Shown one piece after another: positions 1 through 39,744 of a DNA stretch of 39,744 nt (position 1 is its first letter; each line of letters opens with the position of its first letter). The stretch is from Acidobacteriota bacterium. GTDB taxonomy: Bacteria > Acidobacteriota > UBA6911 > JACQSX01. A program made the position numbers and the translations under genes. The stretch covers positions 1 to 39,744 of the forward strand of contig DASXQR010000107.1 in NCBI GenBank assembly GCA_036507075.1, read 5' to 3'. The notes beneath the pieces were generated by a model. That model had not been told where the DNA came from. It ran no database searches and saw only the letters and a program-made list of their open reading frames with translations.

Positions 1-2
1 TC

Positions 3-1103
3 CTCCTACTCGGTTTGTGGATTCAGGGTGTCGGTTCACTCGTCCAGACCGGGACTGCACCCGCGGATGCGTGGCCTCAATTTCGCGGCAATCTTCAATT
101 GACCGGCGTTTCACTTTCGCCGGTTCCCTCAGAACTGAAGCCGCTCTGGACGTTCGAGGCCGGAGAATCGATTGAATCTTCTGCTGCCATTCGGGACGGG
201 ACCGTTTATGTGGGCTCGCAAACCGGCGACCTGATTGCACTGGATTTCCTGAGCGGGAGGCTCAAATGGAAGTATGCGGCCTCCAGGGACGGCATTGGTG
301 AATCGTCTCCCGCAGTAAGCAGCGGGTCTGTTTTCATTGGTGATCTTTCAGGCACCGTTCATGCCGTGAACGCCGCGAGCGGCAAAGCGCTGTGGACGTT
401 CAAAACGAACAGCGAAATCAAATCCTCTCCCGTGGTGGTCGACAACAAGATTCTGATCGGCTCCTACGACGGCAATCTTTACGCCTTGTCGGCCGGAACA
501 GGCGCTCTTGCCTGGAAATTCAAAACCAACAATTATGTCCACTGCACACCCGCCATCTTGAATGGCCTGGCGTATATTGCGGGTTGCGATGAAAATTTTC
601 GCGCCATTCGGATCGCGGACGGACGGGAAGTATTCAAAGTTCCCTCAGTTGCCTATGTCGGAGCGTCACCGGCGCTGACACAGAGCGCCGCTTACTTTGG
701 AAACTTCAGCAATGAAGTGCTTGGTGTCAACCTGCCGCGCAGACGCTTGCTGTGGCGATACCAGAATGCCCAGCGGCAGTTCCCTTTCTACTCCTCGGCG
801 GCGGTAAGCGGTGGAAAGGTTATAGTGGGCGGGCGCGACAAAATGGTGCATTGCTTGAATGCGGCCACGGGAAAGCTGCTCTGGGCGTTTGCCACCCGTG
901 CGCGCGTCGAGTCCTCACCCGCAATTTCGGGCAGCAGGGCTTATGTCGGTTCCAATGACGGGCGCTTTTACGTTCTGGATCTCGCGCGTGGAACCAAGCT
1001 GTGGGAATTCAACGCCGGGGCGCCAATCTCCGCTTCGCCTGCAATTGCGGCAGGACGCATCGTGATCGGCACGCAGGATGGTCGGGTCTACTGCTTCGGA
1101 TAA
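3..1103 (+). CDS. PQQ-like (BamB-type) beta-propeller repeat protein, probably exported; 5' end probably upstream of the window
   Basis: Repeated W-x-F/Y...SSP...G blades (LWTFEAG..SSAAI, LWTFKT..SSPVV, LWEFNAG..ASPAI) and an N-terminal WPQFRGN motif. The frame is open from position 3 with hydrophobic LLLGLW, consistent with a cut signal peptide. Confidence 0.85.
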   Translation, partial: LLLGLWIQGVGSLVQTGTAPADAWPQFRGNLQLTGVSLSPVPSELKPLWTFEAGESIESSAAIRDGTVYVGSQTGDLIALDFLSGRLKWKYAASRDGIGESSPAVSSGSVFIGDLSGTVHAVNAASGKALWTFKTNSEIKSSPVVVDNKILIGSYDGNLYALSAGTGALAWKFKTNNYVHCTPAILNGLAYIAGCDENFRAIRIADGREVFKVPSVAYVGASPALTQSAAYFGNFSNEVLGVNLPRRRLLWRYQNAQRQFPFYSSAAVSGGKVIVGGRDKMVHCLNAATGKLLWAFATRARVESSPAISGSRAYVGSNDGRFYVLDLARGTKLWEFNAGAPISASPAIAAGRIVIGTQDGRVYCFG

Positions 1104-1126
1104 TTTATGTCACCGGTCGTCAAGGC

Positions 1127-2464
1127 TTATTCGGGTAATTTCTCCGTCTTCGGCTCGGGCAGCCAGAAGCTGGCGATGAATCCTGCGGCGTAAACAAACA
1201 ACGCCACCAGAGCGGCGGCATTGGCAAGCTGGTGCGACGGGCTGTTTCCCGGCATGACATTGGAGAGCTGCGCCGTTATCAGCGCAGCCGATGTCCCTAC
1301 CATCCGGCCGCCGATGTTGGCGGCAAAGCTTTCGCCGGTCCCGCGAAGATAGGTGGGGTAGACACGGGGCAGGTAATTTCCCCAAAAACTGAATTGCGCC
1401 ACCGTGAACAGTCCCGCCAGAAAGACTCCCCACTTGAGCATTTCCAGATCGTTCTTGGCGGGAATGAAGAAGACCAAAGGAACCAGAATCAGGCCCGGAA
1501 TCTGGAATACGCGCAGCAGCTTTCGGCGGCTGAAAATCCGCACAACAAGCAGCGCCAGAATGAATCTCCCCGCCAACCCTCCTGTTTCCTGAAAAAGCTG
1601 AACCCTGCCGACGGTCTGTTCCTGCTGAATTCTGGGCAGCACGGAAACCTCTTTCAGGCCGGGCACAATCCGCGGCAAGTGCTGAATGGCCCCAAACGCC
1701 GCGCCGTAACTGCACGCCACCATCAGGGCCGACACCAGCGTTGTTTGCCGCAGCGCAGGTTGAAAGAGCTCACGCAGGCTGGGGCGCTTCAACTCTCCGG
1801 CTGCCTTCTTCTCCTTCCACTTGGGCGATTCAGGCAGCCAGGGCCGGATCACGATCAGTGGAATCGCCGGAATTACTCCCGAAATAAGCGTGTAGCGCCA
1901 CGCCTCATGCGCCCCGTGGATCACCGGCAATGAGTCCGCGTGCGTGACGATCAGGTAATAGGCGGCCGTAACCATCAGGCCGCCGAGCGAAGAAAATCCC
2001 TGCGTGTAGCCGAGCACGGTTTCCCGCTGCTTTGGATGCGGGAAGAGCTCTGCAAGCCAGGCCACTGCAGCCACAAACTCGACACAGACGCCGATGAATG
2101 TGGTACAGCGCAGGATCAAAAGCATCACAATCGAGGTTGCATAGCCGGCTGCCAGGGCGGAGAAACCGTACAGCAGAATGCTGAACACCAGTACTCGCCT
2201 GCGCCCGAACCGATCCGTGAGATAGCCGCCGAGCAAACCGAAAATCCCTCCCGCAATGGCAGGAATGTAAAACAGCATGCCCACCCAGAAATTAAAATCC
2301 GCCGTCCCCGGTTTTACGTGTGCCAGCTCCATCAGCGCCGGACGCACAATGAGCGGGAGCACCAGCAGCTCGTAGGTGTCAAACGCGAACCCCAGCGCAG
2401 CCACAAAACAAATCAACCACTGAATCGGCGTCAGCCGCGGCGAGTCAGAAGAGTTATCCTGCAT
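1127..2464 (-). CDS. Major facilitator superfamily transporter
   Basis: About 12 hydrophobic segments, MFS motif A GYLTDRFGRRRV and PESPKW. ATG at 2464 preferred; GTG 2482 is the alternative. Confidence 0.9.
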   Translation of the reverse strand: MQDNSSDSPRLTPIQWLICFVAALGFAFDTYELLVLPLIVRPALMELAHVKPGTADFNFWVGMLFYIPAIAGGIFGLLGGYLTDRFGRRRVLVFSILLYGFSALAAGYATSIVMLLILRCTTFIGVCVEFVAAVAWLAELFPHPKQRETVLGYTQGFSSLGGLMVTAAYYLIVTHADSLPVIHGAHEAWRYTLISGVIPAIPLIVIRPWLPESPKWKEKKAAGELKRPSLRELFQPALRQTTLVSALMVACSYGAAFGAIQHLPRIVPGLKEVSVLPRIQQEQTVGRVQLFQETGGLAGRFILALLVVRIFSRRKLLRVFQIPGLILVPLVFFIPAKNDLEMLKWGVFLAGLFTVAQFSFWGNYLPRVYPTYLRGTGESFAANIGGRMVGTSAALITAQLSNVMPGNSPSHQLANAAALVALFVYAAGFIASFWLPEPKTEKLPE

Positions 2465-2492
2465 ACGTATTTCTTGTTCCACGGTCTGGCGT

Positions 2493-2521
2493 ATAGTCTT
2501 CCACCGATCTTAGTCCGTCAA
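2493..2521 (-). promoter_or_regulatory. Candidate sigma70 promoter for the MFS gene
   Basis: Minus strand TTGACG (2521-2516), 17-nt spacer, GACTAT (2498-2493). Confidence 0.35.
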
Positions 2522-2529
2522 GCGCAAAT

Positions 2530-2552
2530 GAGGGACAGCATCCCCTTTCAGA
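2530..2552. repeat. Left copy of imperfect direct repeat bounding the accessory island
   Basis: GAGGGACAGCATCCCCTTTCAGA versus GAGGGACAGTCCCCATTCAGA at 7873-7893. Confidence 0.55.
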
Positions 2553-2612
2553 GGCGCACTGTCCCATGGGCCCGATAAATCGCCCCCTAACGACGTCCCT
2601 GAGGTCCTTACC

Positions 2613-2725
2613 GTTTTGCGCCCCGGATGGGGCGCTGAGCCTGTAGCCGGGGGTTGGCGCGCCTTCTGCGCCTACCCCCGGTCCGAGAAATCCAATCCAT
2701 TTTGCGCCCCGGACGGGGCGCTGAG
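2613..2725. repeat. REP-like palindrome cluster
   Basis: Two copies of TTTTGCGCCCCGGAYGGGGCGCTGAG flank a GTAG-led hairpin GTAGCCGGGGGTTGGCG...CGCCTACCCCCGG. Confidence 0.75.
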
Positions 2726-2914
2726 ATGACCACGCAGCAACATCCGTTGGTTGCCTTGTGCAGACATTACGCTAAAAACCCGTCTAGAAAGGAAACTGCC
2801 TTATCCGAAGGAGCTAAAAACCTGGGGAGACCACCACAAGTGATTGAGCGGGACGTACTCCAAAAGTAGTAGGACTGAGTCAAGAACGAGCTAGTTCGAT
2901 CGTTGGCGTGCTTA

Positions 2915-3478
2915 ACCCGAACCTTGCTTATGGGAGAAGAGCGAAAGCCGTTTGACCGTCTGGGAGTCGACGGCATCCAACCTGGTGTTTCTGGCCAACT
3001 ACGTACAGGCCAATCCCTTGCTAGCAGGTCTGGAGACCCAGGCCGGCCAGTACCGCTGGTCCAGCTATTGCCATTATGTGCCGGCCCGGCAAGGCGCAAG
3101 GGCCTGGTCGTGCCGCTTGCCATTCGCCGCCAACATGCTGAGCGCGGCAAGCCTGAGGCTTGGTACCGCGAGCAATTCCAGCAGCAGTACCGCTGCGGCA
3201 AGCTTAAGACAGATGTGCGAATGAACCAGACAGGCATTGTCGGATCAAAGAAGTTTCTCAAGCGGATTAAACAAGAGCTGGCAGGCCCAAAGCGCCTGCC
3301 CGCTTTTATCAAAGACATGCTCAAGCTGAAACGGGAAGGGACCGTTTGGGGACTAAAGACGCTTCTTCACCTGCTGTGTAAGCCGATGGTGGATGGCTGG
3401 CTCGAGGCGCACAACTGTTGGAAGAATCTCGCCGACAGAATCGGCCCGCTTGTACCAGTGCCGGAACCGTCCGGCTGA
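2915..3478 (+). pseudogene. Decayed REP-associated tyrosine transposase (RAYT-like), C-terminal part, frameshifted
   Basis: Frame of ORF 2952 gives NYVQANPLLAGL...YRWSSY, matching the RAYT Y-x3-NP-x2-AG...Y-x-WSS motif. The homology appears to continue in the frame of ORF 2903 (WYRE...IVGSKKFLKRI). Upstream in-frame stops; no HUH motif found. Confidence 0.6.
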
Positions 3479-3793
3479 GACGAGATTATCCTTTCCTTCA
3501 CCAACTGCACATCACAACTGTACCCGATCCAATCACAAGCAGTCCCAGTGAAGCGTGGTCGCTCTGCCTGCTGAAACTGTGTTCTTCCCACCTGTGACCA
3601 AAAGCATACGATCGACGACCGCTTCGCCGCCTGCCGGCGGACAATGTACCGTCCTGCCAAAAGTTCGAATCACTCCGTCACCCCAAAAGTCCCCACTATT
3701 TTGTGGTCAAGCCCGAAAAAGGTCGACAAGAATGAAGCTTCAAAAAGAATACAAGAGTTACACAAGTTCCCACCACGCTTGGATTTTCGATTC

Positions 3794-3851
3794 TTGATGG
3801 TGAGAGGCACTCAGTCTTCCTCCTTTGATGGTGAGAGGCACTCAGTCTTCC
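3794..3851. repeat. Tandem duplication, 27-bp identical unit at 31-bp period
   Basis: TTGATGGTGAGAGGCACTCAGTCTTCC at 3794-3820 and 3825-3851. Confidence 0.9.
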
Positions 3852-4131
3852 CTCCAAGCAGTAGCGGCTAACCCCTATCCAAAATGGGCAAGGCATCCCG
3901 CGCTCCGGCTTCATACAAGCTAGGGGCAAACGTGTCGAGCCTGGCTACCCACAGTTTGCCTGGCGACCTGAAATTAGATTGAAGTTTTCGCGCGAATTCT
4001 GATTTTTCTCAGTCTCACGATCGGCTTGAAGTTCTGGAACTTTTTTAAAATGCCATCTCGATCTTGAACCCTTGACTATCATCAAAAGCGGTATAATTTT
4101 ATAAGTATGTCTAAGTGAGTTGGAGGTTGAA

Positions 4132-4959
4132 ATGAATCAAAACGACACAAACTCCCGCCTTCATCGCCGAGCTTTTTTGTCCTTGAGTGCTACTCCCCTT
4201 GTATTCGGGCTTGTTCCATCCAGTCTGATTACCACTCCCATTACCCAAGGAGAGAATCTGAAAGGGCCGCAAAGCCCGGAAATTTCCTTGTTAGGTACCA
4301 CGCTAATTACGACCGATAACTTCGGAAACATTATCGTCTCCGTGGATAAATGGGATCCTTCCACAAAACAAGCCGATGGTATTGCAGATGACGTGTTCGT
4401 CTTTGGACCGACGACACCGTCGGGTCCCACGCCTGCCCGTCTGCTAATTGAAGGGGCAAGGATTCTTTACAGAGGTGGAAACTTAAGTATTTCCGCGCCC
4501 GATGACGGCATTGCCTTGGAGCTTTCAGTCAGACAGGGCTCGAAAAACGAGAACAGGATTATCGATCCCCCCTCTGCCGAAGTCATCGATGCGCTAACGC
4601 GATCTCAGTCTCAATCAAGAAAACGACTTTCGCTCGGGTCGTCGGCCAGATTCCGTCTCCGGCATGGGATTGGAATCTCTCATTATTTTGGCGGATTCAA
4701 ATATAAAGGACGTCTCGACGAAGTTGCTGAAATCGCCCGAGATGGGTCCCTGTCGGTGGTCATGGCAGCTCCCTCCATTGGGCCGTTTGGAGTTCTGGCT
4801 TGTACAGACTGCGGTAGTCAGAATTGCCAGTCGGGTGGACCCGGAGCAACAAGCTGTACCGTTCAATGTGGCGGAGGCCAAGGTTGCAGTGTCACGTGTT
4901 CAGCTTCTTGCTACGCATGTTGCAGCTGCGAAGGCGGATGTCACTGCTGCAACCCCTGA
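4132..4959 (+). CDS. Tat-exported hypothetical protein with C-terminal Cys-rich domain
   Basis: GGAGG RBS before ATG 4132; HRRAFLS twin-arginine motif; 14 Cys in the last 52 aa. Confidence 0.8.
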   Translation: MNQNDTNSRLHRRAFLSLSATPLVFGLVPSSLITTPITQGENLKGPQSPEISLLGTTLITTDNFGNIIVSVDKWDPSTKQADGIADDVFVFGPTTPSGPTPARLLIEGARILYRGGNLSISAPDDGIALELSVRQGSKNENRIIDPPSAEVIDALTRSQSQSRKRLSLGSSARFRLRHGIGISHYFGGFKYKGRLDEVAEIARDGSLSVVMAAPSIGPFGVLACTDCGSQNCQSGGPGATSCTVQCGGGQGCSVTCSASCYACCSCEGGCHCCNP

Positions 4960-5036
4960 ATTTTTTCCGCAGGCGATAAGTTCAGGCCTGTAATTCCCGG
5001 AAAGTCTCTGAGCAGTGACTTTTTGGCAGCGAGAGG

Positions 5037-6974
5037 CTATTCTCGGAGCAAAGCACTTTCAAGTATTTTCTCGTAGAGGTCCATAATTCGCCGTGCCTGA
5101 ACTCTGGCACTTAATTCAGATTCGATGTAGTGCCGAGCCGCCCGCGTTACCTGTCGGGTAAGATTCGAATTGCTGAGCACTTGCACGATACGTTTAGCAA
5201 GTGCATTTGCATCTCCAGCTGGGACGACGTAGCCCGTCCTGCCGTCCTGGACGATTTCCTGTGTCCCGCCAGAGTCGCTAATAATGACCGGAACCTCCAT
5301 CGCCATTGCCTCCATCACGGAAGTGGCTAGAGGTTCGCGATGTGAACACGAAACAAGAGCATCGGCCGTGGCTTCGATTTTCCGTATGTCTGGCTGGAAC
5401 TCGAGGAATCTAACAGTGTCATTCAGCTCCTTTGATTCCACCAGTGCTTTAATTGACTCGTAGTAATCTGGCGCTTCAAGGACCTCTCCGACTAGTACGA
5501 TCTTCAAAGATGGGATGTGTGCTCTCACAATCTCGGCAGCTTCGAGCAACAACTCCTGGCGCTTATTCGGTGCAAAACGGGCAATCATTAAGACAACCTT
5601 GGCGTCCTCAGAAATCCCAAATTCTCTTCGGAGGAGCGCCCTTTCAAATAACTCTCGCCTAAAAATGACCGCATCAATTCCATTCCAAATTACATGAACT
5701 TTATCGCTTCGCACATTAAATTTTATAACTTCGCCTTTGACGAATTTCGACACAGTAATGATTCCATCTGCGTTTCGCAATACTTCACCGTAAGCTCGGA
5801 GATTTGCGACATGAACATGTTGCACGACAGGAATCCCCAAGAGCGCTCCCACAAACAAGAGAGGGGCCCCGACAAGCCCGTTAAAATGCATAATCGCAGG
5901 CTGAATACTTTTAACAACTCTCAGGAGAAACAGAAAACTTTGGACGCTAAGATTCCCGAAGTCGTCTTCTGGACACAACACTTCGGCTCCAGCTTGCTTT
6001 AGCCCCTCAGAAAATCTTCCTTGCATTGCCACCAACGCGTAGGGCTTAAATCTTGCCGAATCAAGGTTAGCAATGACCCGACAGAGAACTTCTTCTGCCC
6101 CTGAAAAAACTGATGCAGTCGACACGTATAATACCCGTCGCGGTACCGTCGTGTGGACCGCCAAGCGATAGACTGACGTTTCCCTAATAAGCTTCTCTCG
6201 AACTTCGTCCCTGATCTGTATCGCTGTCTCCTTCCAGAGCCGCAGAGACAACACATCACCACTGCCCCCAAAGGCAAAGTGTGGTGAAGCAGAAATGACA
6301 CGTCTGACAATCTCAACATCAGACGGGAAGAACACACGCACATTCTCCGGTAAGTGCTCGGATTCGATCTTGTACGTGGTAGCCGCATCGAAAGCTTTGC
6401 CGCGTATCTCGGAGCCAGAAGCGCTCAAAAGTCTTTTGATGCCAATTTTAGGGTCATTCAATGACAGGAACGGCAGATTCAACCTCAGCAAGTAGAATAA
6501 AAGCTCAGAACTGTAGATTTCAGCCACAGCGCCATCGCTTAAACCAACAACCTCGGTATAGTCATTGTCCATCACAACGTGGTGAGAGTAGACTTTTGCC
6601 AACAAATCATTTGGAGCAAACGCAAATCCTAAACCGAAGATGGCGACGTCAGCTTGACCACACTTTTCTGCCACTTCTGCAAGTGCCGGCAACTTTGTTT
6701 TGTGTTTAGTTCTGTGGAGGGTCACCCGCCTACATGCCGATATACTCCGGAAAGTAACTTCGTCCGTTTCGTTATCGAACAGGATAAAGAGTCTAGCTGT
6801 AGGATAAGCTTCAGCAAAGTTCTGGATAAACCATTCCAAGAGTGAAACCGAGCCTATATGGTCAAGATAAGAGCGATACGTCAGTGAGGCTGGAATTGGT
6901 GGCAGGTATAGAACTGAGGCCAGACTAGGCAGAAGTTGTTTATTCGGGTCAAGCTGTGAGGGCGTTTCGCACAT
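5037..6974 (-). CDS. GT4 glycosyltransferase fused to an N-terminal degenerate SpsF/cytidylyltransferase-like domain
   Basis: C-terminal half has SGAEE, HVH, IWNGID, ARFAPNKRQ and the EX7E motif EPLATSVMEAMA. N-terminal ...HHVVMDNDYT...DGAVAEIYS resembles SpsF. Confidence 0.8.
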   Translation of the reverse strand: MCETPSQLDPNKQLLPSLASVLYLPPIPASLTYRSYLDHIGSVSLLEWFIQNFAEAYPTARLFILFDNETDEVTFRSISACRRVTLHRTKHKTKLPALAEVAEKCGQADVAIFGLGFAFAPNDLLAKVYSHHVVMDNDYTEVVGLSDGAVAEIYSSELLFYLLRLNLPFLSLNDPKIGIKRLLSASGSEIRGKAFDAATTYKIESEHLPENVRVFFPSDVEIVRRVISASPHFAFGGSGDVLSLRLWKETAIQIRDEVREKLIRETSVYRLAVHTTVPRRVLYVSTASVFSGAEEVLCRVIANLDSARFKPYALVAMQGRFSEGLKQAGAEVLCPEDDFGNLSVQSFLFLLRVVKSIQPAIMHFNGLVGAPLLFVGALLGIPVVQHVHVANLRAYGEVLRNADGIITVSKFVKGEVIKFNVRSDKVHVIWNGIDAVIFRRELFERALLRREFGISEDAKVVLMIARFAPNKRQELLLEAAEIVRAHIPSLKIVLVGEVLEAPDYYESIKALVESKELNDTVRFLEFQPDIRKIEATADALVSCSHREPLATSVMEAMAMEVPVIISDSGGTQEIVQDGRTGYVVPAGDANALAKRIVQVLSNSNLTRQVTRAARHYIESELSARVQARRIMDLYEKILESALLRE

Positions 6975-7314
6975 TGTCCCACTCCAACGGTGCTGTCCAC
7001 ACTGTCGTGAAATTAATCCCAGGCGGTTTCATACTGAGCGTAGATCCGCTTCTCTCCAGTTGAGTCCTGGTACGGATTCCGACCACCCATTAGTCCACCA
7101 ATTGACGAAAGAAACACCATCAACCAGGGAAACAAGAACCGAACGGAAGTTGCAACCTCCGCAAGGGCCTGATGCTCGAGGCAACAATGCGAGCCTTTCC
7201 CGTGCTGACGTGAGCTAAGCTCCGCCCGAAAAGCTCCCTCTGAGTATCCTCACCCGCGACGGTTCCGACCGCGCCCTTCACATTGTAGAGAATCTCTCCG
7301 ATTAGAGCACGGGC

Positions 7315-7870
7315 TGAATTGGCTTTTCGGGTAAGCTATCGAGAGAAATGGCTTGCCCCAGCAAAGGAGCCAATGAGCCATGGGAAAAACCCGTCGAAAG
7401 TTCTCACTGGAGTTCAAGCAACAAATTCTGGCGGAAATCGCAAGCGGACAAAAAAGTCTCGGCCAGGCGGCGCGCGAGTATCAGGTGTCGGCAAGCGTGA
7501 TCAATCGCTGGCGCGCGCACGCCGATCAAAATCAGCTGAGCGCCACACCGTCGGCGCGCGAACGAGCGCTGGAAGCAGAAAACGAGCGCTTGAAGGCAAA
7601 GATCGGCGACTTGGTGATGCAGAACGACTTTTTAAAAAAGTTCCAAAGCTTCGTACAACGGCAGAAAAGCGTCGATTCGTCTGTGATCAGTGGGAAGAAT
7701 TGGGATCAATTACGAAAGCGTGCGAAGTGACCGGGATCCGACCGAGCACGTATTATTACCGGCCGAAGCTGGACCCGCAGGTGCGCGAAAAACAGGACGC
7801 GGACTTGAAGGAGAAGATCGAAGCAATTCAGGTTGAAAATCCCGGCTATGGATACCGGCGCGTTCAAACT
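7315..7870 (+). mobile_element. Truncated IS3-family insertion sequence (left end, orfA, start of orfB)
   Basis: Candidate IRL starts TG at 7315; HTH orfA; A-AAA-AAG slippery site at 7634-7640; orfB ACEVTGIRPSTYYY...GYGYRRV breaks off before any DDE domain. Confidence 0.85.
7380..7730 (+). CDS. IS3-family transposase OrfA (HTH)
   Basis: RRKFSLEFK...AREYQVSASVINRW...LEAENERLK...NDFLKK, with an AGGAG RBS. Confidence 0.9.
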   Translation: MGKTRRKFSLEFKQQILAEIASGQKSLGQAAREYQVSASVINRWRAHADQNQLSATPSARERALEAENERLKAKIGDLVMQNDFLKKFQSFVQRQKSVDSSVISGKNWDQLRKRAK

Positions 7871-7872
7871 CC

Positions 7873-7908
7873 GAGGGACAGTCCCCATTCAGATGGGGAC
7901 TGCCCCCT
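7873..7908. repeat. GGGACAGTCCCC-type palindrome; right copy of the island-bounding repeat, overlapping the cyclase stop
   Basis: GGGACAGTCCCCAT-TCAG-ATGGGGACTGCCCC hairpin. Confidence 0.65.
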
Positions 7909-9769
7909 TTTGCCTTTTGCTTGCTTTCTCCAGGCCGGCAACGGCGAAGATCAGAGGATAGAGTCGTTCGAAGTACCAAAGTTTGGCGAAATAGAGGCCG
8001 ATCGGCGACGGAGGCAGCCGCTTTCCGCCTTCAGTATGCTTGATCAACCAGTCGACGGCCGCCGAGACAGCCGACTTGATCCGATCTGACGACAGGGCTG
8101 CCGGTGCACGACCCGAAACATCTTCGGCCGGAAAACCAAAGTCCGTTTCGGCTGCCAGCGCTTCAAGCGCAACGGCGGTCTCTTCGATGGATGATAAAAT
8201 CGAAGGCGCGCCTCCCCATCCTCCATCGGCGTTCTGGGCTGACAGCAGCCAGTGCGACCCACGGGTCGTCATCCGGTAAAGTCCCCGAAAACGTCGACTC
8301 TCCAGGTGGCGCAAGGCTCTCAGTACTCGAGCTGTTCCATAGGTTGCATTCTCATCGTTTTCTGCGAACTGGTTTCCAAACCACAGGGGAATCCAGCTTC
8401 CGTCGTGCCGCTGAACTTTTGCCAGATATTCGATGCCTCGCTCAATGGACCTTTTCGTCTTGACTTGCAGATCCGTCGGAAGGTCATTCAACCACTCCGA
8501 CCAAGCCATTAACGCGTGAGCTGTGATATCCGGGCTGCTTCGATCAAACGGGAGCGTTCCCCATCCTCTGCAAAAAGTGGGGACGCCGCCATCCCGGTTC
8601 TGCAAGTCGATGAGCCATCGAACACCGCTGGTTGCCGCCGTTACGACCCGTTGATCATCGGAGCTCAGATTTCGGAGGGCGAGCAGCACACTCGACGTGT
8701 CGTCCGCGTCGGGAACACCCCCAGTCAAATCCGTCCATGCCCAGCCTCCAGGTTCGGCAAGCGTATAGAGATGTTCTTGCCGGTTCTGTTGGCCGAGCAA
8801 CCAATCCAGGATTCGGTTGCGATCCGAAGTCGGCAGCAATTCAGAGAAGTCGGAATTTTCGGCCAGAGCATTCACCGATAATGTAGTTACCCACGTGCTG
8901 AGGTTCGTGTCGATCGGCCAACTGCCATCTTCGCGTAACGAAGTTTTCAGGAATTGGATCCCCTGGCCAACCACGGAATGGTCTCGAAGCCCGCTTGCCG
9001 CCAGGCTCATGACAACAAAGCTGGTAAGTGGTACCGCTTCCAGAAAACCTCCGCCGGGCGGCTGGATCCTGACAAGGACGTTTAACGTTCTCTGCCGGGC
9101 GAGGTCTCGGAGCAACCGCCGGAATGGGTTTCGCGTGGGTCGGTGCCGGTGCTGTACCACACCAATGGCGATCAAGGCGGGCAGCGCATAGCTGACCACT
9201 GGCAGCCTCAGCCATTTGTAGAATCGCTGCGGCAGCGCCGCCATCTCAAACGGCAGGGGCTCTACCCATCTCCAGGCCTCTCTTCCCTCTCCCAATCGTC
9301 CGGCCAGGGCACAGTTCGTGAGGATGGGGACAGAGAAGGTGTGGTCCGTTCCATACCGATCGGCGATCGCGCTCGCGAGTCGCTCTGGTTCCAAGCTACC
9401 GACGTACTGCTGAATCCAGGCGCGCGCGCGGAGTTCCATCTGCGACCAAGAGGTCGCCAGTTCGCGCGCGAGGCTAAAGGCGGCCCAGCACAAAGCCGTG
9501 GTGCTGATATTACTGACGCTGCGAACAGTGTCTCCCCAGCCGCCGTCCTGATTGCAATTTTGAGCGAGCCACTCCAGCCCCCGGTGGATATAAGAATGGT
9601 AGGTCTGCCGGTCGACAAGACTGAGAGCGGAAATGGCCGTTGCTGTGGAAAGCGCGCTGCTTGACAACTCCCCGACCCAATGGCCCTCCGGTACACGCGC
9701 CGCCAGCAACTCAGCTCTCAATGTCGAAAGGGTTGCATCGGCTGCGGCTTCATCGAGTGAGGTTCGCAT
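7889..9769 (-). CDS. Squalene-hopene-cyclase-like class II terpene cyclase (prenyltransferase/squalene oxidase repeat protein)
   Basis: GHWVGELSSS N-terminus, QW repeats (NQDGGWG, QNRDGGVPTF, QRHDGSW, QNADGGWG), DxDD motif PDADDT, PIGLYFAKLWYFERLYP C-terminus. Start 9769 or 9826. Confidence 0.85.
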   Translation of the reverse strand: MRTSLDEAAADATLSTLRAELLAARVPEGHWVGELSSSALSTATAISALSLVDRQTYHSYIHRGLEWLAQNCNQDGGWGDTVRSVSNISTTALCWAAFSLARELATSWSQMELRARAWIQQYVGSLEPERLASAIADRYGTDHTFSVPILTNCALAGRLGEGREAWRWVEPLPFEMAALPQRFYKWLRLPVVSYALPALIAIGVVQHRHRPTRNPFRRLLRDLARQRTLNVLVRIQPPGGGFLEAVPLTSFVVMSLAASGLRDHSVVGQGIQFLKTSLREDGSWPIDTNLSTWVTTLSVNALAENSDFSELLPTSDRNRILDWLLGQQNRQEHLYTLAEPGGWAWTDLTGGVPDADDTSSVLLALRNLSSDDQRVVTAATSGVRWLIDLQNRDGGVPTFCRGWGTLPFDRSSPDITAHALMAWSEWLNDLPTDLQVKTKRSIERGIEYLAKVQRHDGSWIPLWFGNQFAENDENATYGTARVLRALRHLESRRFRGLYRMTTRGSHWLLSAQNADGGWGGAPSILSSIEETAVALEALAAETDFGFPAEDVSGRAPAALSSDRIKSAVSAAVDWLIKHTEGGKRLPPSPIGLYFAKLWYFERLYPLIFAVAGLEKASKRQKGAVPI

Positions 9770-9825
9770 CGTAGTATCATCCGGGTGTTGCTCAATCAAA
9801 GCCAGCCGAAGATCGACGCATCGCA

Positions 9826-9868
9826 TTCACCGCAGAGCCGCAAAGCACGCCGAGTTTCCGCAGAGCTT
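9826..9868. repeat. CACCGCAGAG-family interspersed repeat (single arm)
   Basis: TTCACCGCAGAGCCGCAAAGCACGCCGAG...CGCAGAG, related to the copies at about 16510 and 18676. Confidence 0.65.
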
Positions 9869-9870
9869 CC

Positions 9871-10755
9871 CTACCACAAACTCAAATGTCCCAACGCAAG
9901 GAGCCCATAGTAGGTGTATTCGCAATCCAGAGCATCGTCAGCCCAATTGCCATAGAAAGCTCCTTTGCTGCTCCATAAACTGTCGACAAAGTTGAGGCAC
10001 GCTTCCGTCAGTCCCTCCAGCGGGACTTGCATTCCCGCCAAGGCGTGAAGAGCGGTCGCAGTTGAAAGAAGATCCGGCATCGGGGCGCCGGGAACGGCGA
10101 AAAAGCCTCCTTCGCGATAGCAGCGGTCAAGCAGCCAGGTCCCTACCGACGGCTCAACGGGCTTCCCGAGAGTCCTGAGCAGAGTTACCGCCGCGGCGGT
10201 CGCGGGTGTCGTTCCGATTGAGGCACGTGGTTGATTTGAAAAAGCGCCATCGGCGGTCTTCGATGACTCCAGGCAATGGAGCACACCGCCCTCATTGGGC
10301 AACTCAGAGCCTAGATCCTGATACGCGCCCTTGGCGAGGAAGCACCCGTAGACGGTGCCGTGCTGAGAACCGGATACCTCGTGATATCCCCCATCGAGCG
10401 ATCGGCGTCCTTCAACCCTGTTGAGAATCGCCTGTCGTATCCATGGTTCCGGAGACGTTCCAGGGAGGCAGGCATAACAGCGCGCCAGACAGGTCAGATG
10501 AACGAAGTCGAGGGAATCACCCGAGCCAAAGGAGCAAACGTAATTCTGGACCGGCACTGGAAGATCCGCCTGCAAAGCGATAAGAGCTTCCAGGCCGAAT
10601 ACCGTGTAATAAAGATCGCTCTTGCCAGAGCGATCCTTGAAGCCGCCGTCGTCGTTTAACTGTCCTCGAATAAAATCAACAACCAAGTCGCGGGAGTCAG
10701 ACAGCAGTTGCGGCGCCAGACGCGCGACCTGCAGCATTTCTAGCCTCAAACTCAC
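9871..10755 (-). CDS. Single (alpha/alpha)6-barrel prenyltransferase-beta-like protein
   Basis: PFTB/QW-like repeats QLNDDGGF, DGGY, DGAF, EGGF; DLYYT, PDLLST and DCEYTYYGL motifs; no DxDD. Confidence 0.8.
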   Translation of the reverse strand: MSLRLEMLQVARLAPQLLSDSRDLVVDFIRGQLNDDGGFKDRSGKSDLYYTVFGLEALIALQADLPVPVQNYVCSFGSGDSLDFVHLTCLARCYACLPGTSPEPWIRQAILNRVEGRRSLDGGYHEVSGSQHGTVYGCFLAKGAYQDLGSELPNEGGVLHCLESSKTADGAFSNQPRASIGTTPATAAAVTLLRTLGKPVEPSVGTWLLDRCYREGGFFAVPGAPMPDLLSTATALHALAGMQVPLEGLTEACLNFVDSLWSSKGAFYGNWADDALDCEYTYYGLLALGHLSLW

Positions 10756-12418
10756 TGCACCAGCCCTTAATCTCGACGTTGAAGATCTTACCGATTACCC
10801 GACGCAGCAGTCCTTTGATATTGGCGTTGTCGAGTGCGCGCAGGGAGCGGACGGCCTCTTCCTTGTAGGACTCCAGAAGCTGCTCAGCCCGCTCTCTGAC
10901 TTTCAGGTCCGTAAGGATTCGCTGAAATTCCTCAGGGTTTAGATCAAGGTCCGGATCGCGCCGCCACACCAACTCGAGCGTATTTTTTACTTCATGGGCG
11001 GCCCGCTCGTAAGCGATCGCAAGCAATAGCGACGGGCGCAGGGCAAAGACTTTTTTATTTCCCGCATCGGCTTGGGAATCTTCCAAATCGTCGCGGATCT
11101 GATACGCAATTCCAAGGGCCTCACTGTACTCGCCGAGCACCTTGCAAACGCTTTCGTCGGCCCCTGCACAAATGGCTCCCAGGCGCAGCGCTACTTCAAA
11201 AGCCGGAGCGGTCTTCCGCCGGAAGATGTCCAGAACTTCAACCGACCTCAAAGGCGCGGGATTGCGCATCCAGCAAAGCTCCGCCCCCTGTCCAAGACAT
11301 AACTGACGATGACCTTCGGCCGCAACGCGCAGCATTTCCAACTTGCGTTCCGGCGGTGCCGGGCTGGACGCGATCATCCGATAACCCTCGCCAATCAAAA
11401 GGTCCCCCACATTCAGGGCGACTGGAACTCCATGTTCTTCATGCAGTGTCTTCTCTCCGTAGCGCAGCGAATCCTGGTCTTCGATATCATCGTGAACCAG
11501 CGAGGCCTTATGGAAGCATTCGACGGCCACCGCGATTTTGCGGAACTCATCTTCAATCCTGGCTTCCGGATCGTCCTGGAAGGCTTGAAACACGCACGTC
11601 GTGAGGAAAGGCCGCCAGCGTTTTCCTGACTTTGCCAGCCAATCAAGCGAAATTGTCTCGGTGGCGCTGCCGGAAGGCTCAAGTATGGACGACAAAACTT
11701 CCCGGGAGAACCAGGAATCCACTTCACGCCGCAGAGCGTCCAGATCCATCCTTCGCGTCTTGTCGGCGCTGGTCAGGTGGATTACATCCCAGACCCAATC
11801 GATATCGACTGTTGTATCCTTGCAGTCGTCCTGAAGCAGCGGAATGGCGATGCCCGGAACAGCCGCCGCTTCCATGTACGGGAAAGCACGCTCCAGCACC
11901 GACAGGCAGCTTACGCCGACAATCGCATCTATTTTCCCGGTCTGGATCAGGGACATCACGATGGGCGAACCCTCCGCAACCAGCACCGCGTATCCCAGCC
12001 GCTCGGCTTCCACTTGCAAATCCTGAATGGAACAAAGACCGCACTGCTTGCAGAGCAGACCGAATTCGTCGAACGGCGCGGGGCATTGATCTTCCACCCG
12101 CAGGCACTTGGGGAGTAGCAGCAGCCGGCGCTGGTAGGGAATTGCCGCCAGAGTTTCCCGCCAGGCTTCATTGTTGACCAAAACCGCAATGTAGTCCTTG
12201 TAAGTTTCATCCAGGCGCGCGCCTTCGACAATAACGTCCGTATGCGAACGCAATTCGTCAAGTGACAGTGGGGTCACAAGGTTGTGCGTCCTGACAAAAT
12301 CGCGAACGACACGCAAGATTTGGTCGCGCTCCCGTTTAGTGTCCGGAATGCCGGGGTGCGGAGGTCGGCTTTTCAGGATCGGCACAGGCTTGGGAAGACT
12401 AAGTACCGGCAACTGCAT
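10697..12418 (-). CDS. DUF116 domain-polyprenyl diphosphate synthase fusion
   Basis: DUF116-like LLLPKCLR..C..CKQCGLC..GVSC..DCKDT, then GKRWRP, FARM HDDIED, GQ, RKT and SARM RDDLED. AAGGGGG RBS before ATG 12418. Confidence 0.88.
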   Translation of the reverse strand: MQLPVLSLPKPVPILKSRPPHPGIPDTKRERDQILRVVRDFVRTHNLVTPLSLDELRSHTDVIVEGARLDETYKDYIAVLVNNEAWRETLAAIPYQRRLLLLPKCLRVEDQCPAPFDEFGLLCKQCGLCSIQDLQVEAERLGYAVLVAEGSPIVMSLIQTGKIDAIVGVSCLSVLERAFPYMEAAAVPGIAIPLLQDDCKDTTVDIDWVWDVIHLTSADKTRRMDLDALRREVDSWFSREVLSSILEPSGSATETISLDWLAKSGKRWRPFLTTCVFQAFQDDPEARIEDEFRKIAVAVECFHKASLVHDDIEDQDSLRYGEKTLHEEHGVPVALNVGDLLIGEGYRMIASSPAPPERKLEMLRVAAEGHRQLCLGQGAELCWMRNPAPLRSVEVLDIFRRKTAPAFEVALRLGAICAGADESVCKVLGEYSEALGIAYQIRDDLEDSQADAGNKKVFALRPSLLLAIAYERAAHEVKNTLELVWRRDPDLDLNPEEFQRILTDLKVRERAEQLLESYKEEAVRSLRALDNANIKGLLRRVIGKIFNVEIKGWCSEFEARNAAGRASGAATAV

Positions 12419-12428
12419 GAATACCCCC

Positions 12429-14027
12429 TTAGGGATGGTAGACAATGGTGTTTGTCTGACCGGGTACGGCATCTCTGGCGACACCGGCTGCGCGCGCTGC
12501 AATCTGCTTTCGGGCTGAGGAGAAGTGCTTACGCCAGGACACGATCTCCGATTTCCCGAGCATTTGAATGGCCATGCGTTTCATCCAGGAGACGCCTCCG
12601 GCGCGCTGATTGTCCCAGTAAAGCTTCGGCACCCAGCGGAAATTGATCTCATAACAGGTCGTGTAAAGCTCGAGATGGTCCGCTCTCATTTCCCGAACAG
12701 TGAAGCGCTCGCCGCGCATCGGGTGCGAGACCAGGACCGGTTCGTGAAAAATTGGAAAGACAACGGCTCGCTGTCTGGCAAGATATCGCACCAACTTAAG
12801 CGTACGGGCAACATCGTCTGGTGTTTCACCCGGCAGCCCCAGGATCACGCTGAAAACGGAGAAGAAGCCGGTCCTTGTCATCAGATCGGCTGCCTGGCGA
12901 ACCATCTCTTCCCAGTCCTCCGGGCGGAAGGGGGCCATCTTTCCCGGTCCGTTGGCGTACACAAGATGACCGTTGGCGCTCTCCACACCCATATTCACCC
13001 AGAGGTAATCGGTCGGTTTCTGCCATGTCAGCAGCCGTCTGACCTCTCTTAGCTGCTCGGCGTTGAGCTGAAGGACAGAGGAGATGTTGGCATGGTCGAT
13101 CTGCATGAAAGAGAGACCGCGTACCTTTCGCATCTCTGACAGAAGCGAGTGCAGGCGGTTGTATCGAACCTTGGGGCCGTATCCGCCATAGCGGAAAAAA
13201 TCCTCGCTGCCGCTGACCACTGCCGGCACGCCGGCGCGGACGTTGGTCTCGAGATCGGAAACGATGGTATCCGGAGGAACGTGGCTCATCTTCTTGAAGG
13301 CCAAAGTGCAAAACTGGCAGGCCTTGCCACAGCCCCGCGAAATCTCCACCACGCCCAGCATCGAAGCGGCACGCAGGGCGCGGATTTGCTCGCAGGCAGT
13401 GCCTCGCTCACAGACATGGGATGGTGCCGGGCAGCCTTCGATGAGATCCATGAAAAGCCTGGGACCAATCGCCTCAAAGTAGCCTTCGAAAACAGTATCA
13501 ATCCCCTGCATGCCGGCTTCTTCGGGGTTCTGGATCCACTGCCAGCTTCCGGCGCCGCCGCCTACTACCTTGAACCCGTATTTTTTCTTGGCGGCTTTGA
13601 CAGCCGCCATCATCCGGTTCATCCAGGTACGTGTGTAGAGTTCACCGCGCCAAAAATTGGTCGTAGTGGTGTTGGTCATTCCTCGACCCAGTGGATCGCT
13701 CGAACTTACGCCCACGACCTTGACCCAGGGCCCCAGCAGTTTCGGCAGAGCCTCCGGCGTAGTGCAGACCACGTCGCTTTGAGTAAGGGGAGTATCAGAC
13801 AGGAGGGCCGATTCCATGCGGCGAATTCCCAATGGAGCCGTCTTTGCGCGACCTTGATCGTCCACTGCAATTGGGGGGGACACAAAACGACGCATGGCCC
13901 ACTCGGGAACCTGGGTAGTCTGCATCGTGGCAAAGATCCCTTCAAAGAGGACCTTGTAGTCGGCGCTGAGCGTTCGGTCGGCTACCAGCACGACGGCTGG
14001 CTTTAGTCTTGGTTCACTCACCGGCAT
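12429..14027 (-). CDS. Radical SAM enzyme with B12-binding-like N-terminal domain, Grs/Gms-like
   Basis: CxxxCxxC motif [25 protein letters not shown]; family-like motifs [30 protein letters not shown] and [14 protein letters not shown]. Confidence 0.85.
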
Positions 14028-14907
14028 CGCCCTTGGAGATGCTCGATACAGGGCCCGTAGACTGACGTTGCAACGCCTCTTCGGCGGCCAGTCGAGCTTT
14101 TTCGGCTCTGAACTTTATTTCATCGGGGCTGGGCAGGGACATCAGAACCTCGGGAGGGATGTCGACTTGCGCTTGCAGTTTCTCCAGGCACTTGCGGCGC
14201 TCCTTGAGCGCTCTCTCATCATCTCTCTCCCTGGCAAAGCGGGTCTGCGCTCGCTGGCTCCGTTCCCGCAACAGAGCGTAAATATCTCCGCCAAGAAGCG
14301 CCGAGATATCAATCTTCATCTTCTCTCGCTGAAGATCCGCCTCACTCACGACGTCGCCGTTGATGGGCCCGGCTTTGTACTTGGGGAAGAGGATCGCAAC
14401 TTCCGGACAGACGCGCGAACAGGCAGGGCAATCCGTCTTGCATTTTTGCGGATTCCGGACTTGGATCTTTCCTTCGGCTGAAGCGCTGTAGACATCGAAA
14501 AGGCAGAAGCTTAGACACTGCATGCAGTTCGTGCAGCGGTCGTAATCGATTACCGGGAACCAGGGCTTCCATCCTCCCGGCTTCTTCGCTTCGGATTCGT
14601 CCAAAACGGCATCGACGATTTCAACAACACCGGCAGCGCCGAGACCGTGGATGTCGCGAAAAAAAACAGGAATCTCGCTCTCGACAGCGGCTCCATCCGG
14701 TATTCCCTGCTCGCCAAAATGCCCCAGCACCAGAAGAGGGCGACCATCAGACGAAACGGCTCCATCCCGTGAACCGGTGCATGTAACCGCATGACCGCGC
14801 TCCAGAAGCGCTTTGACGGTCTGAAAGCGCTGGCTATCGGGAAGGGTCTGGCTGCCGGCGCCTTCATACACGACGATGTGCAAAAAAGAGGAAACTCCTG
14901 AACTCAC
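14014..14907 (-). CDS. 2x[4Fe-4S] ferredoxin-domain protein with N- and C-terminal extensions
   Basis: [11 protein letters not shown] and [16 protein letters not shown] 14907 overlaps the upstream TGA (GTGA coupling). Confidence 0.85.
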
Positions 14908-15257
14908 GACTGCTTCTCCTCTGAATCTTCTGAAATGCTCACCAGCAGCGGTTTGACGACATTTTCCGCGGTTTCCACACGCATGTTTAGAACCTCTACG
15001 TCCTCCTGCAGTGGCGCATCGGCCGCGGCGAACAGCCATTTAACGGCGCGAGGATAGCAGGCAGCAATTTTAAGTCCTTTTTCTTCGGCAAATTTCCTCA
15101 TGGCGGGGTCCCGCCGAGCCGACATCTCGCAAAGATCTGCTACGGCATCGAAAGCGATGGCTGAGCCGGACAACCTGCTCAGCACCTCTTCCTTGACCGC
15201 CTCGGGCACGACGCGGGCGTAAGCGCAGTGGCAATAGAGAACGCGACATTCCCGCAA
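14904..15257 (-). CDS. Small Cys protein resembling the heterodisulfide reductase HdrA N-terminal Fe-S domain
   Basis: LYCHC...DLC...IAACYPR...LNMR mirrors the HdrA pattern CHCG...LC...AACSPR...NIRE. GAAGGAG RBS before the TTG start. Confidence 0.7.
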   Translation of the reverse strand: MRECRVLYCHCAYARVVPEAVKEEVLSRLSGSAIAFDAVADLCEMSARRDPAMRKFAEEKGLKIAACYPRAVKWLFAAADAPLQEDVEVLNMRVETAENVVKPLLVSISEDSEEKQS

Positions 15258-15281
15258 GTTGATATCTCCTTCGAAAACAGG

Positions 15282-16400
15282 CTACACGTCCACGCCAATC
15301 TTCGCAATACGATACGTCGGGACAGGTCTGCCAGGACGGAAGTGCTCCATATGCTCGATCTGGAGGGTCATGTTTCCATCCGAGCAGGCACGCAAAGCAG
15401 AATCGGTGGCTGCATACAGTTGATCGGGAGACGATTCTGCGCGAAGGTTCAAGATAAGCTGACCCGTCTGCAGCGGGTCAAGAAGCGACTGGGAGAGCTC
15501 GGGAATGTAATCGTTTCGAACCAGATTGATAACGGCCAGTTCTCCGCTTTCATCATCGGGAGAAAGGGTCATCTTGAGGTGAGCGATTTCAGCCTCGCCG
15601 GCCTGCATATGCCGCTGGATTGTCTGGGCTATCCTCATAAGCAGAGCGTCACCGTCGAAGGGTTGCACAGCGCGAACTTCCACGGTGCAATTCAGCCATC
15701 CCAGCAAAGACTCTCCTTCCGCGTAAAGGTCATAGTCCAGGTCCATGGCCTCGTCGTTTCCGAGTTCGTGCGCCGTGATGCGGCCAAACCAATCGTCCAA
15801 TCCGGTGCCGTAACGCGCCGAACATACCAGCACCTCGGCGGTTGGAAAACCAGCGGCCAGGGCACTTCGAAGGCGTTCGAGCCTGCCGGCTTCGAGAAGG
15901 TCGCACTTGTTGATGACAATCAGGTCTGCCTCCTCGAGCTGCTTGCGGTAGACATAGGCCACCTTCTCTGAGAACGCGCGTCCCGGCTCCAGTCCCAGGA
16001 TACGGAGCGCGCGCAGAGGGTCTACCAGGACACTGAGAGGCGCAATCGTAAAATCGTGACCATAGATGCGACGCAAAGGATAGCTGACGGAAGCCACCAG
16101 GTCCGTGCAACTTCCGACGGGCTCAGCGATAAACACATCCGGTCGAGAATGTTTCGACAAACTGCTTGCCGCTTCCACCAGCGAGTTGAAGCGACAGCAG
16201 AAGCAGCCGCCTGCGATTTCCTCTACCGGGAAACCATGAGATTGGAGGAATGCCGTATCGACTAATCCTTCCCCCTGGTCGTTGGTAATCAGGCCCACTC
16301 TCAGACCTTGATTCGTGAAATGGCGGGCGAGTCGGGAGACCGAAGTGGATTTTCCGGAACCCAGGAAACCGCCTACCATGATGTATCGCGCCTTTGCCAT
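15282..16400 (-). CDS. CobW/COG0523-family (P47K) metallochaperone GTPase
   Basis: Walker A GGFLGSGKST, ND-x-G, GCFCC metal motif, EPVG Walker B, NKCD. GAGGA RBS before ATG 16400. Confidence 0.9.
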   Translation of the reverse strand: MAKARYIMVGGFLGSGKSTSVSRLARHFTNQGLRVGLITNDQGEGLVDTAFLQSHGFPVEEIAGGCFCCRFNSLVEAASSLSKHSRPDVFIAEPVGSCTDLVASVSYPLRRIYGHDFTIAPLSVLVDPLRALRILGLEPGRAFSEKVAYVYRKQLEEADLIVINKCDLLEAGRLERLRSALAAGFPTAEVLVCSARYGTGLDDWFGRITAHELGNDEAMDLDYDLYAEGESLLGWLNCTVEVRAVQPFDGDALLMRIAQTIQRHMQAGEAEIAHLKMTLSPDDESGELAVINLVRNDYIPELSQSLLDPLQTGQLILNLRAESSPDQLYAATDSALRACSDGNMTLQIEHMEHFRPGRPVPTYRIAKIGVDV

Positions 16401-16455
16401 TGCGGAGGTCCTCAATTCTGGTAATGGGTCAGTTTCGCCTTTCCTGTAATCGGAC

Positions 16456-16550
16456 TTCTCGGCGTAAACTTAGCGTTTTCTGCGGCTCTGCGGTGAAAGG
16501 CGTCGGAATTCACCGCAGAGTCGCAAAGGCCGCTGAGGTTTCGCCGAGAA
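16456..16550. repeat. Inverted pair of CACCGCAGAG-family repeats (long imperfect hairpin)
   Basis: TTCTCGGCG...GCGGCTCTGCGGTGAA / TTCACCGCAGAGTCGC...CGCCGAGAA. Confidence 0.8.
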
Positions 16551-16577
16551 CTTCACAATTCAAACTGACCCATTACC

Positions 16578-17036
16578 TTAATTCTGCTTGCCTTGTATCC
16601 TGTCGATGGTGGAGTCAAGGATATCTACATAGCCGTGCACGCTCACCGAATCAGCATCAGGTGAGCCTCGAACTGCATACAACCAGCCCTTGCCGTAGGG
16701 ATCGCGGTGGAGAAGCTCAATCTTGGTTTGAAGATCGGGGTTTTCCTGCTGGAACTCGCCATTGACAACGCAGTACAAATCGCTGGTAGCCTTGAACCCC
16801 TCGATCCATCCGATGATTTGGCCTGTGCGGACAAGCTCGCCTGCCTGCACCTCAAACCCGCATTCCACTATTTCACCCAACATTCGAATTGCGAACTTGG
16901 TGAATCCGATCCGCCAAATGTCCTGTTCCTGAGGGGCGATCCAGAAGTGCGATCCCGTGTAGAGCCGCTCGGCTGGAAGTCGCGTCGAAAACCGAGATCG
17001 TTTGTAACGGATAGACTCCTCAGGTTTGGAAACCAA
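16578..17036 (-). CDS. Glycine cleavage H-like lipoyl-carrier protein (orphan)
   Basis: YTGSHFW, RIGFTKFA..LGEI, Lys motif IEGFKATSDL, N..L..DPYGKGWLY; also has an N-terminal YKRSRFSTRLP extension. Confidence 0.85.
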   Translation of the reverse strand: MVSKPEESIRYKRSRFSTRLPAERLYTGSHFWIAPQEQDIWRIGFTKFAIRMLGEIVECGFEVQAGELVRTGQIIGWIEGFKATSDLYCVVNGEFQQENPDLQTKIELLHRDPYGKGWLYAVRGSPDADSVSVHGYVDILDSTIDRIQGKQN

Positions 17037-17207
17037 GCAAAATCACCTTTGGCACGAACGCCTCGTTCAGCGCTTTTTGTCCTGAAGGTCGTGATTCAAA
17101 TTGTTTATGGTCGGCAAAAGAATAGCCCGCGCTCCCGGAAAAGCACAAGAGCTTTGTCCTACTGGGTACCCGAAAATTCCGCATCTTGTGTCCTGTGTGG
17201 CCGTTAT

Positions 17208-17400
17208 CGTGGACCTTGACGTGCACGCGCGCGTGAACGTGGACGGCTTTTTCTTTGGTTGTGGCCTTGCGGCCACTATGTGCCCGTGAACGCAGGACGT
17301 GGAGGTTGTCGTGATCGTGCTCGTAGGCGTTAGACGCGGTCGTTGACGTTTTCGTGAACGGTTTCTTGGTTGCGGCCTGCAGGCTGTGCCTCTGTGGTGA
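17208..17400. repeat. Low-complexity hexamer (GTGNAC-like) and GGTTG(C/T)GGCC repeat mosaic
   Basis: CGTGGACCTTGACGTGCACGCGCGCGTGAACGTGGACGGCTTTTT...GGTTG; a similar module occurs at about 23742-23834. Confidence 0.55.
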
Positions 17401-17453
17401 AGATTTCTTCCCCGGATTTCGATTAAAATGAGATTTCGCACGATTTTAAAGGT

Positions 17454-18650
17454 ATGGGTCCGATCTATCTTGACCACCACGCCACCACGCCTCTGGATAA
17501 ACGTGTCCTGGAAGCGATGGTTCCCTTCTTTATCGAAAAATTTGGCAATGCGGCCAGCCGAACGCATTGGTACGGACGGGAGGCCGAAGCGGCAGTTGAA
17601 TATGCGAGAGCACAACTGGCCGCTCTGATTCATGCGGACGCCAAAGACATAATTTTTACAAGCGGCGCCACCGAGTCTGACAACCTCGCCATCCGAGGGG
17701 TCGCTGAATTCTACCGTGAGAAAGGAAACCATATCATTACCTGTCAGACCGAGCATCGAGCGGTGCTGGATAGTTGTCGCGCCCTGGAAAGGGCCGGGTT
17801 CGAAGTCACTTATTTGCCGGTGGACTCAAACGGCATGGTAGATCCCGACGATGTTCGCAGAACCATCGGCGATAGGACTCTCCTGATTACGATCATGTTT
17901 GCCAATCATGAGATCGGAACTCTCCACGATGTTGCGGCTATTGGCAGAGTCGCCCGGAATCGGGGGATTTTTTTTCACTGCGACGCTACTCAGGGGGTGG
18001 GAAAGGAACCCATCGACGTTAATGCTCTCGGGATTGACTTGCTATCGATGTCTGCCCACAAGATTTACGGACCGAAGGGAATAGGGGCGCTCTATGTGAG
18101 GCGCAGGAACCCTCGGGTGCGCCTCTTGCCGCTTATTTATGGCGGCGGCCACGAGCGAGGGATTCGCTCCGGCACGCTAAACGTCCCGGGAATTGTGGGA
18201 TTTGGAAAAGCTTGTGAGATTGCGTCGGTCGAAATGGATTCCGAACGCGAGCGGCTGGGTAAGTTTCGAAAAATACTGCAACAGAGCATTCAGAGCCGCT
18301 TGGAAGGTGCGCGGGTCAACGGGCATCCTGTGCATCGTCTGGCCGGCAATCTCAACCTCAGCTTTGCAGATATCAACGGATTAAATCTGCTTGCGCGGCT
18401 TGAGAAGTATCTCGCGATCTCTTCGGGATCAGCCTGTACTTCGGCCGTGCCGGAGCCGTCTTATATCCTAAAGGCCATTGGCGTCCCCTTGCCGCTCATG
18501 CTGGCAACAATTCGGATCGGACTGGGACGCTTCAATACGGAGCAAGACGTGAGATCAGCCGGCGATTGGATCGTGGAAGCAGTAGAAATACTGCTGGCGC
18601 AGTCGCGCCAAAAGAGTACGAATCTCAAACAGGCAGGCGACAGCGTTTGA
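17454..18650 (+). CDS. iscS: Cysteine desulfurase (class I, IscS/NifS type)
   Basis: IYLDHHATTP, FTSGATES, PLP Lys SAHKIYGPKG, GGHERGIRSGT, catalytic SSGSACTS. Confidence 0.92.
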   Translation: MGPIYLDHHATTPLDKRVLEAMVPFFIEKFGNAASRTHWYGREAEAAVEYARAQLAALIHADAKDIIFTSGATESDNLAIRGVAEFYREKGNHIITCQTEHRAVLDSCRALERAGFEVTYLPVDSNGMVDPDDVRRTIGDRTLLITIMFANHEIGTLHDVAAIGRVARNRGIFFHCDATQGVGKEPIDVNALGIDLLSMSAHKIYGPKGIGALYVRRRNPRVRLLPLIYGGGHERGIRSGTLNVPGIVGFGKACEIASVEMDSERERLGKFRKILQQSIQSRLEGARVNGHPVHRLAGNLNLSFADINGLNLLARLEKYLAISSGSACTSAVPEPSYILKAIGVPLPLMLATIRIGLGRFNTEQDVRSAGDWIVEAVEILLAQSRQKSTNLKQAGDSV

Positions 18651-18674
18651 AGTCTGTGAAGGCGGCCACGTTGT

Positions 18675-18768
18675 TTTCACCGCCGAGCCGCAAAGTACGC
18701 CAAGATTCGCAGAGCCTGGGTTGCAGACTCGGCGAGAACTTGGCGATCTCAGCGGCTCGGCGGTGAAA
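18675..18768. repeat. Inverted pair of CACCGC-family repeats between convergent genes (possible terminator role)
   Basis: TTTCACCGCCGAGCCGC ... GCGGCTCGGCGGTGAAA. Confidence 0.8.
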
Positions 18769-18828
18769 GCGGTGTGCCGAATCAAGCGCCTTCGACTGGT
18801 TCGACCAGCATCAGAAGAGAATGCGGCT

Positions 18829-19275
18829 CTATTGCGGTTTGTAATACAGCACCATGCCGGCGCCTGCGGCGGCCAGGACGAATCCCAGGTACAGCAGAGG
18901 ATTCGGAGACGTCTTGGGCGGGTGCATCAGCATTGTGACCAGGACATTTACGAGAGGAGCTCCCGCAAACACAAGCGGCATCACGTAGGTGGGGAGACCT
19001 CCCGTCTTGAATGCCCAGATGATGCACACGGCTCCAATCGCTCCGAGCGCGCCGCCGAGCGTAGCCCAAGTGGAACCAGCCGCGCTAAAGCCGCTTAGTT
19101 TCCCCTGATATCCCAGCAATATCACCGGCAGCGTCACTCCGATCAAAAAATATGCCAGTCCGACGCACAACAACGCCCGTAAAGGATTGCCAAGCTGCAC
19201 CTGACCGTTGTGAAGTGCCGGTCCATACATCCCCCAGGAGAGAACCGCGCCGAGTACGAAGATAAGCCAAGCCAT
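18829..19275 (-). CDS. Small membrane protein (DMT/EamA-like, about 5 TM)
   Basis: Hydrophobic helices with SWG-x-YG and MPLVFAGAP motifs; GAGG RBS. Confidence 0.75.
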   Translation of the reverse strand: MAWLIFVLGAVLSWGMYGPALHNGQVQLGNPLRALLCVGLAYFLIGVTLPVILLGYQGKLSGFSAAGSTWATLGGALGAIGAVCIIWAFKTGGLPTYVMPLVFAGAPLVNVLVTMLMHPPKTSPNPLLYLGFVLAAAGAGMVLYYKPQ

Positions 19276-19457
19276 GGTTACCTCGCTTGTTAATTTGAAG
19301 CCCCCAATTAAAGCAATCCATCCTTACCCCGGTCAATCGATTCCCGCTTAGTGCCTGGTGTTTCAATTCTTGTTAACCACCAAGGCGCCAAGCCAGCCCA
19401 ACCCGCAACCCGAAAACTCGTAACCCGTAACCGGTAATGACCGATGACCGCGCATTA

Positions 19458-20642
19458 CTATCCCACTTTGACCACCATCAGCGTCAAATCGTCGCTCAGA
19501 GGGGACTCTCGGCGGTGAGCGGTAACGTTTTCCAGAAGCCGAGAGCATAATTCCTGAGCGGAGGCCCGGCGGTTCGCCTGCACCGTCAGGATCACGCGTT
19601 CTGCGCCGTACTCCTCATCTGAGGAATTGTGCGCTTCGATCAGACCGTCGGTATAAAGTAGAAGAACATCGCCCGGCTTCAGATTGCGGCGTGACTCCTT
19701 GTATTCCGCTCCGAAAAAGGCGCCTACAACGGTACCGCCGCGGGTCAATTGCACCACGTTGCCGTCGCCGGTGAAAAGAAGCGGAGGATTGTGCCCTGCA
19801 TTGCAGTAAGTAAGAACCCTGTTGCGCGAATCCAGCACACCGTAGACGGCCGTCACAAAGCGGTTGTCATCCAGACCTTCTTTCAACAGGTTGTTGACTT
19901 TTCGGAAGATAGTGGCGATCGCGTAGTCATTGCGGATCTGCGCGCGCAGAAAAGCTCGGAAGCTTGCCATGATAAGGGCCGCAGACATTCCCTTTCCAAC
20001 CACGTCTGCGATCACCAGCCCCACGTTATCCTCCGGGAATCCGACAAAATCGTAGTAATCACCCCCTACTCCCGCGGCCGGAATGCTCAGTGCAGCCATG
20101 TCATATCCGGGCAAGACTGGAACTTGGGCCGGAAGCAGGCTGAGTTGTACCTGGCGTGCCACTTCCAGCTCGCTCTCCAATCTCTTCTTTGCCAGCAGGT
20201 CTTCGTGCAGCAGCGCCTTCTCGATTGTGTAGGCCACTTCCCTGGCGAAAAAGTCCAAGATCTCCCGATCGGCCTCCGCATAGCTTCCCTGCGACCGAAG
20301 CCCTATCAGGATCGAGCCGATGGCACGGCCGTCGAATAGGATGGGAGCCTCCAGCCTGGCAGCGAGGCTGTCAATGCCGATCGAGCCCAAATCGGCCGGA
20401 GAATACGCCGGCCCGCTGTCCGGAGAGCTCGAGTCGAGCCGGCGCACCAGCGAGCGGTGAAGGTTTTGTGGTCCGTCCGAGAGGCGAATCGCCGCCACGT
20501 CGTGCGGAATCAATTGCGCCAGCGTTTTGAGAACCAGATCAAGAGTGGCGTCCAGATTGAGAGACGTTTCTACCTGAGATCGGATTTTGCTCGAGATCTC
20601 AAGCAGAAGGCGTAGTTTGGTATCGTCGGTTAGAAGGGTCAT
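19458..20642 (-). CDS. GAF + PP2C/SpoIIE (RsbU-like) serine phosphatase
   Basis: ELEVARQVQ, VGGDYYD, ADVVGKG, NAGHNPP, YTDGL, DDLT. Confidence 0.92.
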   Translation of the reverse strand: MTLLTDDTKLRLLLEISSKIRSQVETSLNLDATLDLVLKTLAQLIPHDVAAIRLSDGPQNLHRSLVRRLDSSSPDSGPAYSPADLGSIGIDSLAARLEAPILFDGRAIGSILIGLRSQGSYAEADREILDFFAREVAYTIEKALLHEDLLAKKRLESELEVARQVQLSLLPAQVPVLPGYDMAALSIPAAGVGGDYYDFVGFPEDNVGLVIADVVGKGMSAALIMASFRAFLRAQIRNDYAIATIFRKVNNLLKEGLDDNRFVTAVYGVLDSRNRVLTYCNAGHNPPLLFTGDGNVVQLTRGGTVVGAFFGAEYKESRRNLKPGDVLLLYTDGLIEAHNSSDEEYGAERVILTVQANRRASAQELCSRLLENVTAHRRESPLSDDLTLMVVKVG

Positions 20643-20826
20643 CGGTCAGTGGTTGTGGGTCATTGGTCATTGGTCATTGGTCATTGGTCATTGGTCATTC
20701 GTCATTCGTCTTGGAGTCTTGGTGGTGCAATTTCTTTTACCACCAAGGCACCAAGCTTCCGAACCTTCATGATGCAAAAATGACCAATCACCGATGACCA
20801 ATGACGAATGACCAATGACCATCATT
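20641..20826. repeat. Heptamer (TTGGTCA)n tandem array and inverted array enclosing a CACCAAGG hairpin
   Basis: GGTCATT repeated about 6 times near 20658-20710; TGACCAA-type units at 20781-20822; TTGGTGGT...ACCACCAA in between. Confidence 0.85.
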
Positions 20827-20830
20827 CACT

Positions 20831-22120
20831 TTATGCCTCTGCCCTGCTGCCTTTCCGCTCCGGCCGGATCAGTAGAAAAACCAGTGCCGTTGCCAGCAGC
20901 GGAATCAGGCTGGCGACAATCAGGATGGGTTCAAACGAATAATGATCCGAAACGTAACCCACAAGAAAGGTGGACAGAATTGTGCCGATTCCCGCTCCGG
21001 TTCCACTCATTCCGCTCACCGTGGCAACCGAGCGGCTGGGATATAAATCCGAGGGAAGCACCAGGACCATGGTCGAAAAAGCGGCGTAGGCAAATGTGGA
21101 GATTCCGAAAAAGAACGCGATTGTATATAAGCTCGAGGTGAATATCGTTGGAATCAAAAGCGTCATGCCGAAGCCGCAAAAAAGGATCACTCTCTTCCGG
21201 GCGCGCACGACCGGCATGCCTCGGCGGATCAGCCAACTGGAGACTCCTCCGCCGAAAAAATTGCCCAAATCGGCCGCAATAAATGGAACCCAAAATGCGA
21301 GCAGTCCCTGCTCCGGCCTGATTCCCTTGGAAACCAGGTAGATGCCAAACCAATCAGTGATAAAAAACCATATCGGGTCGGTCAGTGATCGCCCGAAGAT
21401 GATCCCCCATGTCTGAGGCAGGCGTATCAGTTGTTTCCACCCTCCGCCCGCCCCTCCCTCATCTGCAGCTTCAACTTCCCGGCGGTCGCGCAGAATCATT
21501 TCCCTTTCTTCGGCGCTGATTCGCGGGTGACTCTCAGGTGTGTAATAGGTCAAACGCCAGACGATCAGCCAGAAAAACCCCAGCGTGCCTGTAATAAGGA
21601 ATGCCGGTCGCCACGTGCCGAAATATTTGTAGAGGGAAATCACCAGCCAGGGCGCAATTGCTCCACCGATCGAGGAACCGCTGTCGAAGAGCGCTACAGC
21701 CCATCCCCGTTCCTTCTTGGGGAACCATTCCGCCACCGCTTTCGTTGCCGCGGGCCAATTGGCCGACTCTCCGGCGCCCAGGAGAAAACGAAATGCGAAG
21801 AAACTCTTCAGCCCTGTAGCCATGGAGGTGGCCATGGCCACCGCCGAGTACCCCAACACTGTAATAGTGAGACCGCGCCGCGTGCCGATTCGGTCGATTA
21901 ATCTGCCCGCGACCGTCTGCCCCACCGCATACGCGATCCGAAAACCGTTTACGATGATGCCGTAGTTCTGGTTTGTCCAGCCGTAATCCGTCTTTAGATA
22001 AGGGGCCAGAACCGAAAGCGTCTGCCGATCGATGTAATTAATGACGGTGGACGCAAACAACAGTCCGCCAATCCACCATCGCAGATTCGGGATGGTCTTT
22101 GTTTGGGCGGGTTCACTCAT
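20831..22120 (-). CDS. MFS transporter, ACS family (ExuT-like hexuronate/sugar-acid transporter)
   Basis: [51 protein letters not shown]. Confidence 0.9.
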
Positions 22121-22203
22121 GCGGTTCTTGCGATGTCCAATTCAAATTAAAAAACTTGAGGACCTGTGAAAAGATTAACCACAAGTTCGCATTCTTCCAA
22201 TTT

Positions 22204-23682
22204 TCAAATTCTAGCAAACGTCAACCCCACACCGGGTGCCGCCACCATGACGGCGTTTTCTTTGACTGCCTCGCGCTGCCGGGGCTGGTAGAATTCACGC
22301 TGCACGCGGTCGATTAGCGAGCTCACATGTTCCTCGTCGACCATTGCCAGGACTACGCCTCCGAAACCGGCGCCCATCAATCTTGCGCCATAAACGTTTG
22401 AATCCCACAGCAGAACTTCCACCAGTTCGTTGATCTCGGGAGTCGAGACCTCATACAGATTTCTCAGGCTGAGATGAGATTCCTTCAGTAGTTTCCCCAT
22501 TTCCCGCAGTCGCGCTCCCAAAGACGGCCGCGTTTCCTGGTCGCGATGGGCTTCCCCTGCCAGCAGTTGCTCGGCGCGCGCCACTCTTCGCACTTCACCC
22601 ACGTGATGCAGCGCGCGGGGCCGAACTTTGATTTTTGCAGCCCCTTCTTTAACCAGAGCAGGAAAAGCGCGAGCGCATTCCTGATAGACTGCGTGATGAT
22701 TCCGTTCCATGTCACTCCAATTCATACTTTCCGGCAATTCATCAATCAGCCGGTCCAGCTCCCGATCAACGCCGCCCGGATTACTCTCAAGCTGCTGCAG
22801 CGCGGCACGCCACTTTTCGCCAAATCCATGGCGGTGATTCATCCGGTCCCGGAGAATGAAGGGAATGATGATTCGCGACACGGCTGCGCGTTCATTATAG
22901 TGAAGCAGAGCTTCCCTGCCTTTCACAGCGGGATGAGAAAAAAAAGTAACCCAGCGCAGGCTCTTGAAAGGGAGTGTCAAGAGTCGCGCCGTGCCGGCGC
23001 CGTGCGAAATATGCACAACCTGACCGCGGTCCGCGACGCAGATGGTAATGTGGTCCATAGCGCCGCCGCGCGTGCCGACAAACCATTCCGCTTTCGCCGA
23101 GTCGCGCGCCAGTTCCTCGGGCGGCTCTTCAATTTCATTCACCCGGCGCACGGCCGCTCCTGACAACACCGTGAGCGCCGATGACGAAGAAGCGCCGCTT
23201 CCCGCAGGAATGCGCGAGTCCACGAGAAAATCAAAGCCATTGTGAATACGCTCGCCAAACCTGCAGAGCGCAAAAAATACCGCACCTTTCACATAATTTC
23301 CCCAGTGCGGCGCCGGCGTCGAAACACTCTGAATATAATGGTCCCACGCCTGAATCGGCTCTGCGGGATCCGCGGCAGCCGGCCCTTCGGACAATTCGAA
23401 TTGAAAATGACCGCATCTGCCCAGCGTGGAGGCGCCGCGAACGGATCGGTTGCCCGATGGCCGGAACAGCAACAACATATCGTTTTCCGAGTTGGCGAAG
23501 GTAATCGAGGCGGTGGGGATGTAGGAAACATAGTCGACGTGCTCACCCAGAATGTTGATGCGTGCCGGCGCGCGCAGCAACCCCGATGGCTCATTTCCAT
23601 AGATCTGGAGAAATAATTTGCGAGCAGCCGAAATCCGAGCCTGGTCCGCCGCAAAAATTCCGTCCCTGGTTGTTGTATTCAT
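22204..23682 (-). CDS. Galactokinase-like GHMP sugar kinase
   Basis: APARINILGEHVDY, WGNYVKG, PAGSGASSSSA, GAMD, SHLSLR..YEVS, GARLMGAGFGG. Confidence 0.85.
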   Translation of the reverse strand: MNTTTRDGIFAADQARISAARKLFLQIYGNEPSGLLRAPARINILGEHVDYVSYIPTASITFANSENDMLLLFRPSGNRSVRGASTLGRCGHFQFELSEGPAAADPAEPIQAWDHYIQSVSTPAPHWGNYVKGAVFFALCRFGERIHNGFDFLVDSRIPAGSGASSSSALTVLSGAAVRRVNEIEEPPEELARDSAKAEWFVGTRGGAMDHITICVADRGQVVHISHGAGTARLLTLPFKSLRWVTFFSHPAVKGREALLHYNERAAVSRIIIPFILRDRMNHRHGFGEKWRAALQQLESNPGGVDRELDRLIDELPESMNWSDMERNHHAVYQECARAFPALVKEGAAKIKVRPRALHHVGEVRRVARAEQLLAGEAHRDQETRPSLGARLREMGKLLKESHLSLRNLYEVSTPEINELVEVLLWDSNVYGARLMGAGFGGVVLAMVDEEHVSSLIDRVQREFYQPRQREAVKENAVMVAAPGVGLTFARI

Positions 23683-23690
23683 GGGATCTC

Positions 23691-23834
23691 TCACCACAAA
23701 GGCACAAAGAACACGAAGTTAAATTTTGGCAAAGTTTTTCAAAGCCGTCGACGTTCAGGAGCACGTTAGGAGCACGTGCACGTAGACGGCTTTTTGGTTG
23801 CCAGCCCATTGGCCGCGCTGTGCCTTTGTGGTGA
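23691..23834. repeat. Composite palindromic repeat (CACCACAAAG family) with internal hairpin
   Basis: TCACCACAAAGGCACA ... TGTGCCTTTGTGGTGA arms; inner AAAGCCGTC...GACGGCTTT. Confidence 0.8.
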
Positions 23835-23860
23835 ATTTGTATTTGAATCCCCGCAACTGA

Positions 23861-24871
23861 TTATGGGTTTACTTCCCGCAACTTTACGGGCGCGCCCCCA
23901 CGGGCCTTACTCAGGTCGGCCGCTTCCATGAAGGCGAGTATTTCCACAGTTTCATCGGCAGGGACCGGCGGGGTTCCGGTCTGAAAAAACTTTACGATTT
24001 CCACCACAAGCTCGCGATAGTCGGAACCCTTCGGCGGATCCGATGTAATGACCGCTTTGCTGCCGAATGCGATGGCTCCGTACAGGTGCGAGGCTTCGCC
24101 TTCACGCATGGCGCGAATGGTGCCGATGCGCCCATCCTTCCACCGTCCCACCACGACGTCGGCCCCGTCCGAGTAGGTGCGGGATACTGTTTCGCAACCG
24201 GTTCCCATCAGCGTGTACAGCGTCTCGACGGTGTGTATTCCGTACCAGAAGAGATCAGGATGATGCGGCTCGGTGGGCGCAGGCCCCCAGGCCATCGCTC
24301 CCAGAATACTTCCCAGCTTGGTGTTGTTCTTCAAACCCCGAATATCCGGCGAGAAACGACGGCTCGAGGAGCTGAAAAATGGAGTGCCATACTGGCCGGA
24401 GAGCCGGGCGATTTCCCGCGCATCCCGCACGCTTGCCGCAAACGGTTTGTCGATGAAAACTCGTTTATGCGCCGCCAGAACCGGCTTGACCTGCGCAAGA
24501 TGCGGGCGACCGTCGACGCTTAAAAGCAATACCGCATCCACTCGCCGGCACAACTCTTCGATGGAATCAACCAGCTCCACTCCCCACTTCGATTTGATCT
24601 CGGAAGTGAACCTTTCAATGCGAGTGGCGCTGGCTTCAACGTCGGGGCTTCCTCCTTTGTAGGCAGCCACGACGCGGGCGCCGGGAATGCGGTCCGCGGA
24701 GGCGCTGTCGTTGAGCAGTCTGGTGAAAGCACCGGCATGGGATGTATCAAGGCCGATAATGCCCACCTTAAGCTCCGGTGAAGCATTCTGGGATTGTGAC
24801 CTCAAAATGAGTACGTGCAGGCTGGCAACCAGCAGGAGCAGACAGAAGATGGCACGGGCAATCTTAATCAT
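23861..24871 (-). CDS. Gfo/Idh/MocA-family oxidoreductase with N-terminal signal peptide
   Basis: [26 protein letters not shown]; hydrophobic N-terminus; GGAGG RBS. Confidence 0.88.
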
Positions 24872-24957
24872 AAACCCTCCTCCGCGACGGCCGCGTCATT
24901 GGCGGATTTTGAATCCCCCGGTATATATTGCACATAACCGGCAAGGTTTCCAGTTGC

Positions 24958-25068
24958 GAGTTTTGGAGGGGTCAGGTCTTCAAAATTCATTTTTTGGCAC
25001 ATCTAGATCCGGATCCCCATCTTCAAATCCAAAAAATGAATTTTGAAGACCTGACCCCTCCAAAACTC
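24958..25068. repeat. Perfect 40-bp inverted repeat with 31-nt loop (GGGGTCAGGTCTT type)
   Basis: 24958-24997 is the exact reverse complement of 25029-25068. Confidence 0.92.
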
Positions 25069-25083
25069 CCGGAACCCATCAAC

Positions 25084-25953
25084 ATGGACGTAAAAATTCA
25101 AATAATGACCGACAGGGACATTCCCGTCGGCGACCGTCTCCGGGAGGCGGCCGGCTGGAACCAGACTGAAAGCGACTGGCGCCGCTTCCTGACTCTGGAA
25201 CCGAAAGGCTGCTTTGTTGCTTGCGTCGACGGGCAGATTTGCGGGACGGTCACCACTCTGAATTACGAAAATCGAGTTGCCTGGATTGGGATGGTGCTGG
25301 TGGATCCTGCATACCAGCGGCGTGGGATCGGGAAAACGTTGCTCGATGCCGGAATCGAATATTTGGAAAGAAAGCAGGTCGAAACGATAAAACTGGACGC
25401 CACGCCCATGGGACATGATTTGTACTTGCAGCGCGGTTTTGTCGACGAGTACATGATCGAGCGCTGGGAAGGGGCCGCGGCATCGCAGTCCGAGCAGCCG
25501 GCCGATGCAGGCCCGGATTCCGATTTTGGCCCTATGGAATCGGCTGACGTGACTCGAATCTTCGAAACCGATCGAAATGTCTTCGGAGCGGATCGCAGCG
25601 CTCTGCTGCATTCCATCTGGAAAGATGGTCCGGCCTTCTCGGCTGCGGCATTCGCCGGCGGCGGAGTTTCCGGTTACATCCTGGGGCGAAGCGGCGCCCG
25701 CGCCGTTTATCTCGGCCCCTGGGTGGCGCACAATCGATCAGTCGCGGAAAAACTGTTCGCCTGTTTCCTCAGGCGTGCTTCGGGCGCTAAGATTTTCGTG
25801 GACGTGTGCCTCGAGAATCCTCATGCCAGGAGTATCGTTGAGAGTGTCGGTTTTCAATTTCAGCGCCCGCTCACGCGCATGTATCGAGGCTCGAACCGCT
25901 ACCCTGGCAAACCGCAGTTTGTTTGCGGAATTGCGGGTCCGGAACTTGGATAG
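25084..25953 (+). CDS. GNAT-family N-acetyltransferase (YitH-like, two domains)
   Basis: GWNQT..DW, WIGMVLVDPAYQRRGIG (acetyl-CoA motif A), LDATPMG..LY..GF, GPELG C-terminus. Confidence 0.9.
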   Translation: MDVKIQIMTDRDIPVGDRLREAAGWNQTESDWRRFLTLEPKGCFVACVDGQICGTVTTLNYENRVAWIGMVLVDPAYQRRGIGKTLLDAGIEYLERKQVETIKLDATPMGHDLYLQRGFVDEYMIERWEGAAASQSEQPADAGPDSDFGPMESADVTRIFETDRNVFGADRSALLHSIWKDGPAFSAAAFAGGGVSGYILGRSGARAVYLGPWVAHNRSVAEKLFACFLRRASGAKIFVDVCLENPHARSIVESVGFQFQRPLTRMYRGSNRYPGKPQFVCGIAGPELG

Positions 25954-25964
25954 GAGGCATTAAC

Positions 25965-27725
25965 ATGCTCAATAAAAAACTTTTTCACCACAAAGACACG
26001 AAGGGCACAAAGGTCTTCGTGTTCTTAGTGTCTTTGTGGTTCATTTTCTTTTTCCTGCCGGCACAATCTGCCGACAAAGCCGACCTGGTCATCACCAATG
26101 CCAGGGTCCTGACCGTAGACAAGAACTTCAGTGTGGTTCAGGCGGTCGCCGTCCGGGGAGACAGATTCATTGCCGCGGGAACAAACGAGCAGATCCGGAA
26201 ATGGGCAGGGGCCAACACTCAGGTCATCGACGCGCGCGGGAAAACCGTGATCCCCGGGATCATCGAGAGCCATTCTCATTCCACCGACGTGGCGCGGAAT
26301 GAAGCCGTGCAGAAGTACGAAGAAATGACTTCCATCCCCGTGATGCAGGCGTGGGTGCGACGCATGGCGGCAAAAAAACCCGCCGGCGAATGGATCGTGA
26401 TCCCGCGCGCTTATCCAACAAGACTTCAGGAACGGAGGTTCCCCACCCGCGCGGAACTGGACGCCGCCAGCAACCGCCATGCGGTGGTGATGGATGGAGC
26501 CTACAGCCACGTGCTCAACGGCCTGGCGCTGGAAAAGGCGGGCATCAGGCGCAATTCTCCTGCCCTTGCCGTGGGTGAAATCGACCGGGACAGCCAGGGA
26601 AATCCCACCGGCCTGCTTCGAAACGCGGGCAAATACCTGGCACGGTTTCTTCCTTCCTCAAACGCTTCCCGGGAGGAAGTGTTGAACAAGATGGCGGAAG
26701 TGCATCGCGTATATGCGTCCGTGGGGATCACCAGCGTGATGGAGAGAGGTGCGTCGCTTGACGACTACCGTCTTTATGAAGAGCTGCGCCGGCAAAACCG
26801 GCTGTTGCTGCATTCGCGAGTCACCCTGCGGATTCCGGGCTCTTCGGGCCCCGAGACCGAGCAGTTTATCCAGAGCCTCCCTTTCAAGCCGGGGTCAGGC
26901 GATGAGTGGCTCTCGCCGGGGCCGCTGAAAATAGTGGTCGACGGCGGAATTTTGATTGGAACCGCTTTTATGCGCGAACCCTACGGGGCCAAAGCAATGC
27001 CGCTGTACAACCTTTCGGATCCGAATTATCGCGGCAGCCTGACTTTGAAGCCTGAAGCGGTGCGCGAAATCATTACGGCGGGTCATCGCCTCGGCTGGCA
27101 GATGTCCTCTCACGTCACGGGAACTGCCGGAGTCGACATTGTGCTGGATGGAGTGGAAGCGGCCGGCAAAGCAAAGCCGATCGAGAAGGCCAGATACAAT
27201 TTGATCCATGCCTACTTTCCGGACAAGCAGGTGGCCGCGCGCGCGCGCAAGCTCGGGGTTTGCGTTGACACGCAACCAGCCTGGTTCTACAAAGACGCTG
27301 ACAGTCTGGCAACAGCCCTGAGCAGCGACCTGATGCGGCGCTTCATCGGCATGCGCGAATGGCTCAACGCGGGTGTCACTGTCGTTGCCAATACGGACCA
27401 CATGTTGGGAATGGACCCGAATACGGCTCTCAATCCGTTCAATCCGTTTCTCACAATGGGCGTTATGGTGACGCGAAAAACTCAGGGAGGCCAGGTCATC
27501 AGTGAAGAGCAGAAAGTTTCCCGCGAGGAAGCGCTTCGCATGATGACGATCAATGCCGCCTACCTTACCTTCGATGAAAAGCTGAAGGGATCCATCGAGC
27601 CGGGAAAGCTGGCCGACCTGGCCATGCTTTCGGATGACTTTCTGAAGTGCCCGCCAGACAAGATCAGGGATATCCGCCCGGTCCTGACCATCGTCGGCGG
27701 TCGCGTTGTCTACAAAAAGGAATAG
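25965..27725 (+). CDS. Amidohydrolase (YtcJ/Amidohydro_3 family), exported
   Basis: IDARGKTVIPGIIESHSH, GITSV, K..DGG, H..G, LIHA, GSIEPGKLAD. AGGAGG RBS before ATG 25965. Confidence 0.9.
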   Translation: MLNKKLFHHKDTKGTKVFVFLVSLWFIFFFLPAQSADKADLVITNARVLTVDKNFSVVQAVAVRGDRFIAAGTNEQIRKWAGANTQVIDARGKTVIPGIIESHSHSTDVARNEAVQKYEEMTSIPVMQAWVRRMAAKKPAGEWIVIPRAYPTRLQERRFPTRAELDAASNRHAVVMDGAYSHVLNGLALEKAGIRRNSPALAVGEIDRDSQGNPTGLLRNAGKYLARFLPSSNASREEVLNKMAEVHRVYASVGITSVMERGASLDDYRLYEELRRQNRLLLHSRVTLRIPGSSGPETEQFIQSLPFKPGSGDEWLSPGPLKIVVDGGILIGTAFMREPYGAKAMPLYNLSDPNYRGSLTLKPEAVREIITAGHRLGWQMSSHVTGTAGVDIVLDGVEAAGKAKPIEKARYNLIHAYFPDKQVAARARKLGVCVDTQPAWFYKDADSLATALSSDLMRRFIGMREWLNAGVTVVANTDHMLGMDPNTALNPFNPFLTMGVMVTRKTQGGQVISEEQKVSREEALRMMTINAAYLTFDEKLKGSIEPGKLADLAMLSDDFLKCPPDKIRDIRPVLTIVGGRVVYKKE

Positions 27726-27743
27726 CCGGAAGGCTTCCACGCC

Positions 27744-27961
27744 AACCGAACCGCGCGCGTAAGCAAGCGGACTCTCGATGTCATTGGTCATTGGTCATTA
27801 GTCATTGGTCATTGATAATCGGCGAGCGGTCAGATGTTCAGCCCTCAGAAGGCAGAGGCAATAGTTCAATTTGTAACTGGTGACCACTGATGCGCGATTA
27901 TGCCCGATGACTAATGACCAATGACATCAAGAGTCCGCTTGCTTACGCGCGCGGTTCGGTT
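27744..27961. repeat. Long inverted repeat (49-bp arms, 1 mismatch) with heptamer tails, between convergent genes
   Basis: AACCGAACCGCGCGCGTAAGCAAGCGGACTCTCGATGTCATTGGTCATT at 27744-27792 versus its reverse complement at 27913-27961. Confidence 0.9.
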
Positions 27962-27975
27962 CTTGGCAGGGCCGC

Positions 27976-29055
27976 TTACGCCTTCAGCCACCGATCCAGG
28001 TTTTCTTTGACGAACGCGTCATCGTTCAGGTGGGGATAATTTTTGTAGACGCGGTCGATCTCTTCCATCTGCCCTGGTGAAAGGTCCTCGGCGGGATTCA
28101 GACACCAGCGGCCCGCCATCAATCCCTGCCTTCGCAGTACTTCATGCAATCCGGCAATGCACCCGGCAAAGCCGTTTGCGGGGTCAAAAAATGCGGCATT
28201 GCTGTCAGTCACCTCGGCAGACTGCGCCAGAATATCTGCTGTATTGCGGCATCCATCGCGTCGCGATTGAAGGACCGTGTCCAGCAACTCTGCTGCCCTT
28301 TTTGTCCACACCGCCCAGTGCCCGAGAAGGCCGCCCGCGAAGCGCAGGCTTGCGACTTTCCCGCCTTCGCTGATCCGGAATTCCGTCACAAGATCGGCCA
28401 CAATGTTGTCATCGTTTCCCGTGTAAAGAGCCACCTCTCCGGAGCGGCCGCTGCCGGCAAGCGCGCGCAGCACATCCAGTGTCTGGTATCGATTGAACGC
28501 GGCCACCTTGATTGCCGCCACGTTCTCAATTTCCAGAAAGCCACGCCAGAAGCTGTAGGCGAGCAGCCGCCCTCCCGCGGCCGGCTGCAGATAAAAACCG
28601 AACAGCGGAATGATTTCAGCGACCCTTCTGCAATGCGCCAGTAGTTCTGTTTCAGAAACCTGTGCCATTGCGCCAAGGCTCAGCAGGCCCAGGTCGTAGC
28701 CGATTTCATGCGCTTTTAGCGCTTCCTTGACGGCCTGATCCGTTGTGCCGCAGATGCCGGCAACGGTTACGATTTTTTTCCCGCCCTGACGTTCGCATGA
28801 TCGCACGGCCTCAATGCCCAGCTTCAGGACCGGCTCGAACAAACCGATGCGCGGATCGCGAATGGCAAACTGTGTGGTGTGAACTCCGATGGCGACCCCG
28901 CGCGCGCCGGCGTCGCAGTAGTAACGGGTCAACGCGATTTGCCGCCTTTCATCCAGCCGCCGGTCGCCGGTCAGCGCCAGCGGATGCGCCGGAATAACGA
29001 TTCCGGCCCGTAACATTGCGCTGATCTCCGGGCTGAGCATAGGGAACCGTGGCAC
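27976..29055 (-). CDS. Dihydrodipicolinate-synthase-family class I aldolase/lyase
   Basis: IPAHPLAL, GVHTTQF, FYLQP, Schiff-base region AIKVA, YTGNDD. Confidence 0.85.
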   Translation of the reverse strand: MPRFPMLSPEISAMLRAGIVIPAHPLALTGDRRLDERRQIALTRYYCDAGARGVAIGVHTTQFAIRDPRIGLFEPVLKLGIEAVRSCERQGGKKIVTVAGICGTTDQAVKEALKAHEIGYDLGLLSLGAMAQVSETELLAHCRRVAEIIPLFGFYLQPAAGGRLLAYSFWRGFLEIENVAAIKVAAFNRYQTLDVLRALAGSGRSGEVALYTGNDDNIVADLVTEFRISEGGKVASLRFAGGLLGHWAVWTKRAAELLDTVLQSRRDGCRNTADILAQSAEVTDSNAAFFDPANGFAGCIAGLHEVLRRQGLMAGRWCLNPAEDLSPGQMEEIDRVYKNYPHLNDDAFVKENLDRWLKA

Positions 29056-29058
29056 GGC

Positions 29059-30132
29059 TCAATACCTTCCGTTGATCACTTCAAATTTGGTTGGTTTGTC
29101 CAGCGTCGCGCCGCCGGCCTCGATCCAGTGCGCGATCCATTCCATCAGCGTCGGCAGCGAAATCTCAGGAAGCCCGAGCAGCTTATGGCAAAGCGAGGCG
29201 TCGCTGAGCAGCGCTCCCGCCGCCGGTTGCCCCTCAAACCGAAGGGGCTTGCGAAATTTGTCGGAGAAAAACTCGGCTGCCGAGCGAATGGAGATCCTCT
29301 CGGGACCGGTGACATTCAACACACGCGGCGGCGACTGGCAATGTTCCAGACTGCGAAATGCGTAGGAGTTCGCATCACCCTGCCACAGGGCGTTTACACA
29401 GGGAACGGTAAGCTCAATCGGCCGGCCGCCCCAAACCCACTGCGCGACATCCACCAGCACGCCGTAACGGAGGTCGATGGCGTAATTCAATCGGAAGATC
29501 AGGCACGAGGCGCCGTTCTCGCGCGAGAAGTATTCAAACACTCGCTCCCGGCCAAGACATGATTGCGCGTATTCTCCTACCGGAGCGGGCGCGTCGCTTT
29601 CCACGGACCCGCGCGAATCAGACGGAACAAACGGGTATACATTCCCGGTGGAAAAAACCACCACGCGCGAGGCGCGGAAACGCGCGCCGACAAGAGCGGG
29701 CGCCACGGTGTTAATCGCCCAGATGAGATCCGATCTGCCGGTCGATCCAAATTTTCTGCCCGCCAGAAAGAGCACATTTTCACAACCGGGAAGGTGGCCA
29801 ACTTGCTTCTCGTCGAGCAGATCACAGGAAATAGTATCAATTCCTTGCCGCTCCAGATCGTCTCTGGCTTGCCCGTCGGAAAAGCGGGAAACAGCGAACA
29901 CCCTTCGCGTTGCGCCCACCGAATCAAAAGCGCGCCTTACGCGGAGGGCGAGTGAAGGGCCCATTTTGCCGCCCGCTCCAAGAATCATCACATCTCCGGT
30001 CAAACGGCGCGCGCATTCCAGGTCGGCGGCGTTGGGGCGTGACAGCAATTCCTCCAGCTCGCTTTCGTCTCGCGGCGGCCGAATAGAAGTCTTGCTGTTC
30101 TCTTGTTCGGATTTCACTTTGCTTCCTTGCAA
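29059..30132 (-). CDS. NAD-dependent epimerase/dehydratase (extended SDR)
   Basis: ILGAGGKMG Rossmann motif, FSTGNVY, EYAQSC.GRE, FRLNYA. Confidence 0.88.
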   Translation of the reverse strand: MQGSKVKSEQENSKTSIRPPRDESELEELLSRPNAADLECARRLTGDVMILGAGGKMGPSLALRVRRAFDSVGATRRVFAVSRFSDGQARDDLERQGIDTISCDLLDEKQVGHLPGCENVLFLAGRKFGSTGRSDLIWAINTVAPALVGARFRASRVVVFSTGNVYPFVPSDSRGSVESDAPAPVGEYAQSCLGRERVFEYFSRENGASCLIFRLNYAIDLRYGVLVDVAQWVWGGRPIELTVPCVNALWQGDANSYAFRSLEHCQSPPRVLNVTGPERISIRSAAEFFSDKFRKPLRFEGQPAAGALLSDASLCHKLLGLPEISLPTLMEWIAHWIEAGGATLDKPTKFEVINGRY

Positions 30133-30210
30133 GCAGATTCCTGCTTATTGAATATCACGGTGTTTTGCAGGGGAGCAAACGGAGAGTCGTTTTCACAAAT
30201 ATTAGAGCTT

Positions 30211-30341
30211 GCCACGAAGACACGAAGACACGAAGTTTAATGATTCAATTAGAATTCCCACTTCTGCGATAACCGGGTTGGGCTGCGAGAAGTATCATTT
30301 CAAGACAATACCGGTCCTTCGTGTCTTCGTGCCTTCGTGGC
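30211..30341. repeat. Inverted pair of (CACGAAGA)3 octamer arrays
   Basis: GCCACGAAGACACGAAGACACGAAG at 30211-30235 versus CTTCGTGTCTTCGTGCCTTCGTGGC at 30317-30341. Confidence 0.85.
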
Positions 30342-30365
30342 CAGCATTCCGCAGCCAAATCTCCG

Positions 30366-30394
30366 TTTACAAATTCAGTAATCGCGGAGACAAT
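30366..30394 (+). promoter_or_regulatory. Candidate sigma70 promoter for the symporter operon
   Basis: TTTACA, 17-nt spacer, GACAAT, lying 33 nt upstream of ATG 30428. Confidence 0.35.
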
Positions 30395-30427
30395 CTAGGG
30401 CCAACCCTCACGCGCGACAGGAGAAAA

Positions 30428-32221
30428 ATGCAGCTCAAGCTCATCGACTGGTCCATTGTAGCCGTCTATTTCGCCGCCAGCCTGCTGGTAGGGCTCTTCT
30501 TTACAAAGCGCGCCAGCCGTGACACCGAACAGTACTTTCTTGCCGGACGTTCGATCCCCTGGTGGCTGGCAGGCGTTTCCATCGTCGCCACCACGTTTTC
30601 CTCCGACACGCCGCTGCTGGTCACCGGAATTACCGCCCGCGGCGGCATCGCGGGCAACTGGGTCTGGTGGGCCTTTGCGCTTTCGGGAATGCTCACCGTC
30701 TTCTTCTTTGCCCGGTTGTGGCGCCGCGCCAATGTAATGACCGACGTGGAATTCGCTTCCATCCGCTATTCGGGAAAAGGCGCCGACTTTCTGCGAATCT
30801 TTCGAGCCGTTTATCTGGGACTTCCCATCAACGCGATTGTCTCAGGCTCGGTGACACTCGGGATGGTAAAGATTCTCAAAATTACCGTCGGTGTGAATGA
30901 AATCGTGGCGGTGCTGGTATGTTTTGCGATCACAACGATTTATTCCACGTTAGGCGGTTTCCTGGGTGTCCTGTGGACCGACTTTTTTCAATTCTTCCTG
31001 GCGATGATCGGATCCATCGCTCTCTCTTACTTTGCAGTCAGGGCTGTGGGCGGATTGGATGCATTGCCCGCTGCTTTGTCGCGAACCCATGGCTCGTCGG
31101 AGAATATATTGAGCTTCCTTCCCTATGCGGAATCGGCCTACCTTCCGCTGGTTTCACTGGCGGTGTTTTTTACCGTGCAGTGGTGGGCTGTCTGGTATCC
31201 CGGCGCCGAACCGGGCGGCGGCGGCTACGTGGCGCAGCGCATGTTTGCCGCAAAAGATGAAAAGTCTTCGCTGCTGGCAACTCTCAGCTTCAACGTGATG
31301 CACTACACACTTCGGCCCTGGCCCTGGATCCTCACCGCTCTGGCGGCAATGGTTTACTACGCCGGGAATCCGGCAGTACAGGCAGATCCGGAATCGGGAT
31401 ACGTGCGCTTGATCGTCGATGTGCTGCCACACGGCTGGCGCGGGGTCCTGGTGGCGGCAATGATGGCGGCCTATATGTCGACCATCTCGACGCAACTGAA
31501 CTGGGGCGCTTCCTATCTGGTCAACGACGTTTACCGGCCTTACATCCGCAAGGATGCCGCCGAAAAGCATTACGTTCTGATTTCAAGAATCGCCTCGGTG
31601 ACCATTATGATTTTCACCGGACTGGTGGCTCTCAAGCTGGGCCATGTGACCCGCGCCCTCGATATCCTGCTTTCCATCGGGGCCGGCACCGGACTGGTAC
31701 TGATCCTGCGCTGGTACTGGTGGCGCGTCAACGCCTGGTCGGAAATCTCGGCTATGATCGCCGCAGCAGTTGTTTCCCTGACGCTGCAGTATGCATTCGG
31801 GCCGGAAGCATTCGGACTTTCCAACACGCCGCACGATCTGCAGGTCTTTTTCGCGTATTCGCTGCTGATCACCACTGCCATCGTTACGGTAGTCTGGCTG
31901 GCTGTAACCTACATGACCAAGCCGGTCGAGCAATCCAAGCTGGTCGCGTTTTATCGCAGGACCCGACCGAACAAAGCCGGATGGAAACCAGTGGCACGGC
32001 TTGCCCCGGACGTGGTGTCGACCGAAGGGGGAAAAGTCGCCCTGGTGCAATGGGTGCTTGGTTGCGGCTTGATTTATTTTTCCCTGTTTGGCGTCGGGCA
32101 GATCATTTTCGGCCGGTGGTTGATCGGGTTGATCTTCAGTGCGTTGGCTCTGGCGTGCGGCTACGGCATCTTCCTTGGGCTTTCGCGCAAGGCCGACGAT
32201 GATTTGTGGAGAAAATCGTGA
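30428..32221 (+). CDS. Sodium:solute symporter (SSS family)
   Basis: DW.IV..YF, YFLAGRSIPWW, ATTFSSDTP, QRMFAAK, AAYMSTIS; AGGAG RBS. Confidence 0.92.
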   Translation: MQLKLIDWSIVAVYFAASLLVGLFFTKRASRDTEQYFLAGRSIPWWLAGVSIVATTFSSDTPLLVTGITARGGIAGNWVWWAFALSGMLTVFFFARLWRRANVMTDVEFASIRYSGKGADFLRIFRAVYLGLPINAIVSGSVTLGMVKILKITVGVNEIVAVLVCFAITTIYSTLGGFLGVLWTDFFQFFLAMIGSIALSYFAVRAVGGLDALPAALSRTHGSSENILSFLPYAESAYLPLVSLAVFFTVQWWAVWYPGAEPGGGGYVAQRMFAAKDEKSSLLATLSFNVMHYTLRPWPWILTALAAMVYYAGNPAVQADPESGYVRLIVDVLPHGWRGVLVAAMMAAYMSTISTQLNWGASYLVNDVYRPYIRKDAAEKHYVLISRIASVTIMIFTGLVALKLGHVTRALDILLSIGAGTGLVLILRWYWWRVNAWSEISAMIAAAVVSLTLQYAFGPEAFGLSNTPHDLQVFFAYSLLITTAIVTVVWLAVTYMTKPVEQSKLVAFYRRTRPNKAGWKPVARLAPDVVSTEGGKVALVQWVLGCGLIYFSLFGVGQIIFGRWLIGLIFSALALACGYGIFLGLSRKADDDLWRKS

Positions 32222-35200
32222 GCGCAGATGTTGGTCATGCGGAGAGACGGCCCGAGGGCCGTCTCGGGCGAAGTCGACGGCAGGGCAATCACGGGACATT
32301 TCCTGAGACGGCCCTCAGGCCGTCTCTCCGACCTAAACCTCCAGCTCCCCCACTCTCCCACTCCCCCACTCCCCCACTCCCCAGCTCGCTCCTGCTCGCT
32401 CTACTCCTGCTGGCCTCCGGCGCGCTTGTGCGCGCGGCGGAGCCGGCTCGCGTTTGGGAAGCTCCGCTGGTCATTCCCACCTACGAAGTTGGAGCCCCCA
32501 ATCCCAATCCTCCATTGCTCGAATCGCAAAGGCGTCGCTGGCATCCAATTTATCCTTACCCGATGCTCGACACGCTGACGGGAAAGAAGATCGAAAAGTC
32601 ATACCGCGCCGTGTATCTGGAGAACGAATATTTGCGGGTGGTGGTATTGCCCGACCTGGGCGGGCACCTGTACGAAATCTTCGACAAGACCGCCAATCGC
32701 GACGTGCTTTATACCAATCATGTGATCAAGTACGCGATGGTGGCGATCCGCGGCGCCTGGGTTTCGGGCGGGATCGAATGGAATTTCCCCGACGGGCATA
32801 CGCTGACCACAGTCTCGCCGATCGATTACGCCACGCGTGTAGATGACGAAGGGGTCGCTTCCGTCACTGTGGGCGATACCGAAAGGGTTCAGCGCATGCA
32901 GTGGGCGGTGGAAATCCGCCTGCGGCCGGGATGGAAAACCGTGGAGACGGAGGTCACGCTCAACAACCGGCGTGAACTTCCCGGGCGCTACTGGTTTTGG
33001 GCCACCGCCGCCGCTCCCGCAAAAAACGACATGCGCTTCGTGTATCCGATGCGTGAGGCTTACCCGCACACATTCTGGCCCGTGTTTTCGTTTCCGCGCG
33101 AGAAAGGGGTCGACATCGGAACTTATCGTGAAGTTCCCAATCCCCTTTCTCTTTTTGCGCGGAATTCGCTGCGCGATTTTTTCGGCGTCTATTACGAAAA
33201 GTCGGACTGGGGAGTGGTGCATGTTGCCGACCACCGCGAAGTCCCGGGAAAGAAGAGCTGGACATGGGGGACAGACGATACGGGGAACATCTGGATTGAA
33301 AAACTGACGGACAACGACGGGCAATACGTCGAATTTCAAGCCGGCCGCTTCGAAACGCAAATGGAACATGAATGGATGGAGCCGCACCGGGTGGAACGGT
33401 TCACCGAATACTGGTTCCCGGTGAACGGCATGGGCGGCGGCTTTGACGAGGCGACCCGTGAAGCGGCGCTCCATGTCGTCGTTGAAAGACAAAGCCTGCG
33501 CGTTTCCGCCAATGTAAACCGCGCCTTTGCCGACGCCGAGCTGCTGATCGAATCAGAAGGAAGGCAAATTGCCCGCAAAACCGTACAACTGGATCCGGCC
33601 AGCACGCTTACCGCCACGTTCGATCTTGCCGGCTCTGACAATCGGCCCGTCGTTGTGACGCTTCGGACTCGCGAGGGGCGCGAACTGCTCCGCTACCGGA
33701 GCGACACCCCTGCCGATGGCAATCCGGAATTCAAGCCGGCCACACGCCCTGCCGTCGACCAGGCGGTGGACGGCAGCGCCGAGCAGTCGTTTTTTAAGGG
33801 ACTGGTGGCCGACAAGGAAAGCAGGGACCTGGTGGCGCGCGCTGCGTACCGGGAAGCCTTGAAGCGGGATGCCGGATTTGCGCCGGCTCATGTCGCGCTG
33901 GGCCTGTCCTACCTGCGCACCGGGGAATACGACACGGCAGCCGAGCACTTGAATGCCGCTTTGAGAAGGAATCGGTATCTCAACGAAGCGCATTATTATC
34001 TCGGTTTGGTGCGCCGGGCGCAGGGCCGTATGGTAGAAGCCGGTGATCACCTGACGCGTGCCGCGCGCGCCGGTTACCGCGAAGCGGCGGCGCGTTACAC
34101 GCTCGGGGAGATGGCGCTTGCGGCAGGCAAACCCGATGATGCCCTCGGCCTGCTGGCGCAATCGGTGGCACTCAATCCCAAAGATGTCAAAGCCCGCGCG
34201 CTGCTGGCGATGGCCGAGCGCAAGGCGGGCAGGATCGAGCAGGCCCGCAATCGAATCGAAGCCGTGGTACGCGACATGCCGATCGATTACTTGGCGCTGC
34301 ACGAACAGTACGCGACTTTTGCGGCGCCGGCGGACAAAAGCAAAGCCGATCAGGCGCGCGCCGAGCTGTGGCGCTTGCTTTCACGCGAGCCGGATTCTGT
34401 GCTGGAACTCGCGTTCGACTATGCCGGGGCCGGACAACTTGACCAGGCTCGCGCCATTCTGCAGGAGTCCATCGACCGCGGCCCCAGGCTCGCGGCCGGC
34501 CGCGAGGCCATGGCGGCCGCTGACGACAGGATTTCTCCCGTCTACCCGATGCTCCGCTACGCTCTCGGCTATTTCCTCGAAATCACCGGAGATATGCCGG
34601 CCGCGCGGCAACAGTACGCGCTGGGCGCCGCTGCAGATCCCGCATTTGTGTTTCCGCACCGCCTGGAAGAAATCCAGATCCTGCAGCACGCCCTGGCAGC
34701 CAATCCCGGCGATGGAAGGGCGGCTTACTACCTGGGCAATGCGCTGGCTTCAAAGTACCGGTCCGCCGAGGCGCTGGAATCCTGGAAGCAGGCCGTCAGG
34801 CTGGATCCGGGCAACCCGGTCGCGCGTCGAAATTTAGCCAGGGCGCTTATGACCGAAGCATTGGAACATTCCGGGCGATCAGCCGCGAAAAACAGAGAGC
34901 GCGCGACAACCGGGACAAAGCCAGGCGAGACCGGAGGTAAACCGCGCGACGCCAGCGCGCCGGACGACATGACCCAGCGAGCCATAATGGAGTATGAACA
35001 AGCCATCCGGCTTGCGCCGAACGATCACCATTTGTACCTTGAGCTGGACCGGCTGCTGGCCGCAAATCGCCAGGTGCGACGGCGCATCGAATTGCTCGAA
35101 TACGCGCCCGCAGCGGCGCGCTCGCAATCATCCCTCTCTCTCGCCCTGGCGGCCGCTTACGCCGACGCGCAGCGTTATGAGGATGCCGCGCGAATTCTGG

Positions 35201-35793
35201 AACAGAATTCGTTTGTCACAGGCGAGGGCGAAAATTCGGCGCTGGGTGTTTACAGAAACGCGCACCTGGGGCTGGCGCGCGGGCATCAAAAGGCAGGCCG
35301 CCACGCGCAGGCTGCCGCCGAATTCGTGAAAGCGACCGAATTTCCACGAAACCTGGGCGTCGGCCGTACCTCCACTCAATCGCAAGCGAAAGAATATGTC
35401 GCCGCAGCTCGCGAATATGAGCTGGCGGGCAAAAGCGCCGACGCGGAAGCGCTCTGGCGGCGGGCGGCCGATGAGCCTTTGAAATCCCCGGTGCAACCTT
35501 CCGAGCCCTGGTCGGAACATTATTACTACAAGGCGCTCGCGCTGGAGCACGTCGGCCGGCGCGATGAAGCACGAGCCCTGTATATGCGGCTTGCCAATCT
35601 GGCCAATGATGAAATGATGCTGCGCGCAGAGTCGGGTCCTCCGGAAGGCGCGATTCGCTTTGTGCTTTCCGCTCTCGGACTCAAGGCGCTGGGAAGAATC
35701 CAGGACGCCCGCGCCGCCGTTGAGCGAGGCCTGAAACTGGAACCCGGCAGCGAAAGATTGCGAGAATTGCAGAGAAGTTTGAAAGCGAATTGA
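32218..35793 (+). CDS. DUF5107 domain + TPR repeat protein, exported
   Basis: PTY..G, YPYP, LENEYL..LPDLGG, GAWVSGGIEWNFP, GKKSWTWG, YVEFQAG, followed by many TPRs. GTG 32218 has a GGAG RBS and overlaps the upstream TGA. Confidence 0.85.
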   Translation: MSADVGHAERRPEGRLGRSRRQGNHGTFPETALRPSLRPKPPAPPLSHSPTPPLPSSLLLALLLLASGALVRAAEPARVWEAPLVIPTYEVGAPNPNPPLLESQRRRWHPIYPYPMLDTLTGKKIEKSYRAVYLENEYLRVVVLPDLGGHLYEIFDKTANRDVLYTNHVIKYAMVAIRGAWVSGGIEWNFPDGHTLTTVSPIDYATRVDDEGVASVTVGDTERVQRMQWAVEIRLRPGWKTVETEVTLNNRRELPGRYWFWATAAAPAKNDMRFVYPMREAYPHTFWPVFSFPREKGVDIGTYREVPNPLSLFARNSLRDFFGVYYEKSDWGVVHVADHREVPGKKSWTWGTDDTGNIWIEKLTDNDGQYVEFQAGRFETQMEHEWMEPHRVERFTEYWFPVNGMGGGFDEATREAALHVVVERQSLRVSANVNRAFADAELLIESEGRQIARKTVQLDPASTLTATFDLAGSDNRPVVVTLRTREGRELLRYRSDTPADGNPEFKPATRPAVDQAVDGSAEQSFFKGLVADKESRDLVARAAYREALKRDAGFAPAHVALGLSYLRTGEYDTAAEHLNAALRRNRYLNEAHYYLGLVRRAQGRMVEAGDHLTRAARAGYREAAARYTLGEMALAAGKPDDALGLLAQSVALNPKDVKARALLAMAERKAGRIEQARNRIEAVVRDMPIDYLALHEQYATFAAPADKSKADQARAELWRLLSREPDSVLELAFDYAGAGQLDQARAILQESIDRGPRLAAGREAMAAADDRISPVYPMLRYALGYFLEITGDMPAARQQYALGAAADPAFVFPHRLEEIQILQHALAANPGDGRAAYYLGNALASKYRSAEALESWKQAVRLDPGNPVARRNLARALMTEALEHSGRSAAKNRERATTGTKPGETGGKPRDASAPDDMTQRAIMEYEQAIRLAPNDHHLYLELDRLLAANRQVRRRIELLEYAPAAARSQSSLSLALAAAYADAQRYEDAARILEQNSFVTGEGENSALGVYRNAHLGLARGHQKAGRHAQAAAEFVKATEFPRNLGVGRTSTQSQAKEYVAAAREYELAGKSADAEALWRRAADEPLKSPVQPSEPWSEHYYYKALALEHVGRRDEARALYMRLANLANDEMMLRAESGPPEGAIRFVLSALGLKALGRIQDARAAVERGLKLEPGSERLRELQRSLKAN
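32241..32390. repeat. In-frame palindrome pair and octamer repeat in the 5' end of the DUF5107 gene
   Basis: GAGACGGCCCGAGGGCCGTCTC and GAGACGGCCCTCAGGCCGTCTC, then (CTCCCCCA)n. Confidence 0.75.
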
Positions 35794-35889
35794 CGGTTGT
35801 GAAACTCCAGCGCGCTGCGAAGCAGCGCTACAGTACCGCGATCCGTAAGGTCGCGGCGCGCCCACCGGCCGAGTCTCATGCCAAGCTGT

Positions 35890-35940
35890 CCGGGGGCTTA
35901 CGCACCCCGGCTACAATTCTTTTCGCCCGCGTCGCGGGCG
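35890..35940. repeat. GTAG-type REP hairpin plus GC-rich hairpin
   Basis: Reverse strand GTAGCCGGGGTGCGTAAGCCCCCGG; also CGCCCGCG-T-CGCGGGCG. Confidence 0.65.
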
Positions 35941-36018
35941 AGAGAATGTAAAATTGAACGCTGGATCATTTAATAGAAACCACCAGGGCACCAAGCCAGA
36001 AAAAACGGGATTGAGATT

Positions 36019-37353
36019 ATGAAGTTCTGCATTCGTATTTTTTTCGGCATCCTTTTTCTTTCCATCATCTGCCTGGCGGAAGATAAACCGCAGCCGGCCG
36101 TCAATCTGCTCGCCTGGGATAATTCCAGTCCGACCGGCGGGTGGACGCCGGGGGCGCCGCGCGACGAGATTGCTCCCACGATGTCCGCCGACACGGCAAA
36201 GCGCGAGCTGAGCGTCTTTGGAAAAGGCCTGAAGGGTTGCGCCGGTTACTGGCGCAGGACCATTCCGGGAATCCGCGCCGGCGCCGTGTACCGGTTCAGG
36301 GCCACCGTAGACTCAAAGCAGCTCGTTCGCCCCGCCGAGACGCTTCAGGTGCTGGTCGGTTGGAAGGTTCCTGATTTTAACTGGCGCTCCACGGGCCGCA
36401 ACGTGCCCGAATATGCGGCTCAATTTCGCCAGCTCTCTGCCGGCAGCATCGAAGTGACGCAACTATTTAAGGCGCCCCAAGGGGCAAGCGCCGCGGACAT
36501 CGAGCTTTGGTTCCGTTGGAATCCCGATGCGCGCGTGGCATGGAAAGACCTGAGCTTGACGGAGGCGCGCGAACAGCCGCACCGTAAAGTTCGAATCGCG
36601 ACTGTTTACTGGAGAAACTCGGGACCGACGGATCTGGAAAACAACCTGAAGTTCTTCCTGCAGAAAATCGATCAGGCTGCCACGGCCCGTCCCGATATTA
36701 TCCTGCTGCCGGAGCGCTTCAAGAAGGTTGGGACGCGGCTGGAGGATGCGCAGTTGGCCGAACAGATTCCGGGCGGAAAAGTCTTCAACCTGCTTGCCGA
36801 ACGGGCGCGGCGCTACAAGAGCTACGTCATTTATGGAGACACGCTGCGAGAGGCGCCGTACCTGTATAACGTGGCCGTGATCATCGACCGGAAGGGAAAA
36901 CTGGCGGGAATTTACAAAAAAGTGCAATTGCCCATCGACGAGGCGATGTCGCTGACGCCGGGAGACGATTTTCCGGTTTTCGATCTGGATTTCGGCAGAG
37001 CCGGCATGTTGATCTGCCACGACGCCGCTTTCCCGGAGCCGGCGCGCATTCTGGGGCTGAAGGGCGCCGAAGTCGTATTCGTCCCCATCTGGGGAGGCGA
37101 CACCGGCACGCAGCAAACGCGGGCCGCCGAGAATGGCTTGTACTGGGTCACTGCCGGATTCGATATTCCGAGCATGATCATCGCGCCCGACAAAAAAATA
37201 CTTTCCAGTACCTGGAAGAATCAGGGAACGGGAGTGGCTTTCGCTGAAATTGACCTGGACGAACCGATTCGCCAGGACTGGATCGGCAACTGGCGCAATG
37301 CCGTCTGGCAGCAGCGCCGCCCCGGGGCATATAAGCCTTTGGTGGACAAATAG
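36019..37353 (+). CDS. Exported carbon-nitrogen hydrolase (nitrilase superfamily) with extra N-terminal domain
   Basis: Triad motifs LLPE, YKK, ICHD..FPE; RAAENG; signal peptide; about 170-aa N-terminal beta-rich domain. Confidence 0.88.
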   Translation: MKFCIRIFFGILFLSIICLAEDKPQPAVNLLAWDNSSPTGGWTPGAPRDEIAPTMSADTAKRELSVFGKGLKGCAGYWRRTIPGIRAGAVYRFRATVDSKQLVRPAETLQVLVGWKVPDFNWRSTGRNVPEYAAQFRQLSAGSIEVTQLFKAPQGASAADIELWFRWNPDARVAWKDLSLTEAREQPHRKVRIATVYWRNSGPTDLENNLKFFLQKIDQAATARPDIILLPERFKKVGTRLEDAQLAEQIPGGKVFNLLAERARRYKSYVIYGDTLREAPYLYNVAVIIDRKGKLAGIYKKVQLPIDEAMSLTPGDDFPVFDLDFGRAGMLICHDAAFPEPARILGLKGAEVVFVPIWGGDTGTQQTRAAENGLYWVTAGFDIPSMIIAPDKKILSSTWKNQGTGVAFAEIDLDEPIRQDWIGNWRNAVWQQRRPGAYKPLVDK

Positions 37354-37360
37354 CTCCCCA

Positions 37361-37480
37361 GCCCGCCCGCTGTTTGGGCGGGCGACAGCCTGTAGCCCAC
37401 GGCGCAGCGAAGCGAAGCCGTGGGGACCGGTCCCAATTCAAACCGAAACAAGCCCGCCCGGTTTTTGGGCGGGCGAGCCG
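37361..37480. repeat. REP array downstream of tnpA
   Basis: GCCCGCCC-loop-GGGCGGGC twice, and GTAGCCCACGGCG...CCGTGGG. Confidence 0.85.
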
Positions 37481-37491
37481 CCGGAGGCTCG

Positions 37492-37914
37492 TCATCGCCT
37501 GATTTTATGGGCTCTTAACAGTTTCTCCAACTCCTCCTTAAAGCTCATCTTTCGGTGATGAAACTCCTGATTACGGATGTATCGGCGAATTTTATCGACT
37601 TGGGACTCGCTTACGGTGAAGGCTGCATACCCCACTTGCCAGGCAAAACTGGGACAGAAATTCTTCATCCATCCGGACGAATCCGATTTGAGCTTTCCAA
37701 CAAAATCGGCCACACAAATTGTGGGCGCTAATAACGCCAGGGCGTGCGCATGGTCGTCGACTCCTCCCACCTGGAGGGAAACACCGCCGAGGCCCCGGAT
37801 CGTCCCGCCGAGGTACTCGTGGACTCTGTCGCGGATTTCTTTTGGAATCAAGGACCGACGGTCCTTGGTTGCAAATAGAATGTGGTAGAGCAGATTAGTG
37901 TATGAATGTGCCAT
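37492..37914 (-). CDS. tnpA: IS200/IS605-family Y1 HUH transposase (REP-associated)
   Basis: MAHSYTNLLYHILFATKDR, HUH DHAH, K..SS.W, FAWQ.GY, catalytic YIRNQ. No tnpB in the window. Confidence 0.9.
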   Translation of the reverse strand: MAHSYTNLLYHILFATKDRRSLIPKEIRDRVHEYLGGTIRGLGGVSLQVGGVDDHAHALALLAPTICVADFVGKLKSDSSGWMKNFCPSFAWQVGYAAFTVSESQVDKIRRYIRNQEFHHRKMSFKEELEKLLRAHKIRR

Positions 37915-37985
37915 CGCATATACAGAACTGGGCTGCTGTGAAATCTGCGAAAGAATCTTCGATGGAGGGAAAAAAACCTGCTGTC

Positions 37986-38230
37986 GCCCGCCAAAAAACG
38001 GCGGGCTCATACGATGATTGGTACGCATTCCCACGGCTACGCTTCGCTCCGCCGTGGGCTACAGGCTGGCGCCCGCCCCGAAAACGGGCGGGCTGGGCGT
38101 GTTGGATAATCGTTTCCCCACGGCTACGCTTCGCTCCGCCGTGGGCTACATGCTTATCGCCCGCCCCGAAAACGGGCGGGCTGGTCTCCATTGGAACGGG
38201 CCTTCCCACGGCTCCGCTTCGCTGTGCCGA
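37986..38230. repeat. REP array upstream of tnpA (period about 87-88 bp)
   Basis: CCCACGGCTACGCTTCGCTCCGCCGTGGGCTACA at 38030 and 38117, partial copy at 38205, alternating with GCCCGCCCCGAAAACGGGCGGGCTGG. Confidence 0.9.
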
Positions 38231-38294
38231 AAGCTAGATTGCTGACGCCCTCCCCAAAAAAAGGGGCTGGCTGCCTCGGTGATGAATTGTGGCA

Positions 38295-39744
38295 TTACTC
38301 CTCTCGCACCACCACAATCCTATCTGCCGCTATACTGCTCATCCTTATTACCTTCCCCGACGGCCACTTCACCACCAGCTCCTTGACTACATCGACTTTC
38401 CCCAACCCGAAGTGCGCGCGGAAATCATTTGAAGACGCAAAGCTTCCCCCCGCCTTCACTTCCCGGATCTGTTTGCCCTGGGAAGTTTCCACTGAGATCC
38501 TTGCGCCCACTCCACGTCGATTGCTCCGCGTGCCGGCCAACTTCACCTCGATCCAGTGATTCCCCAGCTTTCCCTGATTCATCAGCAGCACCGGAGCCTC
38601 ATCCAGGGCTGTCACCGCCACGTCCATCCATCCATCATTGTTGAAGTCGGCAAACGCGGCGCCGCGGTTGGATCTCTTGATCTTCAACCCGGATCCGGCG
38701 CGTTCCGTCACGTTCCGGAATTTTCCCGAGCCGTCATTCAGGTACAACTTGTTTTGCTGGCGGTAAGTTGTCTTAAACCCGTGCGGATCCACCTGGGGAT
38801 AAATATGACCGCTGGCGATGAACAGATCCTTGAACCCATCATTGTTGAAGTCGACAAACCCCGCTCCCCAGCTCAAATCCGGCTGGCTGTCGGCCGCAAT
38901 TCCGGTATCGTAGGAAGCGTCCGTAAAGAATCCCTTTCCGGAGTTGTGATAGATGGTGTTGTAGTCGTCTGAAAAATTGGTGACCACAATGTCCAGCCAC
39001 CCGTCGTTGTCATAGTCTTCGAAATCGACTCCCATACCGGCCTGCTCGCGGCCGTCTTCACTGTAGGCGACACCGGTCTGGACGGCCAGGTCGGTGAAAG
39101 TGCCGTCGCCGTTGTTGCGATAGAGATAATTAGGCGTGCTGTCGTTGGCGACGAAGAGATCGGGCTTTCCATCGTTGTCATAATCTCCCCAGACCGCTCC
39201 CAGGCCGTAATACCCGTTAGGATCGCCGACGCCGGCCGCCTGTGAAACATCGGTAAACGTCCCGTCTCCATTGTTTCGATACAGAACGTCGCCTGCGCCT
39301 TTCAAACCCCGCGGACCGCAGGCGACTGGAATTCCCTTGTAGAAGCAGAACTTTCCCTCTGTGGGAAGATGATTAATGTCGTAATCCAGATAATTGACTA
39401 CGAACAGATCCAAATCGCCGTCGCCGTCGTAATCGGCCGCGGCCGCTGCCGATGACCAGCGGGGATCTCCCACGCCCGCGCGGCTCGTCACGTCGGTGAA
39501 AGTTCCGTTGCCGTTGTTGCGATAAAGAATGTTCGGGCCGTAGTTGGTGACGTAAAGGTCCTCCCATCCGTCATTGTCGTAATCGAAAACCAGCACGCCT
39601 TTCCCCCATGCCCCTCCCGGCACGCCGGCGGCGCGAGTTACATCAGTGAACGTTCCATTGCCGTTATTTTTGTACAGAGCGTTGTGAAGATTTCTCCGCC
39701 CCGAGCGAAAGCCCTCGACCGTTCCGCCGTTGACGATGTACAGG
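38295..39744 (-). CDS. CRTAC1-like FG-GAP/VCBS repeat protein with C-terminal ASPIC/UnbV domain (5' end beyond the window)
   Basis: Repeated DYDNDG..DL, LYRNNGDGTFTDV; C-terminal GGSFASSND..HFGLG..WPSG. The frame is open to the window end. Confidence 0.92.
   Translation of the reverse strand, partial: LYIVNGGTVEGFRSGRRNLHNALYKNNGNGTFTDVTRAAGVPGGAWGKGVLVFDYDNDGWEDLYVTNYGPNILYRNNGNGTFTDVTSRAGVGDPRWSSAAAAADYDGDGDLDLFVVNYLDYDINHLPTEGKFCFYKGIPVACGPRGLKGAGDVLYRNNGDGTFTDVSQAAGVGDPNGYYGLGAVWGDYDNDGKPDLFVANDSTPNYLYRNNGDGTFTDLAVQTGVAYSEDGREQAGMGVDFEDYDNDGWLDIVVTNFSDDYNTIYHNSGKGFFTDASYDTGIAADSQPDLSWGAGFVDFNNDGFKDLFIASGHIYPQVDPHGFKTTYRQQNKLYLNDGSGKFRNVTERAGSGLKIKRSNRGAAFADFNNDGWMDVAVTALDEAPVLLMNQGKLGNHWIEVKLAGTRSNRRGVGARISVETSQGKQIREVKAGGSFASSNDFRAHFGLGKVDVVKELVVKWPSGKVIRMSSIAADRIVVVREE

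Follow-up and report, generated by a model that had tools for sequence, protein, structure and literature searches.

A conserved, uncharacterised gene cluster of an Acidobacteriota bacterium, predicted to direct synthesis of a squalene-independent cyclic polyprenoid lipid

The window analysed here, which is the whole 39,744-nt stretch of contig DASXQR010000107.1 (assembly GCA_036507075.1, Acidobacteriota bacterium), contains at 7889..18650 what is, taken as a whole and on balance, best explained as a complete copy of a conserved, uncharacterised operon for a predicted squalene-independent cyclic polyprenoid lipid. What is directly established is which genes are present, how they adjoin one another, that their catalytic motifs are conserved, that they are syntenic across phyla and that the genome lacks any known squalene synthesis. 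In the proposed pathway the DUF116-fused trans-prenyl diphosphate synthase would build a dedicated head-to-tail chain, probably longer than C20, the single-domain alpha/alpha-toroid protein would bind the prenyl chain, and the SHC-like class II cyclase would protonate and then cyclise the polyprenyl chain itself or something derived from it. The ferredoxin-type protein, the radical SAM enzyme and the GcvH-like, CobW and IscS proteins would between them provide oxygen-independent redox or radical tailoring, together with the provisioning of Fe-S clusters, metal and sulfur; electrons may pass from the ferredoxin to the radical SAM enzyme, to the DUF116 domain or to both, while the nature of the radical step is itself something that we infer.

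Table 1 Genes of the cluster in the window.
Product	Position	Strand	Family or motif
SHC-like class II terpenoid (DxDD) cyclase, 645 aa	7889..9826	-	PF13243 + PF13249, motif PDADDTS
Single-domain alpha/alpha-toroid protein, 294 aa	9871..10755	-	PF00432
DUF116::trans-prenyl diphosphate synthase, 574 aa	10697..12421	-	PF01976 + PF00348
Radical SAM enzyme ("type A"), 532 aa	12429..14027	-	PF04055
Ferredoxin-type protein, 297 aa	14014..14907	-	two [4Fe-4S] motifs
Small Cys protein, 117 aa	14904..15257	-	CxC...C...C, unnamed domain
CobW/COG0523-type GTPase metallochaperone, 377 aa	15282..16415	-	PF02492
GcvH-like lipoyl-carrier paralogue, 152 aa	16578..17036	-	PF01597
IscS/NifS-type cysteine desulfurase	17454..18650	+ (divergent)	PF00266

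Gene arrangement and its conservation

The eight co-oriented genes with tight junctions and the divergent iscS, as given in a preliminary description of the locus, were all found in place (Table 1). Spacings are about 162 nt from gcvH to cobW and 24 nt from cobW to the small Cys gene, the end of which shares the letters GTGA with the start of the ferredoxin gene, so that the ferredoxin begins with a GTG overlapping the upstream stop; the ferredoxin gene in turn overlaps the radical SAM gene by 14 nt. Only 7 nt separate the radical SAM stop from the synthase ATG (at 12421, with AAGGGGG upstream, the reading frame remaining open as far as a TTG at 12502), the synthase and toroid genes overlap by 59 nt, and 44 nt lie between toroid and cyclase (the start of which is placed 19 codons later in one database version). 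Distant genomes carry the same set, which puts the arrangement far beyond chance.

Eighty loci were collected by means of the window's radical SAM protein, the type-A relatives of which share 62-82% identity across phyla, and their neighbours were sought by tblastn. The synthase fusion adjoins the type-A enzyme in 76 of the 80, and the small Cys protein (72/80), the toroid (67/80) and the cyclase (59/80) are also found, on one strand and in one gene order; gcvH, cobW and iscS occur in just 7, 7 and 2 of these loci, respectively. A second radical SAM clade (36-41% identity) has a different order, ferredoxin-radical SAM-cyclase-synthase-toroid, in four of five loci, the fifth being cut short by a contig end.

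A second sample was centred on the cyclase and drawn from 16 Planctomycetota genomes that do not carry the type-A enzyme. Here the synthase fusion was found in 14, the toroid and gcvH in 10 each, cobW in 8 and iscS in 4, with a recurring order of gcvH-cobW-smallCys-ferredoxin-X-synthase-toroid-cyclase(-iscS), in which X is an unrelated, SPASM/twitch-type radical SAM enzyme. That enzyme lies inside the cluster in 8 of the 16 loci. In L105 and L113-L116 its gene separates the ferredoxin gene from that of the synthase; in L118 it is flanked by the ferredoxin gene and a GNAT gene upstream of the cyclase; L120 has it flanked by ferredoxin and cyclase, and in L111 it is divergent and lies upstream of the cyclase. 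There are also cyclase-synthase pairs that have no radical SAM gene nearby (L107-L110, L112, L117), so that tailoring by the radical enzyme may not be obligatory, and in Uabimicrobium, L009, L062 and L071 the cyclase stands apart from the other cluster genes.

The possibility, raised in the preliminary description, that the genes might not be syntenic elsewhere is thus clearly dismissed, the set recurring across phyla and gene orders. Its picture of one self-contained module holds as far as a conserved unit is concerned, but not for every member: the near-universal core is only five to six genes, while gcvH, cobW and iscS are branch-specific.

The cyclase and the squalene question

It is necessary to ask whether the cyclase could simply be an ordinary squalene-hopene cyclase of the hopanoid pathway with unrelated neighbours. 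It has the DxDD motif and both SHC Pfam domains (PF13243, E 2.7e-37; PF13249, E 1.1e-13), some of its homologues are named "squalene--hopene cyclase" in public annotation, and in a phmmer alignment with the SHC structure 1gsz its PDADDT pairs with PDVDDT and its DITAH with DVTAH; D373, D375 and D376 are kept in 56/56 relatives and H437 in 55/56. However, it lies far below the SHC cut-offs (130.8 bits against 322.7 for TIGR01787, 112.1 against 431.1 for TIGR01507), the genes around it stay with it in different phyla and gene orders, and the window's genome, which is 95.7% complete and in which this cyclase family is represented by a single gene, has no member of the SQS_PSY family (PF00494, covering SQS, HpnC and HpnD) and nothing above the model cut-off for HpnH. 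The claim that hpnCDE and squalene synthase are lacking therefore extends beyond the window to that entire genome, and an ordinary SHC acting on squalene, which the cluster's own prenyl synthase also speaks against, is highly improbable. Of 11 genomes with the cluster that were examined, 9 likewise have no SQS_PSY gene; the other two, G301 and G304, do carry such genes, so squalene may be made in some carriers. The likeness to hopanoid biosynthesis (HpnCDE or Sqs, SHC, HpnH) is that a class II DxDD beta-gamma cyclase, a radical SAM enzyme and isoprenoid precursor genes are clustered, whereas here there is a dedicated prenyl synthase, and a radical SAM enzyme that is unmatched by the HpnH, HpnJ, HpnP or HpnR models.

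The Bacillus sporulenol pathway (heptaprenyl diphosphate synthase, YtpB and SqhC) offers an analogy, since its class II cyclase, a relative of SHC, takes as substrate not squalene but a regular polyprenyl-derived chain of head-to-tail units; the case differs in that the window has no YtpB-type class I enzyme, a cyclase of another clade, and Fe-S and radical SAM partners.

The cyclase fits by description the "SHC-like" clade of Santana-Molina et al. 2020 (PMC7306690) and of bioRxiv 10.1101/2024.10.28.620730 (= PMC12414744), which, in the available parts of those papers, is described as divergent from SHC with catalytic residues kept, as having a polyprenyl synthase nearby and an uncharacterised product, and as occurring in Planctomycetota, Verrucomicrobiota and Acidobacteriota, with a non-squalene precursor suspected. 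Calling the pathway undescribed, as was done at first, was therefore an overstatement, since the clade with its synthase neighbour and the DUF116 fusion (PMC5898192; see below) were already in print; the published accounts of the clade present it as uncharacterised. The same parts name the polyprenyl synthase alone as a neighbour, and not the DUF116 fusion, the toroid, the small-Cys ferredoxin, the two alternative radical SAM enzymes or the GcvH-like, CobW and IscS proteins. The reported sister clade of epoxy-polyprenyl cyclases (Lon15, AtoE, Bra4, PlaT2) also uses all-head-to-tail polyprenyl substrates, according to the portion of the bioRxiv text available, but those enzymes need an O2-derived epoxide, whereas the window's family keeps the alkene-protonating DxDD and His and has no epoxidase conserved nearby.

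The prenyl synthase, the toroid and alternative products

Both halves of the synthase fusion are clear (PF01976, E 2.7e-35; PF00348, E 2.6e-42). Among 26 fusion sequences the seven Cys of DUF116, predicted to bind Fe-S, and the FARM (HDDIED) are invariant, and in the SARM (DDxxD) D444 is kept in at least 90% and D445 and D448 in all. Since a housekeeping FPP synthase and an octaprenyl-type synthase are encoded elsewhere in the genome, the fusion is a third, dedicated one. The residue before the FARM bears on chain length, and is aromatic in C20 synthases; at the fifth position before the FARM the best PDB relatives, the archaeal GGPP synthases 1wy0 and 5jfq, have Tyr, while all 26 fusion sequences have Ala. 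A product longer than C20 is accordingly likely, to the extent that the sequence can indicate this. Counting against a long chain, the basis is one residue together with earlier mutagenesis work, and the closest solved synthases make C20; the best NCBIfam matches, all sub-threshold, are to short-chain synthases.

A DUF116::polyprenyl synthetase fusion was already noted by Makarova et al. 2015 (PMC5898192) in Pirellula staleyi (Psta_0175), together with a general electron-transfer role for DUF116/arCOG02078 predicted from archaeal contexts; the domain is in both cases Cys-rich and predicted to be flavodoxin-like and metal-binding, but that paper draws no link to a cyclase or radical SAM enzyme. 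One speculative and rather doubtful idea is that the Fe-S DUF116 domain might reductively process the allylic diphosphate, in the manner of IspH, and so provide the cyclase with a hydrocarbon substrate.

It might alternatively be supposed that the fusion makes FPP and that two such chains are reductively coupled by the Fe-S and radical SAM proteins, giving squalene or a C30 analogue independently of SQS for hopanoid-like cyclisation. Such a scheme would suit the strong reductant module, the SHC-type alkene-protonating motif and the nine genomes that have no SQS_PSY, and PMC7306690, in the part available, allows that new precursor routes may exist for some cyclase-bearing groups that have no known squalene synthases. 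However, with a separate FPP synthase already in the genome a dedicated one would be needless, the invariant Ala argues for products beyond C15-C20, and the radical SAM enzyme is swapped for an unrelated type or missing at many cyclase-synthase pairs. We know of no precedent for such a coupling, and the route as a whole seems quite improbable.

For the toroid (PF00432, E 7.8e-11; model pLDDT 97), Foldseek found RabGGTase beta (TM 0.69-0.73) and the beta-only class II cyclases 8paj and MstE (about 0.65). R42, D47, Y49, Y50, R92, D147, D228, D277 and E279 are invariant in 27 sequences, but a Cys/His metal site is not conserved, since 4 of 54 sequences lack the Cys of DCEY. The protein is predicted to be a prenyl-binding partner, both prenyltransferase-beta-like and beta-only-cyclase-like, its binding of prenyl chains being suggested by the fact that it adjoins the synthase in both gene orders. 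Its resemblance to MstE and to prenyltransferase beta subunits could also indicate a meroterpenoid, in which an aromatic or quinone-type head group would be joined to the polyprenyl chain, with the toroid as transferase or binder, before cyclisation, as happens in the MstE and epoxy-polyprenyl cyclase groups. The sister relationship of the SHC-like clade to Lon15, AtoE and other cyclases that act on polyprenylated or meroterpenoid substrates, as given in the available part of bioRxiv 10.1101/2024.10.28.620730, points the same way. This is nevertheless unlikely: the toroid lacks the metal site, and the conserved neighbours in the loci examined include neither a prenyltransferase of UbiA or ABBA type nor a gene for a chorismate-derived head group nor an epoxidase.

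Radical SAM, iron-sulfur and carrier proteins

The type-A radical SAM enzyme has a Rossmann-like N-domain, a radical SAM core and a helical C-domain. Its CX3CX2C (C231, C235, C238; 20 sequences) never varies, nor does C456, and C86 is almost invariant. Its closest PDB sequence relatives are RimO and MiaB, while the Foldseek matches of its model (pLDDT 81), namely MtaB, MgmA, MiaB, RimO, AprD4 and TsrM, are all weak (TM 0.44-0.49) and cover methylthiotransferases, B12 methylases and one dehydratase, and so point to no single chemistry.

The small Cys protein has no Pfam match, even with the limit relaxed to E<=1, and its Atlas relatives are hypothetical proteins and ferredoxin fusions only; the label "HdrA-N-like" that it had been given finds no support in any family search. 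In most relatives its domain is fused to the ferredoxin, as a protein of 250-320 aa encoded directly upstream of the radical SAM gene. In the window the Fer4 family matches fall at residues 160-216 of the long ferredoxin reading frame, the N-terminal part of which, aligned with the fused relatives, resembles a copy of the small Cys domain that has no Cys.

The GcvH-like protein (PF01597, E 1.1e-19, 71 bits; NF002270, 81.6 bits against a cut-off of 117) keeps the lipoyl-Lys position in 17/17 aligned relatives, and a canonical GcvH (146.7 bits) is encoded elsewhere in the genome. CobW (PF02492, E 3.2e-25; all NCBIfam matches below cut-offs) has a CFCC motif, the CxCC being kept in 16/16 aligned relatives, while IscS (PF00266, E 2e-82; NF010611, 517.8 bits against 548) has a second copy elsewhere in the genome at 49% identity.

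These proteins invite the thought of a sulfur-containing isoprenoid, for which the radical SAM enzyme would insert sulfur derived from IscS, much as lipoyl synthase or MiaB does, and the GcvH-like protein would serve as a carrier or relay. Indeed iscS flanks the cluster in L077, L105, L106, L114 and L115, where, as here, IscS, the lipoylatable GcvH paralogue and a RimO/MiaB-related radical SAM enzyme co-occur. However, the N-domain of the radical SAM enzyme has no conserved three-Cys auxiliary-cluster site, nor does the protein have a TRAM domain, and gcvH, cobW and iscS are missing from 73, 73 and 78 of the 80 type-A loci, which together make sulfur insertion an improbable reading; the presence of IscS and CobW is accounted for equally well if they serve Fe-S and metal maturation in the cluster's four or five Fe-S proteins.

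Gene layout and recurrence in other genomes

The preliminary description had placed eight genes of like orientation, closely packed, beside a divergent iscS, and this layout is confirmed, with the run itself spanning 7889-17036 on the minus strand (see the table). The junctions within it are tight: the GTG start of the ferredoxin gene overlaps the stop codon of the gene for the small Cys-rich protein (GTGA), the ferredoxin and radical SAM genes share 14 nt, the synthase begins 7 nt past the radical SAM stop at an ATG preceded by AAGGGGG, and the gene for the alpha/alpha-toroid protein overlaps that of the synthase by 59 nt. No gap within the run is wider than the roughly 162 nt between gcvH and cobW. 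A scan for promoters and terminators returned 3 and 20 sites against 4.3 and 14.0 in shuffled sequence, which is not above the shuffles and gives no operon boundaries.

Positions of the clustered genes in the window, and the number of loci carrying the window's type of radical SAM enzyme (type A) in which each protein was matched by tblastn
Feature	Position	Strand	Order of transcription	Basis	Type-A loci with a match
GcvH-like protein (gcvH)	16578-17036	-	first	ORF list, family scans	7/80
CobW/COG0523 GTPase (cobW)	15282-16415	-	second	ORF list, family scans	7/80
Small Cys-rich protein, 117 aa	14904-15257	-	third	ORF list	72/80
Ferredoxin-type protein, two [4Fe-4S] motifs	14014-14907	-	fourth	ORF list, family scans	12/80
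Radical SAM enzyme	12429-14027	-	fifth	ORF list, family scans	80/80
DUF116::polyprenyl synthase fusion	10697-12421	-	sixth	ORF list, family scans	76/80
Alpha/alpha-toroid protein, 294 aa	9871-10755	-	seventh	ORF list, family scans	67/80
SHC-like cyclase, 645 aa	7889-9826	-	eighth	ORF list, family scans	59/80
Cysteine desulfurase (iscS)	17454-18650	+	divergent from the eight-gene run		2/80

The ground on either side is varied. Directly downstream of the cyclase lies a GT4 glycosyltransferase gene (5037-6974, minus strand, 645 aa) whose N-terminal 290 or so residues have no family assignment, while an ORF at 7319-8089 (plus strand), just downstream of the cyclase and in its long form overlapping the cyclase 3' end, weakly matches an IS3-family transposase (NF033516, E 3e-12, 46.5 bits against a cut-off of 160) and is possibly an IS remnant at the cluster edge. 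Upstream, the genes at 19458-23697 (minus strand) show no conservation with the cluster; they encode a GAF-SpoIIE phosphatase, an MFS transporter and a GHMP/galactokinase-like kinase. Far from the cluster, at the window edge (3-1103, plus strand), is a gene for a PQQ_2/BamB-like beta-propeller.

Conservation was assessed using 80 loci, taken from one-genome-per-species contigs by way of an alignment of homologues of the window's 532-residue radical SAM enzyme (type A), in which the window proteins were then searched for by tblastn. The loci are labelled Planctomycetota (Phycisphaerae, Sedimentisphaerales, Brocadiia, Uabimicrobium), Omnitrophota, Acidobacteriota, Sumerlaeota, Verrucomicrobia and others, and strand and gene order are identical for all matches in them. 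Some of the misses counted in the table are short loci ended by contig ends (e.g. L005, L058, L070), while the cyclase is truly absent locally from five (L002, L003, L009, L062, L071). In Candidatus Uabimicrobium amorphum (L095) some 440 kb separate a cyclase homologue (G301:C1:5642397-5644211) from the remaining cluster, and the reported match contains one internal TAG and one internal TAA. The low count for the ferredoxin reflects sequence divergence: clustering of ORFs places one of 240-440 residues directly upstream of the radical SAM gene in most type-A loci, and each of the three that were tested consists of a domain like the small Cys-rich protein followed by a Fer4 domain, so that the two proteins of the window would be a single protein in most lineages.

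A second radical SAM clade related to type A (clade 2; 36-41% identity) was found in 10 of 251 sampled genomes of another phylum, with orthologues in eight of the 251, and here the order is ferredoxin-radical SAM-cyclase-synthase-toroid; that one gene set should occur in another order speaks for a functional connection, and against adjacency by mere inheritance. More distant paralogues of the radical SAM enzyme (26-31% identity) turned up in 8 of 301 genomes from the phylum to which the window belongs; they had no cluster partner at any of the three loci fetched and gave no functional hint.

The cyclase is commoner than radical SAM enzymes of type A or clade 2, occurring in 65 of the 251 genomes, and 17 of the 18 genomes that have the radical SAM enzyme also have it. 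Sixteen loci were fetched around the cyclase from genomes that lack the window's radical SAM type; the adjacent genes in them are the synthase fusion (14), the toroid (10), gcvH (10), cobW (8), the small Cys-rich protein (6) and iscS (4). Five of them (L105 and L113-L116) have the order gcvH-cobW-small Cys-ferredoxin-X-synthase-toroid-cyclase, with iscS at one end in L105, L114 and L115; at 41-60% identity they reproduce the complete set of the window in all but slot X. That slot holds another radical SAM enzyme, roughly 396 residues long and of SPASM/twitch kind (type B), the nearest models being NirJ, AhbC, PqqE and BlsE. Two unrelated radical SAM scaffolds thus fill one slot of one operon. 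Type B is present in 8 of the 16 cyclase loci, whereas the window and all 80 type-A loci lack it; outside those five loci it lies between ferredoxin and cyclase in L118 and L120, and divergently upstream of the cyclase in L111. L106 has the flanking genes of the L105-type loci, iscS included, and no type-B match. L107, L108 and L112 keep gcvH, ferredoxin and cyclase with no radical SAM gene found nearby, the synthase fusion being present in the first two and not found in L112.

Together these comparisons define a core of cyclase and DUF116::synthase, usually accompanied by the toroid, a ferredoxin-type protein and one radical SAM enzyme, with gcvH, cobW and iscS as branch-specific members. The window has all three of the latter and is itself of mixed kind, the gcvH-cobW-iscS addition being combined with a type-A radical SAM enzyme. 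The preliminary description took these genes to form one self-contained route, and the set does recur across genomes, in the type-A and cyclase loci and, in its second order, in clade 2; the alternative that two unrelated modules happen to lie side by side by chance is rejected on this synteny. The cluster is thus a real and well-supported conserved unit, of which the window is one more member, serving a pathway that is uncharacterised.

A further idea, that the type-A enzyme marks anaerobes, is only partly borne out. In a comparison of 30 related, hand-picked genomes, heme-copper oxidase subunit I (PF00115) was found in all 14 with type B or with no cluster radical SAM gene found beside the cyclase, and the nine genomes lacking it are all type A; it was found all the same in 7 of 16 type-A genomes, including, in two copies, that of the window.

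The cyclase, the prenyl synthase and the toroid

The cyclase matches both SHC Pfam domains, at scores far below the cut-offs for SHC proper (112.1 bits against 431.1 for the equivalog model TIGR01507, and 130.8 against 322.7 for the subfamily model TIGR01787). When aligned by phmmer with the Alicyclobacillus SHC (1gsz), its PDADDT pairs with the general-acid motif PDVDDT and its DITAH with DVTAH; the three Asp of DxDD are kept in 56 of 56 relatives and the paired His in 55. Because the general-acid Asp and the His are conserved, the protein is likely to be an active, alkene-protonating class II cyclase.

Whether it might nonetheless be an ordinary SHC, making hopene independently of its neighbours, was raised in the preliminary description, which had also remarked that hpnCDE and squalene synthase are missing. 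The scores speak against an ordinary SHC, and the absence extends to the whole genome: the cyclase is the only such gene there, and PF00494, which covers Sqs, HpnC, HpnD and CrtB, has no match in this assembly (95.7% complete), nor in nine of the 11 cluster-bearing genomes examined, being present in the other two (G301 and G304). The best match to HpnH (TIGR03470) anywhere in the window's genome reaches 54.3 bits against a cut-off of 225.05 and lies outside the cluster, whose own radical SAM enzyme gave no hit to that model. Judged by these gene matches, the cluster is not a hopanoid cluster.

The synthase fusion matches PF00348 (E 2.6e-42) and belongs to a very large family, with 7757 cluster representatives at E<=1e-30 among 8000 scored and both the DUF116 and the synthase domain present in all of the 120 representatives listed. 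Across 26 sequences the seven DUF116 cysteines, K267 and R268 of the GKRxR site and H310-DDIED-315 are invariant, as are D445 and D448 of the SARM, while D444 is kept in at least 90%. Among solved structures the closest are those of archaeal GGPP synthases (1wy0, E 1.2e-28, and 5jfq). Short-chain C20 synthases of this archaeal type have a bulky aromatic side chain five residues ahead of the first Asp-rich motif, and in mutagenesis work on archaeal GGPP synthases its loss lets the chain exceed C20. In 1wy0 this residue is Tyr; in the fusion it is an invariant Ala (A306, 26 sequences), so that by its sequence the fusion departs from the C20 rule. Its product is probably longer than C20, the sole basis for this estimate being the replacement of Tyr by Ala taken together with the mutagenesis. 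The window's genome has separate FPP-type and octaprenyl-type synthases elsewhere.

The toroid, a single-domain PF00432 protein modelled at pLDDT 97, resembles in fold the RabGGTase beta subunit (TM 0.69-0.73, rmsd 3.4-3.8) and the beta-only class II cyclases 8paj and MstE (TM about 0.65). It lacks DxDD and shows no evident conserved Cys/His site by sequence, the sole candidate Cys (in DCEY) being missing from 4 of 54 sequences; it does have invariant Arg, Asp, Glu and aromatic residues. No gene resembling an alpha subunit occurs among the conserved neighbours. As its gene immediately follows that of the synthase in either gene order, and does so even at loci with the cyclase located elsewhere, the toroid may be read as a prenyl-binding partner of the synthase.

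The radical SAM enzyme and its presumptive partners

The type-A enzyme matches PF04055 (41.8 bits, cut-off 29.5), and in 20 sequences its CX3CX2C cysteines (C231, C235, C238) and C456 are invariant. Assignment as a MiaB/RimO-like methylthiotransferase is ruled against by the lack of the N-terminal three-Cys site (residues 1-220 contain no conserved Cys triad in the same 20 sequences, only C86 being near-invariant), by the lack of a Pfam match to TRAM, and by a TIGR00089 score of 36.7 bits against a cut-off of 251. The model (pLDDT 81) comprises a Rossmann-like N-domain, a radical SAM core and a helical C-domain, for which Foldseek gives MtaB, MgmA, MiaB, RimO, AprD4, TsrM, CysS, OxsB and TokK as weak neighbours (TM about 0.44-0.51). 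As regards cobalamin, the fold neighbours at TM 0.45-0.51 include TsrM, TokK, OxsB, CysS and MgmA as well as AprD4, which works without it, and the enzyme has no B12-binding Pfam match. The fold neighbours being all weak and varied, no chemistry can be assigned from the fold.

Pfam offers no family for the small Cys-rich protein, even with the threshold relaxed to E<=1, and its neighbours in the Atlas are hypothetical proteins or ferredoxin fusions only, so the label "HdrA-N-like" formerly attached to it is without support. The GcvH-like protein shares its lipoyl-Lys position with all 17 relatives aligned; since it scores below the equivalog cut-off (TIGR00527, 71.9 bits against 115.85) and a canonical GcvH is encoded on another contig of the genome, it is best classed, by sequence, as a paralogue and not as a glycine-cleavage subunit. 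The GTPase matches PF02492 at 89.2 bits, with GCFCCR kept in 14 of 16 relatives and CxCC in all 16; a true cobalamin CobW is rejected, TIGR02475 reaching just 47.3 bits against 332.1. The clustered IscS is an extra copy in the genome.

The published record and a possible route

In Santana-Molina et al. (2020; PMC7306690), "SHC-like" proteins are described from Planctomycetes, Verrucomicrobia and some Bacteroidetes as keeping the catalytic residues and as usually encoded near a polyprenyl synthase, and a non-squalene precursor is suggested. The window's cyclase is likewise divergent from SHC, with catalytic residues kept and a polyprenyl synthase as neighbour, and resembles that clade as described. 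The DUF116-polyprenyl synthetase fusion was noted in Pirellula staleyi, with electron transfer predicted, by Makarova et al. (2015; PMC5898192). According to a 2025 preprint on cyclase evolution (bioRxiv 10.1101/2024.10.28.620730), SHC-like function is undemonstrated even in tractable organisms, and knowledge of the substrate would constrain views on the evolution of epoxide and alkene cyclisation; the preprint lists Gemmata obscuriglobus among carriers of an SHC-like gene. No functional paper on the bacterial SHC-like clade was found from 2023 onwards, nor, in the literature lying outside subscription journals and bioRxiv supplements, any paper naming a product or the radical SAM, ferredoxin, toroid, GcvH, CobW or IscS partners. 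Within that literature, the earlier view that the pathway is undescribed stands as to its product and these partners, but not as to the pairing of cyclase and synthase, which had already been flagged in print. What the window and its relatives contribute is to turn the SHC-like gap into a defined, testable gene set in which the cyclase is joined by a dedicated DUF116-fused prenyl synthase, a toroid, a ferredoxin-type protein and, at one shared position, either of two unrelated radical SAM enzymes.

Given this gene set, its motifs and synteny, and the lack of any known way to squalene, a route can be proposed. The DUF116 fusion would be dedicated to making a regular polyprenyl diphosphate, in all probability of more than C20, and the cyclase would cyclise this chain, or a derivative of it, from the omega end. 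The ferredoxin-type protein would pass electrons to the radical SAM enzyme and possibly also to an Fe-S DUF116 domain; that its gene is kept where no radical SAM gene is nearby (L107, L108, L112) is a hint that it serves DUF116 too. The radical SAM enzyme would carry out an oxygen-independent radical modification, and the exchange of one type for another suggests that a radical step is wanted without being bound to a particular scaffold. IscS and CobW would mature the many Fe-S and metal sites of the cluster, with the GcvH-like protein acting as a dithiol redox partner or carrier. In one clade-2 locus (L097, 672-4579) NuoE/NuoF-like and NuoG-like Fe-S flavoprotein genes belong to the co-oriented run of the radical SAM gene and lie at least 3.4 kb upstream of it, with 23S-IVP-like, GT4, beta-propeller and ferredoxin genes in between, which suggests an NADH-linked electron supply.

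Were the product a cyclised regular polyprenoid, it would represent a new class of bacterial membrane lipid, would give DUF116 and the small Cys domain their first functions, and would be a candidate source for sedimentary biomarkers: regular polycyclic polyprenoids have been proposed as precursors of the orphan tricyclic terpanes, whose origin is unsettled (PMC9247107). The fullest form of this proposal makes the operon the biological source of regular, head-to-tail polycyclic polyprenoids, with a hexaprenyl-or-longer synthase feeding the SHC-like cyclase to give tricyclopolyprenol-type lipids without the use of oxygen, precursors of the orphan tricyclic terpanes (cheilanthanes) that are ubiquitous in sediments and oils, and with DUF116, ferredoxin and radical SAM enzyme constituting a new reductive or radical processing of prenyl diphosphates; we regard it as a long shot.

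Accessory genes bear on where the product might reside. About 28 type-A loci, and clade-2 loci too, have one or two PQQ_2/BamB-like beta-propeller genes on the same strand directly upstream of the small Cys-ferredoxin gene, and an MFS_3 transporter gene stands between synthase and toroid in four loci (L048, L049, L054 and L057; PF05977, E 1.8e-64 in L057). GT4 genes are rare in type-A loci (2 of 80) but stand 2-3 kb upstream of the radical SAM gene in four of five clade-2 loci. These accessories point, in some branches, to a lipid of the membrane or envelope that is open to glycosylation or transport.
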